64,000 bases of DNA, taken from Clostridia bacterium. Its GTDB lineage: Bacteria > Bacillota > Clostridia > DUPQ01. Below are positions 1 to 64,000 of this stretch, piece after piece. Within the stretch, counting starts at the first letter, position 1, and each line of letters begins with the position of its first letter. The notes under the pieces were generated by a model that saw only the letters and a list, made by a program, of their open reading frames with translations, was not told the DNA's origin and did no database searches. Made by a program: the position numbers and the translations under genes. The stretch is from positions 2,256 through 66,255 of the forward strand of contig JAFGQE010000158.1 of NCBI GenBank assembly GCA_016935835.1. Reading direction: 5' to 3'.

Positions 1-618
1 TCTTCGAACATAAGCAGTGAATTATTTGAACAAGGCGACCCCAACAAGACGGAAACGGAAAGATTCGAATGGCATGTCCTGAGAAGAATAAACTCATTGG
101 GAATGCTATGGAACAAAGCAAGCGACGCATTCCTTGGAATACCGGACATGAAGGCCACTCAGAGAAACCGCGCTTTCGATGGATTGCTGTCCCGGGGGCG
201 TGTAAAGGAAATACGCGTAGGGGAAATCGACAAGGAAATGTATATTGACGCCGGGGATGAAGAGCTGTTATATAACGCAGGCATATCCGGGTTGGAATCA
301 AACAGGACGGAGTTCATTGCACCTCTTGACAATATGCTCTGGGACAGGAACCTTGTCCGGGAAGTTTTCGGCTTTGACTACAAATGGGAAATATATACGC
401 CGCAAAAAGACAGGAAATACGGTTATTATACAGTCCCTGTGCTGCACAAAGGCGATTTTGCGGGGAGAATCGAAATATTCAGAAGAAGAAATACAGGGGA
501 ACCATACATCAATGATTTCTGGCCCGAGGAAGGGCTGAAGGAAACAAGCTCCTTGCACGATTCAATCGGCAAATGCCTGGCAAGGCTGGGGGAAATGCAA
601 AAATCCAAAAACAGTTGA
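1..618 (+). CDS. 3' fragment of a YcaQ/AlkZ-like winged-helix protein; the ORF is open to the left window edge
   Basis: Frame 1 has no stop codon from nt 1 to 618, so the ORF-track start at 97 (TTG) is probably internal. The C-terminal motif YGYYTVPVLHKGDFAGRIEIFRRR resembles the conserved C-terminus of the YcaQ/AlkZ (DUF1006) family. Confidence 0.4.
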   Translation, partial: SSNISSELFEQGDPNKTETERFEWHVLRRINSLGMLWNKASDAFLGIPDMKATQRNRAFDGLLSRGRVKEIRVGEIDKEMYIDAGDEELLYNAGISGLESNRTEFIAPLDNMLWDRNLVREVFGFDYKWEIYTPQKDRKYGYYTVPVLHKGDFAGRIEIFRRRNTGEPYINDFWPEEGLKETSSLHDSIGKCLARLGEMQKSKNS

Positions 619-2664
619 TCAATCGGCCGAATTAATGTGCTTTGCATATTCATATAAAAGAACATGGGCGTCGCGGCCGGTCTTTTCCGGAATGGTATAT
701 CTTCCGTCTGATTTGAGCCATCTGGTCCGGTCGGTTTCATTCCAGAGAATATCAATGACGTCAAGGATCCTCTTTTTAATTTTGCCATCCTCGATTGGGA
801 AAAGCGATTCAACCCTCCGGTCGAGGTTTCTGGTCATCATGTCGGCGCTTCCGATATAAATCAAGGGGTCTTCCCCATTATAAAAATAATAGATCCTGCT
901 GTGCTCAAGGTACCTGCCGATGATGCTTTTAACCTTTATGTTTGAGCTGACTCTCTTGACTCCGGGCCTAAGGCAGCAAATTCCCCTCACAATCAGATTT
1001 ATTTCAACGCCCGCCGAGGAAGCCTCGTATAAAAGATTGATTATATCCGGGTCTGACAGACTGTTCATCTTTGCAATGATTTTGGCGGGCCGGCCTTCCC
1101 GGGCGTTTCTAATCTCGTTGCTTATCATCCGGTCAAAAAATCCCCTGAGGCCACCGGGTGCGACGGCGAGCTTTTTCATTCCGGGTTCAACAGTGTATCC
1201 TGTAAGACTATTGAAGACAGATGAGACATCAACCGCAAAGCTTTCCCTGGCGGTGAAAAACCCAAGATCGGTATACAGGCGGGCGGTCCTGTCATTGTAG
1301 TTTCCCGTTCCGAGGTGCATATATCTCTTAATCCCGCTTTTTTCCCTGCGGATAACAAGCAGGAGCTTTGAATGAATTTTAAGTCCCGGGATGCCATAGA
1401 CGACATGGCATCCGGCAAGTTCCAGTTTCCTTGCCCATGTAATATTGTTTTCCTCATCAAAACGGGCCTTCAACTCAACGAGGACCGTGACCTGCTTGCC
1501 ATTGTTCGCAGCCCTTATCAATGCCTGTACCACAGGGGAGTCGCCGCTTACCCGGTAAAGGGCTTGTTTGATTGCAAGGACATCCGGATCATCCGCGGCT
1601 TCATTCAGGAAATCAAGCACTTTGTCAAAGGATTCATAGGGATGGTGGATCAGCAGGTCGCTTTTTGAGATTGCATCGAACATACTTTCCCCGGTTCCAA
1701 ACCGCGGCAAGACGGGATTCTGCTCCGGATATCTTAGGTCAGGAAAGTCAAGGGGAACCTGGTAAAAATCAAAAAGGCAAGACAAGTCTATCGGTCCGTC
1801 TATCAAATATGTATCACTTGAAGAGATACCCAATGCGCTTGACAGGAAGGAACGGGTCTGGCTGTCGGATTTTCTGTCGATTTCCAGCCGGACGGGCAGT
1901 CCCCATTGCCTTTGCCTCACCTGCTGCTCAATCTCTATGAGAAGGTCCACCGCATCGTCTTCATCAATGGAAAGATCCGCATCGCGTGTAACACGAAAAC
2001 AGGTGGAACCAAGAATATCATACCCCTTGAACAAGATCCGTGCTTTTTCAATAATCAAATTCTCAAGGAACAAATAGCATTCATCATTCAAACCGGCGGG
2101 AATCCTGATTATTCGCGGGATAATGGACGGAACCCTGACTATGGCGTGGTGCTCGCCGCCATCCCGTCCCAGGCGAAAAGCTATGTTCAGGGTTTTGTCC
2201 GGGATAAACGGGAAGGGCCTTCCCGCATCGATGGCCATCGGTGTAAGGACTGGGAAAACAATATCGTCGAAATACTCGGACATATACCCGGATTGTCTTT
2301 CTGTCAGGTATTCGGGTTCGGTAAAAGTAATTCCGCTCTTATGCAAAAGGGGGACAAGAGTCTTTGTAAAGCAGCGGTATTGGCGCGAGACCATTCCATG
2401 TATTTTTGCAGTCGCAGACTTCAATTGCTCCGCGGGGGTCAATCCTGATGGTTCGGCCCGAACAAAATCTGCCGAAATTTGTTCTTTCAGACCGGCTATC
2501 CTTACCATGAAGAACTCATCCAGATTGGAGGACACGATTGATATGAATTTTATCCTTTCCAGCAACGGGACCGTTTCATCAATTGCCTCGCCAAGAACGC
2601 GAGAATTGAAATCAAGCCAGCTTAGCTCACGATTTGTGAATGGAAAGGACTTTTCATTCTCCAT
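619..2664 (-). CDS. ppk1: polyphosphate kinase 1
   Basis: 681 aa with an N-terminus (FTNRELSWLDFNSRVLGEA...IKFISIVSSNLDEFFMVR) typical of PPK1. Its ATG overlaps the upstream ppx stop (ATGA). Confidence 0.9.
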   Translation of the reverse strand: MENEKSFPFTNRELSWLDFNSRVLGEAIDETVPLLERIKFISIVSSNLDEFFMVRIAGLKEQISADFVRAEPSGLTPAEQLKSATAKIHGMVSRQYRCFTKTLVPLLHKSGITFTEPEYLTERQSGYMSEYFDDIVFPVLTPMAIDAGRPFPFIPDKTLNIAFRLGRDGGEHHAIVRVPSIIPRIIRIPAGLNDECYLFLENLIIEKARILFKGYDILGSTCFRVTRDADLSIDEDDAVDLLIEIEQQVRQRQWGLPVRLEIDRKSDSQTRSFLSSALGISSSDTYLIDGPIDLSCLFDFYQVPLDFPDLRYPEQNPVLPRFGTGESMFDAISKSDLLIHHPYESFDKVLDFLNEAADDPDVLAIKQALYRVSGDSPVVQALIRAANNGKQVTVLVELKARFDEENNITWARKLELAGCHVVYGIPGLKIHSKLLLVIRREKSGIKRYMHLGTGNYNDRTARLYTDLGFFTARESFAVDVSSVFNSLTGYTVEPGMKKLAVAPGGLRGFFDRMISNEIRNAREGRPAKIIAKMNSLSDPDIINLLYEASSAGVEINLIVRGICCLRPGVKRVSSNIKVKSIIGRYLEHSRIYYFYNGEDPLIYIGSADMMTRNLDRRVESLFPIEDGKIKKRILDVIDILWNETDRTRWLKSDGRYTIPEKTGRDAHVLLYEYAKHINSAD

Positions 2665-4190
2665 CAGAGCTTCCTTTCGACTAAAAGGCGGGCCTGGATA
2701 CCAAAGACATCATTAAAGAAACCAGCCTTTTGCTTAAAAGCCCACTCTTCAAGGATGGCTTCTCCGCCGGCGGTCGCCCTGACCGTCAGCATGTTGTCGG
2801 AAAAAGCCGCCTCCATTTCACTGAACTTCTGAAGATGACTTTTATCAAGAGCATCCGCCAGCCGGATTATTGCGGAAAGTTTTGCGACCAGCACCCGGTC
2901 TTCGGGCGAAAGAGCCAAAAAATTTGCATGCCCGGGAATGGGAATCATCTCACTATGGTACTTGGACACATTCGCGACAATGTCGCGGTCCCGGGTGTTC
3001 AGCCCCGGAAGTTCAAGTTTTTTTATAAGATCATGGGAATGGTCAAAGTGGTCCTTCAGATTAATGAATTTCCCGCAGTCATGGAGTATGCATGCAAGCT
3101 GCAGCAAAAGTTTTTCCCGGTCGCTCAGCCCGTGTATTTCGCGGATTGAATCGAATATAATGGCGGAATAATCAAAGACGGCGGCTATGTGATTTCTGTC
3201 ATAGCGAAACCGCATTGCCGCGAAAATAGCCGAGTTGAGTATGCTCTTGTCAAACTTTGCGTTTACCTGATCGAATTTGTTCGGATACAGCTGTTTATAA
3301 ACCAGCGCATCGCACATATTGATATTGCATCCTGTAAGCGTATCCGATTTGGAGAAGTCCATCAGTATCTTGAAAACCGCGGCGGAAGGCAGCAGGATTT
3401 CGGCCCTTTCGGGAGGAAGGCCGTATTTCTCGTTTATCTGCGCGGGCGTGAGTGTTTTGATGGAATCATAAAAAGCCGTGAACGATTTTCGCGAGATGCT
3501 GAAGAAATTATCAATGATTTCAATGTCCATGAGCTCGGCGATAAGGTCGATTTCCTTTCCGGATGCAATGAATTCAGTTTTGCGGTCCAGGGAAAGCAGA
3601 TTTTTCAGTACATCTATATATGTGCTGATGTATTGCTCTATTATTATATGAAATTTTTTAGTGTATCCTTCGACCGGTTCCAGGATTTCACTCAGCTTCA
3701 GGGAACCTATCCTGATGTTCTGCGTAAATTTTATAAGACCCTTTTCCATTATTGCTATTCCCAGGCTCCCGGTTCCAACGTATGAAATGACCGCGTTTTT
3801 CCATGAACCTTCGTCCCGTCGAAGCATCTCGCGGTACATTATGGTCTTTTCCTCGGGGTCGTCCAATACGCTTATTGTAATTCCGGTCCTAAGCCTGACC
3901 AGGTCGATTATATACTCCTTGTTCTCCGCTTCCCGGAATGCGGTGGTTGCAACTGTCTCGATATTTTCAACCCCGTATTGTGAGGCGGTCTTAATGTAGG
4001 AATTGAGAATTGAACAAAGGCGCTCTGTTTTCTCGAATGAAATTTTCCCCATAGAAAACGTATCATGTCCCAGAAATAGAGGGGCCTGCAGAAACTCCAG
4101 GCATTTGACACCCGGTTTGTTTTGTTCGGCGATTTCCATTCTCACGGCGCTGCTGCCTATATCTATTGCGGCTGCTATCTTGTATGACAT
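2664..4190 (-). CDS. ppx: Ppx/GppA-family exopolyphosphatase with C-terminal HD domain
   Basis: N-terminal IAAAIDIGSSAVRMEI is the actin-like Ppx/GppA fold motif, and the C-terminal half has an HD motif (ILHDCGKFI). Start placed at the internal Met (MSYKIAA) preceded by an AAGGA RBS, rather than the ORF-track start at 4340. Confidence 0.75.
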   Translation of the reverse strand: MSYKIAAAIDIGSSAVRMEIAEQNKPGVKCLEFLQAPLFLGHDTFSMGKISFEKTERLCSILNSYIKTASQYGVENIETVATTAFREAENKEYIIDLVRLRTGITISVLDDPEEKTIMYREMLRRDEGSWKNAVISYVGTGSLGIAIMEKGLIKFTQNIRIGSLKLSEILEPVEGYTKKFHIIIEQYISTYIDVLKNLLSLDRKTEFIASGKEIDLIAELMDIEIIDNFFSISRKSFTAFYDSIKTLTPAQINEKYGLPPERAEILLPSAAVFKILMDFSKSDTLTGCNINMCDALVYKQLYPNKFDQVNAKFDKSILNSAIFAAMRFRYDRNHIAAVFDYSAIIFDSIREIHGLSDREKLLLQLACILHDCGKFINLKDHFDHSHDLIKKLELPGLNTRDRDIVANVSKYHSEMIPIPGHANFLALSPEDRVLVAKLSAIIRLADALDKSHLQKFSEMEAAFSDNMLTVRATAGGEAILEEWAFKQKAGFFNDVFGIQARLLVERKL

Positions 4191-4331
4191 CGGGCAAATC
4201 CTTTTTTGGGCTTTTGCTATATCATTATGATAATTTAATGGTGTGATAATGTAAAGGGCGGGGAATGTTAAACAATCCCCGATGTGCAATTTGACAATAC
4301 ATATTGGAAAAAACTGTGATAAAATATTTCC

Positions 4332-4946
4332 ATGGTACAAAGGATAGTCCTTGGAATAGCCGGGGGTACGGGATCAGGCAAGACAACGCTCGCAAAAGGC
4401 ATTAAGAATACGCTGGGGGAAAACGCGGTTTTATTATGCCATGATTTTTATTATAATAAAAACGATGACATGCCTTATGAAGACAGATGCAGGCTCAATT
4501 ATGACCATCCCGATTCCCTTGAGACAGATCTTTTGATAAGGCATCTGAAAAAACTGAAGGACGGGGAAAGCATCGAGCGCCCTGTATATTCTTTCGTAAC
4601 GCATACGAGGCTTGATGAAACGATTGAGGTCAGGCCGGCTAAGGTCATCATTATCGAAGGAGTGCTTCTTTTTGAAAATCCTGAGCTGAGGGATGTCATG
4701 GACATAAAGGTTTATGTGGACACTGATTCGGACATAAGACTGGCGAGAAGGATAGAGCGTGATGTAAACGAAAGGGGAAGAAGCCTTAAATCGGTTCTCG
4801 AGCAATATATAAATACGGTAAAGCCAATGCATGACAGGTTTGTCGAGCCAAGCAGAAAATATGCGGATGTTATTATCCCCGAGGGCGGATACAATCAGGT
4901 GGTGCTGTCGATGATAACCGACAGGCTGAAGTCGTTCCTCGGTTGA
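4332..4946 (+). CDS. udk: uridine kinase
   Basis: 204 aa with a P-loop GIAGGTGSGKTT and overall uridine/cytidine kinase-like sequence. Confidence 0.85.
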   Translation: MVQRIVLGIAGGTGSGKTTLAKGIKNTLGENAVLLCHDFYYNKNDDMPYEDRCRLNYDHPDSLETDLLIRHLKKLKDGESIERPVYSFVTHTRLDETIEVRPAKVIIIEGVLLFENPELRDVMDIKVYVDTDSDIRLARRIERDVNERGRSLKSVLEQYINTVKPMHDRFVEPSRKYADVIIPEGGYNQVVLSMITDRLKSFLG

Positions 4947-5034
4947 TCAGCCGGCCGGCAGGAGACCGGACTGTGGATATTAATTATATATAATGGTAAA
5001 ATGAATGCACAATACCGAAAGGGTGGAGTTTATC

Positions 5035-7053
5035 ATGAAAAAGTTTATTGGCGTTTTCTTGTCGATGGTTTTGGTTTTCACACTGCTTCCAATAGCCCGG
5101 GCAGAAGCTTCCCCGGCCATAGTATCCGTCACCGCCCCTCAGATTGACAATATGGTTTATTTTTCCGGCGGCCATGTCAGGGTCGTTTGTGAAAATACGG
5201 AATTCACCAAAACCGGGGTAGAGGTGGATGTCATGTATTCGACCGTTGAGACTGTCTATAATCTGGAGATAATAGATGATGTCACGATAGAATTCGATTT
5301 GAAGCTGTATCAGGCCCCGGTAATGAATTATGGGCTTCGCCTTGAGATACCGATGGATATAGGCGCACCATTAAGCATATTCAAGAGCAACTGCATAGAA
5401 GTAAGGCGCGGCCACATTGACTTTGACATCAATCCGATAACTGCCGATGAGCTTACAAACAACGGGCTGACGGTGAAATTTTACAATCCTCCGGAGGACA
5501 TCAATGGAGCATTCCAGTTTGATGGAGTCGTAGTGGCGCATTCGAAGATCAGCGACAGGGTTTTCAGGATTTACCCCGAAAGAGAAAAATTCGCAGGAAA
5601 GACCGAGGCGGAAATCCGGTTTATATACGAAGGCAACTATTATAGGAAAACCCTGTATATAGTGGATAATGAGATATGGATGGATCCGCCCGTCATCTCA
5701 CGCTCCGAACCGGTTGATTTTTATATAAATGCAATGAATATTGAATTCCCGGCTGACAAAGACGACATATCCCTTGTAATAAGGGGAAAGGGAAGGTACA
5801 TTGACCTAAACGACATTACAATCGTAGATTCGAAAAAAATCCATGTCTTCACGCCCCTGCCTCTTTCGGCGGGGACATATGACCTGAATATAACATGGCC
5901 CGGCCTGGGAATGACATACACCATTCCGCTTGTCATAACAAAAAGTACGGTGCTGAGCGACATGGCCCTTGATGAAGCTGTTGAAGATGCTGTTTATGAA
6001 ACATATTACGGATTCGACCTTGCGGTGAACGGAAATATAGCAGAAAAATATCTCGCCAGCGAAAAGAAGGTGATTGATTTTTCCGACAGGCCGCTTGAAA
6101 AAATTTACCTGCTGATTGAAAACGAAAGCGTAAATATGCTGGCAAATGCCGGAAAAGGACTTGATATTATATTCGAGGATTGCAAGATTACAATACCGGG
6201 CGACGCCCTTGCCCTTGGAAGGACAAAGGATTTGTATGCGATATTAGATAACGGAAAGGAAATCGAAGGCCTTGATGTCAAGTTCTTCCCTCCTGTCGAA
6301 GGCATATATATAGATACAAACATCAGCTGGTTCAAAATTGAGGTCCCCGAGCCAAGCAACCTTTATTCATACGAAGGCATAAAGGCAATGCATTATTATG
6401 TGGAGACCGGGCTCATAAATATCGGGGCCGCATATGAAAGCGGGATGTTTTCATGTGAAGCCGGACCGACCGGGGTTTATCAGTTTGTACTCGAGGGAAT
6501 GTCCTTCAGTGATATCTCGGCAGGCTATTGGGGCGCTGAATACATCTACCCGCTGTCCTCGCTTGATATAATAGATGGAATGGGGGACGGGACATTTCTC
6601 CCTGAAGGACTTGTAACAAACGCACAGTTCACAAAGCTTGTCTGTGAGGCAATCGGACTGGAAACAAACTCAACGCTCAGCGGATTTGCCGATGTTGACA
6701 TGGATTCATGGTATTATCCATATGTATGCGCAATGGAATCCGCCGGCATCATCGAGGGAACATACTTCAATCCGGACAAGCCGATGAAAAGACTGGACAT
6801 GGCAAAGGCAGTAACAAGGGCCTATGCATACTATTCCGGGGCAGACATTTCAGCACTGGCGTCGGAATCCGAGGAAGGATTCCTTGACATAGCCCAGCTG
6901 AGCATAAGCGACCGGGAGCATATAAAAGCGGCATATGAACTTGGGATAATTAATGGAATGACCGCAACGATATTCGCTCCCGACGGAAATGCAACCCGCT
7001 CACAGGCCGCGGCTATGATTTTCAGGCTGTTGCAGGCCATGGGCATAGCCTGA
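5035..7053 (+). CDS. secreted S-layer-homology (SLH) domain surface protein
   Basis: N-terminal signal peptide MKKFIGVFLSMVLVFTLLPIARA. C-terminal repeats (FSDISAGYWGAEYIYPLSSLDIIDGMGDGTFLPEGLVTNAQF...; DVDMDSWYYPYVCAME...) match SLH domains. Start placed at Met 5035 behind an AAGGGTGGAG RBS. Confidence 0.7.
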   Translation: MKKFIGVFLSMVLVFTLLPIARAEASPAIVSVTAPQIDNMVYFSGGHVRVVCENTEFTKTGVEVDVMYSTVETVYNLEIIDDVTIEFDLKLYQAPVMNYGLRLEIPMDIGAPLSIFKSNCIEVRRGHIDFDINPITADELTNNGLTVKFYNPPEDINGAFQFDGVVVAHSKISDRVFRIYPEREKFAGKTEAEIRFIYEGNYYRKTLYIVDNEIWMDPPVISRSEPVDFYINAMNIEFPADKDDISLVIRGKGRYIDLNDITIVDSKKIHVFTPLPLSAGTYDLNITWPGLGMTYTIPLVITKSTVLSDMALDEAVEDAVYETYYGFDLAVNGNIAEKYLASEKKVIDFSDRPLEKIYLLIENESVNMLANAGKGLDIIFEDCKITIPGDALALGRTKDLYAILDNGKEIEGLDVKFFPPVEGIYIDTNISWFKIEVPEPSNLYSYEGIKAMHYYVETGLINIGAAYESGMFSCEAGPTGVYQFVLEGMSFSDISAGYWGAEYIYPLSSLDIIDGMGDGTFLPEGLVTNAQFTKLVCEAIGLETNSTLSGFADVDMDSWYYPYVCAMESAGIIEGTYFNPDKPMKRLDMAKAVTRAYAYYSGADISALASESEEGFLDIAQLSISDREHIKAAYELGIINGMTATIFAPDGNATRSQAAAMIFRLLQAMGIA

Positions 7054-7069
7054 TCAACAGGAATGCGAT

Positions 7070-7096
7070 GCCCCTGCTAAAGCGGGGGCTTTTTTT
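7070..7096 (+). terminator. intrinsic terminator after SLH gene
   Basis: Hairpin GCCCCTGC-taaa-GCGGGGGC followed by T7. Confidence 0.6.
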
Positions 7097-7185
7097 ATAA
7101 AGCTATTTTATAAATACCAACGGAGAGCAGGCCGTATTGAAAAAATTTTCCGATGTAGTAATATATTGAAACAAGGGGCTGGGGA

Positions 7186-8361
7186 ATGCATTTAGCAGAA
7201 ATGCCAATAGGTGAACTGGCAGGGGTAAAGTACAAATGTTCCTGCAATAGAACGCATTCGGTTGATATCGACTTGATTGACATATCGGAAAACGCCAATG
7301 AAAATGCAATCAGATATCTGGCGGACAAATATCCCGGCAAAAAGACCTTGATTTGCGATGACAACACATACCGTGCGGCGGGGAAGCAAATAGAGGATGG
7401 GCTGGCCAATGCCGGGCAAGTTCCGGCGGTTCATGTCGTGCAGGGGAGGAATGGACTTGCCATTGCTCCCGACGACGCTGCCATTGGAAGCGTCCTTGCA
7501 AGAATTGAAAGAGGCACGGATCATTTCATAGCCGTGGGATCAGGTGTAATAAACGACATAACAAGGCAGATAAGCTACAAGACGGGCGCCGGCTATACGG
7601 TGGTTGCCACTGCTCCCTCAATGGACGGATATGCATCGGTCACATCCTCATTGATAATAAACAATGTCAAGGAAAGCATACAGGGACAATATCCCCGGGC
7701 AATATTCGGACAAACGGACGTTTTGAAAAATGCTCCGTATGAGATGCTTACAGCCGGCTTCGGGGATGTAGTCGGAAAATACAACGCCCTGCGTGAATGG
7801 CGCTTTGGACGGGACCTGAACGGGGAGCATTATTGCGCGGAAATCGCAAAACTTGTGGAGAAAGCCGTGGCAAAGTGCAGGCAAAGCTCGGGAGGACTGA
7901 AAAAGAGGGATGAGAAGGCAGTGGTGAATACCATGGAAGCGCTGGTTCTGGCCGGAATGGCAATGGGCCTTTATGGCGGCACACGGCCTGCGTCCGGTGC
8001 AGAGCACCATATGGTGCACTACTGGGATGTCGACTGCATACGCAGAGGCGTTGAACACGAGTTGCATGGCAATTCGGTGGGAATCGGGACGGTTGTCATC
8101 TGCAGATTGTTCGATATGGTAAGGGACAGGCTGCCTGTAGAAGTCGATTACATTGACGCGGATGAAATAGAGTTGATATTGAAGGACGCAGGGTGCAAAA
8201 CTTCCCCGGTCGAGGCTGGAATAGACAGGGATCTTTTCAAGAGAAGTATAATGTACGGAAACACTATGTCGTCGAAGTTCACGGTGCTTGAATATCTTGC
8301 CCGAAAAAACCCGCGGCTGCTTGAGGAAACAGCCGGCAATCTATGCGATTTATATTATTGA
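7186..8361 (+). CDS. sn-glycerol-1-phosphate dehydrogenase-like (AraM/EgsA, DHQS-like iron-ADH superfamily)
   Basis: 391 aa. GSGVINDITRQISYKTG...TAPSMDGY...GFGD motifs are typical of the G1PDH / glycerol dehydrogenase-like group. Confidence 0.55.
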   Translation: MHLAEMPIGELAGVKYKCSCNRTHSVDIDLIDISENANENAIRYLADKYPGKKTLICDDNTYRAAGKQIEDGLANAGQVPAVHVVQGRNGLAIAPDDAAIGSVLARIERGTDHFIAVGSGVINDITRQISYKTGAGYTVVATAPSMDGYASVTSSLIINNVKESIQGQYPRAIFGQTDVLKNAPYEMLTAGFGDVVGKYNALREWRFGRDLNGEHYCAEIAKLVEKAVAKCRQSSGGLKKRDEKAVVNTMEALVLAGMAMGLYGGTRPASGAEHHMVHYWDVDCIRRGVEHELHGNSVGIGTVVICRLFDMVRDRLPVEVDYIDADEIELILKDAGCKTSPVEAGIDRDLFKRSIMYGNTMSSKFTVLEYLARKNPRLLEETAGNLCDLYY

Positions 8362-8395
8362 CAGCCTGTAAGCAATCATCATAAAGGAGCGGGAC

Positions 8396-9952
8396 ATGAA
8401 GACAGACATAAGCTTGACAAGGAACCGTGGATTCCAATGGCATTCAAGGAATGGAATAAGCGTAAAGGGTTATTTTTACATCGATGGTAAATATATGCCG
8501 GTTGAGTCAGTTCCCGGCATATTTGAAAGCGTAATGACCAAGGAAGATTTCATTGGGCTGGCAGGCAGGATAAACGGATGCTTTGCAATTGTTATGACGC
8601 GTGACGACCGGGTGTATGCAGCCGTTGATACCATAAGGAGTTTCCCGATTTTCCATGCGATCAAGGATGGGGTTTTGTATTTGGGCGACGATGCCCATGG
8701 CATCGCGGCGAAAACCGGTTTTACTGAAATAAACAACAACGGATTGATTGACTATCTGCATTCAGGATGTGTTTTTTTCAATGAAACGCTTGTTGAGAAT
8801 ATTTTTCAAATAAGCGCGATGCATTGCCTTGTGTATGACAAAAAGGATTCCAAGGCGGAATACATAAGATATAAGACGCTTTTTACAAAAGACTACAAAA
8901 TATACGACAAGGGTACTGCGGCAAAACAATTGGATGATGTGTTCATGAAGGCCGCAAGGCGCCTTGTCGAGTCGCTTGAAGGAAGAACCGCGGTGGTTGC
9001 CCTTAGCGGAGGGGTTGATTCCAGGGCGTGCCTTTTGATGCTGAAGCTGCTTGGATATGAGAATGTCATATGCCTTACGTACGGGTGGCGGAACAGTCCC
9101 GAGTTCAATCCGGCGATAAAGGTCGCAGAGTTTTTTGGCTGCAGGCACATACTGATGGAATACGACAGAAAACAGTGGCGCAGAACCTACCGGGACAGTG
9201 AAAGCCTTGATTACATTAAATATGCGGGAAACCTGACTTCGATCGCACATATGCAGGAGCATTATATAGTCCGAGAACTTAAGGCGAAGAAAGCCATACC
9301 GGCGGATTCTGTTTTCATTACCGGACATATCGGGGTGATTGCAAATGGTAAGTTTGATGAAGACAAGGAGTACACCAGGGAACAGATATATGAAACAATG
9401 TGGAAATACTACATGAAGCTTTATTCCCTTAAGGGTCGTAGAAAGGATTATTATTACCGCAGGTTTTCGGAGTATTTCCCGGCGGGGGATAAATTTACCG
9501 GCAGGCAGGCGGAGCACATATATGAAAACGCAGGTTATGACATTGTCAGGAGCAAGCATATAATAAATTCCCACAGGCTTTACGAGTTGTATGGCTTCGA
9601 ATGGAGGGCTCCGCTTATGGATTATGAGGTCATGGACAGCTTTGAATCCATGGCGCCTGTAATAAGGGACAGGAAAAAGGAGTTTTTCATAAACTATGTC
9701 ACGGAAAGAACCGGAAAGGACAATGAGGCCGCGGACCTTGAGGCCATGTATATTGTAAAGGCATTCAGAAATCTGAGAAATCCGGTGTACGCGATCATCA
9801 CTCCCGCCAGATTTCTGTTTTCAGGCTATAAGAAGTGCCTTCTGCCGCCTTTTCCCGTCAGGCAGTACAGGTTTCTCAGAAGATTTTACTCTTATTGCGC
9901 GTTGCAGGAAATCAAGCTGATCAAAGGATGGCTTGAAGCGAATGAGGGCTAG
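8396..9952 (+). CDS. asparagine synthetase-like PP-loop ATP pyrophosphatase, without the N-terminal catalytic Cys
   Basis: VVALSGGVDSRACLLMLK is an SGGxDS PP-loop. The N-terminal domain resembles the AsnB amidotransferase fold but has no Cys2. Confidence 0.5.
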   Translation: MKTDISLTRNRGFQWHSRNGISVKGYFYIDGKYMPVESVPGIFESVMTKEDFIGLAGRINGCFAIVMTRDDRVYAAVDTIRSFPIFHAIKDGVLYLGDDAHGIAAKTGFTEINNNGLIDYLHSGCVFFNETLVENIFQISAMHCLVYDKKDSKAEYIRYKTLFTKDYKIYDKGTAAKQLDDVFMKAARRLVESLEGRTAVVALSGGVDSRACLLMLKLLGYENVICLTYGWRNSPEFNPAIKVAEFFGCRHILMEYDRKQWRRTYRDSESLDYIKYAGNLTSIAHMQEHYIVRELKAKKAIPADSVFITGHIGVIANGKFDEDKEYTREQIYETMWKYYMKLYSLKGRRKDYYYRRFSEYFPAGDKFTGRQAEHIYENAGYDIVRSKHIINSHRLYELYGFEWRAPLMDYEVMDSFESMAPVIRDRKKEFFINYVTERTGKDNEAADLEAMYIVKAFRNLRNPVYAIITPARFLFSGYKKCLLPPFPVRQYRFLRRFYSYCALQEIKLIKGWLEANEG

Positions 9953-10212
9953 GGGTCAAGCGCCCGGCGGAAAACACTTTCTATGATTTCCCGGGTTGCT
10001 ATGCCCTCGTGGACTTTCCTTTCCCCTATATAAAAGGCGGGCACATAATAGTAATCATATTTTGCCGCAAGGAACGGATGCAAAAGCTCATCGATAATCT
10101 TGATTTCAAGATTGGCATACAGATGATTCCCGTCGATGATTTCCTTCATCCAATGGCGGGCCCGCCGGCAATAGGGGCAGACCGCCATTGTGAACATTAT
10201 GATTTCCTTCAT
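9949..10212 (-). CDS. glutaredoxin-like small redox protein
   Basis: CPYC active-site motif in a roughly 87 aa thioredoxin-fold protein. Start placed at MKEII, directly abutting the upstream stop. Confidence 0.5.
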   Translation of the reverse strand: MKEIIMFTMAVCPYCRRARHWMKEIIDGNHLYANLEIKIIDELLHPFLAAKYDYYYVPAFYIGERKVHEGIATREIIESVFRRALDP

Positions 10213-11414
10213 CCTATACCCCCTGTGCAGGGGAAATTTAATCCCTTCGATTCCCCGATGTCCGACACATCCAGCAGGTACACGTGGTTTGTACGGGTTT
10301 TTGGACATCCCCCGGTGAAAATGATGTAATCCCTTCCCGGCGTCATCCTTGGATGAAAATGCGATTTCTGTGACTTTTCAATGTAAGACGGGCGGTTTGC
10401 CAGCAGCGGTTTCAAATTGGCGCCGCCGCCTTGGAAAGATTCCACATAATGCATATCGTGATTGATTGTCCCGGTTTCGTCATAGTTCATGTTTTCATAA
10501 AAGAACAGTTTTCCCTCAGGGTCGTTTCCGGTGTGAACATATCCAAATGATCGCGGCAGCCCGAATTCCTTCCTTTCATGTGTAAACGGATTCAGAATCC
10601 CTGCGACTATATCGGAATGTCCAAGATAGGCTTCGTATGTTATCCCCCGCAATGTGGCCGCGCAGTGGCACGGCATGCGTCCGTGTGTGTCCTTGCTCCT
10701 GAGATTGGTGTACCATCCCCCTTCGAAGGGGACGAAAAGCATGCCGTTTTCATTGACAGGATGGTTCACGACAAAATGCCTGTTCCCATATGGGAAAACA
10801 TGATGGACAGGACTGTTTATCCTCAATATTTCCCTGGACTCGCCGGAGTCAAGCCCATATGCAGTTATGATTGTCTCGAATGACGAAGCCCTGGCTTTGT
10901 AATAAGCCGGCCAGTTTGTATCCCTGGTCATCTCGAGATATGTTTTTTTGTCATGGTGTATATATACAAACCATTTTCCGTCCGGCGTGATGCAGTTCTG
11001 CCCCATTGCAAGCCGGTCGTCGTCAAGCGAAAACAATATCCTGGGGTCAGCTTCATCAACCGGTGTTGCCTTGGCAAGGTTTCCATCGAAATAAACGACC
11101 CGCCGATTGGCTGCGTCAAGCGCGCTCCTGTGGTCGAGGACTCCCGGGGGCGTCGGGGAGCACCAGGGGACCCAGCGGGTATCCGGATGAGCGGCATCGG
11201 TTATTCTCGTTGATTTTCCCGTGGCAAGTTCCAAGGAATAAAGTTGAAGGCCCCCGGCGTCCATTCTATGGAATACAAGATACTTTTCATCCTCTGTGAC
11301 GGATGGTATGAAGTAATAAAGCGGATAGCAAAAGGCATCCCCATAAGTCAGCTGGATTATTCTTCTGCCTGTCAGCGAATCCGTTTCGGTTTTATACCCG
11401 TCCCATAAAATCAT
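10209..11414 (-). CDS. oligogalacturonide lyase-like beta-propeller protein
   Basis: 401 aa. The N-terminal pattern (TG..I.QLT...C...YF...LVF...G..QLY.L.L.TG....ITD) resembles the Ogl / Pectate_lyase22 family. Confidence 0.45.
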   Translation of the reverse strand: MILWDGYKTETDSLTGRRIIQLTYGDAFCYPLYYFIPSVTEDEKYLVFHRMDAGGLQLYSLELATGKSTRITDAAHPDTRWVPWCSPTPPGVLDHRSALDAANRRVVYFDGNLAKATPVDEADPRILFSLDDDRLAMGQNCITPDGKWFVYIHHDKKTYLEMTRDTNWPAYYKARASSFETIITAYGLDSGESREILRINSPVHHVFPYGNRHFVVNHPVNENGMLFVPFEGGWYTNLRSKDTHGRMPCHCAATLRGITYEAYLGHSDIVAGILNPFTHERKEFGLPRSFGYVHTGNDPEGKLFFYENMNYDETGTINHDMHYVESFQGGGANLKPLLANRPSYIEKSQKSHFHPRMTPGRDYIIFTGGCPKTRTNHVYLLDVSDIGESKGLNFPCTGGIG

Positions 11415-11555
11415 ATTTCGATTATATCACAGGGGATTGCGGTCCCCGGAAGGCTTCTGTGGTAAAAACGCATAGAGGAAGGGCTTCTCCATACGGTATA
11501 TAAAGTCGTCTTGCAATCTGTTATGATTTAATATATTGAATGCGGGAGGTGTACT

Positions 11556-13712
11556 ATGCCGTTTAAAAAAGCAAGGTGGATTGTCCACGGGATGTTCGCT
11601 GACAGACAGCCATTGGATATAAGGGAAAAAGGCAGGCTCAATCAGGAAAATCCGGAACACCCGGAAGAATACAGAAACAGGCATACACTTTTCAGGCTGC
11701 CATTCGATAACTCCGGGGAAAGAACGACACTAAGGTATGCCGCGGATGATATTGCAAGGATTTATATAAACGGAAGGCAAATTGACATGGGCCCCGCGCC
11801 TTCATACCACTTTGCGTTCGGTTATCTGGAAATGGATATTACCGGGTATCTTGTCCCGGGGGAAAATGTATTGGGCGGACACCTTTACTATCAGGGGGAG
11901 CTCAACAGGGTTTCGCCGGGAGGGGATTTCCGCACGGGTTTTATAGCCGAAATTGAGGCCGGGGACGAGATACTGGCCTTTACCGATGAAAATATTCCGT
12001 GCAGGCTTACTAATGCATATGGACGAGGCGAAATAATAGCATACAGGACACAGTATCTGGAAAACTTCGATGCCCGCATATGGGAATATGAATGGAATCT
12101 ACCGGGATTCGATGATTCGCACTGGGAAAAGTCATCCATAAAGGCAAACAATGACCATGTGTTTAGAAAACAGATATCAAGGCAACTTCAATTTTACGAT
12201 ATAAAGCCGGTAAACAATACCATGTTTGACCAGAATGTATTTTTATATGACATGGGCTGCGAGTATTCCGGAACGGTTTATTTTGAAGCCACGGGGAACA
12301 GCGGCGACATGATTGAGGTCAGGTGCGCGGAGGAGCTCGACGGGAGCGGCAGGGCCAGGTACGACATGAGATGCAACTGCCTTTACAGGCAAACATTCAT
12401 TCTGTCGGGAAGAAAAGACGAATACCCGGTCTTTTATGATTACATGGCTTTTCGATATATCGAAATTGTTGTTCCGCAAGGGGCCGTCATCGGGAACGTC
12501 ATGGTAAAAGCCCGGAATTATCCGTTTGATTATAATAGCACGGTTTTTGAATCCTCCAATAAAAGAATGAACGGCATATGGACAATATGCAAGAACGGGG
12601 TCCGGACCGGGACGCAGGAGGGATACCTTGATTGTCCGACAAGGGAAAAAGGCCTTTATCTGGGAGATATGACAATAACGGGCCAGAGCCATTTTTATCT
12701 TACCGGCGACCTGCCCGTCATGAAGAGGGCCCTGAGAGGCTTCGCTGACTCCTCATATTACATAAAATCGATACAGACGACTACGCTTAACCATTATATA
12801 AATTCCCTGGTTGATTATTCTTTCCAGTTTCCCCTTAACCTTCTGATTTACTACAAGCATAGCGGGGACAAGGATTTTCTGGCGGAGATGCTCCCCTACT
12901 GCGAGGACATGATGGAGTATTACCGCGGGTATGAAAGAAACGGGCTTCTTTTTGACATTACAAAGGAACTTCATCTTGTGGACTGGCCAAGGAATCCCTA
13001 TGACTTTACCGACGGATATGACTACAACCTTGAAATAGGCAAAACATACGGCACGCATAACATCGCCAATATATTCCACATACTGGGTGTTTTATCGATG
13101 AACAGCATATATAAGATACTTGGCATCGGGAATGAGGACAGGCTGCCGGAACTGAGGCAGGCTTATATCGACGCCTTTTATGACAAGGGGATGAAATTGT
13201 TCAGGGATACTCCCGGCGGCAGCCATACCGCGCTTCACTCGAACATAATGCCTCTGTACTGCGGGATGGCCCCGCCGGAAAGCATACCTGAAATAATAGG
13301 AATGATTGAAAGAAAAAGGCTGAACTGCGGAGTATACATGGCATACTTCCTGCTAAAAGGATTGATAAACAACGGAGCAGCCGGCCTTGCCTTTGACCTG
13401 ATGCTGTCAGATGATGTCTTTTCATGGGAAACCATGCTCAGGCAGGACGCCACGACCTGTTTTGAGGTGTGGCATAAAGACTATAAATGGAACACAAGCC
13501 TGTGCCATCCATGGGCAAGCTCGCCGATACCTATCCTGGTCGAGGACATTGCGGGGATTGCGCCTGTCAAACCGGGATGGAAGGAAGGATATTCAATCAA
13601 CCCATGCGGGGCGGAAAGACTTGGGGATTTCAACTTGACGATCCATGCAAACGGGTACAGGATAAATGTTTTGTCAAAAGCCGGGAGCATATCCCACCGG
13701 GCGATCGAATAG
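11556..13712 (+). CDS. six-hairpin glycoside hydrolase, GH78 alpha-L-rhamnosidase-like
   Basis: 718 aa cytoplasmic protein. The family assignment rests on overall composition and length resemblance only. Confidence 0.35.
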   Translation: MPFKKARWIVHGMFADRQPLDIREKGRLNQENPEHPEEYRNRHTLFRLPFDNSGERTTLRYAADDIARIYINGRQIDMGPAPSYHFAFGYLEMDITGYLVPGENVLGGHLYYQGELNRVSPGGDFRTGFIAEIEAGDEILAFTDENIPCRLTNAYGRGEIIAYRTQYLENFDARIWEYEWNLPGFDDSHWEKSSIKANNDHVFRKQISRQLQFYDIKPVNNTMFDQNVFLYDMGCEYSGTVYFEATGNSGDMIEVRCAEELDGSGRARYDMRCNCLYRQTFILSGRKDEYPVFYDYMAFRYIEIVVPQGAVIGNVMVKARNYPFDYNSTVFESSNKRMNGIWTICKNGVRTGTQEGYLDCPTREKGLYLGDMTITGQSHFYLTGDLPVMKRALRGFADSSYYIKSIQTTTLNHYINSLVDYSFQFPLNLLIYYKHSGDKDFLAEMLPYCEDMMEYYRGYERNGLLFDITKELHLVDWPRNPYDFTDGYDYNLEIGKTYGTHNIANIFHILGVLSMNSIYKILGIGNEDRLPELRQAYIDAFYDKGMKLFRDTPGGSHTALHSNIMPLYCGMAPPESIPEIIGMIERKRLNCGVYMAYFLLKGLINNGAAGLAFDLMLSDDVFSWETMLRQDATTCFEVWHKDYKWNTSLCHPWASSPIPILVEDIAGIAPVKPGWKEGYSINPCGAERLGDFNLTIHANGYRINVLSKAGSISHRAIE

Positions 13713-13933
13713 GTTCTCAAAGGCCTGGGGAAATAAAGCCGAAGGTATAATTGGGCAAGGCGAAACCGGAATATGATGCAACGGTTCACGACGACAAAAA
13801 AGGGGAAGGTTGATGAATCGCAGAAGTGTCAGCTAAGCGCAATGACAGGTTTGCCTCAATAGACAGTAAAATCTTATTATGATAAAATTGGCTGGGGATA
13901 TTCGTTCGATTATATAATATCCCGGGGGGTTTT

Positions 13934-15010
13934 ATGAACATTGAATCCGGCAGCATAGATTCGCTATTAAAAAAGACAATGGAGTGCGGTGCTACGGATC
14001 TTCATCTGTGCGTCGGAACCAGGCCTCTCGTAAGGGTAAACTCACGGCTGGTTCCGGCTGAAGGCACAAAGAAACTTGAGCCGGACGACATCATACAAAT
14101 TATCGGGAAGTATCTGGATGAAACCAGGAGAAAACAACTTGAAGACAACAAGGTTGTTGATTTTTCATATTCCGTGCCGGGCCTTGGAAGATTCAGATGC
14201 AACATATACAAACAACGCGGAACATTTGCGATAGCCATCAGGGCGCTTCCGATTGAAATACCTGCATTTGAAAGCCTGGGTCTTCCCGATGTTATCAAGA
14301 CATTTACTACAAAATCCAACGGACTCATACTTGTAACGGGGGCGACGGGCAGCGGTAAATCAACAACACTTGCCAGCATGCTCGACATTATCAACAGTCA
14401 GTATCATTATCACATAATCACGATTGAGGACCCGCTTGAATACCTTCACAGACATAAAAAAAGCATGGTTACCCAGCGGGAGATAGGCGAGGATGCGGAC
14501 AGTTTTGCAAAAGCCCTTAAATCATCCCTCCGGGAAGACCCCGATGTAATAATGGTAGGGGAGATGAGGGATATTGAAACCGTATCAATAGCATTGTCCG
14601 CAGCCGAAACGGGCCACTTGGTGCTGTCAACGCTCCATACGATCGGCACGGTCAAGTCGATAGACAGGATCATAGACTCATTTCCGACGAACCAGCAGAA
14701 CCAGATCAAAAGCCAGCTGGCAACCGTATTGGAAGGCGTGGTTTCACAGCAACTGATTCCAAGGAAGGACGGCAGGGGCCTGGTGGTTGCAACGGAGGTA
14801 ATGGTCGCGACCCCGGCTGTCAGGAATCTGATCAGGGAAGGTAAATATTATCAGATAAACAACCTGATCCAGTCAGGAAACGAGGAAGGCATGAGGTCGC
14901 TTGAAAGGAATCTTGCACAGCTTTGCCGGGACGGTGTGATAGATGAAAAGGTCGCCAGGCTCAAGGCGCAGGACATGCAGCTGTTTGATAGATACATATC
15001 AATGAAATAG
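13934..15010 (+). CDS. pilT: type IV pilus twitching-motility ATPase PilT
   Basis: 358 aa. Walker A GATGSGKSTTLASM, plus HIITIEDPLEY and other PilT signature boxes. Confidence 0.85.
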   Translation: MNIESGSIDSLLKKTMECGATDLHLCVGTRPLVRVNSRLVPAEGTKKLEPDDIIQIIGKYLDETRRKQLEDNKVVDFSYSVPGLGRFRCNIYKQRGTFAIAIRALPIEIPAFESLGLPDVIKTFTTKSNGLILVTGATGSGKSTTLASMLDIINSQYHYHIITIEDPLEYLHRHKKSMVTQREIGEDADSFAKALKSSLREDPDVIMVGEMRDIETVSIALSAAETGHLVLSTLHTIGTVKSIDRIIDSFPTNQQNQIKSQLATVLEGVVSQQLIPRKDGRGLVVATEVMVATPAVRNLIREGKYYQINNLIQSGNEEGMRSLERNLAQLCRDGVIDEKVARLKAQDMQLFDRYISMK

Positions 15011-15012
15011 AT

Positions 15013-16086
15013 TTGGTGCAAAGGGTGGTTTTTATGGCAAAAGGCAGGCAGTCTATACCGGACGGGGACATAGCCTTGTTCAGCAGACAGCTGTCCCTCG
15101 TGTCTGATTCAGACATATCGATGCAGCAGGGACTGGCAATAATCGGGCAGAGAAGCGGAAATGTAAAAATCAGGGAAATCAGTGCCGAAATAATCGACGG
15201 ACTCAACAATGGCAAATCGTTTTATGATTGTGTAAAGGGACACTCGCGGGAGCTTGGCGGATTTTTCATCGAAATGGCAGGCATAGGGGAAAAAAGCGGC
15301 AACATGCCCGTAATGTTGAAAAGGATTGCCGATACGCTCGACAAACAGAATGAAACCGCGGGAAAAATCAAATCCGCGATAATATATCCGCTGATATTGT
15401 CAGTGCTTATGCTGGCCGTAATAATACTGCTGATTGTATATGTGCTTCCCATGTTCAACGATATCCTTTTGTCCCTCGGAGGGGAGATGCCGGGTGTGAC
15501 CAGGATGCTGATGAACTTCGGGACGTTCATTACAAGAAACATCCTATGGATTGCATTGGCGGCGGCAACGGCGGTTCTTGTATTCCGGGTATTTATAATT
15601 ACGGAATATGGAAAAGGCAGGATTGACTGCCTGAAGCTGCATATCCCGTTCTTTCGAAGGATTACGATCGCCGGCGCCGCGGCCAGATTCGCAAGGAATC
15701 TTGCAATGCTTCTTAAAAGCGGGGTAAATCTTACCCTGGCGGTAGAGATGCTGGCGGCAATAACTGAAAATAAGTGTGTTTCGGAAAAATTAAAAAGTGC
15801 AGCCTCGGAACTGGGGGAAGGGAAACGGCCCGACCAGGTGATTGACGGGCTTGGCTTGTTCCCGATGCTTCTTGTCAAGCTTATCGCAATTGCCCACGAG
15901 ACCGGCCATATGGAGGCGACGCTGGACAAGGCCGCTGATATCATGGAAAAGGAAACGGAAGAGAGGGTATTGAACCTGACGACCGCACTTGAGCCAATTC
16001 TTATAATCATATTGTCATTATTGGTGGGTTTCATATTGATATCGGTTATATTACCGGTAACCGGAATAATGAATTCAATAGGATGA
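15013..16086 (+). CDS. pilC: type II secretion / type IV pilus platform protein (GspF/PilC family)
   Basis: 357 aa polytopic protein with duplicated GspF-type domains, immediately downstream of pilT. Confidence 0.8.
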   Translation: MVQRVVFMAKGRQSIPDGDIALFSRQLSLVSDSDISMQQGLAIIGQRSGNVKIREISAEIIDGLNNGKSFYDCVKGHSRELGGFFIEMAGIGEKSGNMPVMLKRIADTLDKQNETAGKIKSAIIYPLILSVLMLAVIILLIVYVLPMFNDILLSLGGEMPGVTRMLMNFGTFITRNILWIALAAATAVLVFRVFIITEYGKGRIDCLKLHIPFFRRITIAGAAARFARNLAMLLKSGVNLTLAVEMLAAITENKCVSEKLKSAASELGEGKRPDQVIDGLGLFPMLLVKLIAIAHETGHMEATLDKAADIMEKETEERVLNLTTALEPILIIILSLLVGFILISVILPVTGIMNSIG

Positions 16087-16090
16087 CGGC

Positions 16091-16435
16091 ATGATGTTTG
16101 AAAAAAGGAAAAAAAACAGAATCAAGGCGATTTCAAGGATTTTGCCGCTTGCGATTGTATTTGCGGTCGTTGCGGCGGTCATTGTATCGTTGCCGTCATT
16201 CGGCAGGGAAAGCGGATATATCAGGGCGGATGCAGTTGAGGACACTATCAGAAAATACGTCATTCAATGTTATGCACTGGAAGGCAGTTATCCGCCAGGC
16301 CTTGATTATCTTGCGAAAAATTACGGGCTGATTCTTGATGACGGCAGATATGTTTATTATTACGATGCCTTTGCTGCAAATATCATGCCGGACATTGAAG
16401 TCTACAGCAGAAGGGAAGAAAAAGGCGGGAAATAG
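16091..16435 (+). CDS. small membrane-anchored protein in pilus operon
   Basis: Single N-terminal TM segment; tightly spaced after pilC. Confidence 0.3.
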   Translation: MMFEKRKKNRIKAISRILPLAIVFAVVAAVIVSLPSFGRESGYIRADAVEDTIRKYVIQCYALEGSYPPGLDYLAKNYGLILDDGRYVYYYDAFAANIMPDIEVYSRREEKGGK

Positions 16436-16449
16436 AACGTCTGCCGAAG

Positions 16450-16956
16450 GTGATCTTTTTGACCGGGACTAGGATTAATAAAACGACAGAGACATTATTG
16501 GTCGTATTGCTTATACTGGCCCTTTGTTTTTCCGCAGTGGTTCTGATGGATGCGGGACGAAAGGCATATTCGAGAATACTTGAAAACAACAGCCGGCTTA
16601 CAAACGCGAGGATTGCGTTGTCTTATGTCAATATGCGGATACGTCAGAACGATTTCGGCGGCGTGATAACTTATGAAAAGAATTTTCTCAACGGTTCCGA
16701 GGTTCTTGTCATAGAGCATACAGGCATAGAGAAGGGCATGTATACCTATATATTCTATTCCGGGGGCGCCCTTTGGGAAATATATATTCCTTCAGGGGTT
16801 GACCCGGGCATGGAAGATGCCGAAAGGATAGTTGAGGTAGAGGGTTTTGCCATGGATTATCATGAAGAAGGTAATTTTTTCAGAATATCGGCGGCATACA
16901 GCCAGGATGGCAAAATAAAAACCATGGAAAGGATAATCGGTAAAAAAACCGGATAG
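16450..16956 (+). CDS. membrane-anchored protein in pilus operon, possible degenerate pseudopilin
   Basis: N-terminal hydrophobic helix with a weak resemblance to pilin N-termini and no canonical GFxxxE motif. Confidence 0.3.
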   Translation: MIFLTGTRINKTTETLLVVLLILALCFSAVVLMDAGRKAYSRILENNSRLTNARIALSYVNMRIRQNDFGGVITYEKNFLNGSEVLVIEHTGIEKGMYTYIFYSGGALWEIYIPSGVDPGMEDAERIVEVEGFAMDYHEEGNFFRISAAYSQDGKIKTMERIIGKKTG

Positions 16957-17505
16957 GTGGGAGCTTTGCCAACAACCAGAAGGAAAGGCGACAAAGGTTT
17001 TACGCTGGTCGAAATAATTATCTCCGTGGGAGTGCTCTGCCTTGTCTGCGTACTTATAATGCGCCTTTTCATTTTGTCCGGTGAAGTCAGAAACAAGGCC
17101 TATGACAAGGAGATGGCGTCGGTCAAGGCTTCAAATGCCGTGGAGGCTTTCAGGATAAGCAGGGTTCCCGGTGCAATTGGAGAAAACACAATTGACAGTG
17201 ACTCCCTGGATATTGAAAAGAACGGTGATGCAATAATCGCAAGACAATACTTCAATGGAGACTGGAACCTCCCGCAACCCGGGGAGGAACTGGTTTTTGT
17301 AGTGACGACCGTTGTTTCGCCTGTAAGAGAAGCAATTGTTACATATGGTTCAATAACAAAAAATGGATCAAATCCAAAGATAAATATCTCCGGCTTATAC
17401 AGCATAAAGTCGACGGCGGGATATATTGACACAGGGAATGAAAATGGCGGGATCCTTGCCGAATACGGTACGATGAAGAATTATGTGTTCGGGGAGGGGC
17501 CGTAA
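16957..17505 (+). CDS. type IV pilin with prepilin N-terminal cleavage/methylation domain
   Basis: KG|FTLVEIIISVGVL is a class III signal peptide with Glu at +5. Confidence 0.7.
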   Translation: MGALPTTRRKGDKGFTLVEIIISVGVLCLVCVLIMRLFILSGEVRNKAYDKEMASVKASNAVEAFRISRVPGAIGENTIDSDSLDIEKNGDAIIARQYFNGDWNLPQPGEELVFVVTTVVSPVREAIVTYGSITKNGSNPKINISGLYSIKSTAGYIDTGNENGGILAEYGTMKNYVFGEGP

Positions 17506-18227
17506 TGACAGGAAAAATGGTCCATGTCCGCTTTAATGAAAAGGGAGCATCATCCGTGCTGGTCATGCTGGTAATGATAGTACTGGTTGTATTCGGGCTT
17601 GCCGCACTGACTGCATCACTATCGGTCCTCAGGCTGGGAGAAAAGGCATATGGATGGACAAGGGAATATTATCAGCTTGATGCCATGGCGGAGGAAATGA
17701 TATATGAAATTGACAAGGTGCTTTCAGCGGCGGAAGAAACAGCTGCGCGTTATATCGAGGAAAAAGACTATATGGATTTGAAAAACGGGTTCCTTCCGGA
17801 AGACATAAGGGAATCCATATATTCTAATTATATTTATTACCTTCCCGAACAGGCAAGGGGCGAGTATCTTTCAAGGGTCTTCAAGGCTGTCTTTTACAAA
17901 GAAGCTGTGGAGGCCCTGGAAGACAGGCTTGCCGGGATTCGGGTTGTTTATAATGGGGGATATTTTGGACAAGTAATTGAAAACGAAAATTTTACCGGAA
18001 TATGGATTGAATTTGATGTCAGCGAAGACGAAGGCGAATTTGCGAAGCACATCGAGGTTGGATTGAAAATAATCGCCCCGGAATACAAGATTGTAATTGA
18101 GGGGGGGACTCCCTCGGGAGAACGGGTTGATATGAATGCCGCCAGATATGAAATAACGGGCTGGAGGGAATGGCAGAATATATTTGACTATTCAAGAAAC
18201 CTTGATTTTGCAGAACCTGAAAACTAA
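17505..18227 (+). CDS. PilX-like pilus assembly/minor pilin protein
   Basis: N-terminus KGASSVLVMLVMIVLVVFGLAALTASL matches the PilX_N pattern. Confidence 0.4.
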   Translation: MTGKMVHVRFNEKGASSVLVMLVMIVLVVFGLAALTASLSVLRLGEKAYGWTREYYQLDAMAEEMIYEIDKVLSAAEETAARYIEEKDYMDLKNGFLPEDIRESIYSNYIYYLPEQARGEYLSRVFKAVFYKEAVEALEDRLAGIRVVYNGGYFGQVIENENFTGIWIEFDVSEDEGEFAKHIEVGLKIIAPEYKIVIEGGTPSGERVDMNAARYEITGWREWQNIFDYSRNLDFAEPEN

Positions 18228-18438
18228 TCGCCTTGCCATGATGATATGCATTAAGATGTTTGTTATACGAACTTTAAATCATCGGACGGGTTTTTTCATC
18301 CGAGCTTCATGATGTTATAATAGACAGGTGCCGCCGGACAACCTGAATATGACGGCAAGCAGGAAGTGCTGAATAACAAGATGTTTTCAAGTTGTTCAGC
18401 AAGCCCCGGATGATGCATTTCAAGTCAATCGGCAAGCC

Positions 18439-19941
18439 ATGGCAAGAAAGACGCGGGTTGATATTATGAAGAACATACTGCTCATAATGACAGACCAACA
18501 GAGGTATGACACGGTTCATGGACTGGGCAACCGAAAGATCATGACGCCGGTGATTGATTCTCTTATTGATGAAGGGACCGCTTTTACAAGGGCCTATACG
18601 CCAAGTCCGGTTTGCGTGCCCGCAAGGTTTGCAACACTGACAGGCCGGTATTGCCACAACACCGGATGTGTGGAAAACGGCATGATGCCCGGAGGATTCA
18701 GGAGCATTATGGAGATTTTATCCGGTAATGGATACAGGACCTGCGGGATTGGCAAGATGCACTTCAATTTCAAGGATGGCGGGAACATGGCTACCTGGGG
18801 ATTCGATGCACGTGTTACGAGCGAGGAAATCAACGGAGCCGAAAGGGATGATTACAAAAACTATTTGGATGAAAATGGATATTCACATGTCAGGGATCCG
18901 CACGGGATAAGGAGCGAGATGTATTATATTCCACAGCCGTCGCAGCTTCCGGAAGGGCTTCACCACACATCATGGGTATGTGATAAAAGCATTGAATATA
19001 TTGAAGGAAGAGACAGGGAAAAGCCTTTTTTCCTTATGTGCGGCATCATCAAGCCACACCCGCCGTTTGAAGTTCCCGTACCCTGGAACAAGCTGTACAG
19101 AAGCCCGGACATGGATATGCCTTTTGTACCTCCCGGACATGAGGAAATGCAGACATATTGGAACAGGGTCCAGAATCGATATAAGTACAAGGGCAAGGGG
19201 AGGGACCGCGAGCTTGAAAGAATAATCAAGGCATATTATTACGGATGCATTTCTTTCATCGATTATAACCTTGGAAGAGTGTTTCAAAAGCTAAGGGACG
19301 AGGAAATATACGATGAAACGATGATTATTTTCACATCTGACCATGGGGAAATGCTCGGGGACTTCAATTGCTATGGTAAAAGAGGTTTTCTGGACCCCGC
19401 CGCCAGGGTTCCATTGATAGTCAGGCAACCCGGCATTCCCGGGGGACGGCTGGTAAACGAACCTGTTTCGCTGGTTGACATCGTTCCGACCATTCTTGGT
19501 TATGCAGGGATAAAAGACGACGGGACATTCGACGGATGCAACCTTTTCAAGGATGAAAAGAACAGGCCGGTGGTAAGCCAGTACCAGATGGACGGCAAGG
19601 CAATGTATATGATAGTGGAAGGAATGTACAAGTATTTTTATTCGGTGCCCGACAGAAAGGAATGGCTTTTTGACCTGGCGGCGGATCCGTTTGAAACGCA
19701 TAACAGGGCGGAAAACTGCCTGTATGATTCGACGACCGGCTGGATGCGCGAGAAATTGTGCCGGATCATAAAGGAAAGTATATTTTCGGATGCTGTATAC
19801 AAGAGGAGATTCAAGGATTATCCGCTTCCCAAGGATTTCATCGGCGAAGACGAGGGACTGCTGTTCCAGGACGGAAGCGGCTCTTTGCCGGATATAGCCG
19901 GCTATACCAAAAATCAAGGAGAACAAATTGGAAAGACCTAA
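18439..19941 (+). CDS. Cys-type sulfatase
   Basis: LIMTDQQR...SPVCVPARFATLTGRY is the CxPxR formylglycine motif; 500 aa sulfatase fold. Confidence 0.8.
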   Translation: MARKTRVDIMKNILLIMTDQQRYDTVHGLGNRKIMTPVIDSLIDEGTAFTRAYTPSPVCVPARFATLTGRYCHNTGCVENGMMPGGFRSIMEILSGNGYRTCGIGKMHFNFKDGGNMATWGFDARVTSEEINGAERDDYKNYLDENGYSHVRDPHGIRSEMYYIPQPSQLPEGLHHTSWVCDKSIEYIEGRDREKPFFLMCGIIKPHPPFEVPVPWNKLYRSPDMDMPFVPPGHEEMQTYWNRVQNRYKYKGKGRDRELERIIKAYYYGCISFIDYNLGRVFQKLRDEEIYDETMIIFTSDHGEMLGDFNCYGKRGFLDPAARVPLIVRQPGIPGGRLVNEPVSLVDIVPTILGYAGIKDDGTFDGCNLFKDEKNRPVVSQYQMDGKAMYMIVEGMYKYFYSVPDRKEWLFDLAADPFETHNRAENCLYDSTTGWMREKLCRIIKESIFSDAVYKRRFKDYPLPKDFIGEDEGLLFQDGSGSLPDIAGYTKNQGEQIGKT

Positions 19942-21397
19942 TATTATTTTCATCATGACGGATGACCACGCAAGCCATGCGATGGGCTGCTACGGCAGCA
20001 GGATAAACAAGACTCCGAACATGGATCGCATTGCTGAGGAAGGAATCCGGTTTGACAATTGTTTTTGCACAAATTCGATCTGCGCCCCGAGCAGGGCGAC
20101 GATCATGACGGGAACACACACGCATATCAACGGGGTCAGGACGCTCGGCGACAAGCTTGACAACCAATTGGAGACTTTTCCGAAGATCCTTCAAAGGAAT
20201 GGTTATTCGACGGCGATCATCGGCAAATGGCATCTTGGCCAGGGGGAGCGGCATTGGCCGGCTGGGTTTGATTATTGGAACGTGCTCCCGGGACAGGGGG
20301 AGTACTTCAATCCTGTAATGGTAGAGATGGGAAAGCAAAAGGTGTTTGATGGATATGCAACGGATATAATAACCGACAAATGCCTGGAATGGCTGGAAGA
20401 AAGGCCGGGGGACAGGCCGTTCATGCTTATGTGCCATCACAAGGCGCCCCACAGACCGTGGCTGTCGGATGAAAGGCATCGCAAAATGTATGCAGATGAG
20501 GATATTCCGCTTCCGGCCACATTCTTCGATGATTATGAAAACAGGTCTGAGGCGGCAAAAAACGCCGCAATGCGCATTGAAAGAGATTTTTCGGCGCTTG
20601 ACCTGAAAATCGAGGTTCCTGACGGATACGGCCTGATGGACCTTCTTCCCATGCCTGATAATGTATCCGGGGCCGGATACCGGACGATTGAAGGCGAGAA
20701 TGTAAAGTTTCAAAGCCTCAGGGAGCTGAAGGAATGGAAATACCAAAGATATATCAAGGAATATCTGAGATGTGTCGCCTCGGTGGATGACAACATCGGC
20801 AGGATGCTTGAGTGGCTCGATGAAAAGGGCTTGGCGGAAAACACAATTGTTGCATATACGTCCGACCAGGGATTTTTTCTTGGCGACCATGGATGGTACG
20901 ATAAAAGATTCATGTATGAGGAATCCCTCAGAATGCCTCTGGTTATCAGGCATCCGGCCAGGATAAAGCCGCGTTCTGTCTCTGATGCGATGGTGCTTAA
21001 TTTGGATTTTGCACCGACACTGCTTGACGCCGCCGGCATAGAGGCCCCTGATTTCATGCAGGGCCGGAGTTTCTTGCCGCTGACCGAGGGAAAAACCGCC
21101 GAGGGATGGAGACAATCTATGTATTACAGGTACTGGATGCATCTGGCTCACCACAATGTGCCGGCGCATTACGGGATCAGAACAAAGGAATATAAACTGA
21201 TACGATATTATGGGAAAGCCCTTGGAACCACCGGGTCAGTGGACATGGATACGGCGGAGGAATGGGAACTTTTTGATTTGTCAAGGGATCCGATGGAGAT
21301 GAATAATGTATACGGGGATCCCTCCTATATGAAAATCCGGGATGAGCTTTCGGAGGAACTGAAAAGGCTCAAGGAAGAAGCCGGTGACCGGGAATGA
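19928..21397 (+). CDS. Cys-type sulfatase
   Basis: IFIMTDDH...NSICAPSRATIMTG (CxPSR) ... GKWHLG are classic sulfatase motifs. Confidence 0.85.
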   Translation: MERPNIIFIMTDDHASHAMGCYGSRINKTPNMDRIAEEGIRFDNCFCTNSICAPSRATIMTGTHTHINGVRTLGDKLDNQLETFPKILQRNGYSTAIIGKWHLGQGERHWPAGFDYWNVLPGQGEYFNPVMVEMGKQKVFDGYATDIITDKCLEWLEERPGDRPFMLMCHHKAPHRPWLSDERHRKMYADEDIPLPATFFDDYENRSEAAKNAAMRIERDFSALDLKIEVPDGYGLMDLLPMPDNVSGAGYRTIEGENVKFQSLRELKEWKYQRYIKEYLRCVASVDDNIGRMLEWLDEKGLAENTIVAYTSDQGFFLGDHGWYDKRFMYEESLRMPLVIRHPARIKPRSVSDAMVLNLDFAPTLLDAAGIEAPDFMQGRSFLPLTEGKTAEGWRQSMYYRYWMHLAHHNVPAHYGIRTKEYKLIRYYGKALGTTGSVDMDTAEEWELFDLSRDPMEMNNVYGDPSYMKIRDELSEELKRLKEEAGDRE

Positions 21398-22518
21398 GCG
21401 GCTCCTGTACGAAAAGCCTGGGCATGCTGATCAAACCTGCATCGGGGAGGTGCAACCTCAGGTGCCGCTACTGCTTTTACAATTCTCCCGGCCTGATGGG
21501 AAACACTGATGAAAAGGGATTCATGAAGCCCGAAACCGCAGCCCTGCTTATAAAGAGGGCTTATGATTTTGCCGATGGTCCGGTAACTTTCGCATTCCAG
21601 GGCGGGGAACCTACTTTGTGCGGAATGGATTTTTTCAGGTATTTTGTCAAGAAGGCGAATGAATCGAACATAAAGGGCGTAAAAATCAATTTTTCCATCC
21701 AGACAAATGGAGTGGTCATTGATGAGGAGTGGGCTGATTTTTTATCAAAAAATAATTTTCTTGCAGGGCTTTCCATTGATGGTCCGTCAAGCATTCATAA
21801 TGCAAACCGGATTGATGCCCTTGGAAATCCGAGCCTGGCCGGGGCAATGAATGCCAGGAGGCTTTTTGATGAATATAAAGTGGATTACAATGTGCTTTGC
21901 GTTGTCAATTCATTGACTGCAAAAAACCCGGAACGGACGTATGAATTTTTTAAAAAGCATGGAATCGACTACATCCAATACATACCGTGCCTGGATCCCG
22001 CCGGGGAAGAGCCCGGCGGACATGATTTTTCCCTCACTCCCGAGGGGTATGAAAATTTCCTTAAGAAAACCTTCGATCTTTGGTATGGGGACCTGAAATC
22101 GGGAAAGACAGTGGTAATCAGGACATTCGACAACTATATTGCAATGCTGATGGGATACATGCCCGAAGCCTGCGGAATGTCCGGCAAATGCGCCTGCCAG
22201 TTTGTTGTCGAGGCGGATGGCAGTGTCTATCCATGCGATTTTTATGTGAATCAAAGCAATATAATAGGAAATATATTGTATGACGGAATTGAAGACATCA
22301 TCAAAAGCGAAGGCGTTGGGACGTTTTTGAAAAAAGGCCTGGAAATAAATGAAAAATGCAAAACATGCGATTGGTATTTCCTTTGCAGGGACGGCTGCAG
22401 GAGATATCGGGATCCTGACAGCAACCTGAACTATTATTGCGAATCATTCAGAAATTTTTTCAAATATGCCTATGACAGGATGGCCGGGATAGCCGCGGCG
22501 CTGTCCCAGGGCAGGTAA
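21394..22518 (+). CDS. anaerobic sulfatase-maturating enzyme (radical SAM, SPASM domain)
   Basis: CNLRCRYCFY is a CxxxCxxC radical SAM motif. The C-terminal Cys-rich SPASM region (CKTCDWYFLCRDGC) and adjacency to sulfatases support the call. Confidence 0.85.
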   Translation: MSGSCTKSLGMLIKPASGRCNLRCRYCFYNSPGLMGNTDEKGFMKPETAALLIKRAYDFADGPVTFAFQGGEPTLCGMDFFRYFVKKANESNIKGVKINFSIQTNGVVIDEEWADFLSKNNFLAGLSIDGPSSIHNANRIDALGNPSLAGAMNARRLFDEYKVDYNVLCVVNSLTAKNPERTYEFFKKHGIDYIQYIPCLDPAGEEPGGHDFSLTPEGYENFLKKTFDLWYGDLKSGKTVVIRTFDNYIAMLMGYMPEACGMSGKCACQFVVEADGSVYPCDFYVNQSNIIGNILYDGIEDIIKSEGVGTFLKKGLEINEKCKTCDWYFLCRDGCRRYRDPDSNLNYYCESFRNFFKYAYDRMAGIAAALSQGR

Positions 22519-22688
22519 GCCGGGTAAATTCATAAAAATGCGCCGGTTGGGTCCCACCGGTTCTGTTTGCGGCCAAACTGGTTTTCACTATCTTTTCAAA
22601 ACAAAAGGAAGTTGGAGGATTCTTCTTTTATTCTTAAGGCATTTTTGATATTCTAAGGGTGTAATTTACATTATGAACTGGAAGAAAA

Positions 22689-23186
22689 ATGAAGAAGCTG
22701 CTTTACTACTTCGAATTCGGAATACTGGGCATGATTGTTTGGTGTATCCTTTATGAGGGTATATCGGTTGCCATTGCCGTGACCGGCCTTGCGGCCGGGT
22801 CGCTGGCGGCTTTATTCACAAATTATTTCCTTGCTTCAAAAAAGCTGACGGGCGCCTATAGGATAGATATACCAATGCTTTTCATATTTCTATGCGTCTT
22901 GATGTACAGGATTTTCAAGTCGGGTCTTTCCGCCATCCCGCATATAATCACGGGCAGGGCTAACACCGGTATAATCGATATAACCACAAAAGTACCAGAA
23001 GGCCTGGCCTCAACGACGCTTGCGAATTCAATAACGCTGACCCCGGGAACGGTAACCATCGATAAACGGGGACAGACCATAAAGGTTTTATGGCTTGACA
23101 TGAAGACAACCGACCCTGTGGAGGCGGCTAAAATAATAAACGGATCATTGGAGAAAATTTTGATCAAGGCGGCAAAACATGATTGA
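22689..23186 (+). CDS. mrpE: Mrp/Mnh-type cation:proton antiporter subunit E
   Basis: Size, topology and position at the head of the E-F-G-B-C-D cluster. Confidence 0.55.
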   Translation: MKKLLYYFEFGILGMIVWCILYEGISVAIAVTGLAAGSLAALFTNYFLASKKLTGAYRIDIPMLFIFLCVLMYRIFKSGLSAIPHIITGRANTGIIDITTKVPEGLASTTLANSITLTPGTVTIDKRGQTIKVLWLDMKTTDPVEAAKIINGSLEKILIKAAKHD

Positions 23187-23433
23187 ATACACTGCCCATA
23201 TCCTGACGGCGGCGGCAGTCATTACGGCACTGCGAATCCTTATCGGGCCAACGGTGTGGGACCGGCTGCTAGGTTTCAATCTCCTGACATCGAAGCTGAT
23301 AATGATTATAGTGATGTGTGCGATAATTTTCGAAAAAAGTTATCTGCTGGATATCGCCCTGACATATGCCCTGCTTGGTTTTGTAAGTACGGTATTCATA
23401 GCACGCTTCGTGCGTGACAGAGGAAGGATTTAG
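23179..23433 (+). CDS. mrpF: Mrp antiporter subunit F
   Basis: 84 aa, three-TM MnhF-like protein. Confidence 0.55.
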   Translation: MIEYTAHILTAAAVITALRILIGPTVWDRLLGFNLLTSKLIMIIVMCAIIFEKSYLLDIALTYALLGFVSTVFIARFVRDRGRI

Positions 23434-23758
23434 TGTGGAAATGAGGGAAGTCATCAGCAGCGTCGTAATTGGGGCCGGGATGGTTTTCGTACTGCTGGGA
23501 GTATTCGGGATATATAGGTTTTCAAACTTCTATTCCCGTATACTCATAGCAGCGAAAGTTGATACGGTAGGGTTCATAACGATTTGCGCCGGCGTAATCA
23601 TAAGGCAGGGATTTTCATGGTTTTCGCTCAAGGTAGTGCTTTTGATGGCGGTTGCAATGATAATAAACCCGGTTGTGACCCATGCCATAGCCCATTCCGC
23701 ATATTACGGCGGGTACAGAATACACGGAGAGGGAAGCAATAATGATGCCGATAGTTGA
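23414..23758 (+). CDS. mrpG: Mrp antiporter subunit G
   Basis: 114 aa MnhG-like membrane protein. Confidence 0.55.
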   Translation: MTEEGFSVEMREVISSVVIGAGMVFVLLGVFGIYRFSNFYSRILIAAKVDTVGFITICAGVIIRQGFSWFSLKVVLLMAVAMIINPVVTHAIAHSAYYGGYRIHGEGSNNDADS

Positions 23759-24293
23759 AAAAACACTGTATGTGTCATTGATTGTATTTGCCTTCATGGC
23801 GATACAGACTCCAAAGCTCAGGCGTTCGGTGATTTTCCTTGCGGTTTTTTCGGCTGCCAGCGCTTTCGTATATATACTTCTGGGTGCGCCTGACGCAGCC
23901 CTGGCCGAAGCGGTCATAGGCAGCACAATCGCCACCGTCATATATTTGTCGGCGCTGCAAAAATACAAGGTTTTTACGGTTTATTACACGAATGAGAAGA
24001 GAAGGGAATACAGGCAAACCACTCTGATCAGAAGAAGGAATGCCGTGCTTAATGACATAGAGGCGTTCTGCACATCCAGGGACCTTGAGGCGCAGGTGGT
24101 CTATACAACCGAAAGCCTTGAATCCGTGCACAGTAAAAGAGGCTGGGACATTGTTGTAAGAAGGGACGAGGGGGTGTTCACAGTTTACGGCTTACAGCAG
24201 AACTACCATGTGGAGGAACTGGCGGCATTTCTCGGAGGAAAAAAGAAGGAGCTCGGGAATATGGGATATACCATAAGATTCATAATCGAGTAG
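23742..24293 (+). CDS. MrpA-C-terminal/MbhD-like (DUF4040) membrane protein with roughly 110 aa soluble C-terminal extension
   Basis: N-terminal three-TM DUF4040-like region (IVFAFMAIQ...AEAVIGSTIATVIYL), then a charged non-membrane tail. Confidence 0.45.
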   Translation: MMPIVEKTLYVSLIVFAFMAIQTPKLRRSVIFLAVFSAASAFVYILLGAPDAALAEAVIGSTIATVIYLSALQKYKVFTVYYTNEKRREYRQTTLIRRRNAVLNDIEAFCTSRDLEAQVVYTTESLESVHSKRGWDIVVRRDEGVFTVYGLQQNYHVEELAAFLGGKKKELGNMGYTIRFIIE

Positions 24294-24299
24294 GCTGTT

Positions 24300-24596
24300 A
24301 TGAAAAAGATTAACAAAAGACGTATGTTCATAATGTTATTTTCAGCCGTGGTATGCATCGCGGTTTTGGTGTTGGCGAGCGCTCATGAGGAAAAAATGAA
24401 ACCGGCCGCCTATGAATATTACATTGAAAACATTGTGGCGGAAGCCGGCATGCCCAATGCGGTTACGGCGATTTACCTAAGATATAGAATCTTTGATACG
24501 CTTTTCGAGGCGCTGCTGCTTGCTGCGGCGGTAAGCGCCGTTGTTTATTTTGCGGCCGAATGGGAAAAGGAAGGAGGGGCATCCGGGGATGAATGA
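24300..24596 (+). CDS. small MrpB-like membrane protein
   Basis: 98 aa two-TM protein inside the Mrp cluster. Confidence 0.35.
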   Translation: MKKINKRRMFIMLFSAVVCIAVLVLASAHEEKMKPAAYEYYIENIVAEAGMPNAVTAIYLRYRIFDTLFEALLLAAAVSAVVYFAAEWEKEGGASGDE

Positions 24597-24993
24597 AGAA
24601 AAACATAGTTCGGAAATACTTGAGGACATACTTCAGTTCATGTATCCGCTGATCATTCTTTTCGGTGCTTACATCATTTTGACCGGATTGTCGCAGCCGG
24701 GAGGCGGTTTTCAGGGAGGCGCCGTGCTTGTCGCGATTTTCATGTGCAGATATCTGGTCTATCCCGACGAGGTCCGCAGCATGAGCCTGACAAAGAGGCT
24801 TGACAAAATAATTCTCATATTCATCCTGGCGCTGGCCTCGGCCATAATGCTTATGTCTTTCCGGGAGGTATTTCCGTTCATGAACAAGATATATAATATG
24901 GCGATAGGAATCCTCATAGGAATAAAGGTGAGCTGCGGACTGACAGTTATATTCTTTACATTTGCAGAAATTAAAGGAGGAGAAGAAGATTAA
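24541..24993 (+). CDS. mrpB: Mrp antiporter subunit B
   Basis: PGGGFQGGAVL motif characteristic of MnhB/MrpB. Confidence 0.6.
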   Translation: MFILRPNGKRKEGHPGMNEEKHSSEILEDILQFMYPLIILFGAYIILTGLSQPGGGFQGGAVLVAIFMCRYLVYPDEVRSMSLTKRLDKIILIFILALASAIMLMSFREVFPFMNKIYNMAIGILIGIKVSCGLTVIFFTFAEIKGGEED

Positions 24994-25345
24994 TTTCATC
25001 AATGCCCAGAACACGTCAATAATAATTTTTTTCATAGGGTTATACGGATTATGCGCAAGAAGAAACATAATCAAGACGATAATAGCCCTTGGGATCATGA
25101 GTGGAGGGGTAATACTGTTTTTCCTTTCCATAAACAGAACCCCCGGAAGCATGCCTCCGATATTCATTGGGGAAGTGCCCGTTCCCGCGGACCCGCTGCC
25201 ACAGGCACTGGTCATAACGGCGATCGTCGTCGGAATTTCAGTAACTGCGGTAGCATTGATCATGTTTATAGCAATGTACCATAAATACGGAACCACAAAC
25301 TGGGTGAAAGCCATGAAGCACAGGATGGAAAGGGACAAGGAATGA
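24962..25345 (+). CDS. mrpC: Mrp antiporter subunit C (NuoK-like)
   Basis: 127 aa three-TM protein with NuoK/MnhC-like sequence. Confidence 0.65.
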   Translation: MQKLKEEKKINFINAQNTSIIIFFIGLYGLCARRNIIKTIIALGIMSGGVILFFLSINRTPGSMPPIFIGEVPVPADPLPQALVITAIVVGISVTAVALIMFIAMYHKYGTTNWVKAMKHRMERDKE

Positions 25346-26943
25346 TCCTCTATACATTCATGCTGATTCCGGCGGTGGCCGGTTTATTGATCTATCTCGT
25401 TCCCAAAAGACAGATGCTATGGCTTGCATTCGGGCTTCAGGCGTCGCTTCTGGTTCTTTCGGCATACAATTTTGTTTTTATCATTAACAATGGTCCCATT
25501 GAGATTGTCCTTGGAAACTTTACCAAGGTTGCCGGAATATCATTGAGATGCGATACTCTGGCAGCTGCGATGATAATGCTCGCCTCATTTATTTTCATGG
25601 TGTGTTTCCTTTTTGGCCTCCTTGATAAATTCATGAACAACCTCTTCATCTTTTTCTTCCTTGTACTGCAGGCGCTTGTAATGACTATATTCCTGTCCAG
25701 GGACCTGTTCAATCTTTATGTTGTAACCGAGGTGTCAACCATTGTCGTTTCGGTCCTCATCATGTTTAAAAAAGACAGCCGTTCCTTGTACGACGGCATG
25801 CTGTACCTTATAACTAATATTGCAGCAATGACATTTTTCCTTTTCGGGCTGGCCTTTGTATATAGAATATTCGGCACCCTTGACATGGACCTGATAGGGG
25901 CAAAAATGCATTTGGTGGAAGATGCGGGAAGCCTTGCGGTTCCATTTGGATTCCTTATGACGGGAGTAGGGCTCAAATGCGCATTTTTGCCGCTGTTCAG
26001 CTGGCTTCCCAATGCCCATGCAACCCCGTCCGCGCCATCCATCGTTTCCGTAATACTTTCAGGGCTGTATGTAAAATGCGGGATATACATGTTCATAAGG
26101 ATCAGGGAAATGTTCCTGCCCGCATTGATAGCGGACGATTTGTTCCTGATAATCGGCATTGCCACCGGCATACTGGGATTTATGCTGGCCATAGGGCAAA
26201 AAGACATAAAAATGATGCTCGCATATTCTACCATCAGCCAGATCGGCCTTATCCTCATGGGTATTGCATCGGGAGGGCAGACTTCATATTACGGAGGGGT
26301 CCTTCATGTTTTAAATCATGCCGTTTTTAAAAGCCTTTTGTTTTTATTTGCCGGTATATTGATTTCGAAATACCAAACCAGGGACATGACAAAAATCAGG
26401 GGTGTTTTCAAGAGCATGCCGTATGTAAGCATAATGGCGTTTGCAGCGATGCTTGGGATAACCGGAGCCCCGTTATTCAATGGAAGCATCTCGAAATATC
26501 TGATTGAGAGCAATTTCAAGGGAAGCATTGCGGAATATGCTGTAATTTTCATTAATCTTGGCACCATAATATATTTTATTAAATTCTCGCAGATTTTCAG
26601 GGGGGGTTCGCCCCACGGAAGGGTAAGCGTAGATATTTGGAAAAAGGCGGCGGTGACGATAATGGGCATCCTATGCCTTTTGATGGGCCTTACCGGAACT
26701 GTTGTAATAAGCAATGTTTTTCATTATAGGGTTTCATTGGATTTCTGGGGATATGTAAAGAACACTGCCATGTTTTTTGCAAGCGCAGCCATAGGATTGC
26801 TGCTTTATGGCAGGTTCTTCAGGAAACTGGAGATTATCAACAAGGGATTTTCACTTGAGCTGGGGGTAAACGGCATCGGCATAAGCATGACGTTGTTTTT
26901 CATATTCATGACATCGGCCGCATATGTAATCGCGAGGGTGTGA
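25342..26943 (+). CDS. mrpD: Mrp antiporter subunit D (NuoL/M/N-type proton-conducting transporter)
   Basis: 533 aa polytopic NuoN/MrpD-like protein. Confidence 0.75.
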   Translation: MILYTFMLIPAVAGLLIYLVPKRQMLWLAFGLQASLLVLSAYNFVFIINNGPIEIVLGNFTKVAGISLRCDTLAAAMIMLASFIFMVCFLFGLLDKFMNNLFIFFFLVLQALVMTIFLSRDLFNLYVVTEVSTIVVSVLIMFKKDSRSLYDGMLYLITNIAAMTFFLFGLAFVYRIFGTLDMDLIGAKMHLVEDAGSLAVPFGFLMTGVGLKCAFLPLFSWLPNAHATPSAPSIVSVILSGLYVKCGIYMFIRIREMFLPALIADDLFLIIGIATGILGFMLAIGQKDIKMMLAYSTISQIGLILMGIASGGQTSYYGGVLHVLNHAVFKSLLFLFAGILISKYQTRDMTKIRGVFKSMPYVSIMAFAAMLGITGAPLFNGSISKYLIESNFKGSIAEYAVIFINLGTIIYFIKFSQIFRGGSPHGRVSVDIWKKAAVTIMGILCLLMGLTGTVVISNVFHYRVSLDFWGYVKNTAMFFASAAIGLLLYGRFFRKLEIINKGFSLELGVNGIGISMTLFFIFMTSAAYVIARV

Positions 26944-27028
26944 AAAGCCCCGGGATTGTCGGCCGGTCGATTTGTATTCAGGGAAGCCCGGTTCACGTGC
27001 AAAGAGCCGGGAAAAGAAGAGGCAATTC

Positions 27029-28624
27029 ATGATTTTGTACTCCTTTATAATCATTCCCCTGGCGGCAGGCATACTTATTTATCTGGTGCCAAAGAGACAG
27101 ATGATTCGTTTTGCATTTTTACTGCAGCTTGGGCTTCTGGGATTAAGCGCATACAACTTTATCATGATCCGGCTTGAAGGACCGCGTGAAATGGTTCTGG
27201 GAGGGTTTGAAATCATTGCAGGCATATCGCTCAGATGCGACACCCTGTCAGGGGCCCTCCTGATCCTGACGGCATTCATTTTTACAATGTGCTATATATT
27301 TGGATTGATGGACAGGCTGATGAGCAATCTGTTCATCTTCCTTTTCCTTGTGCTTCAGGCCCTGGTGACCACGATATTTCTTTCCAGGGATTTGTTCAAT
27401 ATTTATGTGGTGACCGAAGTGTCCACAATAATAGTCGCCGTGCTGATAATGTTCAAAAAGGACAGCCGCTCCATATACGACGGGATGCTTTATCTGATTA
27501 CAAATATAGCGGCAATGACATTCTTCCTGTTCGGCACGGCGTTCATATACAAGAGTTTTGGAACACTGGACATTGACATGATAGAGGCGAAAATGCATGC
27601 CGTGGCCAATCCAAAGGCATTGATCCTTCCCTTCTCGCTGATCATGACCGGCGTATGCCTGAAATGTGCTTTCGTACCGTTGTTCAGCTGGCTTCCGAAG
27701 GCACACGCAACCCCGTCGGCGCCATCGATTGTCTCCGTGATACTTTCTGGTCTTTATGTGAAATGCGGGATATACATGTTCATAAGAATGAGGGAAATGT
27801 TCATGCCCGCCATTGCGATTGACGAAGTATTTTTATACATAGGCATTGCCACGGGGATAGCCGGATTCGTGATGGCGATGGCGCAGAAGGACATCAAGTT
27901 GATACTTGCATACCATACCATAAGTCAGATGGGGCTCATATTGATGGGAATCTCATACGGAAACCAGTTTTCCTATTATGGCGGCGTACTGCATTTGTTC
28001 AATCATGCCATATTCAAGAGTCTTTTGTTTTTCTTCGCGGGAATCATCATATCCAAATACAAAACAAGGGATATAACCAAAATCAGGGGGGTGTTCAAAC
28101 GAATGCCATATGTGAGCGTGATGGCTTTCGCGGCGATGCTCGGGATCACAGGGGCGCCGTTGTTCAATGGCAGCGTTTCGAAGTACTTCATAGAAAGCGG
28201 ACTTGAGGGAAGCATAGTTGAATATGAATTCATATTGATAAGCGCCGGGACGATTATTTCATTCATAAAATTTTCACAGATTTTCCCTGGGAACGGATCA
28301 GAGGGGAAGATACGGGTTGACCGATGGAAAAAGGCCGCCGTCACAATCATGGGGTTTATGTGCATTGCGATGGGATTGGGAGGCACGATAATAATCGGCG
28401 CTGTATTTAATTACGAGGTTTCGATCAATGCCGCCGGATATGCGAGGAATGCGGCCATTTTCCTTATCAGTTTGGCCGGCGGGTATTTTCTTTACACGAA
28501 ATATCTGAAAAAAACAAGATTCATCAGAGAAGGAATTTCCATTGAGCTTGGAGTAAATGAGATAGGGATCTGCATTGCGGGGTTCTTTGCATTCATTACG
28601 GCGGCTGCATATCTGATTAAATGA
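27029..28624 (+). CDS. mrpD: second MrpD paralog (tandem duplicate)
   Basis: About 75% identical to the preceding MrpD across the N-terminal 190 aa (MILYSFIIIPLAAGILIYLVPKRQM...). Start at Met 27029 behind an AAGAGG RBS. Confidence 0.75.
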   Translation: MILYSFIIIPLAAGILIYLVPKRQMIRFAFLLQLGLLGLSAYNFIMIRLEGPREMVLGGFEIIAGISLRCDTLSGALLILTAFIFTMCYIFGLMDRLMSNLFIFLFLVLQALVTTIFLSRDLFNIYVVTEVSTIIVAVLIMFKKDSRSIYDGMLYLITNIAAMTFFLFGTAFIYKSFGTLDIDMIEAKMHAVANPKALILPFSLIMTGVCLKCAFVPLFSWLPKAHATPSAPSIVSVILSGLYVKCGIYMFIRMREMFMPAIAIDEVFLYIGIATGIAGFVMAMAQKDIKLILAYHTISQMGLILMGISYGNQFSYYGGVLHLFNHAIFKSLLFFFAGIIISKYKTRDITKIRGVFKRMPYVSVMAFAAMLGITGAPLFNGSVSKYFIESGLEGSIVEYEFILISAGTIISFIKFSQIFPGNGSEGKIRVDRWKKAAVTIMGFMCIAMGLGGTIIIGAVFNYEVSINAAGYARNAAIFLISLAGGYFLYTKYLKKTRFIREGISIELGVNEIGICIAGFFAFITAAAYLIK

Positions 28625-28640
28625 CAAGGGCCGGGACCCG

Positions 28641-29717
28641 TCACCGCGGTTGACCGAAGCTGGTGTTGAGCATTCGGCCTGCTTTTATGAGACTATGATT
28701 CCTTGGAACGAGCTTAAGCTTGCCCGCCACGGTTTTCAATGGGATTGCCGTGATCCTGTTATCCTTTATTGCAACCATTTTCCCATACTTCTCATCAAGG
28801 ATCATCTGCGCCGCGTATGTGCCGAACTTTGTTGCCAGTACACGGTCGTAGGGGCTTGGCTCGCCCCCGCGCTGCTGGTATCCCGGTACCGTGACACGAA
28901 GTTCAAGGGTGGTCTTGGCCGCTATTTCGGCCGCGACCTTATAACCCATGGACGGAAATGGCAATGAAGTGTAATATGCCTTGTAATCCTTGCTTTTCAT
29001 TTTTGATTCGTCCAGCGTCATGGCCCCTTCCGCAACCGCGATTATGGAAAACTTCTTGCCTTCGGACTGCCTTTCATGAAGCTTTTCAATGACCCTGTCT
29101 ATTGAGTAAGGGAATTCAGGTATAAGAATTACATCCGCTCCGCCGGCTATTCCTGCATAAAGGGTCAGCCAGCCGGCGTCATGCCCCATGAATTCAATTA
29201 TCATTACCCGTCCATGCGATTGTGCGGTAGAATGTATGCGGTCTATTATTTCAGTCGCTATGTCGACGGCGCTATGGAAACCAAATGTAAAATCCGTGCC
29301 ATACAGGTCGTTGTCGATTGTTTTGGGAAGCCCGATTACATTAAGCCCCTTTTCACTTAGAAGGTTGGCCGTTTTGTGGGTCCCGTTGCCTCCGAGGACA
29401 ACAAGGCAATCGAGTTCGAATTTCTTGTAATTCTCAATCATTTTTTCTATTTTTTCAGGGCTTTTCTGAATTTCCTTGAAAGATTCCCGGCTGGTTCCGA
29501 GGATTGTACCCCCGAGCGTAAGGATTCCGGAAAGATCATCGGGCGACAGTCCCCGCGCGTTTCCTTCCATAAGCCCGCGGTATCCGTCCGAGAATCCGAT
29601 TGCCTTCATGCCGTATTTTTCCACCACAGGCTTGGCGACACCCCTGATTGCGGCGTTGAGACCGGGACAATCGCCTCCGCTGGTCAATATTCCGATGGTT
29701 TTATTTTTCTCGCTCAT
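28641..29717 (-). CDS. pfkA: 6-phosphofructokinase
   Basis: IGILTSGGDCPGLNAAIRGV and PKTIDND motifs. Lys at the E. coli Gly124 equivalent (PKT) hints at PPi-dependence, but GGNGT is atypical. Confidence 0.85.
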   Translation of the reverse strand: MSEKNKTIGILTSGGDCPGLNAAIRGVAKPVVEKYGMKAIGFSDGYRGLMEGNARGLSPDDLSGILTLGGTILGTSRESFKEIQKSPEKIEKMIENYKKFELDCLVVLGGNGTHKTANLLSEKGLNVIGLPKTIDNDLYGTDFTFGFHSAVDIATEIIDRIHSTAQSHGRVMIIEFMGHDAGWLTLYAGIAGGADVILIPEFPYSIDRVIEKLHERQSEGKKFSIIAVAEGAMTLDESKMKSKDYKAYYTSLPFPSMGYKVAAEIAAKTTLELRVTVPGYQQRGGEPSPYDRVLATKFGTYAAQMILDEKYGKMVAIKDNRITAIPLKTVAGKLKLVPRNHSLIKAGRMLNTSFGQPR

Positions 29718-29823
29718 TGCAGCCGCCTCCCGTAAATCACTGACTCAATTATATCAGATAAGGACGGAATATCATAAACGTTGGCATATAAGCCCGGTAA
29801 TGAACACTTAAAAAATGGAGAAG

Positions 29824-29851
29824 TAAAAAAACACCCGCCTAACGGCGGGCG
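29824..29851 (-). terminator. intrinsic terminator downstream of minus-strand hydrogenase operon
   Basis: On the minus strand: CGCCCGCC-guua-GGCGGGUG followed by U7. Confidence 0.65.
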
Positions 29852-29870
29852 TTTGAATTGCAGAAGATTG

Positions 29871-31631
29871 CTACTTCTTTCTGTTTTTATATTTTGTGTG
29901 CAGCAGATGATGGGATTTCTCGCCCAAAGGCTTTATGAGAAATTCATCGTACAGTTTTTTTATTGCTGGATTTTCATGCGATTTGCGAATCGGAAGAGCT
30001 CCGTCCGCACGGTAGATGGCATCCATTCTTTTCAGCCTTAGCTCATCGGTTCCGCCGAACGGTTGTCCGCCGCCACCGATGCATCCGCCCGGGCAGCACA
30101 TTATTTCTATGAAAGCATATTCCGCCTTGCCGGATTTGATCAATTCCATGACCTTCCTTGCATTTGACAAGGAGTGGGCCACGGCGACTTTAACGATTGT
30201 TCCGTTCAGATCCACCGCTGCCTCCTTGATTCCCTCAAGGCCCCTGACCGCCTTGAAATCCAGAGATTCAAGCGTTTTTCCGGTCACTACTTCATAAACG
30301 GTCCTCAATGCGGCTTCCATAACGCCGCCGGTGGCTCCGAATATCACGGCTGCACCCGTTGAAAGTCCGAAGGGGGCATCGTAATCCTCCTCATCCAGCT
30401 GATTGAAGTCAACGCCGGCCTGGCGAAGCATTTTCCCAAGTTCCCTTGTTGTCAGAACCACATCGACATCCGGATTTTTCCCGTCGATTGACATTTCATC
30501 GCGTACGGCCTCAAACTTCTTGGCTGTGCAAGGCATTATTGAAACGCTGAATATATCTTCCGGTTTCTTTCCGATTTTTTCAGCGTAATAGCCCTTTGCC
30601 AGCGCCCCGAACATCTGCTGGGGCGACTTGCAGCTTGAAAGATGTGCAAGCAATTCGGGGTAGTATTGCTCTATGAAATTAATCCAGCCAGGGCTGCAGG
30701 AAGTGAGCATCGGAAGCACTCCTCCATGGTTGATACGCTCAAGCAGTTCATGCCCTTCCTCGATTATGGTAAGGTCCGCGGTAAAATCAGTGTCGAAGAC
30801 CTTGTCAAAGCCCAATGCCCGCAAAGATGCGACAAGTTTTCCCGTAACGATTGCACCGGGGTCGAGACCGAACTCCTCCCCGATGGAGACCCTTACCGCC
30901 GGAGCCGTCTGTACTACAACGGTTTTATCAGGATCATTGATCGCTTCCCAAACGCGCTCGATGTCCTCTTTCTCGGTTATGGCCGCAACGGGGCAGACAA
31001 CGGAACATTGCCCGCATGCGACACAGGCCACATCTCCCAGATACCAGCCGAATGCAGGCTTGACCTCGACATCGCCGCTTCTGCCGATATAGTCCAGGAT
31101 TGCAAGACCCTGTACCTTGGCGCACATCTGGATGCATCTTCCGCATTTTATGCATTTGTTCTGGTTTCTTTCTATTGACGGACTGCTGGTGTCTATTTCA
31201 CGGTGTACGAGTATGTTTTCAAAGCGGCTTTCCCTGACGCCCAGGTTTGCGGCTATCTCCTGAAGGCCGCAATGATTGTTCTTCTTGCAGGCGGTGCAGT
31301 TCATGTCGTGGTTTGCAAGAAGCAGTTCAACGACAACCTTCCTGGCCTGACGCACCTTCTGCGTATTGGTCCTGATAACCATGCCTTCCCTTACAGATGT
31401 TGCGCAGGCGGCCTGGAGGGTTTTGCAACCGTCGACCTCGACTACACATACCCTGCAGTTTGCCTTGATTTCCTGGTCGGGATGATAACAAAGGTTCGGT
31501 ATGGTTATACCTGTGTCCTTTGCTGCGTGAAGTATCGACGTCCCCTCGGGGACACTGACCGCCCGGTTGTTTATCTTTGCATTTACCATGTTCATATCAT
31601 ACCTCCTATACGGCAGCGGAATCCGTTGCAT
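29871..31631 (-). CDS. hydA: [FeFe] hydrogenase catalytic subunit (HydA, bifurcating-type, with N-terminal 2Fe-2S and F-cluster domains)
   Basis: H-cluster motifs L2 MPCTAKKFE and L3 EIMCCPGGCIGGGGQP. The L1 motif is TSCSPGW rather than the canonical TSCCPxW. Confidence 0.85.
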   Translation of the reverse strand: MQRIPLPYRRYDMNMVNAKINNRAVSVPEGTSILHAAKDTGITIPNLCYHPDQEIKANCRVCVVEVDGCKTLQAACATSVREGMVIRTNTQKVRQARKVVVELLLANHDMNCTACKKNNHCGLQEIAANLGVRESRFENILVHREIDTSSPSIERNQNKCIKCGRCIQMCAKVQGLAILDYIGRSGDVEVKPAFGWYLGDVACVACGQCSVVCPVAAITEKEDIERVWEAINDPDKTVVVQTAPAVRVSIGEEFGLDPGAIVTGKLVASLRALGFDKVFDTDFTADLTIIEEGHELLERINHGGVLPMLTSCSPGWINFIEQYYPELLAHLSSCKSPQQMFGALAKGYYAEKIGKKPEDIFSVSIMPCTAKKFEAVRDEMSIDGKNPDVDVVLTTRELGKMLRQAGVDFNQLDEEDYDAPFGLSTGAAVIFGATGGVMEAALRTVYEVVTGKTLESLDFKAVRGLEGIKEAAVDLNGTIVKVAVAHSLSNARKVMELIKSGKAEYAFIEIMCCPGGCIGGGGQPFGGTDELRLKRMDAIYRADGALPIRKSHENPAIKKLYDEFLIKPLGEKSHHLLHTKYKNRKK

Positions 31632-32883
31632 GGATTCTGCTTTGGAATTCCTCCGGGAAATACTGGAGGACTTTCTTTATGGCTGTTGGCGCTGCCTGTC
31701 CCAGGCCGCAGATGGATGCCTCGCTCATTGTTTCAATAAGTATCCCAAGCAAGGCCAGGTCCTTTTCGACGGCGACGCCTTCTATGAAACGGTCGAGAAG
31801 TATAAGCGTCTGAGCAAGCCCTTCACGGCAGGGAGTGCATTTGCCGCAGGATTCATGATGAAAGAACCCGATTATCCTTTTTAAAATATCAAGCACATTA
31901 ATTCTTTCATCCATAACAATTATTGCACCGGAACCGAAATTGAGGTCGTTCTCCCTCATTGAGGCATAATCAAGGGGGAGGTCCGACATATCAGATGGAA
32001 TCACCGGGCCGGATGCGCCGCCGAGCTGTATCATCTTGATTTCGCGATTGTTCGGGATGCCTCCGCCGAGGCCATATATTATGTCTTTTATGGAAGTTCC
32101 GAAAACAACTTCGTAAAGACCCGGCCTGACAACATTTCCGCTCAGGCATACAAGCTTTGTTCCCTTCGAGGAATCAGTGCCGATTTTTGAGAACTCCGCC
32201 CCGCCCATTTCAATGATGTGTGGAATATTGCAAAACGTCTCCACATTGTTGATCTGTGTCGGCTTGTTGTAAAGCCCGCATGTCGTCGGGAAAGGAGGCT
32301 TGTATGTGGCGCGGCCTGATTTGCCCTCGATAGTCACAAGAAGAGCAAACTCCTCGCCGCAGACATAGGAGCCGGCTCCCGTATACACATCAATGTCGAA
32401 ATCGAAGCCGGCGTCAAGGATATTATCCCCTAAAAAGCCGCGTATCCTCGCCTGTTCAAGCGCTTTTTCAACCATTGCCGCCGCACGCGCATATTCGCCC
32501 CTGATGAAGATATACCCATGCTTTATACCTGTCGCATAAGCGCATATTATGATGCCCTCGATCAATTGATGGGGATCGTTTTCCATCAGATACCTGTCCT
32601 TGAAATTCCCGGGTTCGCCCTCGTCGGCATTACAGATGATGTATTTGGGAGATCCCCCGGCCTCTTTTACCGCCTGCATTTTAAGTCCTGTTGGAAATGC
32701 CGCGCCCCCGCGGCCCTTCAGGCCGGAGTTTTTAATTTCATTGATTATATCGCCGCCGCTCATTGCGAGAGCTTTCCTCAGTGAATCATATCCCCCGCGG
32801 GAAATATAGTCGTCAATGGACCCGGGATTGATTTCACCAAATCTTTTTGTCAGCAATTTTCTGACACATGCATTTTTATTCAT
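31606..32883 (-). CDS. hydB: NuoF-like NADH-binding flavoprotein subunit of bifurcating hydrogenase (HydB)
   Basis: 425 aa. FMN/NADH-binding NuoF core with the N3 cluster motif [12 protein letters not shown]. No C-terminal ferredoxin domains. Confidence 0.8.
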   Translation of the reverse strand: MNKNACVRKLLTKRFGEINPGSIDDYISRGGYDSLRKALAMSGGDIINEIKNSGLKGRGGAAFPTGLKMQAVKEAGGSPKYIICNADEGEPGNFKDRYLMENDPHQLIEGIIICAYATGIKHGYIFIRGEYARAAAMVEKALEQARIRGFLGDNILDAGFDFDIDVYTGAGSYVCGEEFALLVTIEGKSGRATYKPPFPTTCGLYNKPTQINNVETFCNIPHIIEMGGAEFSKIGTDSSKGTKLVCLSGNVVRPGLYEVVFGTSIKDIIYGLGGGIPNNREIKMIQLGGASGPVIPSDMSDLPLDYASMRENDLNFGSGAIIVMDERINVLDILKRIIGFFHHESCGKCTPCREGLAQTLILLDRFIEGVAVEKDLALLGILIETMSEASICGLGQAAPTAIKKVLQYFPEEFQSRIHATDSAAV

Positions 32884-33340
32884 GGCTTTTCCTCCTGTGT
32901 TCGGCCAGAACCGAGGATATTTTTTCCGCCGTCAGGTTTCCATACAGATTGTCCCCGATTTGCATCGCCGGGGCCTTGTCGCAGCATCCCAGGCAACTCG
33001 AGTACTCAAGCGAGAACAAGCCGTCGTCCGTTGTCTGGCCCATCTTGGTTTTTAATCTTTGCTCAAGCTCAATGACCACATTCGTTGAATTGTTGACATA
33101 ACAGGGAACATCATGGCAAACCTGTATGATGTATTTCCCCCTGGGTTTTGTCGACAGAAGCGAGTAGAAGGATGCCACACTGTGAACCCTGCTTTCAGGA
33201 AGCCCGGTTTCTTTTGCGAATTCCCTTATGTCCTCCTGCGTCAGATAATTGCATGGCGTGGTTTTTTGATAAGCCAGCATAGCCCCGATAAGTTTGTCCG
33301 GCGTCCTGCCGAATTTTTCAAGCGCCTCCTTGACCTGCAT
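32876..33340 (-). CDS. hydC: NuoE-like 2Fe-2S thioredoxin-fold subunit (HydC)
   Basis: CHDVPCYV...CLGCCDKAP are the NuoE-type Cys ligands. Confidence 0.75.
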   Translation of the reverse strand: MQVKEALEKFGRTPDKLIGAMLAYQKTTPCNYLTQEDIREFAKETGLPESRVHSVASFYSLLSTKPRGKYIIQVCHDVPCYVNNSTNVVIELEQRLKTKMGQTTDDGLFSLEYSSCLGCCDKAPAMQIGDNLYGNLTAEKISSVLAEHRRKSHE

Positions 33341-33559
33341 AATGCCACCTCCAGAATAAAATCATCGCCGGCCGGCATTCCCACGAATGAAAATGAAAGC
33401 AACCGGGTTGTTATAATCCAATGTTTCATATGAAAGCTGCTCATATCAGTTGTCCAAGAGCCAAATAAAAAATGAAAAGAATCGGTCAAAATTTAATGCC
33501 CAAAACAATACTTTTGACTTTTTTATTCTACACCAGCCGGAAGGCAGAAATCAAGAAAA

Positions 33560-33577
33560 TTGTTAATGTTTTAACAT
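33560..33577. promoter_or_regulatory. candidate Rex operator (TTGTTAA-N4-TTAACAT)
   Basis: Near-perfect inverted repeat matching the Clostridia-type Rex box, about 220 bp upstream of hydC in the divergent intergenic region. Confidence 0.4.
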
Positions 33578-33692
33578 ATTGTTACCGGAGAATCAAAACA
33601 AGTCATAAATTTAGTTTCCCGATTCCGGTCCTGATAGACAGGTTTGTTTACAAAAGTCAATGATTTCGGCATATTCAAAGAAGAAATTGAAT

Positions 33693-33721
33693 TTGACAAA
33701 TACGAAAACTTCTGTTAGAAT
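33693..33721 (+). promoter_or_regulatory. sigma-70-type promoter (TTGACA-17-TAGAAT) driving riboswitch/ABC operon
   Basis: Consensus -35 hexamer, 17 nt spacer, then TAGAAT -10. Confidence 0.5.
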
Positions 33722-33754
33722 TCCTGACAATATACACTATATGTATAAGGAGTG

Positions 33755-33890
33755 CGCCTTGGGTTCCGCGTCCTGGGACGGTCAGGACCGAGCGGCGCAG
33801 GCGTGAAAGCGCTACACTGCCTGATCGGGATAAAAACCCGGGTATGGAGTCCTTGGTATAAATCAGCCGGGACCCGATCCGGGTCTATTT
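33755..33890 (+). promoter_or_regulatory. ykkC-family (guanidine-I or subtype 2) riboswitch-like leader
   Basis: UUGGGUUCCGCG...GGACGGUCAGGACCGAGCGG...CGGGAUAAAAACCCGGG contains the conserved ykkC blocks as recalled from the consensus. A small hairpin GACCCG-auc-CGGGUC with a U-rich tail follows. Confidence 0.45.
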
Positions 33891-33919
33891 ATATATAAAA
33901 GAGCGGGGGAGGCAAAAAA

Positions 33920-34906
33920 ATGGCGGCAATAGTACTGGAAAACCTTTCGAAGACATACCGGGTGAAGGTTCGGGGCGAAGGCTTGAAAAATGCCATCAAG
34001 TCCTTGGTGAGGCCGGATTACAGGGAAGTCGAGGCTGTCAGGAACATCAGCTTTTCGGTGAATGAAGGAGAAATGCTTGCATTTATAGGACCCAACGGCG
34101 CGGGCAAATCGACAACAATTAAAATGCTGACGGGAATACTTCATCCCACCGGGGGTTCCATGAATGTGCTCGGATACAATCCGGTCAAGGACAGAAGGAG
34201 GCTTTCTTATAATATCGGGGCTGTTTTCGGCCAGAAATCGCAGCTTAGCTTCCACCTGCCTCCTGTTGATAGTTTCAGGCTGCTTTCAAGCGTATATGAA
34301 ATTGAAAAGAGCGCCTATGAATCGAGGCTTAAGCGGCTCGCGGACCTGCTGGAGTTGAATGAATTCCTCGACACTCCCGTCAGAAAACTGTCCCTGGGCC
34401 AAAGGGTCAGATGCGAGTTCGCCGCATCGCTGCTCCACGCACCGAAAATCCTGTTTCTCGATGAGCCTACCATAGGGCTGGATGTCGTTGTGAAACATAG
34501 GATCAGGGACCTGATAATAAAGCTTAACAAAGAAGAAAACACAACGGTATTCCTTACAAGCCATGACGCCGGGGATGTAGAGAACCTGTGCAGGAGGGCC
34601 ATCGTGATCGACCACGGCACGGTGGCGCTGGACATGCCGGTCAAGAAGCTGAAGTATGACTATCTTAATAAAAAAGTCGTTTCTTTAAAACTCAACGAAA
34701 GCGCAGGCATACCGGAACCCCCGGGGGTGGAATTGATTAAAAAAACGCCATATGCGGTGAAGTTTTCGGTTGACACGAGGATTGCGCCGATCAGCAAAAT
34801 CCTGGCTATGCTGGATGCCGGAAATATCGCCGACATAACCATTGAGGAACCACCCATGGAGGACATAATAGAGGCAATATATATGGGGAAGAGGGAAGGG
34901 GGCTGA
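33920..34906 (+). CDS. ABC transporter ATP-binding protein
   Basis: Walker A GPNGAGKST, signature LSLGQRVR, Walker B ILFLDEP. Confidence 0.85.
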   Translation: MAAIVLENLSKTYRVKVRGEGLKNAIKSLVRPDYREVEAVRNISFSVNEGEMLAFIGPNGAGKSTTIKMLTGILHPTGGSMNVLGYNPVKDRRRLSYNIGAVFGQKSQLSFHLPPVDSFRLLSSVYEIEKSAYESRLKRLADLLELNEFLDTPVRKLSLGQRVRCEFAASLLHAPKILFLDEPTIGLDVVVKHRIRDLIIKLNKEENTTVFLTSHDAGDVENLCRRAIVIDHGTVALDMPVKKLKYDYLNKKVVSLKLNESAGIPEPPGVELIKKTPYAVKFSVDTRIAPISKILAMLDAGNIADITIEEPPMEDIIEAIYMGKREGG

Positions 34907-34911
34907 GAGAT

Positions 34912-35694
34912 TTGGGCAAATATCTGTCGATAGCCGGCATAAGCATAAAGAACTCCCTGGTATACAGGGCCAGCGTGACCGGCCGGGTGGTCTTCTATTT
35001 CGTCTTCATATTCGTTTTCTTCAGCCTGTGGAGCATGATTTATTCGGGAAATGAAATAGCGGGATACAGCCTTGTTCAGATGATTTGGTATGTCTGCATG
35101 ACTGAGCTTGTTGTCTTTTGCAGCGGAAGCGAAATATTCGGAAGAATGAATCATGAGGTCAAGTCGGGTGAAATCGCCTATCGGCTTCTGAGGCCATGGA
35201 ATTATATTTTCATGCAGTTCGCCGACATGCTCGGCAGCATGGCCTTCAGCGCATCGGTTTTCACGGTGATGGCGGTTTTACTCGGCTTTGTTTTCGCGGG
35301 CCCCATACAGGGATTCAACCCGGCATCGGTTCCTTTGATAGTTATTTCCTTCGTGTTGTCAATAACGATGAATTTTTTCATATGCATGAGCCTTGGATTG
35401 CTTGCGTTTTATTTTGAGGAAAACTCGCCGTTCTATTTCATTTACCAGAAGCTGCTTTTCGTTTTCGGAATGCTTCTGCCCATAGAATTCCTTCCGATAT
35501 GGACGCAGGGGATCCTGAGATATCTGCCGTTTTCCCTTATAACCTGGGGACCGGCCAGGATGGTTGTGAATTTTTCGTATGAATATGCCTTTGAGATAAT
35601 TCCGATGCAGGCCGCATGGTGCGTGTTTTCGGTGCTGCTGGCGATGTTCGTGTTTTCAAGGGGGGTGAGGAAAGTCAATGTTCACGGAGGTTAA
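34912..35694 (+). CDS. ABC-2-type exporter permease
   Basis: 260 aa six-TM protein immediately after the ATPase. Confidence 0.6.
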   Translation: MGKYLSIAGISIKNSLVYRASVTGRVVFYFVFIFVFFSLWSMIYSGNEIAGYSLVQMIWYVCMTELVVFCSGSEIFGRMNHEVKSGEIAYRLLRPWNYIFMQFADMLGSMAFSASVFTVMAVLLGFVFAGPIQGFNPASVPLIVISFVLSITMNFFICMSLGLLAFYFEENSPFYFIYQKLLFVFGMLLPIEFLPIWTQGILRYLPFSLITWGPARMVVNFSYEYAFEIIPMQAAWCVFSVLLAMFVFSRGVRKVNVHGG

Positions 35695-36475
35695 AACACA
35701 TCTTAAGCTGATATTGAAGTATTTTACGTTCAATCTGTCTGCGCTAACCGAGTACAGGACAAGTTTCCTGGTGCAGGTGTTCGGAATGGCGCTGAACAAC
35801 GCGAGTTTTGCATTTTTTTGGTGGGTGCTGTTTGACAGGCTTGGCACGGGCATAGGCGGATACGGGTTCACTGATGTAATGTTCCTGTGGGCGGTTGCCT
35901 CGACGGGCTTTGGTTTGTCGCATGTCTTTTTTGCCAATGCAAACAGGATATCAGGCATGATCATAACGGGAGAGCTTGACACATACCTCCTGCAGCCGAA
36001 GAACCCGCTTATCAACTCGATATCCGCAAGGATGTCGGTGACGGCATGGGGGGACGTCATATACGGCATAGTGCTGATGGCGCTTATCAAGGCAAGCGGA
36101 ATGATGTGGGTCATGTTCGGAATAAGCATATTCACGGCGGCTCTGTTGATTACCTCGATTGCCGTGGCAGGCCATTCCCTGACATTCTATTTTGGGAACA
36201 TGGAGGCTGTCGGAAGGACTTTATGGGAATTTACAATAACTTTCTCCATCTACCCCGAGACAATATTCAAAGGTCCAGTCAAAGCACTGATAATGACGGC
36301 TGTTCCCATAGGCTTTATAACCCATGTCCCGCTCCGTCTTGTGCGAAACTTTTCCTGGGGGACGCTGTTGCTGCTTTTCGGTGTAACCCTGGCATATGCG
36401 CTTTTTGCATTCATTCTTTATATGAAGGGCCTGAGAAAATATGAATCCGGCAACCTGATTGTTACCCGGATGTGA
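35678..36475 (+). CDS. ABC-2-type exporter permease (second)
   Basis: 265 aa six-TM protein; overlaps the previous gene. Confidence 0.6.
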   Translation: MFTEVKTHLKLILKYFTFNLSALTEYRTSFLVQVFGMALNNASFAFFWWVLFDRLGTGIGGYGFTDVMFLWAVASTGFGLSHVFFANANRISGMIITGELDTYLLQPKNPLINSISARMSVTAWGDVIYGIVLMALIKASGMMWVMFGISIFTAALLITSIAVAGHSLTFYFGNMEAVGRTLWEFTITFSIYPETIFKGPVKALIMTAVPIGFITHVPLRLVRNFSWGTLLLLFGVTLAYALFAFILYMKGLRKYESGNLIVTRM

Positions 36476-36542
36476 AGGTCCGAACGGATTATGCGGTTCA
36501 AGCGGGAACCCTTGACTCATCGGGAGGCCATTTCTTTTGCTG

Positions 36543-37613
36543 TCATTTGATCCCGGGTGGAAGCATAACCGCAAAGCGGCAGACCGGGTCGCCCCGAAGC
36601 GCTGATTGAAGCAACTCAACCCCAAGCTCCGTGCCAAGAATCACCTCGAATGGGAATTTTTCAAATCCGGCGCTGCAATAACACCAGTCGGAATCTATGT
36701 TTTCGCGGCTTTCGTCAAGAATGCGCTCCCTTGCGAAAGGGCAGTGGCAGGCATAGTAAGATTTTAAAACAGGATCCGTGGATTTTAGAAAATTGATGCC
36801 GTCGTAGGGTATTTTTGTCATATAAAGTTTTCCGCCGTCCCTTACGGCTGAAAGAATCTCCTGATTTGAACTGACGTAATCAACCACTTCCTGCGTTATC
36901 TCCTGTTCATACCATATCTTTCCGATGTTGCAATATTCCTGCAATTCAGCGACATTGCGCGCATGTCGTCCCGCAAGGTATTCATCGAGCGAAGAAGATT
37001 CCTCGTACAGCCGCTTTTCCTCCTGCATCGCGGATTCGGGCAGGCCGTGGTTGTTGCCGGCGAGAATCTTTTTATAAAGTGAAGGTTCAATACTTGCCTT
37101 GAGACGGTCCATGAATCTTGCTGTGAATGCCGGCATGTCGCCCGGAGCCGTCCCAAGGGGAATTTCCAAAAGCCCCGAAAAAACTTTCTCCACCGCTTCT
37201 TCTCCGGCATAGGCCAGCATCCGGTTTTTTATACTTTCGATGACGCCGATTCCGCCCAAAATACGGGTGAAGTATATGTATGCACCGTGATTGTTTGCCA
37301 CATGACAATACCTTGCCAATGCCAGGAGCAAGGGCAGGTTTATTTTGCCGGATTCAAAAAGCGCAGCGATATATTTCTCTATTTGACCAGGGGAGGCGGT
37401 TTCGACCGAAACACCGTATATTTTCAAATATGAATCCATTTCCCTGGCATCGGCGACTGCAAGGTCTGCCGCGGAATCATCATAACCTCTGCTTTTATAA
37501 AGATCCCTCAGTTGTTTCTCAAGCATGTTCTTCTCCCGTCCATCATCCGGCCGGTTCTGTCCTGTCCACGGTTCCGTCGGACTTGTAGTAGGTCCTGATG
37601 CCGGAACCGGCAT
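36543..37613 (-). CDS. hypothetical protein with Cys-rich C-terminus
   Basis: C-terminal CHCPFARE...CYCSAGFE...C; no recognisable family. Start uncertain. Confidence 0.3.
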   Translation of the reverse strand: MPVPASGPTTSPTEPWTGQNRPDDGREKNMLEKQLRDLYKSRGYDDSAADLAVADAREMDSYLKIYGVSVETASPGQIEKYIAALFESGKINLPLLLALARYCHVANNHGAYIYFTRILGGIGVIESIKNRMLAYAGEEAVEKVFSGLLEIPLGTAPGDMPAFTARFMDRLKASIEPSLYKKILAGNNHGLPESAMQEEKRLYEESSSLDEYLAGRHARNVAELQEYCNIGKIWYEQEITQEVVDYVSSNQEILSAVRDGGKLYMTKIPYDGINFLKSTDPVLKSYYACHCPFARERILDESRENIDSDWCYCSAGFEKFPFEVILGTELGVELLQSALRGDPVCRFAVMLPPGIK

Positions 37614-40377
37614 ATTCCTTCCAGATCATGATGTCGTTTTCATACAGATACTTTTCCGCATAACCCGCGTTGTTGTACCCATATTCCCATATTCCGCTCT
37701 TTTTACCATCAGTGTAATAGCCGATTGTATGGATTGAATCGTATTGCCCGGTGCCTGTTGCATAAATGTGATATATTCCATCCGGCACCCCCGCCTTGTA
37801 GCCTATCTCGCTTTTTATGGTTCCGTCCTCAAGATAGGCAAGCCATACGCCGTCTTGCTTACCATCAAGATATGCGCCTGTGAACTCAGTGTTTCCGTTG
37901 CTGTAGTTGCGCTGCGCCGGTCCTGTTTTCAATCCTCTTTCATATGTCGTGATTTCATTCAAAGTACCGTCCTCATAATATGACTCAACCTTGCCATGGT
38001 AAATTCCGTCGCTGTACTCCTGAATAAAGGAAATTCGGCCGTTTTCATAATATGAAACCGACGTCCCGTCTTTCTTCCCGTTCAATTCGCCGTATGAAAT
38101 TTTTAAATCCCCGTTGTCATAATACAATTTTATATCGGACCGGACATCCGGGCCGGCATGGCTGTTCTGAACCTCGCGGATCAGTATTCCGTTTCGGTAT
38201 GTATATGATTCAAGTTCCTCCTCCATGTCATATATCACATAGGTCGGGTCGCCGTTGTACAGCGTTGTGTTGAGGCCGTCCCTTTTGTTGGCCTGTACCT
38301 GCATTATGTATGCTATTTTCTCCTGTTCCTTTGGATCCCCTGGCTGCCTGAACCTTACCGCCGTCCGGCGGTCAATGGTTTTGTCTTCCGTCCTGACCTC
38401 AAACAGAATGCTGTTTTCATAAGAACCGTACCGTATCGCAAATATGCCCCTGTCCCTGTCCCCGGGGAAGCGATATGTATATTCGATGGTGTCCGTATAA
38501 ATCCTTGTTTCCCATCCGACTGGATCATTGTTTTCGTCAAGATACCTTATTCCGGTCAGCCGGCCTTCTGAATCCTTCGATTCTTCCTTTTTGAAATCAC
38601 CATAGTCAAGCAGATCGGTCCATCCGTAGATCAGCTTGATGATATCTGCATTTTCCATTCCCGCATCTATCTCCAGGATGGTCTGATAAAAACCGTATAT
38701 ATGCGATATGTCGGTATTGCCGGCGTCTTCCGACGGTTCCATGGAAGGGGTTGGTTCGGAAGATGCGCCCGGAGCAGATGAAACGGAGGACCCCGGTACA
38801 TGCGTTGCGGGTGGTGAGGATGATGAAGAGGGAGACGGGCCGGAGGCCTCTGATTCGTTTTTATCATCCGTAACTTCAATCCCGAACGCATTGAGAAGCC
38901 CGATGAGATCTTCCTTTTCAAAACTGCGGCCGTTCAGGGTATCAATGGAATTCTTCCACCCATTGAATGTATCAATCAATTCATCGGCCTTTGTGCTGAC
39001 TATAGCATTGATAAACCTGCCTTTGCTGTCTCCGAGGGTTACCTCAAGGTCATTCTGTATCAGATCCGTTATTTCAGCCACTTGGCCTGCGGAAAATTTA
39101 TCCTTGTTTTTATCCAGCTGCGCCAATAGAAGTTTTTGGATCAAGTAGTATTTCGCGGTGTCGGTAGGGACGAAGAAAAGGACATTCTGACCATTTTGAA
39201 TGGCTTCAAGAAGAAGCGCTCTCTTATTTTCAGCCTCAGCCTGGGCGGCGGCCATGACGGTGGAATCGTCCGATAATTCAAATGCCGCAGACGGTTCAAC
39301 GGCGGGATTTGCATTATAGGGCAAGCCGTCTTGCGCAATCCCGTCTTTGATATCGGACAGCGCGGCGCTAAAGTCGTCAAGGGCTGCATTTTCACCGCTG
39401 CTGAATTTATCTTTATTTATGTCGCCGGTCGCATCGGCGACAGCTATTCCCGCACCCAGGAATGACAGCCCTTGTTCTTCTGCCATGACTTTACCCAGAA
39501 GGGAAAAGCCTTTGCGGGCTTCTGGAACCGGCACGAGGGTCAAAGGAATTATTTGGGTTGCCTTAATTTGCTCAATAAGAGATTCGCATAAAGCTATTTC
39601 ATCGCTTGAAAGGGAATCGCCGTCCATTGATTTGAGGTTCTCCAGCAAACGCTCCGATTCATCCAGATAGTAGCCGGAGACATAGTAATCCGCGGAGACA
39701 ATGTATGAATGCATTCTTGAGGCCTTATCATATTCAAACAACATTTTATCCAGGCCGGGCTCAATTTTCTTGCGGTACACTGAAGCCGAGGAGGACAGCA
39801 GTCGTTCGGTCTGCCGAAGGCTGGTTTCGCCCAGAATGATGCTAACGGCCGCTGTATCGGCCATTAGTTCGGCCAGATACCCGTTCTGTCGCTCAATCAG
39901 GCGGCAGACCGCAAAGACCAGATATGAATCAATTACGGCTGATACGGCTTTGTTGCTGGATTTTGCCTTAAGGTATGTCCGGATTTCGGTCTCAAGGGAT
40001 CCGAGGATGGTTTTATAGGCAATTATATTTTCCGCCGCGGATGATATAAAATCAATTTGGCCGGGGGAGGGATTGGTTATTTTATCAATATACCCGAGCA
40101 GGTTGTCCTCATATTTTTCCATTCCATCAGTGACTCGAAAACAAAAACCCGAAGTTTCCCGGATGGAATCAATGAAAATATCGACGGCTTTCCCTCGGGA
40201 GCCAAGAAAGGTCTTCTCATCCTTGTTTCCGGGGCGAAGCTGCCCGGTGTAAAGGTAGCCGGAGGCCAGATGGTTCGAGAAATCCTCCCCCGGGGAGATG
40301 CGTGACGACAGGCAGCCGCCGAATGACGCGGCCATGAAGCAAATAATCAATAAAAGCGAAAGTTTTTTCATAATCAT
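37543..40377 (-). CDS. large lipoprotein with Ser/Pro-rich linker and C-terminal MORN-like (YwqK-type) repeats
   Basis: Lipobox MAASFGG|C. A low-complexity GPSPSSSSSPPATHVPGSS linker. About 8 tandem Y..G......Y..G....G repeats. Confidence 0.5.
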   Translation of the reverse strand: MIMKKLSLLLIICFMAASFGGCLSSRISPGEDFSNHLASGYLYTGQLRPGNKDEKTFLGSRGKAVDIFIDSIRETSGFCFRVTDGMEKYEDNLLGYIDKITNPSPGQIDFISSAAENIIAYKTILGSLETEIRTYLKAKSSNKAVSAVIDSYLVFAVCRLIERQNGYLAELMADTAAVSIILGETSLRQTERLLSSSASVYRKKIEPGLDKMLFEYDKASRMHSYIVSADYYVSGYYLDESERLLENLKSMDGDSLSSDEIALCESLIEQIKATQIIPLTLVPVPEARKGFSLLGKVMAEEQGLSFLGAGIAVADATGDINKDKFSSGENAALDDFSAALSDIKDGIAQDGLPYNANPAVEPSAAFELSDDSTVMAAAQAEAENKRALLLEAIQNGQNVLFFVPTDTAKYYLIQKLLLAQLDKNKDKFSAGQVAEITDLIQNDLEVTLGDSKGRFINAIVSTKADELIDTFNGWKNSIDTLNGRSFEKEDLIGLLNAFGIEVTDDKNESEASGPSPSSSSSPPATHVPGSSVSSAPGASSEPTPSMEPSEDAGNTDISHIYGFYQTILEIDAGMENADIIKLIYGWTDLLDYGDFKKEESKDSEGRLTGIRYLDENNDPVGWETRIYTDTIEYTYRFPGDRDRGIFAIRYGSYENSILFEVRTEDKTIDRRTAVRFRQPGDPKEQEKIAYIMQVQANKRDGLNTTLYNGDPTYVIYDMEEELESYTYRNGILIREVQNSHAGPDVRSDIKLYYDNGDLKISYGELNGKKDGTSVSYYENGRISFIQEYSDGIYHGKVESYYEDGTLNEITTYERGLKTGPAQRNYSNGNTEFTGAYLDGKQDGVWLAYLEDGTIKSEIGYKAGVPDGIYHIYATGTGQYDSIHTIGYYTDGKKSGIWEYGYNNAGYAEKYLYENDIMIWKEYAGSGIRTYYKSDGTVDRTEPAG

Positions 40378-40395
40378 GCCCCGGTTTTATTCTAT

Positions 40396-40857
40396 TTAAT
40401 ATAAGGTGTGGCCTTGCTTGTCTTCCCACTCCTTCATCAGGGGGAGACAGCTGTCGCGGTCAAGCGATATGCGCCGGAGGGCATCCCCGTCCCCGCCTTC
40501 CAGCACATGGTAGATGAATGCGTCGATAAAACCGATTTTTTCGGCATCCTCCTTTGTGCATCCGTAATATACCGATTGCACCCTTGCCCACATGATTGCG
40601 GAAAGACACATCGGACAGGGCTCGCAGGTTGAATATATCTCGCAGTCGGGTATGTTCGGGGATCCAAGCACGGCGCAGGCTTTTCTAAGGGCCTCCACTT
40701 CCGCATGGGCGGTAGGGTCGTTGGTTGCCAGAACCATATTGTGGGCTGATGCGATGACGCGTCCGCCGCAAACGACAACCGCTCCAAATGGCCCGCCGTG
40801 CCCCGCCCTGACGCCTTCCCGTGCTTCTTCAATGGCAATCTGCATGAATTTGTTCAT
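40396..40857 (-). CDS. CDA-fold nucleoside/nucleotide deaminase (TadA/guanine deaminase-like)
   Basis: HAE...PCPMC zinc-binding motifs; 153 aa. Confidence 0.7.
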   Translation of the reverse strand: MNKFMQIAIEEAREGVRAGHGGPFGAVVVCGGRVIASAHNMVLATNDPTAHAEVEALRKACAVLGSPNIPDCEIYSTCEPCPMCLSAIMWARVQSVYYGCTKEDAEKIGFIDAFIYHVLEGGDGDALRRISLDRDSCLPLMKEWEDKQGHTLY

Positions 40858-41070
40858 AATATCACCGCTTTCATAATCATTTTATCACTAAAATATCATT
40901 AATAGAACAATAGCGGGCTTTCTGATGTTCAGAGCGCGGCGGTTATTTTGCAGGGGAAAACAGGTGAAACGTAAAAAGATGGGCAATAGGCCGGCTGTGG
41001 CTTTGAAAAACATCCGCAAGCATATATAATGGATGTAATCAGAAGGAATACATAGCTTCGGGGGGTTGCA

Positions 41071-42024
41071 TTGGATTTGAAGTCAATCTTTCAAAAACAA
41101 AAAACGATGCGCAGGGTCCTGTATAGCCTGATGCCGGTGGTGCTTTATTCGGTATACCTTTTCGGACTAAGGACGTTGGCTGTAATTGCGGTTGTAACGG
41201 CATGCGGGGTTGTTTCCGAATATCTCATAATGAGGAATATCAACGGAGCCGGGGCAAAGGTAAGCGAGGCCGCCCTGGTCAGCAGCGTTCTGTTTGCGCT
41301 GACGCTTCCCCCGTCGGTTCCTTTTTGGGTGGCCGGCACGGGAATTATTTTTGGCATTGTATTTGCCAAGGGAGTATTCGGCGGATTCGGAAGGAATATT
41401 TTCAACCCCGCCCTTGCCGGCAGATGCTTCATCTACATATCATTCCCGGCATTCATGACTATAAGCTGGACAAAGCCGTTCACGGGATTTCCCGGGGGGC
41501 TTTTGCGATATTTCAATTCCGTGGATGCATCAACATCAGCAACGCCGCTTCTGAGTTTCAACAGCACGGGTGAAATGACGGGTTATTGGCGCCTGGCATT
41601 CGGAGGGATTTCCGGATCGATGGGGGAAACCGCGGCATTGCTGATTCTTGCCGCCGCAATATATCTTATAGCAACAAAAACAGCCTCATGGAAAATAATG
41701 GCATCATGCGTCACCGGCTTCATGGCGCTGACCATGGTTTTGTATTTTACCGGGGTAACTGCCGCGGACCCGCTGTTTTCGCTGCTTGCGGGCGGTTTTA
41801 TGTTCGGAACGGTCTTCATGGCCACCGACCCGGTATCGGCCCCAAAAACGGATTCCGGCAGAATCATATATGGGGCAATGATCGGCATCCTGACCTGTGT
41901 CATCAGGATATTCGGATTGTTTGTAGAAGGGGTCATGTTTGCGATTCTAATCTCAAATATGTTTGTGCCTTTGCTCGAAAGAAACCTTTCGGCGCTCAAG
42001 GCGCGGAAAAAGGCGGCCGCATGA
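41071..42024 (+). CDS. RnfD/NqrB-family subunit
   Basis: 317 aa. NPALAGR motif and flavinylation motif DASTSATPL. Confidence 0.75.
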   Translation: MDLKSIFQKQKTMRRVLYSLMPVVLYSVYLFGLRTLAVIAVVTACGVVSEYLIMRNINGAGAKVSEAALVSSVLFALTLPPSVPFWVAGTGIIFGIVFAKGVFGGFGRNIFNPALAGRCFIYISFPAFMTISWTKPFTGFPGGLLRYFNSVDASTSATPLLSFNSTGEMTGYWRLAFGGISGSMGETAALLILAAAIYLIATKTASWKIMASCVTGFMALTMVLYFTGVTAADPLFSLLAGGFMFGTVFMATDPVSAPKTDSGRIIYGAMIGILTCVIRIFGLFVEGVMFAILISNMFVPLLERNLSALKARKKAAA

Positions 42025-42602
42025 AGAAAGGATATATCTATACAATAATATTCATAATGGCCGTAAGCATTGTTTTTTCGGGATTGCTGGCTGTTGTCAA
42101 CGCAGCCTTTAAAAACAGGATTGAAATCAATGAAAAGGCGGCCGGTCAAAAATCAATCCTGTATGCGATGGGATTTGATTCGGAGGGCATGGATGCAGTC
42201 GATTTCTTTGAACAGAATGTGGTCGAGAGAAAATCCGGGGATGTCGCTTACTATGCCGCCAGAACCGCAGAAGGATCCATGGTTTATGCGGTTCCGTTCG
42301 CCGGGTCGGGGCTTTGGGGCACGATCAAGGGATATATCGGAATTGACGGAAGCTTTACCCGGATGATTGGAATCGCATTCACCGAACAAAACGAAACGCC
42401 CGGACTCGGGGGAAGGATTGACGAGGAGTGGTACAAGGAGCAGTTCAGGGGAATATCCCTTGAAGGAGATGTTTCATACGGCGGGGATTCGGGGATAGAT
42501 GCAATAACCGGGGCGACTTCGACCTCAAACGCCGTTTTGAATATCCTCAATGAATTCATGTCGACAACCCTGAAGGAAGTGGAGGCGGCCGGTGAAGAAT
42601 GA
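42021..42602 (+). CDS. RnfG/NqrC-family FMN-binding subunit
   Basis: Single N-terminal TM, then an FMN-attachment motif ITGATSTS. Start at ATG 42021 overlapping the upstream stop (ATGA); the ORF-track N-terminal extension is rejected. Confidence 0.7.
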   Translation: MKKGYIYTIIFIMAVSIVFSGLLAVVNAAFKNRIEINEKAAGQKSILYAMGFDSEGMDAVDFFEQNVVERKSGDVAYYAARTAEGSMVYAVPFAGSGLWGTIKGYIGIDGSFTRMIGIAFTEQNETPGLGGRIDEEWYKEQFRGISLEGDVSYGGDSGIDAITGATSTSNAVLNILNEFMSTTLKEVEAAGEE

Positions 42603-43209
42603 TTTGAGAACGGTTTTCTACAGGAATCTATGGAAGGAAAATCCGGTGATAAGGCAGATCCTGGGTATTTGCTCCGCGCTGGCCGTAACGAACAGGGTGG
42701 ACAACTCGCTTGTAATGGGAATCGGGCTTATGTTTGTAACCGCTTTTTCAAGCCTTACGCTTTCAGCGCTGAGAAATTCCATTCCGGACAGGATCAGGAT
42801 GATAGTGCAGACACTGGTCATAGCCGCGTATGTGATTATCGTTGATATTTTGATCAAGGCCGGGCTTCCCGAAATAAGCAAGGCCCTTGGGCCTTATGTG
42901 GGCTTGATAATAACGAACTGCATAATAATGGGAAGGGCGGAGGCCTTTGCGAGAAAGAATCCCCCCGTAATATCATTCTTCGACGGATTGTTCGCAGGCA
43001 TAGGTTATACCATAATATTGCTTTGCATCGCACTTGTCAGGGAAATCCTGGGATTCGGGACCGTATTCGGCTACAACGTAAATTTCCTAAATTTTACAAA
43101 CTGGACGATAATGGTGGTTCCGCCCGGTGCATTTTTCATGATAGCGATACTTATATGGATATCATCGGGAGCAATGGACCGAAGGCTCAGGAAAAAGGAA
43201 AGAAGCTAA
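42592..43209 (+). CDS. RnfE/NqrD-family subunit
   Basis: 205 aa six-TM protein with an RnfE/NqrD-type N-terminus (NPVIRQILGICSALAVT). Confidence 0.8.
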   Translation: MKNDLRTVFYRNLWKENPVIRQILGICSALAVTNRVDNSLVMGIGLMFVTAFSSLTLSALRNSIPDRIRMIVQTLVIAAYVIIVDILIKAGLPEISKALGPYVGLIITNCIIMGRAEAFARKNPPVISFFDGLFAGIGYTIILLCIALVREILGFGTVFGYNVNFLNFTNWTIMVVPPGAFFMIAILIWISSGAMDRRLRKKERS

Positions 43210-43224
43210 AGGAGGAAACGGAAT

Positions 43225-43821
43225 ATGACTTCTCCGGAAATAAGTCCATTTATAATATTTTTTGCTTCAATCATAACCAGCAACATGGTTCTGGCCAACT
43301 TCCTGGGCATGTGCTCGTTTATTTCGGTTTCAAATGAATACAAGACCGCATCGGGGCTTGGCAAGGCGGTGACGCTTGTGATGGTGTTCACCACCGTTAT
43401 AAATTTCGCCGTATATAAATTCCTCATAGTGCCGCTTGAACTTGAATATCTTAGATATGTCATATTCATCATTGTAATTGCCGCATCGGTTCAGGTAATC
43501 GAACTTGCGATGGACAGGTTCCTGCCGGAGCTTCATATAAAACTCGGCATATTCCTGCCCCTGATAACCGTAAATTGCGCGATACTCGGAATCAGCCTTT
43601 TCATGGTAATAAGGAATTACAATTTTGCACAGTCGCTTCTGTTTGGAATTGGAAGCGGCCTCGGCTGGTGGCTTGCCATATCTACTCTGGCGGCCATCAG
43701 GGAAAAGACGGGGAAGAATAAAATACCCAAGGGCCTTGAAGGACCCGGCCTGACTTTCATCATCATAGGATTGATGGCGCTGGCCTTCATGGGATTTTCG
43801 GGTATGTTCGCAATACAATGA
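43225..43821 (+). CDS. RnfA/NqrE-family subunit
   Basis: 198 aa with an NqrE/RnfA-like N-terminus (IIFFASIITSNMVLANFLGMCSF). Confidence 0.8.
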   Translation: MTSPEISPFIIFFASIITSNMVLANFLGMCSFISVSNEYKTASGLGKAVTLVMVFTTVINFAVYKFLIVPLELEYLRYVIFIIVIAASVQVIELAMDRFLPELHIKLGIFLPLITVNCAILGISLFMVIRNYNFAQSLLFGIGSGLGWWLAISTLAAIREKTGKNKIPKGLEGPGLTFIIIGLMALAFMGFSGMFAIQ

Positions 43822-43844
43822 CAGCAATGCTTTGACAAGACGGA

Positions 43845-44948
43845 GTGAAGATGGAGATACTTAAGACAATATTGGGCATAACCGGAATTTCAACCGTTTT
43901 GGCGGTGTTCATTATAGTTGCCGAGAAATTCCTGAACAACTACGGAGAGTGCGGAATTGACATCAACGACGGAGGCAAGCTGCTCAAGGTTGACGGGGGG
44001 GTATCTCTTCTTTCGGCTCTTGCTTCAAATAAAATATTCATACCCTCGGCATGCGGCGGGAAGGCGACGTGCGGGCTGTGCAAGGTGAAGGTGCTCGATG
44101 GAGCGGGGCCGGTGCTGCCTACAGAAGAACCTTATTTAAACAAACAGGAACTGCAGGAGGGAGTCCGCCTGTCGTGCCAGGTCAGAATTAAAAAGGACCT
44201 CAGGATATACATTCCCGAAGAGCTTTTCAATATAAAGGAATTCAATGCAACCGTAACCCGGATCACGGACCTGACAAGGGACATCAAGGAATATCGTTTT
44301 GATTTCAGGGAAGGCGAGGAAATATCATTCAGGGCCGGGCAATATATGCAGATTGAGACAAAGCCGTACGGCAAGGTAAAGGAGAGGGCGATAAGGGCAT
44401 ATTCCATTTCATCCCCGCCATCGGACAAGAAGGGCGTCGAGCTTATAATCAGAAAGGTTCCCGGAGGCGTGTGCACGACTTATATGCATGATCATGTCAG
44501 GGAAGGCGACGAAATAAGGATCACCGGTCCATACGGGGAATTCTATATGCGCGATGATTCGGATGACTATGTCTTCATGGCCGGCGGTTCTGGAATGGCT
44601 CCAATAAAGTCCATAATATCGGATATACTCGAGAAAAAGCTGGACAAGAAAATGATATTCTTTTTCGGTGCGGTCACAAAAAAAGATCTTTTCCACACGG
44701 AATTCTTCAGGGAACTTGAAAAAAAGCACGATAATTTCAAATATGTGCCTGCACTGTCAAATCCCGGTCCCGATGATGATTGGGAAGGGGAGGCCGGCCT
44801 TGTCACGGATGTAATGAAAAGATATGTGGAAACGGGAAGGGACAGGCATGCGTACCTGTGCGGCAGCCCCGGTATGATCAATGCTTGCATAAAGGTGCTG
44901 ACCTCCATGGAATTTGATGAAAGCAAGATATTCTACGATAAGTTTTAG
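43845..44948 (+). CDS. nqrF: NqrF-like subunit (TM anchor + 2Fe-2S ferredoxin + FAD/NADH-binding FNR domain)
   Basis: Co-linear similarity to Vibrio NqrF: SACGGKATCGLCKV, RAYSISS, GPYGEFY and GGSGMAPI blocks. Confidence 0.8.
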   Translation: MKMEILKTILGITGISTVLAVFIIVAEKFLNNYGECGIDINDGGKLLKVDGGVSLLSALASNKIFIPSACGGKATCGLCKVKVLDGAGPVLPTEEPYLNKQELQEGVRLSCQVRIKKDLRIYIPEELFNIKEFNATVTRITDLTRDIKEYRFDFREGEEISFRAGQYMQIETKPYGKVKERAIRAYSISSPPSDKKGVELIIRKVPGGVCTTYMHDHVREGDEIRITGPYGEFYMRDDSDDYVFMAGGSGMAPIKSIISDILEKKLDKKMIFFFGAVTKKDLFHTEFFRELEKKHDNFKYVPALSNPGPDDDWEGEAGLVTDVMKRYVETGRDRHAYLCGSPGMINACIKVLTSMEFDESKIFYDKF

Positions 44949-44959
44949 AGGGTGATTTT

Positions 44960-45418
44960 ATGAAGCAGGGGCCAAGGCTGGAGATGATACAGGAAAACAT
45001 GAAGCCCGGGGCGTATACGGCCCATGGTTTTCTCGGTGATGACGACCGCATGCTCAAGGACATTCTCAGGGAAGACAATTCGGCCGTTGAAAGGCACGGG
45101 ATATCACACGGGGAAATCGCGGCGAAAATGCGGTATTTCACGGAAATCGGCAGGCGTTTCCCAGAATCAACTGTAACCGACGGGGATTTCGAGATTACCG
45201 TGGACGACCACAGGGGATTCATACCGTGCCCATTCGCAGACAATGAAAAAGCATTGAAGACAAACACAAGGCTTTACAACAAAAGGACGGGGGAAACGGT
45301 GTACTGGTCCGACCTCAACATACACATGATCATGAGTCATGGATTCTACGAAGGAAAGGGTTCCTTTTTCAGGACCGGGCCGGTCGAACTGGCAAAAACA
45401 CTCGGGCTGATCGATTGA
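44960..45418 (+). CDS. hypothetical soluble protein downstream of nqrF
   Basis: 152 aa with no recognisable motifs. Confidence 0.3.
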   Translation: MKQGPRLEMIQENMKPGAYTAHGFLGDDDRMLKDILREDNSAVERHGISHGEIAAKMRYFTEIGRRFPESTVTDGDFEITVDDHRGFIPCPFADNEKALKTNTRLYNKRTGETVYWSDLNIHMIMSHGFYEGKGSFFRTGPVELAKTLGLID

Positions 45419-45439
45419 AATATCGCATGGAGGTTCATC

Positions 45440-45823
45440 ATGTACTTTGTCTACAAATATCTGGGATGGGTCAACATAGGCCTTCTAGTCCTTATACTGG
45501 CACACTTCGTTCTGAGAAGAATAAACAGGATCGGGTTTTCCAATAAAAATAAATTTCTAAAAAAAGCGGCTGCATTCATGTCGAAGATACATACTTATTT
45601 GACCATCGTACTTACGGCGACGGCATTTTTCCACGGCTTTAACCTGGCCGGGGGAATACGTTTTCACAGCGGCTACATAGCATTCATAGCCATCCTTCTG
45701 CAGGCAACGGCCGGGGCGCTTGTCAAGGCCCGGAAGAAAAAGCCGTTTCTCGCAGTCCACAGGCTGACGGGCCTCCTTCTTGCGGCGACAGTCATAATCC
45801 ACGTGATAATAATGAAAACATGA
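45440..45823 (+). CDS. hypothetical four-TM membrane protein
   Basis: Hydrophobicity pattern only. Confidence 0.3.
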   Translation: MYFVYKYLGWVNIGLLVLILAHFVLRRINRIGFSNKNKFLKKAAAFMSKIHTYLTIVLTATAFFHGFNLAGGIRFHSGYIAFIAILLQATAGALVKARKKKPFLAVHRLTGLLLAATVIIHVIIMKT

Positions 45824-45890
45824 TGGATTTCGAAAACCTTGCATCATTCGGGGAATCGCCGTTGTTTTCGGGTAAATAAGAAACAATGAG

Positions 45891-46739
45891 GTGGTCGGAA
45901 TGAAAAAAATCAAGAAAATATTTAATGCGGCGGAAACACAGGACGGAGCCGGGGTGAAGCTTAACAGGGTGTTCGGATTCAATGAAATTCCAGGGTTTGA
46001 TCCATTTCTTCTCCTTGATTACTTTTCCACGGATAATCCAAGGGATATTGAAAAGGGATTCCCATGGCATCCGCACAGGGGTATCGAAACCATTACTTAC
46101 ATATTGAAGGGAGAGGTCGAGCATCAGGACAGCCTTGGCAACAAGGGGGTGATCGGGCCGTCCGAAGTACAGTGGATGACGGCCGGAAGCGGAATCATAC
46201 ACCAGGAGATGCCCGTAACGGCCGGCGGCAAGGGAATGGAGGGCTTCCAGCTTTGGCTCAATCTGAAGTCGACGGACAAAATGATTTATCCGCAATACGG
46301 CGATATAAAGGCGGACATGATTCGAATTGTTGAAGAACCCGGCCTGACCGTGAAAGTCATCGGGGGGACATACAAAAAGACGGAAGGTCCCGTCAGGAGG
46401 GATTCCCTTGGAGTGGTGCTGCTCGATATGGAAATGCAACCGGAATCGGAGTACACGCATGTAACCGATGAAGGAAAAAACACATTCATTTTTGTTTTCA
46501 AGGGTCATGGCTTTTTCGGGGACCCGGCTGAAAAAGTTTCCCGGAAACAAGCCGCGGTCTTCAGCGGAGACGGCGGTATCAGAGTCAAGGCCATTGACAA
46601 TATGAGGTTCCTGCTCTGCGAGGGATACCCGCTTGACGAGCCGGTATCATGGGGAGGCCCGATAGTCATGAATACAAGGGAGGAGCTCCGCACGGCATTC
46701 AGGGAATATGATGAGGGCAATTTTATAAAACACAAATAG
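45891..46739 (+). CDS. pirin-family cupin protein
   Basis: HPHRGIETITYILKGEVEHQDSLGN...AGSGIIHQEMP are pirin signature regions. Confidence 0.8.
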   Translation: MVGMKKIKKIFNAAETQDGAGVKLNRVFGFNEIPGFDPFLLLDYFSTDNPRDIEKGFPWHPHRGIETITYILKGEVEHQDSLGNKGVIGPSEVQWMTAGSGIIHQEMPVTAGGKGMEGFQLWLNLKSTDKMIYPQYGDIKADMIRIVEEPGLTVKVIGGTYKKTEGPVRRDSLGVVLLDMEMQPESEYTHVTDEGKNTFIFVFKGHGFFGDPAEKVSRKQAAVFSGDGGIRVKAIDNMRFLLCEGYPLDEPVSWGGPIVMNTREELRTAFREYDEGNFIKHK

Positions 46740-46834
46740 AGCAATGACGGACGGCAGGTTTCCAAACGGACGGCGCATTCATGTGCGGACGAGTCATGAA
46801 AATTAAAAATCAGCACGCATCAAAATGGAGCAAT

Positions 46835-46866
46835 CCCGGGTCTATTTTAAGCCCGGGTGTTTTTTA
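46835..46866 (+). terminator. intrinsic terminator after pirin gene
   Basis: CCCGGG-loop-CCCGGG hairpin followed by a T-run. Confidence 0.5.
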
Positions 46867-46914
46867 CGGGAATATTACGACGGTAAAGTGATATAATTTA
46901 CCTGGAGGCCGAAA

Positions 46915-48432
46915 ATGGACAGACCGAACATACTTCTCATATTTGCCGACCAGTGGAGGGGCGATTTCCTGGGAAACCTCGGCCATAAGGTCAGGACGCC
47001 TTTTCTAGACCAACTGGCGGGGGAGGGAATGTCATATACCTCTGCGTACAGCGCCACCCCGAGCTGCATTCCGGCCAGGGCCAGCCTCCTTACCGGGATG
47101 AGCGGATCTTCCTGCAACAGGCTCGGATATATGGACGGGGTTCCGTGGAAATATCCCGTTACCATGCAAGGATGCCTGCGGGATGCGGGTTATCTTACGA
47201 TTAATGTCGGAAAGACCCATTATTATCCACGAAGGGCAGGACTCGGCTTTGAAATAAACAGGTTGTACGACCCCCAGAACTGGCTTGATGGCGAACAAAG
47301 CGATTATCATGCATGGCTTTTTGAACAGACCGGCGGGAAAATCAAGGATACGGCGGATGTCATCGACAACAACGGATTCTGTTATATTCCATGGACGCAT
47401 GATACCTGTCTGCATCCAACGGAATGGACCGCCGCCACAGCCATAGAAGAATTGAAAAAAGCCGACGACGGCAGGCCTTTCTTCATGCAGATTGGATTCC
47501 ATCGTCCGCACCCCCCGCTGGATCCGCCGCCCGCATATTATGATATGTACAGGGATGTCGATTTCGGCGAGGCTCCTGTCGGAGACTGGGAACCGGAGGA
47601 ATACAGGCGGGCGGCGTCAGGCAATGCCCCGATGATAGGTACAAAGAACGAAGAGGACAGGCAGACAGCCATCAGGGCGTACTGTGCGCTTATCACTCAC
47701 ATAGATCATCAGATAGGCAAATTGCTGTATTATCTGCAAAGGCATGAACACACAAAGAATACGATTATCATTTTCACCAGCGATCATGGAGACTTGCTGG
47801 GTGACCATGGCACATGGAGAAAAATATTCCCTTACGAGGGTTCGTCAAAAATTCCTCTTATCATCAGGACGCCCGATACGGCAATCAACACGGTTAACAC
47901 AACCTCAGGATACCGAAGGGTCGAAACGCCGGTCACCCATATGGATATTATGCCGACGGTATTAAAGGCGGCAGGGGTTTTGGTGCCGGACAATGTCGAG
48001 GGCACGGACATAATGGGGCCTCTTTACGGAAGGAAGATCGAAGGAAGGGAATTCATCCACGGGGAGCATGCCAGTAGTCTTATCGGAGTTCAGTTTGTAA
48101 CTGACGGCAGATACAAGTATTGTTATGACACTGTGCATGGACGCGAGCAGTTGTTCAATCTTCAGGAAGACCCCCGGGAACTCAGGAATCTGGCCGGATT
48201 GAAGGAATATGAAGCGGAACATGCCTTTTGGAAAAGAAAGCTTATCGATATCCTTTCGGCCCGGCCCGGCGACGGCTTGGTAAGGGACGGGGAGCTGGTC
48301 ACGGGAGTAGAACTCCCTTCGATCAGAAAAGAGCTTTTGGATGGGATTGACCCGGATGAGATTCACATAAATGCGCGAAAAGGAATCGAAAAGTATTTCG
48401 GCGCGGATTTTTTCAAAATGACTGAAAAATGA
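46915..48432 (+). CDS. Cys-type sulfatase (third)
   Basis: LLIFADQWRGD...SATPSCIPARASLLTGMS (CxPxR). Confidence 0.8.
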   Translation: MDRPNILLIFADQWRGDFLGNLGHKVRTPFLDQLAGEGMSYTSAYSATPSCIPARASLLTGMSGSSCNRLGYMDGVPWKYPVTMQGCLRDAGYLTINVGKTHYYPRRAGLGFEINRLYDPQNWLDGEQSDYHAWLFEQTGGKIKDTADVIDNNGFCYIPWTHDTCLHPTEWTAATAIEELKKADDGRPFFMQIGFHRPHPPLDPPPAYYDMYRDVDFGEAPVGDWEPEEYRRAASGNAPMIGTKNEEDRQTAIRAYCALITHIDHQIGKLLYYLQRHEHTKNTIIIFTSDHGDLLGDHGTWRKIFPYEGSSKIPLIIRTPDTAINTVNTTSGYRRVETPVTHMDIMPTVLKAAGVLVPDNVEGTDIMGPLYGRKIEGREFIHGEHASSLIGVQFVTDGRYKYCYDTVHGREQLFNLQEDPRELRNLAGLKEYEAEHAFWKRKLIDILSARPGDGLVRDGELVTGVELPSIRKELLDGIDPDEIHINARKGIEKYFGADFFKMTEK

Positions 48433-48515
48433 TTCGCCTAAGGCAATCGGAATAATGTCAGCAAACATACGGATAAAGGCGGCAAGGCGAACCGTTGCCG
48501 CTTAAATTGCAAAAA

Positions 48516-48533
48516 GTGTTAAAAATTTAACAA
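48516..48533. promoter_or_regulatory. candidate Rex operator (TGTTAA-N4-TTAACAA)
   Basis: Perfect 6+6 inverted repeat just upstream of a TTGTTG-17-TAGAAT promoter (48551..48579) for the hnd operon. Confidence 0.4.
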
Positions 48534-48641
48534 TTTATTTCATTTACACCTTGTTGAGCAAATAGTTATGTTGTAGAATACGCTTGAATCAGAAAACAGC
48601 GGGCTAATTTAATATATTTTATCAATGAAAGGTAGCGGAAA

Positions 48642-49130
48642 ATGTGCAATAACAGTTTGGCGGAAGAAAAATTCAAGGAGCTTGACGCATTTATCGACGG
48701 GCTTGAGGAAGACGAGGGCAATCTCATAGTTATCCTGCACAAGGCGCAGAATCTATTCGGATACCTGCCCAGGGAAGTGCAGCTGCATGTCTCGAGAAAA
48801 CTCAAACTGTCCGCCGCAAAGGTCAACGGGGTGGTTACTTTTTATTCCTACTTTACGGAAGAACCAAAGGGGCAGCACGTTATTTCAGTCTGCATGGGAA
48901 CTGCATGCTTTGTCAGGGGAGCGAGCGACATACTGTCATCCCTGCAGGAAAAACTCGGTATAAAATGCGGAGAGACGACAAAGGACGGCAAGTTTACGAT
49001 AGATTCACTGCGTTGCGTGGGTGCATGCGGGCTGGCCCCGGTCGTAATAGCCGACGGCAGGGTCCACGGCAGGGTTGAAATCGACGATCTTGACAAGATT
49101 CTTGTCGAACTTGAGAGCGGGGTAAGATAG
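48642..49130 (+). CDS. hndA: NuoE-like 2Fe-2S subunit (HndA)
   Basis: CMGTACFVRG...CVGACGLAPV are NuoE-type ligands. Confidence 0.75.
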   Translation: MCNNSLAEEKFKELDAFIDGLEEDEGNLIVILHKAQNLFGYLPREVQLHVSRKLKLSAAKVNGVVTFYSYFTEEPKGQHVISVCMGTACFVRGASDILSSLQEKLGIKCGETTKDGKFTIDSLRCVGACGLAPVVIADGRVHGRVEIDDLDKILVELESGVR

Positions 49131-49131
49131 G

Positions 49132-49518
49132 ATGATAAAAATAAAAAGTTTTAATGAACTGAAGGAGCTTAAGGAAAGCCTTAACGCCCAAAGGGAGCAC
49201 ATCCGTATAATAGTCGGCATGGCTACCTGCGGGATGGCAGCGGGTGCCGGGGAAGTATTCGATTCAATAGCAGGCGAGATCATGAGACAGGGATTGAAGA
49301 ATGTAACCGTCGTAAGGTCCGGCTGCATGGGGGCATGCCATTCCGAACCAACCGTTGAAATAGTAAAGCCCGGCGAAGATCCCGTATTGTACGGGAATGT
49401 CGACAGTTCGAGGGCCAAGGTCATTATAAGCAATCACATAATGCGGGGTGAGATTGTAGAGGAGCTTGTGCTTGAGAAGAACTATGAAACGGCAAGCCTT
49501 GGGGAGGTGGAGCAATGA
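49132..49518 (+). CDS. hndB: small thioredoxin-like 2Fe-2S ferredoxin subunit (HndB)
   Basis: 128 aa. CGMAAG...[10 protein letters not shown]. Confidence 0.65.
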
Positions 49519-50981
49519 GCGGTCATAAGCAACTGAGGATAGCGTTGAGAAACTGCGGGGTCATCGATCCCGAGAACATATTGGAATATATAGCCCGCGG
49601 CGGCTACATGGCGCTTGGGAAGATTCTTGACGAGATGGCGCCAGAAGACGTTATCGATGAATTGAAGAAAAGCGGACTGCGCGGAAGGGGCGGCGGCGGA
49701 TTTCCCACGGGATTGAAACTTGAATTCGCCCGCAGGAACGAAGGCGAAAGAAAATATATCATATGCAATGCCGACGAAGGGGATCCGGGCGCATTCATGG
49801 ACAGGAGCATACTGGAGGGAGACCCCCAGTCAATACTGGAAGCAATGGCGATATGCGGTTACGCCGTAGGTGCGAATGAAGGCTATGTGTATATAAGGGC
49901 GGAATACCCGCTTGCAATAGAACGTCTCACAATTGCAATCAGGCAGGCATACGAGGCGGGATTGATCGGCGATGATATCATGGGAAGCGGGTTCTCATTC
50001 GACATCAAGATAAAATACGGGGCGGGTGCGTTTGTTTGCGGAGAAGAGACGGCATTGATCAGCTCTGTCGAGGGAAACAGGGGCGAACCGCACTTCAAGC
50101 CGCCTTTCCCGGCGGAAAAAGGCCTTTGGGGAATGCCTACGACTGTAAACAATGTCGAGACTCTGGCGAACATACCGTCAATATTCAATATGGGTGCCGG
50201 CCGGTTTGCCGAAATAGGAACGAAAACAAGCAAGGGAACCAAGGTTTTCGCCCTTGCCGGTAACGTAAACAAGGTCGGCCTTGTAGAAGTTCCCATGGGC
50301 ACTACCCTCAGGGAAATAGTTTACGACATAGGCGATGGCATTGTCGGAGGCAAGAAATTCAAGGCGGTTCAGACAGGGGGTCCTTCGGGGGGGTGCATAC
50401 CCGAACAGTTCCTCGACATCCCGATTGATTATGAAAGCCTCAAGGAAATAGGCTCGATGATGGGTTCGGGAGGAATGATCATAATGGACGAAGACACCTG
50501 CATGGTCGATATAGCGAAGTACTACCTTGAATTTACGACCGATGAGTCCTGCGGAAAATGCACGCCGTGCAGAATAGGCAACAAGAGGCTATATGAAATC
50601 CTCTGCAAGATAACAAAGGGAGAAGGAACCGAGGAGGACCTTGACAGCCTGAAGGAATTGGGCGGGATTATAAAGGACACCTCGCTGTGCGGACTGGGCC
50701 AGACGGCCCCGAATCCGGTTCTCAGTACAATGAAGTATTTTTACGACGAATATCTTTCCCATGTCAGGGATAAGAAATGCCCGGCGGGAATATGCAGCAG
50801 CCTTACCAGGTATGAGATAATCGCTGACAAGTGCATAGGCTGCACGATGTGCGCCAAGGCATGCCCGACCGCATGCATTTCCGGTAAAGTAAGGGAACCC
50901 CATAAGATTGACCAGGCAAAGTGTATAAAATGCGGAGCGTGCTTCAAGGCATGCAAATTCGACGCCATATTGAAAAGCTGA
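49515..50981 (+). CDS. hndC: NuoF-like NADH-binding subunit with C-terminal 2x[4Fe-4S] domain (HndC)
   Basis: NuoF core motif [12 protein letters not shown], then [12 protein letters not shown]...[11 protein letters not shown]. Confidence 0.85.
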
Positions 50982-50993
50982 GGAGTTTGATTA

Positions 50994-52736
50994 ATGAAGA
51001 AAGTAAATGTTACGATAAACGATATAAAGATTGCGGTTCCGGAAAACTATACGGTTCTTGAGGCCGCAAGGGAAATCGACGTTGAGATACCGACGCTTTG
51101 CCACCTGAACCTGCACGACCTGAAGGCTGTAAACAGAAGCGCGTCCTGCAGGGTTTGTGTAGTGGAAATAGAGGGCAGGGGAACGCTGGCTCCATCCTGC
51201 TCAACATATGTCGCAGAGGGCATGGTAATAAAAACACACACGCCCAGGTCGGTAAAGGCACGCAGAACCATGGTTGAACTCCTGCTCTCGGACCATCCCA
51301 AGGATTGCCTTGTCTGCGAAAAGAACCAGCGATGCGAACTTCAGAAGCTGGCCGCCGACCTGTGCGTCAGGGAGATAAAATATACCGGCGCGCAATCGAC
51401 TTATGAGATAGACAACTCAAGCCGTTCGATTTACAGGAACCTTGACAAATGCATACTCTGCAGAAGATGCGAAACCATGTGCAACGAAGTGCAGACATGC
51501 GGCATCCTGTCGGGAATGGACAGGGGATTCGAAACCGTCGTGGGCCCGGCGTTCGGACTGCCGATGATTGACACGATGTGCACATTCTGCGGGCAATGCG
51601 TGGCGGTTTGCCCGACGGCGGCGCTTACCGAGATAAATCAGATCAGGGAAGTCTGGGATGCGATAAACGATCCCGAAAAAATCGTAGTGGTGCAGACTGC
51701 GCCCGCTGTCAGGGTTGCGCTGGGCGAGGAATTCGGCATGGAGGCAGGTACGATTGTAACCGGAAAGATGGCGGCCGCCATGAGAAGACTGGGATTTGAC
51801 CGCGTATTCGACACGGATTTCGCGGCAGACCTGACCATCGTGGAAGAGGCATCTGAATTCATACACAGGCTCAGGCACGGAGGAACTCTTCCGATTCTGA
51901 CAAGCTGCTGCCCGGCCTGGGTCAAGTTTTTCGAGCACCAGTTTCCCGACCTGCTTGACATACCGTCGACATGCAAATCACCCCATGAGATGTTCGGCAC
52001 CGTCGTAAAGACATATTACGCCGCGAAGATGAAGATAGACCCTGAAAAGTTGGTGGTCGTATCTGTCATGCCGTGCCTTGCAAAGAAATACGAGGCGGCC
52101 CGCCCCGAACTGAATACAAACGGCATGCAAAACGTCGATTATGTCATTTCCACAAGGGAAGCTGCAAAGATGATAAGGGAAGCGGGAATCAATTTTGTCG
52201 ACCTGCCGGACGAGGATTTCGACAACCCGCTTGGAGAATCAACCGGAGCCTCGGTAATATTCGGAACCACCGGGGGTGTAATTGAAGCCGCCCTTAGAAC
52301 AGCATGCGACTGGCTTACCGGGGAATCGCTTGAAAAAGTTGATTACCATCAGCTCAGGGGACTTGAGGGAATCAGGGAAGGAACTGTCAAGATCGGCGAT
52401 ATGGAAGTAAGGATTGGCATTGCACACGGACTTGGAAATGCGAGAAGACTTCTTGAAGATATAAGGTCAGGGAAATCGACATATCACGCAATAGAGATAA
52501 TGGCATGCCCCGGAGGCTGCATTGGCGGGGGCGGACAGCCGTACCATGGCGGCGACGAGGGGATAATAAAGAAAAGGGCCGATGCGATTTATAGAGAGGA
52601 CCAGGGGAAGGCAAAGCGCAAATCCCACGAAAACGAAAATGTAATTGAACTTTACAGGGATTATCTGGGCGAGTATTACGGTGAGAAGGCGCATGAGTTG
52701 CTGCACACAAGCTACCAGAAGCGGGAATTGATATAA
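50994..52736 (+). CDS. hydA: [FeFe] hydrogenase catalytic subunit (HndD/HydA)
   Basis: Canonical L1 TSCCPAW, L2 MPCLAKKYE, L3 EIMACPGGCIGGGGQP. Confidence 0.9.
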   Translation: MKKVNVTINDIKIAVPENYTVLEAAREIDVEIPTLCHLNLHDLKAVNRSASCRVCVVEIEGRGTLAPSCSTYVAEGMVIKTHTPRSVKARRTMVELLLSDHPKDCLVCEKNQRCELQKLAADLCVREIKYTGAQSTYEIDNSSRSIYRNLDKCILCRRCETMCNEVQTCGILSGMDRGFETVVGPAFGLPMIDTMCTFCGQCVAVCPTAALTEINQIREVWDAINDPEKIVVVQTAPAVRVALGEEFGMEAGTIVTGKMAAAMRRLGFDRVFDTDFAADLTIVEEASEFIHRLRHGGTLPILTSCCPAWVKFFEHQFPDLLDIPSTCKSPHEMFGTVVKTYYAAKMKIDPEKLVVVSVMPCLAKKYEAARPELNTNGMQNVDYVISTREAAKMIREAGINFVDLPDEDFDNPLGESTGASVIFGTTGGVIEAALRTACDWLTGESLEKVDYHQLRGLEGIREGTVKIGDMEVRIGIAHGLGNARRLLEDIRSGKSTYHAIEIMACPGGCIGGGGQPYHGGDEGIIKKRADAIYREDQGKAKRKSHENENVIELYRDYLGEYYGEKAHELLHTSYQKRELI

Positions 52737-52780
52737 CCTCTGTTCAAATTGATTTCAATTTAGAAAATCAAGATTTTTTT

Positions 52781-52813
52781 CAAACAGTTGCCTTGGGCAA
52801 CTGTTTGATTTTT
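52781..52813 (+). terminator. intrinsic terminator after hnd operon
   Basis: Perfect 12-bp stem CAAACAGTTGCC-ttg-GGCAACTGTTTG followed by ATTTTT. Confidence 0.7.
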
Positions 52814-52894
52814 AAATCTGCCGTGTGAAAACGCAATGTATTTTTGTTGAGCGGGCTGTTATAATAATTGTATTAATTGTAATCGGTTGAATAA

Positions 52895-53380
52895 GTGGAG
52901 GATCGTATGAAGATAGGAATAATAGTTCATTCAGTGACAGGAAATACGCTGGCGGTATCTAAAAAACTGGAGCAGGTCCTGAGGGAAGCAGGCCATGGGG
53001 TTGAACTTAAGGAAATCAGGACCGAGGGAAAACCCAATTCCGCGGACAAGGAAGTCAAGTTTTCCGAGTTACCCGCACTTGATGGGTATGACGCGCTTGT
53101 GTTTGGTTCCCACACGGAGGCGTTTTCTCTTGAATTTGCCATGAAGGAGTATTTTGGGCGGATTGACGGATTAAAAGGAAGAAATGCGGCCTGTCTGATA
53201 ACACACCAGCTTCCTTGCAGATGGATGGGCGGGAACAACGCGGCCAGGCAGATGAAGAGATTATGCGAGGACAAGGGGGCTAAGGTAATCGGAACAGCCA
53301 TAGTGGAATGGTCCCCGGAAAATAAAAGGCAGCAAAAAATAGATGCTGCGGTTGAATTGCTTGCCGGATTATTCGCATAG
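52895..53380 (+). CDS. flavodoxin-like protein
   Basis: MKIGIIVHSVTGNT is a flavodoxin-fold N-terminus; 161 aa. Confidence 0.5.
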   Translation: MEDRMKIGIIVHSVTGNTLAVSKKLEQVLREAGHGVELKEIRTEGKPNSADKEVKFSELPALDGYDALVFGSHTEAFSLEFAMKEYFGRIDGLKGRNAACLITHQLPCRWMGGNNAARQMKRLCEDKGAKVIGTAIVEWSPENKRQQKIDAAVELLAGLFA

Positions 53381-53385
53381 AATCA

Positions 53386-56013
53386 TCAGGAATCAAATTC
53401 CATAACCAATGTCACTATTTCCCATGGATCCGTTTTTGTCTTCAGCCGGAAGCCGCCGGCGCCAATGGCTGTATCATGCCGTGCGACAGGATTCAGGAGG
53501 AAGTCTGTCGCGGTAAAAGATGTGACCCGCCTTGCGGAGATTATTTCAAGGCAATCACTCTTGCCGGAGGCGTTGTATAATCTCAGGATGGTTCTGCCAT
53601 TACACATATAGAAAGCGGAGATAACCGTTGAATCCGACCTGATGTCAAGGAATGCCGCCGGTTTCATCGCAACAGCGCCCGTTGATTCCCGGGGCACCCT
53701 GTATGGTTCGATCGGATTTTTCTTTTCAAGGGATTCCTTTATCATGGGCAGATAACCGGATCCGGAAATTTCCCCGGTTATATTCAAGGAATATGCGAAT
53801 TTTATTACGCCTGGATTTTCGTTATACGAGTGGGTGTATTTCATCCAGTCCGTGCATTGGCTAAGGTCATATATGCGCGTTAGAATTATGGAAACGCTTT
53901 TTTCGCCTGAATTATGAAGATAGTATCTGGGGGAACTAACGCCGGTCAGCGTCACATTATTTGCCCCGTATTGATAATTGACCCAGCTTTTGGAATAGAA
54001 AACACCCTTCCAAAGGCGCTCAAGGTTGTCTATGTCTATATCCGTCGAAACGCCGAAGGGCTCTTCATGGATAATGCGGTTTTCAATGCCAAAGGGAATA
54101 TCGGCGGTAAATTCCGTCTTTTCATCTGCGGGGAAGGAGGCAAGGAAGAATCCACGGGTCCGGGGGACGCAATCAATGGTTGTATTGAAATCAATGCCGG
54201 CCCTGCCTTTGCAAAGGGTTATTTCCTGCAATACCGCGTGAGGACCGGAAACTCCCCGGACCACATATTTCCACCTCAGGGGCCCTTCTTCCTCCCAATG
54301 CCAATTCAATGGTTTGAATTCATGGACAACGCCGTGCCGGTTGTTGTACAGCCAGGCATCCGCCGGGGTTTGCTCCATTTCTGAAAAGCGTATGCTGCCG
54401 GCGGAAACACCGGTTTTTGCAAAAAAGTCCGTTCCGTTGACGGTCATGATCCGGCCGTTTTGGAAAACAACCTTGATTGCGCCTGTGTCAATTTCAAAAA
54501 GCCCCGGCGGGTTGCCTTTGAAATCAACATACGGCGGGGACAGGTCTTCCAGGGGTTGGTTTGAAACGGATATGGTTGAAAAACCAAGGGACCTGACGCC
54601 GGCTTCTACTAGAAATCCAGATAGCTTCCGGGAGTTTTCATCGCCTGCCCCCGTTATTTCAAATACCGGCTGTGATTCGATGGCATTGCCGTCTGAATCG
54701 GAAAACAGTAATGAAGCCGGCGATCCCTCAGCAGGAGACGGAATGAAAAATATTTCACGTCTTTCCCAATTAAGGGTATTGGCCAGAACATAGTGCACAT
54801 CATCCTGTCTGCTTACGCTCCCGGCCAAGACCCGCAGGGCGCCGCCCACAAGGTGTTTTGCCGCAGCCGCCGCGAAAACCGACCTTTCAAAAATCTCATC
54901 ATAATCGCGGGCGAAGACAAACTCCATCCCGTGGCTGCAAATGAATGCCGTTGTTTCCCATAACTTTTTCAAACTTTCCTCCGGATAGTCCCCTCCTGCC
55001 ATTGCCGCCATTGTCCAGAGGGTCTCCGCCCTTACTGCGAGCGTATCAAGGAGGATTCTCGCCAGCCACAGCCCTTTGTCACCTTTAGAAGGTATGTTGT
55101 AGCCTACGTCGCAGGGATCGGGTATTCCCCTGTAAACAGGGAGGTCTGTCTTGGAAAGTCCGTTAAAATAACTTTCCGCCGTTGAATAATTGATCGATGC
55201 GCCGGTTGTCTCGCGAAGATAATCCATGAAACCGTCAAGGTTTACGGGGTTGTCGTTGAAATCATGCATAGGCCGCGTGTCATCCATTCCAAACGGAAGC
55301 CATAAGTTTTTTGAAAGCGAGTTTTCAAGAATATCGCGTATTTCATTTTCAAAGAATTTCTCGAGAATCAAATCGCCGTCCGAACGGCAGTCCCCGGTCA
55401 TATATCCGGTTCTCCACAAACCTGCATAAGTGCCCCTTGAGCATATTATCCCGGAGCCATCGGGACCTTCCCATGAAAACTGCCGCGGAATTCCCTTGGC
55501 ATCCATGGCGCCCTGGGGTCTCCACGCCCTGTAGTAATCATAACCACAAAGACGAAGGATCTGCGGAAGCTGTGAATGTCCGATGGAAACATCGACATTA
55601 TGAAATACGCGGGTATCAAAATCAGGAATAAGTCCGCGCATATATTCCCGGCCGATTATTATATTTCGGATGAAGGTTTCATCGCCAGCCATAGTGGGGC
55701 GAAGCAGAACCAGCGCTCCGTTGGTCATTTCAATACGGCCTTCGCGGATTCTTTCGACAAGCTCCCCGGCACGGCCTGGTTTCCCGGATAGATATGTATC
55801 AAGAAGCGGGACTATATTATCCATCATCCAGGTATAGTGCTTGTTTTTCTTCATGACATCCAGAACTTCGTCAATGATGCCAATGTATCTGCCGGTATGC
55901 CACTCGCGGGGATGAGTCCATGCATAATCGGCATGGCAGTATGGTATTACATGAATATCCACTCCGAAAAGCTGCTTTTTAATATTGGTCATGTCATCAG
56001 TCATTCCCGGCAC
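53386..56013 (-). CDS. GH38-family alpha-mannosidase
   Basis: N-terminal HVIPYCHADYAWTHPREW resembles the GH38 H.xxH.H.DxxW...EW motif; 875 aa. Confidence 0.55.
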   Translation of the reverse strand: MPGMTDDMTNIKKQLFGVDIHVIPYCHADYAWTHPREWHTGRYIGIIDEVLDVMKKNKHYTWMMDNIVPLLDTYLSGKPGRAGELVERIREGRIEMTNGALVLLRPTMAGDETFIRNIIIGREYMRGLIPDFDTRVFHNVDVSIGHSQLPQILRLCGYDYYRAWRPQGAMDAKGIPRQFSWEGPDGSGIICSRGTYAGLWRTGYMTGDCRSDGDLILEKFFENEIRDILENSLSKNLWLPFGMDDTRPMHDFNDNPVNLDGFMDYLRETTGASINYSTAESYFNGLSKTDLPVYRGIPDPCDVGYNIPSKGDKGLWLARILLDTLAVRAETLWTMAAMAGGDYPEESLKKLWETTAFICSHGMEFVFARDYDEIFERSVFAAAAAKHLVGGALRVLAGSVSRQDDVHYVLANTLNWERREIFFIPSPAEGSPASLLFSDSDGNAIESQPVFEITGAGDENSRKLSGFLVEAGVRSLGFSTISVSNQPLEDLSPPYVDFKGNPPGLFEIDTGAIKVVFQNGRIMTVNGTDFFAKTGVSAGSIRFSEMEQTPADAWLYNNRHGVVHEFKPLNWHWEEEGPLRWKYVVRGVSGPHAVLQEITLCKGRAGIDFNTTIDCVPRTRGFFLASFPADEKTEFTADIPFGIENRIIHEEPFGVSTDIDIDNLERLWKGVFYSKSWVNYQYGANNVTLTGVSSPRYYLHNSGEKSVSIILTRIYDLSQCTDWMKYTHSYNENPGVIKFAYSLNITGEISGSGYLPMIKESLEKKNPIEPYRVPRESTGAVAMKPAAFLDIRSDSTVISAFYMCNGRTILRLYNASGKSDCLEIISARRVTSFTATDFLLNPVARHDTAIGAGGFRLKTKTDPWEIVTLVMEFDS

Positions 56014-56016
56014 CTG

Positions 56017-57111
56017 TTACTTTCCTATGATTTCCCGGACCATCCTGACCCGGGATATGAGGCCGTCGGGCGGAACCTGGTCGGCGACGCCCAGTATGAA
56101 TCCTGAACCCGGGGGGAAAGCCTCAAGCAACTCTACGATATGGGATATGAACTGCCCCTCGCTGTAAAATGGGGAAAAAAGGATTCCGGGAAGCCCGCCC
56201 CAGATTATCAAGTCCGCACCCGCGGCTTTTCTAAGATCCTTTATATGAATATCACCCGCAGGATATGGAGTCACGGCTTCGGCGATGTCGAAGCCGCTCC
56301 CGCTTAAGAGTGAAAGGCATGGGGTCAGGGTTCCGTCTATATGAATACCGGTGAATTTGCCGGCTTCATGGAGTTGCTTGTTTCTTTTAATATAATAAGG
56401 CATATTGAAGTTTTCGTAAAAATCCCTGCCGGTCACTTCGCTTGAAAGATTTTCGGGGAACTCTATATAATCAGCCGGCGAATCGCATAGAATTTCATAA
56501 ACCCGGTCTTCCGCATTACCAATGGCCTCGAGTATGCCGGTGAATTCATCCGGATGATCCATATATAGGCTTACGGTGTTTTCTATTCCGGCCCAGCGCG
56601 CAATCAGTTTTTGCAGCGGAGAGGCGGCTATGGTCGTCATGGCGGCCGGAATGCCGTCGCCGCCCCATAATTCGTCGGTTTTTTTAAAGTCAATGCAATT
56701 ATCCGAGTATATCGTGTGTTCCGAAATATACCGAAGCACCCGGAGATCCTCCATGGTGCCGACATAATGTTTTGTTATGGCCCAGGTATAGGATTCGGGA
56801 ATATATCTTTCATGCGACTCCAAGCGCCCGACAGGGGTTGTGAATTCGGATATCCGCATACTGGAGGTTTCCTTGCTTTTGAATCCAACGCTTGATTCAT
56901 ACTTCATCGACCATGGAAAGGGGGCATAAAAGCATATTCCCGCCCCAAGATCCCTGTAAAACCTGCAATATCCCTCTGCACCGGCATATTTTTCGTCCAG
57001 TGTTCCCTTGACCGACATACTTGAGTACAGATATGAAAGATCTGCGAACCAGGGGGTTTTGTCCGGGACGTTTCCATTTAAGACACTCAGGACCCGCTCT
57101 CTTTCGGTCAT
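56017..57111 (-). CDS. hypothetical TIM-barrel protein, possibly URO-D/methyltransferase-like
   Basis: Weak family resemblance only. Start placed at the internal Met (MTERERV) with an AAAGGAG RBS. Confidence 0.3.
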   Translation of the reverse strand: MTERERVLSVLNGNVPDKTPWFADLSYLYSSMSVKGTLDEKYAGAEGYCRFYRDLGAGICFYAPFPWSMKYESSVGFKSKETSSMRISEFTTPVGRLESHERYIPESYTWAITKHYVGTMEDLRVLRYISEHTIYSDNCIDFKKTDELWGGDGIPAAMTTIAASPLQKLIARWAGIENTVSLYMDHPDEFTGILEAIGNAEDRVYEILCDSPADYIEFPENLSSEVTGRDFYENFNMPYYIKRNKQLHEAGKFTGIHIDGTLTPCLSLLSGSGFDIAEAVTPYPAGDIHIKDLRKAAGADLIIWGGLPGILFSPFYSEGQFISHIVELLEAFPPGSGFILGVADQVPPDGLISRVRMVREIIGK

Positions 57112-57413
57112 TATGAACTCCTTTTGTGATTGAGGCGTGCAAATATCCAAAAACCCGGTTATTTCGCACCCCCTGATTATTATACATTTGTTGATATGAA
57201 ATGGAAAATGGATTTCATGCCTGTGCAATTGAAAATCAAAATGCTGCAAATGAGCGGCAGCAGCCGCCCGGCAAGGAAAAGGATTATGGAAAGTCTTTGC
57301 AAGACGCCGCCTCAGTACACGGGGAAGGCGGCCCGGGGAAAGCGGTTATGTTCCTTGACTTATAAATACCGGCATATATATAATGTGTAAGGAATAAAAT
57401 CCACCGGAGGTAA

Positions 57414-57587
<174 letters not shown>

Positions 57588-57737
57588 CGAGAGGCAAAAA
57601 GCGTTTGGCGTAACGCAGAAGGCTGTTTAAGAGATTCAGTATGGAACCGGAGCAACTGCGAGCAGTCGCCGGTTTGGGGCATGTCCCGCAGGAAATTCTT
57701 GAACAGCCTTTGATTTTAAAGAAATCCGGAGATTCTG

Positions 57738-58775
57738 ATGACTATAATGATTGATGAGATCAACAGCCAGCCAAAGGTGCTGGAGAAGGTTCTGGCAAAA
57801 AGCAGGAAGGGCGTCCGGGATCTTTGCCGCGAAGTAAGGGAGCGGAAAATAGAGCTGATATATATCGCCGCAAGGGGGACTTCGGACCATGCCGCCGTAT
57901 ATGCAAAATACATCCTTGAAATCCATGCCGGGATACCCGTTGCCTTTGCCGCGCCTTCTGTGATAACGGTTTACGGAGGAAAGCCCGGTCTGCAAAATGC
58001 GCTTGTAATCGGGATATCGCAATCCGGAAAAGCCGAGGATGTCCTGGAGGTGCTGAGGCATGCGGGCAGACAGGGTTCGCTTACCGCGGCCATAACAAAT
58101 TATGAAGACAGTCCGATGGCAAAAGAAGCCGCATATCATTTCAGCTGCATGGCGGGCGAAGAGAAGAGCGTGGCCGCGACAAAAACATTTACGGCTCAGA
58201 TGATGATTATGGCGATGATTGCCGCCGGGCTTTCAGGCGGCGGCGAACTCATGGGAGAGCTTGAAACCGTGCCGGCAAAGATAAGCGAGTTTCTTGCTGA
58301 TTTCGGCGTGCCCGACCGCATCGTCAATAAATACAAGGATATGCAGGAGTGCTTTGTATTGGCAAGGGGAACGAACTATTCCATAGCCCTTGAAGGGGCG
58401 CTTAAGATTCAGGAAACCTGTTATGTGCGCGCAAAGGCCTATGCTATGTCGGACTTCTACCATGGTCCCCTGGCATTGCTTGACACAAGCATACCTGTTT
58501 TCCTCATTGCTCCCGGCGGGCTGACGGACGAAGGGAATATGGAAATGGCCGGGGTTCTTTCGGGATATGGAATTGAAACGACGGCGGTAACCAATGATGC
58601 GGGGATAAAGGGTATGGTTTCAGAAACGATATGGGTGCCCCCGGGACTGAGTGATTTCACCTCTCCTTTTGTAACGGCTGCAGCGATGCAGCTTTTCGCC
58701 TGCAAGCTTTCGCTTGCCAAGGGGTTGAATCCGGATAATCCAAGGAACATAAAAAAGGTGACGATAACAAGATGA
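57738..58775 (+). CDS. double-SIS-domain sugar-phosphate isomerase/deaminase (GlmS-C-terminal/AgaS/NagB-II-like)
   Basis: Two SIS domains (AARGTSDHAA..., GISQSGKAED, ...ARGTNYSIALEGALKIQE); 345 aa. Confidence 0.65.
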   Translation: MTIMIDEINSQPKVLEKVLAKSRKGVRDLCREVRERKIELIYIAARGTSDHAAVYAKYILEIHAGIPVAFAAPSVITVYGGKPGLQNALVIGISQSGKAEDVLEVLRHAGRQGSLTAAITNYEDSPMAKEAAYHFSCMAGEEKSVAATKTFTAQMMIMAMIAAGLSGGGELMGELETVPAKISEFLADFGVPDRIVNKYKDMQECFVLARGTNYSIALEGALKIQETCYVRAKAYAMSDFYHGPLALLDTSIPVFLIAPGGLTDEGNMEMAGVLSGYGIETTAVTNDAGIKGMVSETIWVPPGLSDFTSPFVTAAAMQLFACKLSLAKGLNPDNPRNIKKVTITR

Positions 58776-59377
58776 CGGATCATTATTTTACCGGGGAACC
58801 TTCCTCGGAATACATTGAAAATTTCATTGAAAAAGAAATACATGGCAGGAAATTCGGATTTCACACGAGCTCGGGCGTATTTTCAAGGAATACGGTTGAT
58901 TTCGGGACTATGCTTTTGATAGAAACCGTGACCGGGGATATCCCGGCGGCCGCGACAGAGATTCTTGACATGGGTTGCGGCTACGGGCCGATAGGCATTT
59001 CGATTGCCGCTTTCAATGGCATGCGCAGGGTTAAAATGGCGGATATCAACGAACGGGCAATTGAGTTGTCAGATAAGAATATAAAGCACAACAGGATTTC
59101 AAATGCGGTTGCCGTTAAGTCGGACGGCTTCGGAAATATCACCGGGAATTTTGACGTTATTATAACCAATCCCCCGATAAGGGCCGGCAAAAAGACAGTT
59201 TATTCGATTTTTGCGGGTGCCCGCGACCATCTTTCGAAGGATGGCGTCTTTTATTGTGTGATTCAAAAGAAACAGGGTGCTGAAAGCGCGCAGAAAGAAT
59301 TGCAAAGGATATTCGGCAACTGCGAAACAATAAACAGGAAGTCCGGATACAGGATATTCAAATCCACAATGAAATAA
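58772..59377 (+). CDS. class I SAM-dependent methyltransferase (small-domain, RsmC-like)
   Basis: ILDMGCGYGPIG (motif I) and NPPIRAG (NPPxxxG). Confidence 0.7.
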   Translation: MTDHYFTGEPSSEYIENFIEKEIHGRKFGFHTSSGVFSRNTVDFGTMLLIETVTGDIPAAATEILDMGCGYGPIGISIAAFNGMRRVKMADINERAIELSDKNIKHNRISNAVAVKSDGFGNITGNFDVIITNPPIRAGKKTVYSIFAGARDHLSKDGVFYCVIQKKQGAESAQKELQRIFGNCETINRKSGYRIFKSTMK

Positions 59378-59464
59378 CAAAGCAAAGGAGTCCGCGGTTA
59401 AAAAAATTCCCGGCGCGTCTGTCGCGGCGGGTCCTTATGCTATAATGGCTTTGGAGGATTTCGA

Positions 59465-60295
59465 TTGAAAGTATATGCACTTGTAGGCCCGAGCGGAACA
59501 GGGAAAAGCCATAAGGCCAGCATGGTCGCCAGCGATATGGGAATATCGCATATCATCGATGACGGGCTGCTTATCAGCGGCAACAGGGTGGTTGCGGGAA
59601 CAAGCGCCAAGAAGGAACAGACCAAGCTGGCTTCGGTCAGGCACGCCCTTCTTACGGACGATGAGCATAGGAAAGACATTATAAGGGCTATAAAATCAAA
59701 AAAGATAGACAGTATTCTCATTCTGGGCACCAGCGACAAGATGGTCAGGAGCATAGCGGAAAAACTCAACCTTCCCGGAATCGAAAGGACGATATACATA
59801 AACGACATTGCAGACGAGGAAGAGATAAACCTTGCCTTGTCAAACAGGAAGGACAAGGGAAAGCATGTAATTCCCGTACCTACGTTTGAAATCAAGAAGG
59901 ATTTCGGAGGCTACCTTCTCGACCCGCTTTATGTCTTTAGGAAAAAGGGCAGGAACAAGTACATATCCGAAGGTTCCAAGACAATAGTAAGGCCGACGTT
60001 CAGTTACCTTGGAAGCTATACCATATCAAACAACACTCTTTTTCAAATAGCAAGGTACACAGCTGCAAAAGTGGAGGGACTTGAAGCTATTACCAGGTTC
60101 AGGGTCATAAACAGCGACGGGGGCATCAGCATAGAGATGTCGGTCGTTGTGAACTATTATTTTACAATTATCAACACATTGAGGGAAGTCCAGAAAAATG
60201 TGGCCGATATGCTTGAAAAGCTTACGGCGCTGCATCTTGTAAGCCTTGACATTACCGCAAGGCACATAGTCATTGATGGGGAAACCTATCCGTAG
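59465..60295 (+). CDS. P-loop NTPase fused to Asp23/Gls24-like C-terminal domain (hypothetical)
   Basis: TTG start. Walker A GPSGTGKS. The C-terminal roughly 110 aa alternate hydrophobic/charged beta-strand patterns reminiscent of the Asp23 family. Confidence 0.4.
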   Translation: MKVYALVGPSGTGKSHKASMVASDMGISHIIDDGLLISGNRVVAGTSAKKEQTKLASVRHALLTDDEHRKDIIRAIKSKKIDSILILGTSDKMVRSIAEKLNLPGIERTIYINDIADEEEINLALSNRKDKGKHVIPVPTFEIKKDFGGYLLDPLYVFRKKGRNKYISEGSKTIVRPTFSYLGSYTISNNTLFQIARYTAAKVEGLEAITRFRVINSDGGISIEMSVVVNYYFTIINTLREVQKNVADMLEKLTALHLVSLDITARHIVIDGETYP

Positions 60296-60300
60296 GATTT

Positions 60301-61077
60301 CTATTTCAGGTCGTTGTATGACACGAATTTTTCAATCGCCCTTGGAACGGCATCCTTGGAATTTTTCCAGGAGGCATCCTTGTTCCTGTAATCGAACTTT
60401 TGCGCGAACCATTGGATTTCATCGAGTATGCGGGCGAGGTTGGAGGCCATTGTTTCATTCATTTCCATTACGAAAGAGGCGCGCTGGACGGGAGAAAGAT
60501 ATTTTTTTGCCGACTCAAGCAGCAGCTTGTAATGAGGGAGGCAGAAACCCTTTCCGTTCATGACCTTTGCCCGGAAGTCGGCGTCCCTGAAATACATCCA
60601 TAGAATCACATCCGCATATCTGTCCATGATGCGTTCGATCCGGCTGCAAACATCGCATCTTCCGGCCAGTGAACGGTGGAATTCTATCGCCGAGTCTATG
60701 AATTTTGTTCCCGGGGTCGAAGACCCGGATACTCTTCCGGCGAGGTTCTTCATTGAACCCATCTTCAGGTCGCGTTCAAGACCGCCTTTGTTTTTTGCCG
60801 CGATTTTTTCAAATTCAGCCATCTGGTGCTGCATGTGGGTTTCTATGATAAGAGCCACGCCCAGCACATTCTCCCTCTTATTGTAAAGCATGGAGAAATG
60901 CCTCCGGCAGAAACCGTTTTTATTAGTGGAAATCCTGTTTTGTTCTTCCATCAGGGCGGGACTGAGCATGAAGCTTATGGAATCGTTTTCAAGTTTCCTT
61001 TCAAGCTCGCACAACGGGCATTCGCAATCAATCGAAAAAGCGTCGTTTACGGGAATGGTATAGATCTGTTCTTTCAT
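60301..61077 (-). CDS. hypothetical protein with two CxxC pairs
   Basis: CECPLCELE...CDVCSRIE. Start at the internal Met behind a GGGGG RBS. Confidence 0.35.
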   Translation of the reverse strand: MKEQIYTIPVNDAFSIDCECPLCELERKLENDSISFMLSPALMEEQNRISTNKNGFCRRHFSMLYNKRENVLGVALIIETHMQHQMAEFEKIAAKNKGGLERDLKMGSMKNLAGRVSGSSTPGTKFIDSAIEFHRSLAGRCDVCSRIERIMDRYADVILWMYFRDADFRAKVMNGKGFCLPHYKLLLESAKKYLSPVQRASFVMEMNETMASNLARILDEIQWFAQKFDYRNKDASWKNSKDAVPRAIEKFVSYNDLK

Positions 61078-61129
61078 AAAATCCCCCCGGTTTGTAGTAT
61101 TATAATTATAGCACAGCGGGAGGGAACGA

Positions 61130-62029
61130 ATGGAGCTTGCAATCGGCAAAATTGAAAACGGAATTGAAATAAGCGGACTCGTGGATTTTGACCTGCAGTC
61201 GATCCTGGAGTGCGGGCAATGTTTCCGGTGGACCAAAAACAGCCATAATGACTATACCGGAATAGTGGCGGAAAGGATTGCAAGGGCGGTGCAAATGGAA
61301 AACACCCTGCGCCTGTACAATTGCGACCGCCATGATTTTGAGATTTTCTGGCATAATTATTTTGACATGGGGACTGACTACGGGCAAATCAAGAAAAAAC
61401 TTACTTGCGACGACCCGGTCATGAAAAAAGCCGCTGACTATGCGCCCGGAATCAGAATTCTCAGACAGCCCCTTTTCGAAACCCTTGTATCCTTCATTAT
61501 ATCCGCTAACAACAGCATCCCGAACATCATCAGGGTTATATCGGCGCTTTCCTTGATGTATGGGAATAAGATAATCTTCGACGGGCGGGAGTATGGCTCG
61601 TTTCCGGAGCCCTCCGTTCTTGCATCCCGGGAAATATGCGACATCAGGCTGAGCAAGGCGGGATACCGCTGCGACTATATTAAAAAAACGGCGGCCATGT
61701 TCGAGTCGAATCCGATAACTACGGAAGAGCTTTCAAGGCTTGACATAAACGATGCCAGGAAACTGCTCATGGAATTCCCGGGCGTCGGGGCGAAGGTCGC
61801 TGATTGTGTGATTTTGTTTACAGGTGCACACACAGAGGCATTTCCTGTTGATGTCTGGGTCAGGAAAGTCATGCAGGATCTGTATATAGGGAAGGAAACG
61901 CCCATGGGGGAAATCGGGGCTTATGCACAAAATAAGTTCGGGAATCTGGCGGGATACGCCCAGCAATATCTTTTCCACTACATCCGGAATTCAAATAAAA
62001 GGCAGGGCCATATTTTAGCTGCAAAATAA
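61130..62029 (+). CDS. ogg: 8-oxoguanine DNA glycosylase / HhH-GPD family
   Basis: LMEFPGVGAKVADCVILF is an HhH-GPD motif with the catalytic Lys/Asp context; 299 aa. Confidence 0.75.
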   Translation: MELAIGKIENGIEISGLVDFDLQSILECGQCFRWTKNSHNDYTGIVAERIARAVQMENTLRLYNCDRHDFEIFWHNYFDMGTDYGQIKKKLTCDDPVMKKAADYAPGIRILRQPLFETLVSFIISANNSIPNIIRVISALSLMYGNKIIFDGREYGSFPEPSVLASREICDIRLSKAGYRCDYIKKTAAMFESNPITTEELSRLDINDARKLLMEFPGVGAKVADCVILFTGAHTEAFPVDVWVRKVMQDLYIGKETPMGEIGAYAQNKFGNLAGYAQQYLFHYIRNSNKRQGHILAAK

Positions 62030-62079
62030 AGGCGAAACGGAACAAGCGGGGGCCAACGAACGGCAAAAGCCGCGCGAGG

Positions 62080-62374
62080 TTGAAATTTATTCATTACAGG
62101 AATATAATTGACATGAACTTAATAGAGTATCAGATTCCTGAAATGTGCGGCATGCCCTGCATTTTGAACCTACATTAGACATATGGGAGTCCGCCGGTCC
62201 GGAACCGTAGTTCAGGCCTTTCACAAAATCCGTCGCCTGCCACCAGGCAGGCGCAACGGCTGAGGAAGAATGAAAATTCCGGCAGGGCACCCACCTAGCA
62301 ACAGCTAGGAGTCAAAAACGGGGAACCGGCATTTCGGGAATTATATATACGCGCGGCTTCGGGCGTGTTTTTTT
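62080..62374 (+). ncRNA. candidate roughly 260-nt small RNA with own promoter and terminator (identity unknown)
   Basis: TTGAAA-17-TATAAT promoter (62080..62108). Perfect 8-bp hairpin CGCCTGCC-acca-GGCAGGCG and CTAGC-aaca-GCTAG hairpin. GC-stem plus T7 terminator (62349..62374). A separate TTGTAA-17-TATAAT promoter for serA follows. Confidence 0.3.
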
Positions 62375-62566
62375 ATTGTTGGGTAACATTCGGGAAATAT
62401 ATCTGCCGGCATCAGGTTGTAAGCGGCGTTTGTTTACAATATAATGAGTCCATGGATGCTTCGCATCAAAGCCGGTCGTATTATCACTGCGGAGGGTCCA
62501 AATTAAGAAGCCTCCGGAACCAACCGCTTGCGATTGGCGCCGGCGCACAGGAGCAAGGGAAGTTTT

Positions 62567-63490
62567 ATGAAGATTCTGGTGACGGATGGAATATCCGGGA
62601 CGGCCGCGGACCAGCTCAGGGAGCTGGGACATGAGGTCGTCGAAAAATACATGGACATTGAAGAACTGAAGGAAGCGGTAAAGGGGTTTGACGCCATAAT
62701 AATCAGGAGCGCAACGAAAATCCGCAGGGAGACAATTGATTCCGCCGCAGAAACGGGAAGGCTAAGGCTTGCGATAAGGGCCGGGGTGGGAACCGACAAC
62801 ATAGACGCGGAATATGCGGAGGAAAAGGGAATCGCTGTCAGGAATACTCCTAGGGCCAGCAGCGATGCGGTCGCGGAACTCGCCATAGCCCACATGCTCT
62901 GCGCTGCCAGGTTCATAGGTGCGGCCAATGCAACGATGAGGGCCGGAAAGTGGAACAAGAACAGCTATATGGGAACCGAGCTTTCCGGAAAAAGGCTGGG
63001 GTTGATCGGATTCGGAAGAATTGCCCGTGAAACCGCAAGAAAGGCCAGGGCCCTGGGCATGAAGATATATTATAGCAACAGAGCCGGGGACAAGAATTAT
63101 TCGGACTATAAATGGCTTCCCATGGAGGATTTGCTTAGGAAAGTGGATTTTGTCTCGGTGCACACTCCCTTCGACAAAGAACGGGGCGCCCTTATAGGCG
63201 AAAAGGAAATAGGCATGATGAAGGATGGGGTTTACATTGTCAACACGGCCAGGGGCGGGGTCGTCGATGAAAAGGCGCTTCTGGACGCCCTGAACTCGGG
63301 AAAAGTCGCAGGAGCCGGGATCGATGTATTTGAGGAAGAACCCACTGCAAACATGGAATTGATAAACCATGAAAGAGTGAGCGCGACCCCGCACATCGGT
63401 GCTTCGACCAGGGAGGCCCAGTCAAGGATAGGAATAGAGATTGTAAATATAATTAAAAACTGGGAGGGAAAAGATGAACAGGGTTTATAA
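62567..63490 (+). CDS. serA: D-3-phosphoglycerate dehydrogenase / D-isomer 2-hydroxyacid dehydrogenase
   Basis: MKILVTD N-terminus, GxGxxG NAD-binding fold (GLIGFGRIAR) and conserved RGG/His catalytic context. Sits upstream of serC. Confidence 0.7.
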   Translation: MKILVTDGISGTAADQLRELGHEVVEKYMDIEELKEAVKGFDAIIIRSATKIRRETIDSAAETGRLRLAIRAGVGTDNIDAEYAEEKGIAVRNTPRASSDAVAELAIAHMLCAARFIGAANATMRAGKWNKNSYMGTELSGKRLGLIGFGRIARETARKARALGMKIYYSNRAGDKNYSDYKWLPMEDLLRKVDFVSVHTPFDKERGALIGEKEIGMMKDGVYIVNTARGGVVDEKALLDALNSGKVAGAGIDVFEEEPTANMELINHERVSATPHIGASTREAQSRIGIEIVNIIKNWEGKDEQGL

Positions 63491-64000
63491 TTTTTCAGCC
63501 GGGCCGTCGGTGATGCCGGAGAGCGTCCTGGAAAAGGCGCGGGATGAAATGCTTGATTACGGCGGCAGCGGAATGTCCGTCATGGAGATGAGCCACAGGT
63601 CGGCGGTGTATCAGGACATTATAAACAGGGCGGAAGCCTCGTTGCGCGAGATAATGGGCATACCGGACAACTACAAAGTGCTGTTCCTGCAAGGAGGAGC
63701 CAGCCTGCAGTTCGCAATGGTCCCGATGAACCTGATGAAAAACGGGAAATGCGATATAGTTCATACAGGAGCGTGGACCAAAAGGGCTATCGCCGAGGCA
63801 AAAAAATTCGGCGAGGTGAATGTGGTTGCGTCTAGCGAGGACGAGAACTTCTGCTACATACCTAAGCTTGACAAAACAAAGTTTTCAAAAGATGCGGATT
63901 ACTTTTATATAACGACGAACAACACGATATACGGAACAAGATATACGGAACTTCCCGATACCGGCGACGTAACGCTCGTCGCCGACATGTCGTCCAACAT
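63474..64000 (+). CDS. serC: phosphoserine aminotransferase (5' portion; runs off window end; not in ORF track)
   Basis: Translated manually. MNRVYNFSAGPSVMPESVLEKA...YGGSGMSVMEMSHRS is a SerC signature. GGGAGGG RBS, and no stop before nt 64000. Confidence 0.8.
   Translation, partial: MNRVYNFSAGPSVMPESVLEKARDEMLDYGGSGMSVMEMSHRSAVYQDIINRAEASLREIMGIPDNYKVLFLQGGASLQFAMVPMNLMKNGKCDIVHTGAWTKRAIAEAKKFGEVNVVASSEDENFCYIPKLDKTKFSKDADYFYITTNNTIYGTRYTELPDTGDVTLVADMSSN

Follow-up and report, generated by a model that had tools for sequence, protein, structure and literature searches.

The division of the ykkC RNAs into guanidine-I riboswitches and subtypes 2a to 2d reportedly goes back to Nelson in 2017, as relayed by Sherlock in 2018 and by Knappenberger in 2018. 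In the scheme laid out in Sherlock 2018, guanidine-I makes up subtype 1 and stands beside subtypes 2a–2d (PMC6003355), subtype 2 being recognized by a pyrimidine at the position of the guanidine-I A46 (C49 in PRPP numbering) (PMC6031431). Subtypes 2a and 2b, the latter sensing PRPP, further possess an additional helix, P0, built from conserved tails at the 5′ and 3′ ends, and a single G (G96) separates the PRPP aptamers from the ppGpp aptamers, in which this S-turn G, common to PRPP and guanidine-I aptamers, is replaced by a non-G or is absent (PMC6031431). At the inner end of P0, A-5 and G-6 contact the 5′ phosphates of the ligand and stack on its base, and the first C of a conserved ACAC (C75) base-pairs with the ligand guanine (PMC6031431; PMC9881157). 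An ON logic by antitermination is published for the ppGpp, PRPP, and guanidine-I switches alike (PMC6031431).

Subtype 2a binds ppGpp, and 12 of its 105 examples lie upstream of operons of three ABC genes (natA, COG3694, and COG4587); these natA-type ppGpp riboswitches and the branched-chain amino acid (BCAA) type occur in different organisms, and the cargo of the natA-type ABC-2 exporter was not known when the class was described in 2018 (PMC6003355). According to Jagodnik 2023, where the pocket features are listed, the aptamers C94 (Clostridium sp. BL8) and C101 (Clostridiales bacterium oral taxon 876 F0540) prefer pppGpp, C99 and C100 bind both ppGpp and pppGpp, and C105 binds neither (PMC9881157). 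C94 binds ppGpp with a Kd of ~400 nM (PMC6003355; PMC9881157), and the pppGpp-specific Clostridiales natA aptamer C101 was the basis of a reporter for living B. subtilis cells in a 2025 paper (PMC12373219). The literature thus already covers the class, its mechanism, and its association with natA, and the leader analyzed here is a further member. With a probability of roughly 0.78, we read it as a transcriptional ON riboswitch of ykkC subtype 2a that senses (p)ppGpp, an alarmone of bacterial starvation, and controls a natA-type three-gene ABC-2 exporter.

Results

The window, by which we mean the whole stretch of 64,000 nucleotides that was analyzed, carries an ABC ATPase gene (33920–34906, +; 328 aa; Pfam PF00005) followed by two ABC-2 permease genes (34912–35694, +, 260 aa, and 35678–36475, +, 265 aa; both PF06182), which are predicted to form a three-gene exporter operon under leader control (33920–36475, +). 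This gene set is the one already recognized in the first-pass annotation, made from the letters of the sequence, as is the promoter, which we locate at 33693–33721 (+) as a predicted sigma-70-type element (TTGACA-17-TAGAAT with a TG extension) matching at 11 of 12 positions; the tail of the −10 region (GAAUUCCU) is found at equal distance in the metagenome relatives L071, L074, and L077. The ribosome-binding site GGGGGAGG and the ATG start of the ATPase gene (33905–33922, +) lie outside the switching hairpins described below. The operon type fits the published association of subtype 2a with BCAA, glutamate synthase, or natA-type ABC operons, judged here by Pfam. The best NCBIfam match of the ATPase is the DrrA subfamily, under the cut-off, neither permease has an NCBIfam match, and our follow-up literature search found no paper naming the cargo of a natA-type exporter. 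The genes on either side are on the opposite strand and outside the regulated operon: upstream, a NuoF-like flavoprotein (PF01512, PF10589) and a NuoE-like 2Fe-2S ferredoxin (PF01257) at 31606–33340 (−), and downstream, a 356-aa protein with a DUF6144 C-terminus at 36543–37613 (−).

The leader had been likened to the ykkC family on account of four sequence blocks, every one of which we found in place (GGGUUCCG at 33761–33768, GGACGGUC at 33776–33783, GACCGAG at 33786–33792, and CGGGAUAAAAACCCGGG at 33826–33842). The likeness goes beyond chance, since a permissive scan of 33650–33960 (311 nt) aligned the Rfam family RF00442 (Guanidine-I) end to end (model 1–107) to 33747–33846, with 46.3 bits and an E-value of 2.1e-7. 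The RF00442 search proposed in the first-pass annotation thereby yields a significant, full-length match, but one whose score lies under the gathering score of 63 bits, which fits a non-guanidine ykkC variant. Over the entire assembly (2.34 Mb in 180 contigs, 90.6% complete), the match has an E-value of 3.7e-7 and is the sole RF00442-like match, and the presence of a single such riboswitch in this genome agrees with the published separation of natA-type and BCAA-type ppGpp riboswitches. The two other Rfam matches in 33650–33960 are at chance level (E 4.4 and 6.2), no purine-riboswitch family reaches its gathering score anywhere in the window, and no separate ppGpp or PRPP family matches the leader at E up to 10, so that Rfam offers no way of assigning the subtype. 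At gathering thresholds, the scan over the window leaves the leader blank and returns only a 6S RNA (RF00013; 62132–62344, +; 75.4 bits, E 4.7e-13), which exceeds the model by an insertion of 41 nt.

The search for ATPase relatives returned 68 loci, of which 22 are full or near-full orthologues of 56–96% identity (L002–L022 and L057). Leaving out L007, which has no upstream DNA, the same leader precedes 19 of the 21 orthologous operons with readable upstream DNA, that of L057 included. A full-length RF00442 match, each time under gathering (38.6–53.5 bits), is found at 18 of the 20 Rfam-scanned loci, 57–193 nt upstream of the ATPase start. In four Clostridium loci (L014, L016, L019, and L021), aptamer and terminator lie 124–193 nt upstream of that start, behind a long AT-rich spacer, this distance being 57–100 nt elsewhere. 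The leaders fall into a Clostridium clade (L010–L022 and L057) and a window clade, which comprises the window and L002–L006, all from uncultured Clostridia. Scanning metagenomes with a pattern that was free at six positions of P3 added eight loci, all of the window clade, which with its P3 variant counts 14 sequences, 11 of them distinct. The orthologous loci include the validated aptamers C94 and C101: L017 has the accession and coordinates published for C101, and L014, L016, and L019, compared by eye, agree in sequence with the C94 construct as published. A member of the window clade also figures in the published list of 105 subtype 2a candidates, namely C95, an environmental sequence whose contig is also that of L075; its Table S1 entry holds no gene, species, or feature data, and the main text of PMC9881157 does not mention it.

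The orthologous operons L008 and L009 are without a normal aptamer in the Rfam and R1 scans, R1 being our covariance model of the window clade. Upstream of the L009 ATPase, the RNA at L009:239–347 (+) still has the GAGUG and GAGUC tails, ACAC, a hairpin resembling P3, and an overlapping terminator with its U-run, and is without GGGUUCCG and the CCGAGCG core; it scores 27.3 bits with R1, Rfam is blank for it at E up to 1, and the 900 nt upstream of the ATPase hold no ORFs of at least 40 aa. This RNA may be a decayed or remodelled relative of ykkC.

R1, which gives the window aptamer 118.6 bits, had matches in 11 of the 150 genomes of the class that were scored, the window's own genome counted. 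Once labelled by their downstream genes, the matches rank from natA leaders (50–68 bits) through ilvB/ilvN (40–48 bits) and purC/purL (30–37 bits) to SMR-associated guanidine-I examples (27–28 bits). In this ranking, L080–L082, followed by ABC ATPases, score 56–68 bits; L083–L085, of ppGpp type and followed by acetolactate synthase subunits (ilvB/ilvN), 40–48 bits; L086, L089, and L087, of PRPP type and next to purC, purL, and, for one copy, IS200 flanks, 30–37 bits; and the guanidine-I leaders of SMR exporters, L088 and L090, 27–28 bits. The validated C94 and C101 loci reach 59–61 bits. Within the window's family, the element is found in the sole other genome of the same genus, and R1 has no match in three genomes of other genera, each 96% complete. 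Two of the ATPase-associated loci, from another family of the class, display a third natA-type form of P3 (L080:1501–1603 and L082:1501–1604), ACAC-UA(C/U)(C/A)-GGGG...CCCC-(A/U)UGAAG-GAG, with an internal loop incapable of Watson–Crick pairs; the ATPase frame of L080 is split into 40 aa and 234 aa. At L087:1501–1603 (−), the gene after a PRPP-type aptamer (CCC-AGG-AGG-AUAGG) is that of an IS200-like transposase and not a purine gene.

The aptamer itself, of ykkC subtype 2a type and natA subgroup, spans 33746–33855 (+), and the limits first drawn (33755–33890) miss the 5′ strand of P0. All helices are on the forward strand: P0 (33746–33751 with 33850–33855), P1 (33753–33758 with 33794–33799), P1b (33769–33772 with 33777–33780), P2 (33800–33803 with 33810–33813), and P3 (33818–33821 and 33826–33829 with 33837–33844), within a ykkC scaffold of P1, P1a, P1b, P2, and P3 that has the conserved GGGUUCCG and GGNCCGAG cores. 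The P0 tails read UAAGGA-G (33746–33752) and UCCUUG (33850–33855), with an A in the last pair and an unpaired G beside it; this A-G dinucleotide at the inner end of P0 (33751–33752, +), equivalent to A-5/G-6, is invariant in 19/19 leaders and in all 11 window-clade rows. The G-C of CCGAGCG lies at 33792–33793 (+), where C33793 is the subtype-2 discriminator (A in guanidine-I), and CCGAGCG occurs in 28/28 natA-type leaders collected. The ACAC junction (33814–33817, +), whose C33815 corresponds to the C known to pair with the ppGpp guanine, is found in every leader parsed. Between P3 and P0, the single-stranded linker UGGAG (33845–33849, +) fits, with its 5 nt, the published length of 4–5 nt and departs in sequence from the published (A)NARG/NAGG consensus. 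One grammar parses 19/19 leaders, in the order P0, G, P1, UUGGGUUCCG, P1b, GG-N-CCGAGCG, P1′, P2, ACAC, P3, GAG, and P0′. A small AU-rich hairpin (AUAUACA...UGUAUAA; 33731–33747, +), situated between the predicted transcription start and the aptamer, overlaps the first bases of P0 and is part of the minimum free energy (MFE) fold of the leader.

On this basis, the leader displays the features of subtype 2a, namely a C in place of A46, a P0 that covaries, the A-G next to P0, ACAC, and a linker of 5 nt, and, as read from its sequence, it retains all of the pocket residues known from ppGpp complexes. The lean toward subtype 2 that had been drawn from the ABC-2 association is thus borne out by the replacement of the guanidine-discriminating A with C33793. 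The same residue weighs against the idea, also entertained in the first-pass annotation, of a guanidine-I riboswitch (ykkC subtype 1) turning on a guanidine exporter. The window leader does share with guanidine-I the P1-P1a-P1b-P2-P3 scaffold and most of the conserved core bases, RF00442 is the sole Rfam family matched, and the 3′ side of P3 reads CCCGGG, like the guanidine-I consensus CCcGGGAG. Against this, its 46.3 bits fall short of 63, as do the scores of 18 orthologous leaders (38.6–53.5 bits), C33793 takes the place of the sorting A (A46, CCGAGAG), the conserved P0 tails are foreign to guanidine-I, and no guanidine-related genes lie downstream; the natural guanidine-I controls L088 and L090 have the A at the discriminator position, precede SMR exporters, and obtain the lowest R1 scores. 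Both the discriminator base and the score led us to reject guanidine export, and we regard a guanidine-I identity as extremely improbable.

Covariation supports every helix. An alignment of both clades by MAFFT (A1) misaligned P2 and P3, was left out of the pair counts, and was replaced by an anchored parse and by two further alignments. In the first of these, restricted to the window clade (A2; 11 distinct sequences), the proposed structure has 96.1% standard pairs, against 25–44% when the partners are slid, with five pairs that change on both sides, 84–100% pairing in each helix, and a covariation score reached by 0/500 shuffles. The second (A3; cross-clade, 25 distinct rows including one weak L009 match) is 95.3% paired, with 86–100% in each helix, double-sided changes at 19 of its 33 pairs, to which P0 contributes three, P1 four, and P3 five, and no equal score in 500 shuffles; being fitted to the model structure, it leans toward that same structure, the independent checks being the A2 count and the hand parse. 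All 18 distinct sequences form the four core pairs of P0, two of which change on both sides. The P1–P3 architecture named in the first-pass annotation both folds and covaries.

Compared with the validated C94 and C101, to which it is only 50–52% identical, the window aptamer precedes an orthologous operon (there, an ATPase 57–58% identical to that of the window, then two PF06182 permeases). It has the same order of helices, invariant GAGUG and GAGUC tails, ACAC, CCGAGCG, a 5-nt linker ending in GAG, and an overlapping terminator, and the "GCA" 0/1 arrangement of its P1 is that of C94. In the linker, UGGAG or CGGAG in the window clade stands against ACGAG in C94 and C101, of equal length and with the last three bases in common (Table S1, PMC9881157). 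The P1 stem-loop is 47 nt long in the window against 43 in C94 and C101, and the U-tract of the window is weaker. The ilvE/ilvB-type ppGpp riboswitches (T. oceani, D. hafniense; L083–L085) share the fold, P0, the pocket residues, and the ON-switch terminator logic, and the D. hafniense construct has, like the window, 10 nt between the top of P3 and P0; they differ in reading ACAC-CGU-GGG...CCC-(N)(A or none)-G-CGG, in their linker (NAAG/NAGG), in preceding branched-chain amino acid genes, and in their R1 scores (40–48 bits).

Apart from the variant form of its P3 helix, the leader is an ordinary member of the class. In its clade-specific form, P3 (33818–33844, +) has a lower stem UGCC/GGUA, a 5′ bulge UGAU (33822–33825), an upper stem CGGG/CCCG, and a loop AUAAAAA. 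Throughout the window clade, the 5′ strand bears an A/U-rich bulge of 2–4 nt and the 3′ strand an invariant GGG, and the CC at 33820–33821 and the GGG at 33840–33842 are invariant in 11/11 distinct members. The window P3 is thus GC-rich, with a bulged 5′ strand and the 3′ strand CCCGGGUA, whereas that of C94 and C101 is a continuous UUUUAGG/CCUAAAG(G); the Paenibacillus natA aptamers, which bind both ligands, have by eye a 5′-strand bulge and a continuous 3′ strand. The 3′ side of P3 reads CCC-G-G-G-U-(A/U) in the window clade, CCC-A-G-G-CGG in PRPP aptamers, CCC-(N)-(A or none)-G-CGG in ilv-type ppGpp aptamers, and CCU-A-A-A-GG in Clostridium natA aptamers. Position 96, mapped to PRPP numbering from the construct sequences of the supplement and from natural examples of the class, corresponds to G33841 in the window and is a G in all 11 distinct members of the clade, against an A in C94 and C101.

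In the pairing register that we propose for the lower P3, U33818 faces A33844, G33819 faces U33843, C33820 faces G33842, and C33821 faces G33841, after which come the bulge, C33826-G33840, and GGG/CCC. This register is paired in 18/18 distinct sequences, its two outer pairs covary in A2 (U-A/G-U and G-U/A-U), and it is the MFE fold of the isolated P3 in eight of ten clade members. The folding model accordingly indicates that G33841 can pair with the inserted C33821 in the lower stem, a pair that covariation cannot confirm because both bases are invariant. For two members, the window and L004, folding P3 in isolation yields an alternative at −8.4 versus −7.4 kcal/mol, in which the CC pairs with the GG of the linker instead.

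The G at position 96 raises the possibility of a specificity shifted to PRPP or to another guanine-free phosphorylated metabolite, with G96 flipping out and pairing with C33815, in the place that the ppGpp guanine would take, as in subtype 2b. G33841 occupies the very site where a single G-to-A change swaps PRPP/ppGpp specificity ~40,000-fold (PMC6031431), the GGG past the top of P3 is invariant in all 11 distinct members at positions that the scan had left free, and the alternative fold of the window and L004 leaves G33842 unpaired and G33841 paired only with U33825. PRPP riboswitches also share with the window the scaffold with P0, the C at the A46 position, ACAC, and the G at 96. Nonetheless, the natural PRPP aptamers (L086, L089, and L087) have a GA/AGG internal loop in which no Watson–Crick pairs are possible, and are unable to form pairs equivalent to the lower P3 of the window clade: on the strand opposing G96, they read CGGA, CGAA, or CAGA...AGG, when the window has CC plus the bulge and not GA. 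The non-Watson–Crick GA/AGG S-turn loop of the PRPP type is indeed absent from the window P3, where the GG of the clade faces an invariant, complementary CC and eight of ten members fold in this way. The linker, furthermore, is without the AUAGG/GUAGG of PRPP aptamers, the operon is of natA type with transporter genes instead of purine genes, and R1 scores PRPP-type aptamers at 30–37 bits versus 40–68 for the ppGpp type. Altogether, we hold a shift of this kind to be quite unlikely.

A broader version of the same idea would make of the window clade a distinct specificity variant of the ykkC scaffold, in which the P3 bulge and the GGG tune the pocket away from plain ppGpp; the ligand would then be sought in a strict selectivity for pppGpp or pGpp, or in a guanine-free pyrophosphate such as PRPP. 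We take this to be unlikely. The first-pass annotation had left the ligand open: this can now be sharpened to the natA subgroup of subtype 2a, although its caution was partly justified by the presence of G33841 at the PRPP/ppGpp position.

With regard to the switching mechanism, a terminator hairpin of −27.0 kcal/mol spans 33836–33884 (+), and its 5′ arm is made of the 3′ strand of P3, the linker, and the 3′ strand of P0, so that aptamer and terminator are mutually exclusive. Without the strand shared with the aptamer, the rest of the hairpin folds at only −7.1 kcal/mol, and the same overlapping layout is found in 17/17 leaders analyzed. The hairpin is followed by an A-interrupted, U-rich tract (CUAUUUAUAUAUAAA/CUAUUUAUAUAU; 33885–33899, +) with 5 U in its first nine positions, weaker than the UUUAUUUUUUU of the Clostridium clade; the hairpin ends at 33884 and the tract reaches ~33899, against the end of 33890 first proposed for the element. 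The MFE of the whole leader corresponds to the terminator form, at −60.4 kcal/mol versus −44.0 with the aptamer enforced, which suggests that the default state is OFF and that the ligand-stabilized aptamer acts as antiterminator. Since the 3′ strand of the aptamer doubles as the 5′ arm of the terminator, we infer an ON switch operating at transcription termination.

According to this model, transcription would start at the strong predicted promoter and, in the absence of ligand, 33836–33856 would pair with 33864–33884, the resulting hairpin and the U-rich tract stopping transcription ahead of the ATPase gene. Rising (p)ppGpp would bind in the pocket that P0, the ACAC junction, the P1 G-C bulge, and the linker between P3 and P0 make up; the shared strand would then be locked in P3 and P0, the terminator blocked, and the exporter transcribed. 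Given the −7.1 kcal/mol predicted for the residual hairpin once the aptamer is folded, some termination may persist. The proposed ligand can be made in this organism, whose genome has a 735-aa frame for a RelA/SpoT homologue (157.7 bits). Control at the level of translation was considered and dropped, the ribosome-binding site (33905–33912) being outside the alternative hairpins.

Discussion

We infer (p)ppGpp as the probable ligand from the retained pocket, the operon type, and the validated relatives of the leader. This leaves to be weighed the prospect of a ykkC-derived leader for a ligand new to the family (pGpp or another nucleotide), or else of a decayed aptamer reduced to a constitutive attenuator. 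As a matter of fact, the ykkC scaffold has repeatedly switched ligand by few substitutions, subtype 2d was called an orphan in a 2020 review (PMC7266159), the natA aptamer C105 bound neither ppGpp nor pppGpp, and the P3 bulge and linker of the window are unlike those of all tested aptamers. The pocket residues of the ppGpp complexes are, however, all kept, and the closest tested relatives do bind (p)ppGpp. As for decay, the clade-wide purifying selection, together with compensatory changes, argues against it. The chances of either a new ligand or a decayed aptamer consequently appear slim to us.

Read as a (p)ppGpp riboswitch of subtype 2a, the leader of the window is a well-supported example of the least understood branch of (p)ppGpp riboswitches, that in which the alarmone would turn on an ABC-2 exporter, and the operon at 33920–36475 is marked as a likely target of the stringent response in this genome. 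Such elements are missed by default Rfam annotation, as all 19 leaders scored with RF00442 lie under the gathering score. From the perspective of ligand specificity, the window clade amounts to a natural test of the single-nucleotide ppGpp/PRPP rule, because the discriminating G is present but apparently base-paired. Should the clade after all be a specificity variant, its ABC-2 exporter would be coupled to a signal other than that of the Clostridium natA aptamers.

Follow-up and report, generated by a model that had tools for sequence, protein, structure and literature searches.

The locus is a six-gene operon, nqrB-C-D-E-F followed by a gene for a 152-aa protein (x152), for a predicted Nqr-type NADH-driven membrane pump without NqrA. 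This subunit is missing throughout a widespread family of Nqr-type redox pumps found in anaerobes, of which the operon is a member. The first-pass annotation of the window (the whole 64-kb stretch of DNA that was analysed) described five co-directional genes, and ORF and Pfam analysis recovered them with the lengths it gave (Table 1). The gene overlaps it noted amount to 4 nt (ATGA) between B and C and 11 nt between C and D, and the upstream neighbour on the opposite strand was found to be a minus-strand deaminase gene. Its end of the unit, at 44948, has to be moved to 45418 in order to include x152. The predicted sigma-70 promoter matches 11 of 12 consensus positions. In an intergenic alignment of six related loci, the -10 element TATATAAT, the GGGGG Shine-Dalgarno sequence and the TTG start were invariant.

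Table 1. Features of the operon and its downstream neighbour in the window.
Feature	Position	Strand	Remarks
Operon promoter (predicted sigma-70)	41003..41030	+	TTGAAA, 16 nt, TATAAT
Subunit B (NqrB/RnfD homologue, 317 aa)	41071..42024	+	PF03116
Subunit C (NqrC/RnfG homologue, 193 aa)	42021..42602	+	FMN_bind (PF04205)
Subunit D (NqrD type, 205 aa)	42592..43209	+	Rnf-Nqr
Subunit E (NqrE type, 198 aa)	43225..43821	+	Rnf-Nqr
Subunit F (NqrF, 365 aa; 367 aa from GTG 43845)	43851..44948	+	Fer2 + FAD_binding_6 + NAD_binding_1
x152 (152 aa, sixth gene)	44960..45418	+	conserved linkage to nqrF
x127 (lineage-specific, 4-TM)	45440..45823	+	adjoins x152

The sixth gene had been dismissed as unrelated, leaving a minimal five-subunit complex. 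This view does not stand: x152 starts 11 nt past the nqrF stop codon with its own Shine-Dalgarno sequence, it follows nqrF in 70 of 70 related loci (median gap 19 nt), and B-C-D-E-F-x152 is complete in 43 of 43 loci. The linkage to nqrF spans Clostridia, Spirochaetota, Planctomycetota, and Kiritimatiellota. Because the layout recurs on 43 independent contigs, it is not an assembly artefact; none of the 43 has nqrA or rnfC at the boundary upstream of B, where the neighbouring genes vary. Pfam scans of the window's 39 largest ORFs (the other 14 or so being small or readily recognisable) likewise detected no NqrA, RnfC, RnfB, or ApbE. The absence of NqrA, RnfC, and RnfB was thereby borne out, and an NqrF-driven complex of the Rnf/Nqr family without them is supported.

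The arrangement is not new, since NqrBCDEF without NqrA has been on record from Pseudothermotoga since 2014 and from Clostridium ultunense since 2018 (PMC4148951; PMC5924567). It is known from Pseudothermotoga thermarum, P. lettingae, Clostridium ultunense, Alkaliphilus metalliredigens, and 'Ca. Izimaplasma' (PMC4148951; PMC5924567; PMC6256511), and the genome papers on cultured carriers describe genomes without any nqrA and an electron acceptor yet to be found (PMC4148951; PMC5924567). The window operon, with the same five-gene order as these systems and likewise without nqrA, is very probably a further member of this class. The published operons, unlike that of the window, are given as five genes with the sixth unmentioned (PMC4148951; PMC5924567; PMC6256511). 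Since the nqrF-x152 linkage held in all 70 loci read, x152 may be expected to follow nqrF in the published carriers as well.

x152 has no match in Pfam, NCBIfam, or the PDB, and its predicted model (pLDDT 92, confident) finds no fold match among solved structures. The protein has neither a signal peptide nor a recognisable cofactor motif. Its invariant residues are F24, G26, D28, R30, D39, G86, P91, K100, H122, F129, E131, and G132, with C90 and H127 near-invariant. The replacement of the near-invariant Cys by Ser in a few members argues against a Cys-ligated metal centre. In other lineages x152 occurs as a fusion with rubredoxin, with a rubrerythrin-like domain, or with nitroreductase, in every case right after nqrE-nqrF or nqrF. 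Fusions in metagenomic gene calls can be read-through artefacts; the x152-rubredoxin fusion nonetheless occurs on two independent contigs from two samples. Of 74 loci, 8 have a rubrerythrin-like gene as the next one after x152 and 9 have a rubredoxin gene within 5 kb. Only about 20% of loci have such genes nearby; none stands next to the operon in the window. Rubredoxin and rubrerythrin are common in anaerobes, and some chance proximity is expected. x152 is a candidate cytoplasmic output or docking subunit in place of NqrA/RnfC and the best lead to the pump's electron acceptor.

The window's x152 is followed by a His-rich membrane protein (x127) and a pirin. x127 starts 21 nt past x152 with a GGAGG Shine-Dalgarno sequence, and it is probably co-transcribed with the operon. 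This 4-TM protein with six invariant histidines matched nothing in Pfam or NCBIfam. It directly follows x152 in 10 of the 74 loci, each from a close relative, and belongs to this clade's own version of the locus, outside the universal core.

Subunit F scores as NqrF, as first annotated, and not as an unrelated FNR reductase. It reached 299.3 against the nqrF model TIGR01941 (cut-off 295), and in the PDB its best match was NqrF with 228.9 bits versus 153.3 for the best non-Nqr reductase. It contains a TM anchor, a 2Fe-2S ferredoxin domain (C70, C76, C79, C111), and an FAD/NADH-binding FNR domain (RAYS, GGSG), and aligns co-linearly with NqrF of V. cholerae except where about 27 residues are deleted. 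Its start is probably ATG 43851 rather than GTG 43845, because the former has a GGAG with a 5-nt spacer and gives 365 aa as in most homologues.

Subunit B matched PF03116 at 4.7e-91. It scored 250 against the rnfD model TIGR01946 (cut-off 207) and stayed below cut-off for the nqrB models, where the alignment starts only at profile position ~108-121. PDB scores were 160 bits for RnfD over the full length versus 154 bits for NqrB over residues 63-305. What is missing are about 90 N-terminal residues of NqrB, the region of the Vibrio helices AH-I and AH-II that close the ubiquinone pocket (PMC10643135), and the pocket residues F159/F160 are replaced by A68/L69. Asp253 aligns with NqrB D346, a residue that forms a hydrogen bond with riboflavin (PMC10643135), and E303 aligns with NqrB D397. 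FMN would be attached at Thr158 in DASTSAT158P, of which D152...T158-P159 is at least 95% conserved in 48 family members.

Subunit C (PF04205 at 1.2e-16; NqrC 50.6 bits versus RnfG 31.4 in the PDB) is anchored in the membrane at its N-terminus and exposes, on the extracytoplasmic side, an FMN-binding domain with a TGAT flavinylation motif. T163-G164-A165 is at least 95% conserved in the 48 members, with T166 next in the window protein; both flavinylation threonines are thus present, as had been pointed out. Subunit D scored 240.2 against nqrD NF006777, above the cut-off of 235, and 172.9 bits for NqrD versus 145.8 for RnfE. The best family for subunit E is nqrE TIGR01940 at 216.6 bits, below the cut-off of 247.6, and its PDB scores were 179.9 bits for NqrE versus 163.8 for RnfA. 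Judged by conservation, Cys27 and Cys110 of D and Cys30 and Cys118 of E are the ligands of the intramembrane 2Fe-2S cluster. The acidic residues D85 and D131 of D are conserved; D131 aligns with NqrD D133, and E93 of E with Vibrio NqrE E95. Juarez et al. 2009 are reported to have assigned a Na+ role to NqrB D397, NqrD D133, and NqrE E95. The conservation of residues important for Vibrio Nqr activity was counted in favour of an Nqr-like pump. With every cofactor-binding motif intact, the complex appears functional, as first suggested.

On sequence grounds the core is Nqr-type rather than Rnf-like. For C, D, E, and F, the scores against Vibrio Nqr exceed those against Rnf. D+E share about 52% identity with Vibrio Nqr and about 42% with Clostridium Rnf, the latter value being the Nqr-Rnf distance itself. 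In a D+E tree with a single Nqr and a single Rnf reference, the family forms a monophyletic sister group of Vibrio Nqr, Rnf being the outgroup (96/100 bootstraps). The earlier description of the core as 'RnfD-G-E-A-like' holds for subunit lengths but not for sequence affinity, and the proposed hybrid of an Rnf-like core with NqrF is contradicted by the scores of C, D, and E and by the grouping of D+E.

With the Vibrio cholerae Na+-NQR (NqrABCDEF) the operon shares the gene order B-C-D-E-F, the three-part NqrF, two flavinylation threonines, four cysteines of the D/E cluster, the riboflavin-binding Asp of B, and the acidic residues of Na+ transport. Unlike it, the operon lacks NqrA, apbE, and nqrM, has a truncated B, a C shorter by 64 residues, the deletion in F and a sixth gene after nqrF, and the NqrA-less carriers are strict anaerobes. 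Rnf (RnfCDGEAB; Clostridium tetanomorphum, Acetobacterium woodii) has a homologous four-subunit membrane core with the same cofactors and similar subunit lengths. However, neither RnfC (the NAD+-reducing FMN/4Fe-4S module) nor RnfB (the ferredoxin-oxidising polyferredoxin) is present here, and the predicted electron input is NADH via NqrF. Partial 'NQR/RNF-like' flavinylation clusters from Actinobacteria and CPR are also Rnf/Nqr-derived, lack the classical cytoplasmic subunits and have an NqrF-type NAD-binding domain (Meheust et al., 2021, PMC8238504). These clusters are recognised by one protein that combines the membrane domain of NqrB/RnfD with the NAD-binding domain, and the D/E pair is missing (PMC8238504), whereas B, C, D, E, and F of the window are all separate and complete.

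It is quite possible, if short of probable, that the complex is an NADH-driven cation pump whose electrons exit via x152 to soluble cytoplasmic redox proteins and not to quinone. NADH would reduce the FAD of the membrane-anchored F by hydride transfer, and single electrons would move from the 2Fe-2S cluster of F to the intramembrane 2Fe-2S cluster, to which D and E would each contribute two Cys. Electrons would then cross to the covalent FMN of C outside the membrane and return through the covalent FMN and then the riboflavin of B, a loop that would drive export of Na+ (or H+) as in Nqr and Rnf. The exit step would differ: B lacks the N-terminal helices of the Vibrio quinone pocket, and NqrA and RnfC are both absent. 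x152 would sit on the free cytoplasmic face of B and pass electrons to small soluble redox proteins, which in other lineages may be rubredoxin, rubrerythrin-like di-iron proteins, or nitroreductase.

The main rival to x152 as output subunit takes it for an assembly or maturation factor like NqrM or ApbE that stays outside the electron path, with the five-subunit NqrBCDEF reducing menaquinone or another membrane-soluble acceptor at B. The maturation genes apbE and nqrM also occupy the 3' end of the Vibrio nqr operon (PMC12174285). The conserved His, His, Glu, and Asp of x152 with its mostly conserved Cys could bind a metal for delivery, and the lack of a recognisable redox-cofactor motif fits as well. 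Moreover, current structures put quinone on NqrB, not NqrA (PMC10643135), which makes an NqrA-less quinone reductase conceivable, and the pocket of B could differ from the Vibrio one. This reading is nevertheless rather unlikely: the fusions would be unexpected for a chaperone, x152 matches no Pfam family in a library that presumably includes NqrM and ApbE, B is missing the N-terminal amphiphilic helices with which the quinone pocket of Vibrio is completed, and those who described the Thermotoga and C. ultunense genomes took the acceptor to be not quinone or unknown.

A slim chance is given to one-way export, modelled on flavin-based extracellular electron transfer, in which electrons from NADH would pass from the extracytoplasmic FMN of C to an acceptor outside the cell or on its surface and B and x152 are accessory. 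The FMN-binding domain of C does face outwards and its flavinylation motif is intact, unidirectional action was proposed for the partial NQR/RNF-like clusters (PMC8238504), and the metal reducer Alkaliphilus metalliredigens has an Nqr-like operon (PMC5924567). However, B is always kept, with its flavinylation Thr, riboflavin-binding Asp and acidic residues conserved, so that the return path is under selection; x152 carries no signal peptide, its fusion partners are cytoplasmic, and no recurrent cytochromes or surface reductases were found beside the operon. That this is an ordinary Na+-NQR or Rnf with its nqrA, rnfC, or rnfB elsewhere is very improbable. Inspection covered 64 kb of the source genome, and C. 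ultunense and P. lettingae do have a complete rnf operon elsewhere, but all 43 independent contigs, drawn from several phyla, show the NqrA-less layout, cultured carriers with complete genomes are reported to lack nqrA, B has lost an N-terminal region found in all NqrB, and a borrowed RnfC would create a futile NADH-to-NAD+ loop. Nor is it likely that the operon is a surviving Rnf-to-Nqr intermediate, as first proposed, with an Rnf-like core that gained NqrF before other Nqr-specific features. The Rnf-like lengths, a B above the rnfD cut-off without the NqrB extension, scores of D, E, and F at or just around the Nqr equivalog cut-offs, as for a deep branch, and a position as sister to the sole Nqr reference, not nested in it, would all suit this doubtful scenario. 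The D+E identities instead indicate that the lineage branched off later than the separation of the Nqr stem from Rnf, on the Nqr side (in a tree with one reference each), and x152 as an own subunit marks a specialised side-branch. An intermediate would be expected to retain an RnfC/NqrA-like gene; as any route from Rnf needs its loss, a derived side-branch is at least as likely.

The proposed pump with x152 as its electron outlet has a soluble counterpart. Clostridial NADH:rubredoxin oxidoreductase (NROR) feeds rubredoxin, rubrerythrin, or flavodiiron proteins; it is a soluble flavoprotein without ion translocation and without homology to the NqrBCDEF system. The overall reaction proposed here, from NADH to rubredoxin-type acceptors in peroxide or oxygen detoxification, would be the same, but the window system would couple it to a membrane pump. 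From textbook potentials, the step from NADH to rubredoxin is estimated at about 0.3 V, enough for ion pumping. If the proposal is true, these anaerobes would possess an energy-conserving NADH:rubredoxin-type oxidoreductase for the detoxification of peroxide, oxygen, or other compounds.

The five plus-strand genes nqrB-C-D-E-F (hereafter B to F) are tightly packed, as borne out by the ORF listing and profile searches, with an ATGA overlap between B and C and an 11-nt overlap between C and D. Pfam scans of the window's 39 largest ORFs gave no match to NqrA, RnfC, RnfB or ApbE. On these results the core observation of the first-pass annotation, a five-gene cluster without NqrA, RnfC or RnfB, was correct. 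In related loci no RnfC or RnfB gene was found beside the operon, and the gene 5' of B, an opposite-strand cytidine/tRNA-type deaminase in the window, varies and is never NqrA- or RnfC-like. The order nqrB-C-D-E-F without nqrA, in an anaerobe, matches the class known from genome reports of 2014 (Pseudothermotoga; PMC4148951) and 2018 (Clostridium ultunense; PMC5924567). The latter paper suggested an acceptor other than quinone for the NqrBCDEF of C. ultunense, and it also showed an Nqr-like operon in Alkaliphilus metalliredigens (PMC5924567). Further, 'Ca. Izimaplasma' ZiA1 has been listed with NqrBCDEF (PMC6256511).

Features of the operon and its surroundings in the window
Feature	Position	Strand	Description
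B	41071-42024	+	317 aa; PF03116
C	42021-42602	+	193 aa; FMN_bind
D	42592-43209	+	205 aa; Rnf-Nqr
E	43225-43821	+	198 aa; Rnf-Nqr
F	43845/43851-44948	+	367/365 aa; Fer2 + FAD_binding_6 + NAD_binding_1
x152	44960-45418	+	152 aa; starts 11 nt past nqrF stop
x127	45440-45823	+	127 aa; four predicted TM helices; starts 21 nt after x152
pirin (bicupin)	45891-46739	+	PF02678 + PF05726; follows x127
two HydABC-type clusters	29871-33340 and 48642-52736	- and +	NuoE-like, NuoF-like, [FeFe] hydrogenase
Mrp/Mnh-type multisubunit cation/proton antiporter	22689-28624	+	MnhE, MnhG, MbhD-like, two Proton_antipo_M subunits
three sulfatases and a radical-SAM/SPASM enzyme	18439-22518 and 46915-48432	+	radical-SAM/SPASM enzyme resembles anaerobic sulfatase maturase
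944-aa lipoprotein-like and 356-aa proteins	36543-40377	-	MORN-variant repeats (944 aa); DUF6144 C-terminus (356 aa)
6S RNA	62132-62344	+	RF00013; 75.4 bits vs gathering score 46.4

A promoter-like site at 41003-41030 matches 11 of 12 consensus positions, and an intergenic alignment of six related loci shows no variation in the -10 box, the GGGGG ribosome-binding site or the TTG start codon of B. The start of nqrF is most likely ATG 43851, which has GGAG and a 5-nt spacer upstream and would give the 365 aa seen in most homologues. In the window, a GAGGGTG ribosome-binding site precedes x152, the 152-aa gene 3' of nqrF, and no plus-strand intrinsic terminator was found after it (45418-48700). 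A PerR/Fur-like box was considered for the operon and rejected: the best match (40871-40885, three mismatches) is part of the 5' leader, itself conserved, of the divergent deaminase gene and is not close to the nqr promoter.

The first-pass annotation had described the cluster as a hybrid of an Rnf-like core and NqrF. The subunit lengths are indeed Rnf-like, but the sequence affinities of most subunits are not. Against PDB sequences, higher scores were obtained with Nqr than with Rnf for C (50.6 vs 31.4 bits), D (172.9 vs 145.8) and E (179.9 vs 163.8), which speaks against the hybrid label. F scored 228.9 bits with NqrF and gave no Rnf match, the top non-Nqr reductase reaching 153.3, and its identity as NqrF therefore stands. 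B is ambiguous, with 154.5 bits to Nqr over residues 63-305 only and 160.2 to Rnf over its full length. Among NCBIfam models, D (240.2 vs 235) and F (299.3 vs 295, TIGR01941) pass the Nqr equivalog cut-offs just barely, and E falls just under. The only placement of B is in the rnfD subfamily (250 vs 207), because NqrB models align only from position ~108-121. A neighbour-joining tree of concatenated D and E (361 columns, 100 bootstraps) was built from 48 NqrA-less sequences, V. cholerae Nqr and C. tetanomorphum Rnf being the only Nqr and Rnf references; on this sampling the NqrA-less family is monophyletic with Vibrio Nqr as its sister (96/100 bootstraps). Its mean D+E identity is 52% to Vibrio Nqr and 42% to Rnf, compared with 43% between the Nqr-Rnf pair. 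Judged by sequence, the core appears to be Nqr-type rather than Rnf-type, B being ambiguous, and its lineage lies on the Nqr side of the split despite the Rnf-like lengths.

Residue conservation was scored in 48 family members with a threshold of at least 95%. At this level the flavinylation sites of both B (T158-P159) and C (T163-G164-A165, TGAT motif) are kept, in agreement with the first-pass annotation, together with D152 and D253 of B, D85 and D131 of D, and E93 of E. Equally kept are the four cysteines for the intramembrane 2Fe-2S cluster (C27 and C110 of D, C30 and C118 of E) and, in F, C70, C76, C79, C111, RAYS and GGSG. F combines a TM helix with 2Fe-2S ferredoxin and FAD/NADH FNR domains, and its alignment to V. 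cholerae NqrF is co-linear. In alignments, B E303, D D131 and E E93 pair with NqrB D397, NqrD D133 and NqrE E95, residues that Juarez et al. in 2009 reportedly tied to Na+ transport in Vibrio. B D253 aligns with NqrB D346, which hydrogen-bonds riboflavin (PMC10643135). From its sequence, the complex looks functional. B does not have the N-terminal stretch of NqrB, and its alignment begins at profile residue ~108-121, or at residue 154 of the Vibrio chain. In Vibrio the amphiphilic helices that close over ubiquinone, AH-I and AH-II, belong to this stretch (PMC10643135). No counterpart of the NqrB helices with L26, A29 and L33 was found in the alignment of B, and the NqrB pocket residues F159/F160 are A68/L69.

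The 152-aa gene had been set aside as unrelated. It was found right after nqrF in 10/10 NqrF-anchored loci of close relatives (nine Clostridia MAGs and one Kiritimatiellota MAG) and in three loci reached from distant x152 homologues, one of them in a Planctomycetota MAG. In a set of 95 loci, which leaves out the published cultured carrier genomes, nqrF lies directly 5' of x152 in all 70 that have 1.2 kb or more of sequence upstream, and the B-C-D-E-F-x152 block is whole in all 43 with at least 4.3 kb; the median nqrF-x152 gap is 19 nt. The NqrA-less layout thus recurs among relatives, and the complex is not minimal, as the first-pass annotation had called it, for a sixth gene is conserved with it. 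A further x152 homologue search returned MAG entries only, mostly from Spirochaetota, which supply a second x152 subfamily, and no named organisms such as Pseudothermotoga. In the loci covered, x152 is inseparable from NqrA-less operons across at least four phyla, and an x152-family gene directly 3' of nqrF is proposed here as a feature of the NqrA-less class.

In every source x152 is annotated as hypothetical. No sequence match was found in Pfam, NCBIfam or PDB, and scanning all 44 members of one alignment (A1) at E<=1 gave scattered noise only. When 1.84 billion cluster representatives were searched with a profile, 1,858 relatives passed E<=1e-3, of which 934 also passed E<=1e-10. The family, ~1,850 clusters at 50% identity, is thus sizeable and not captured in Pfam, and its domain may also work outside Nqr-like operons. 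Its invariant residues include D28, R30, D39, K100, H122, E131 and the motif HGF-x-EG-x-G; C90 and H127 are nearly invariant, C90 being replaced by Ser in a few members. In four relatives (P0266, P0191, P0309, P0221) the domain occurs in tandem, in 2 to 4 copies and up to 2,506 aa. These four and the distant relatives P0315 and P0336 keep the C-P-[FW] and H-x4-H-x-F-x-E-G motifs. The latter two also give a weak match, under the cut-off, to the Pfam family DUF7919, which is a lead only; no mention of DUF7919 was found in the literature.

Several of the longer x152 representatives are fusions to redox proteins. x152 is followed by a complete rubredoxin in P0212 and by a rubredoxin with a frameshifted tail in P0210, and this fusion is found on two contigs from different samples. 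Others join x152 to a rubrerythrin/ferritin-like domain (P0195) or a nitroreductase (P0259), or carry a truncated peroxiredoxin N-terminal to it (P0236). On the contigs encoding them, each fusion lies directly 3' of nqrE-nqrF or nqrF. Among 74 loci whose downstream sequence is 500 nt or longer, a separate rubrerythrin-like gene (146-157 aa, without a rubredoxin domain) directly follows x152 in eight, and a rubredoxin is found within 5 kb in nine. x127, a His-rich membrane protein, is found instead in ten, every one of them belonging to the clade of the window.

x127, confined to this close clade, has no Pfam or NCBIfam match. Its histidines H22, H51, H65, H76, H107 and H121 are invariant in 12 relatives, and the pairs H51/H65 (helix 2) and H107/H121 (helix 4) are each 14 residues apart, a spacing typical of di-haem b-type cytochromes. 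The pirin gene is kept in position in the same clade (L001-L003, L008, L024, L025, L029, L030). x127 and pirin may be this clade's counterpart of the rubredoxin/rubrerythrin partners.

The window belongs to a Clostridia MAG (locus-tag prefix JXB33), and its predicted gene content, namely hydrogenases, antiporter, sulfatases and the phosphofructokinase and glycoside hydrolases also present in the window, is that of a fermentative polysaccharide degrader. These 64 kb, too short a stretch for a judgement, showed no quinone-dependent enzyme. On either side of the nqr-like operon, within 20 kb, lies a HydABC-type cluster, and this layout is the one known from electron-bifurcating hydrogenases. Should the Nqr-like complex pump Na+, the Mrp/Mnh-type antiporter would have a bearing on Na+ cycling. 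In close relatives the sulfatase gene at 46915 keeps its synteny with the operon, and the 944-aa and 356-aa upstream proteins are kept in place in L002, L008, L024, L025 and L029. In the Kiritimatiellota MAG locus (L011), a 110-aa ORF directly 5' of B (4470-4802) resembles by eye a HesB/IscA-type iron-sulfur assembly protein. No Rfam family other than 6S RNA was found in the window.

Compared with Na+-NQR (NqrABCDEF), the complex shares the NqrF architecture, flavinylation threonines and D/E cysteines, and C, D and E are nearer to Nqr; however, neither NqrA nor the AH-I/AH-II quinone-pocket helices were found. NADH:quinone activity and Na+ export are properties of Na+-NQR, whereas here only residues important in Vibrio are seen to be conserved. 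Rnf (RnfCDGEAB) differs by RnfC, its FMN and 4Fe-4S NAD(H) module, and the polyferredoxin RnfB, which were found neither among the window ORFs scanned nor beside the operon in related loci. Meheust et al. 2021 (PMC8238504) described partial NQR/RNF-like systems in which a single protein joins an NqrB/RnfD membrane domain and an NqrF-type NAD-binding domain and which lack a D/E pair, whereas the window encodes B (PF03116 only) and F separately and has both D and E. A 2025 RNF/NQR review gives NqrA no cofactor and no assigned function and does not treat NqrA-less operons (PMC12174285). Neither a sixth subunit nor a characterised function turned up in the literature, many subscription papers being outside reach and absence thus unproven. 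The arrangement is already known; within these limits, x152 and its links to rubredoxin-type partners appear new.

Because every cofactor site is conserved, it can be held with good confidence that the input and transmembrane loop would be taken over from Nqr. An output role is proposed for x152 because NqrA/RnfC and the quinone-closing helices are lost, the operon linkage is strict, and soluble redox proteins are fused or adjacent. x152, which is cytoplasmic and without a signal peptide, would occupy the cytoplasmic face of B freed by NqrA/RnfC loss and mediate electron transfer from the B riboflavin to acceptors such as rubredoxin, a tentative proposal that we consider quite possible. NADH and rubredoxin differ in potential by an estimated ~0.3 V, which would permit ion pumping. 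The broader formulation, a third Rnf/Nqr pump class in which a novel-fold output module of ~150 residues replaces RnfC/NqrA and feeds rubredoxin-type cytoplasmic acceptors, is more doubtful.

The main rival takes x152 to be a maturation factor, with the complex reducing menaquinone or another membrane acceptor. The position of x152 at the 3' end of the operon and its lack of a cofactor motif are in its favour, but it fits poorly with the x152 fusions, and we regard it as rather unlikely. One-way electron export via subunit C, a scheme to which the conserved flavinylation site of C is relevant, seems improbable. So is a true Rnf-to-Nqr intermediate, a reading that has the Rnf-like lengths on its side and the Nqr affinity of the core against it. 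That a missing subunit is encoded elsewhere seems very improbable: NqrA was found upstream of B in 0/43 related loci, and examination of these and other related loci led us to reject both an assembly artefact and an nqrA orphaned at the boundary.

To our knowledge, the unique family of redox-driven ion pumps has two known members, Rnf and Nqr, and their structures are well described. For over a decade genome papers have listed NqrBCDEF without NqrA, its acceptor being remarked upon as unknown. The linkage and fusions of x152 make this question concrete, in terms of x152 binding to B and rubredoxin reduction by the complex. If the proposed role of x152 is true, the pump family would gain a third input/output combination and NqrA/RnfC would be shown to be a replaceable module. 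Moreover, the oxidative-stress defence of anaerobes would be tied to energy conservation, with strict anaerobes conserving a Na+ or H+ gradient while detoxifying peroxide, oxygen or nitro compounds with NADH.
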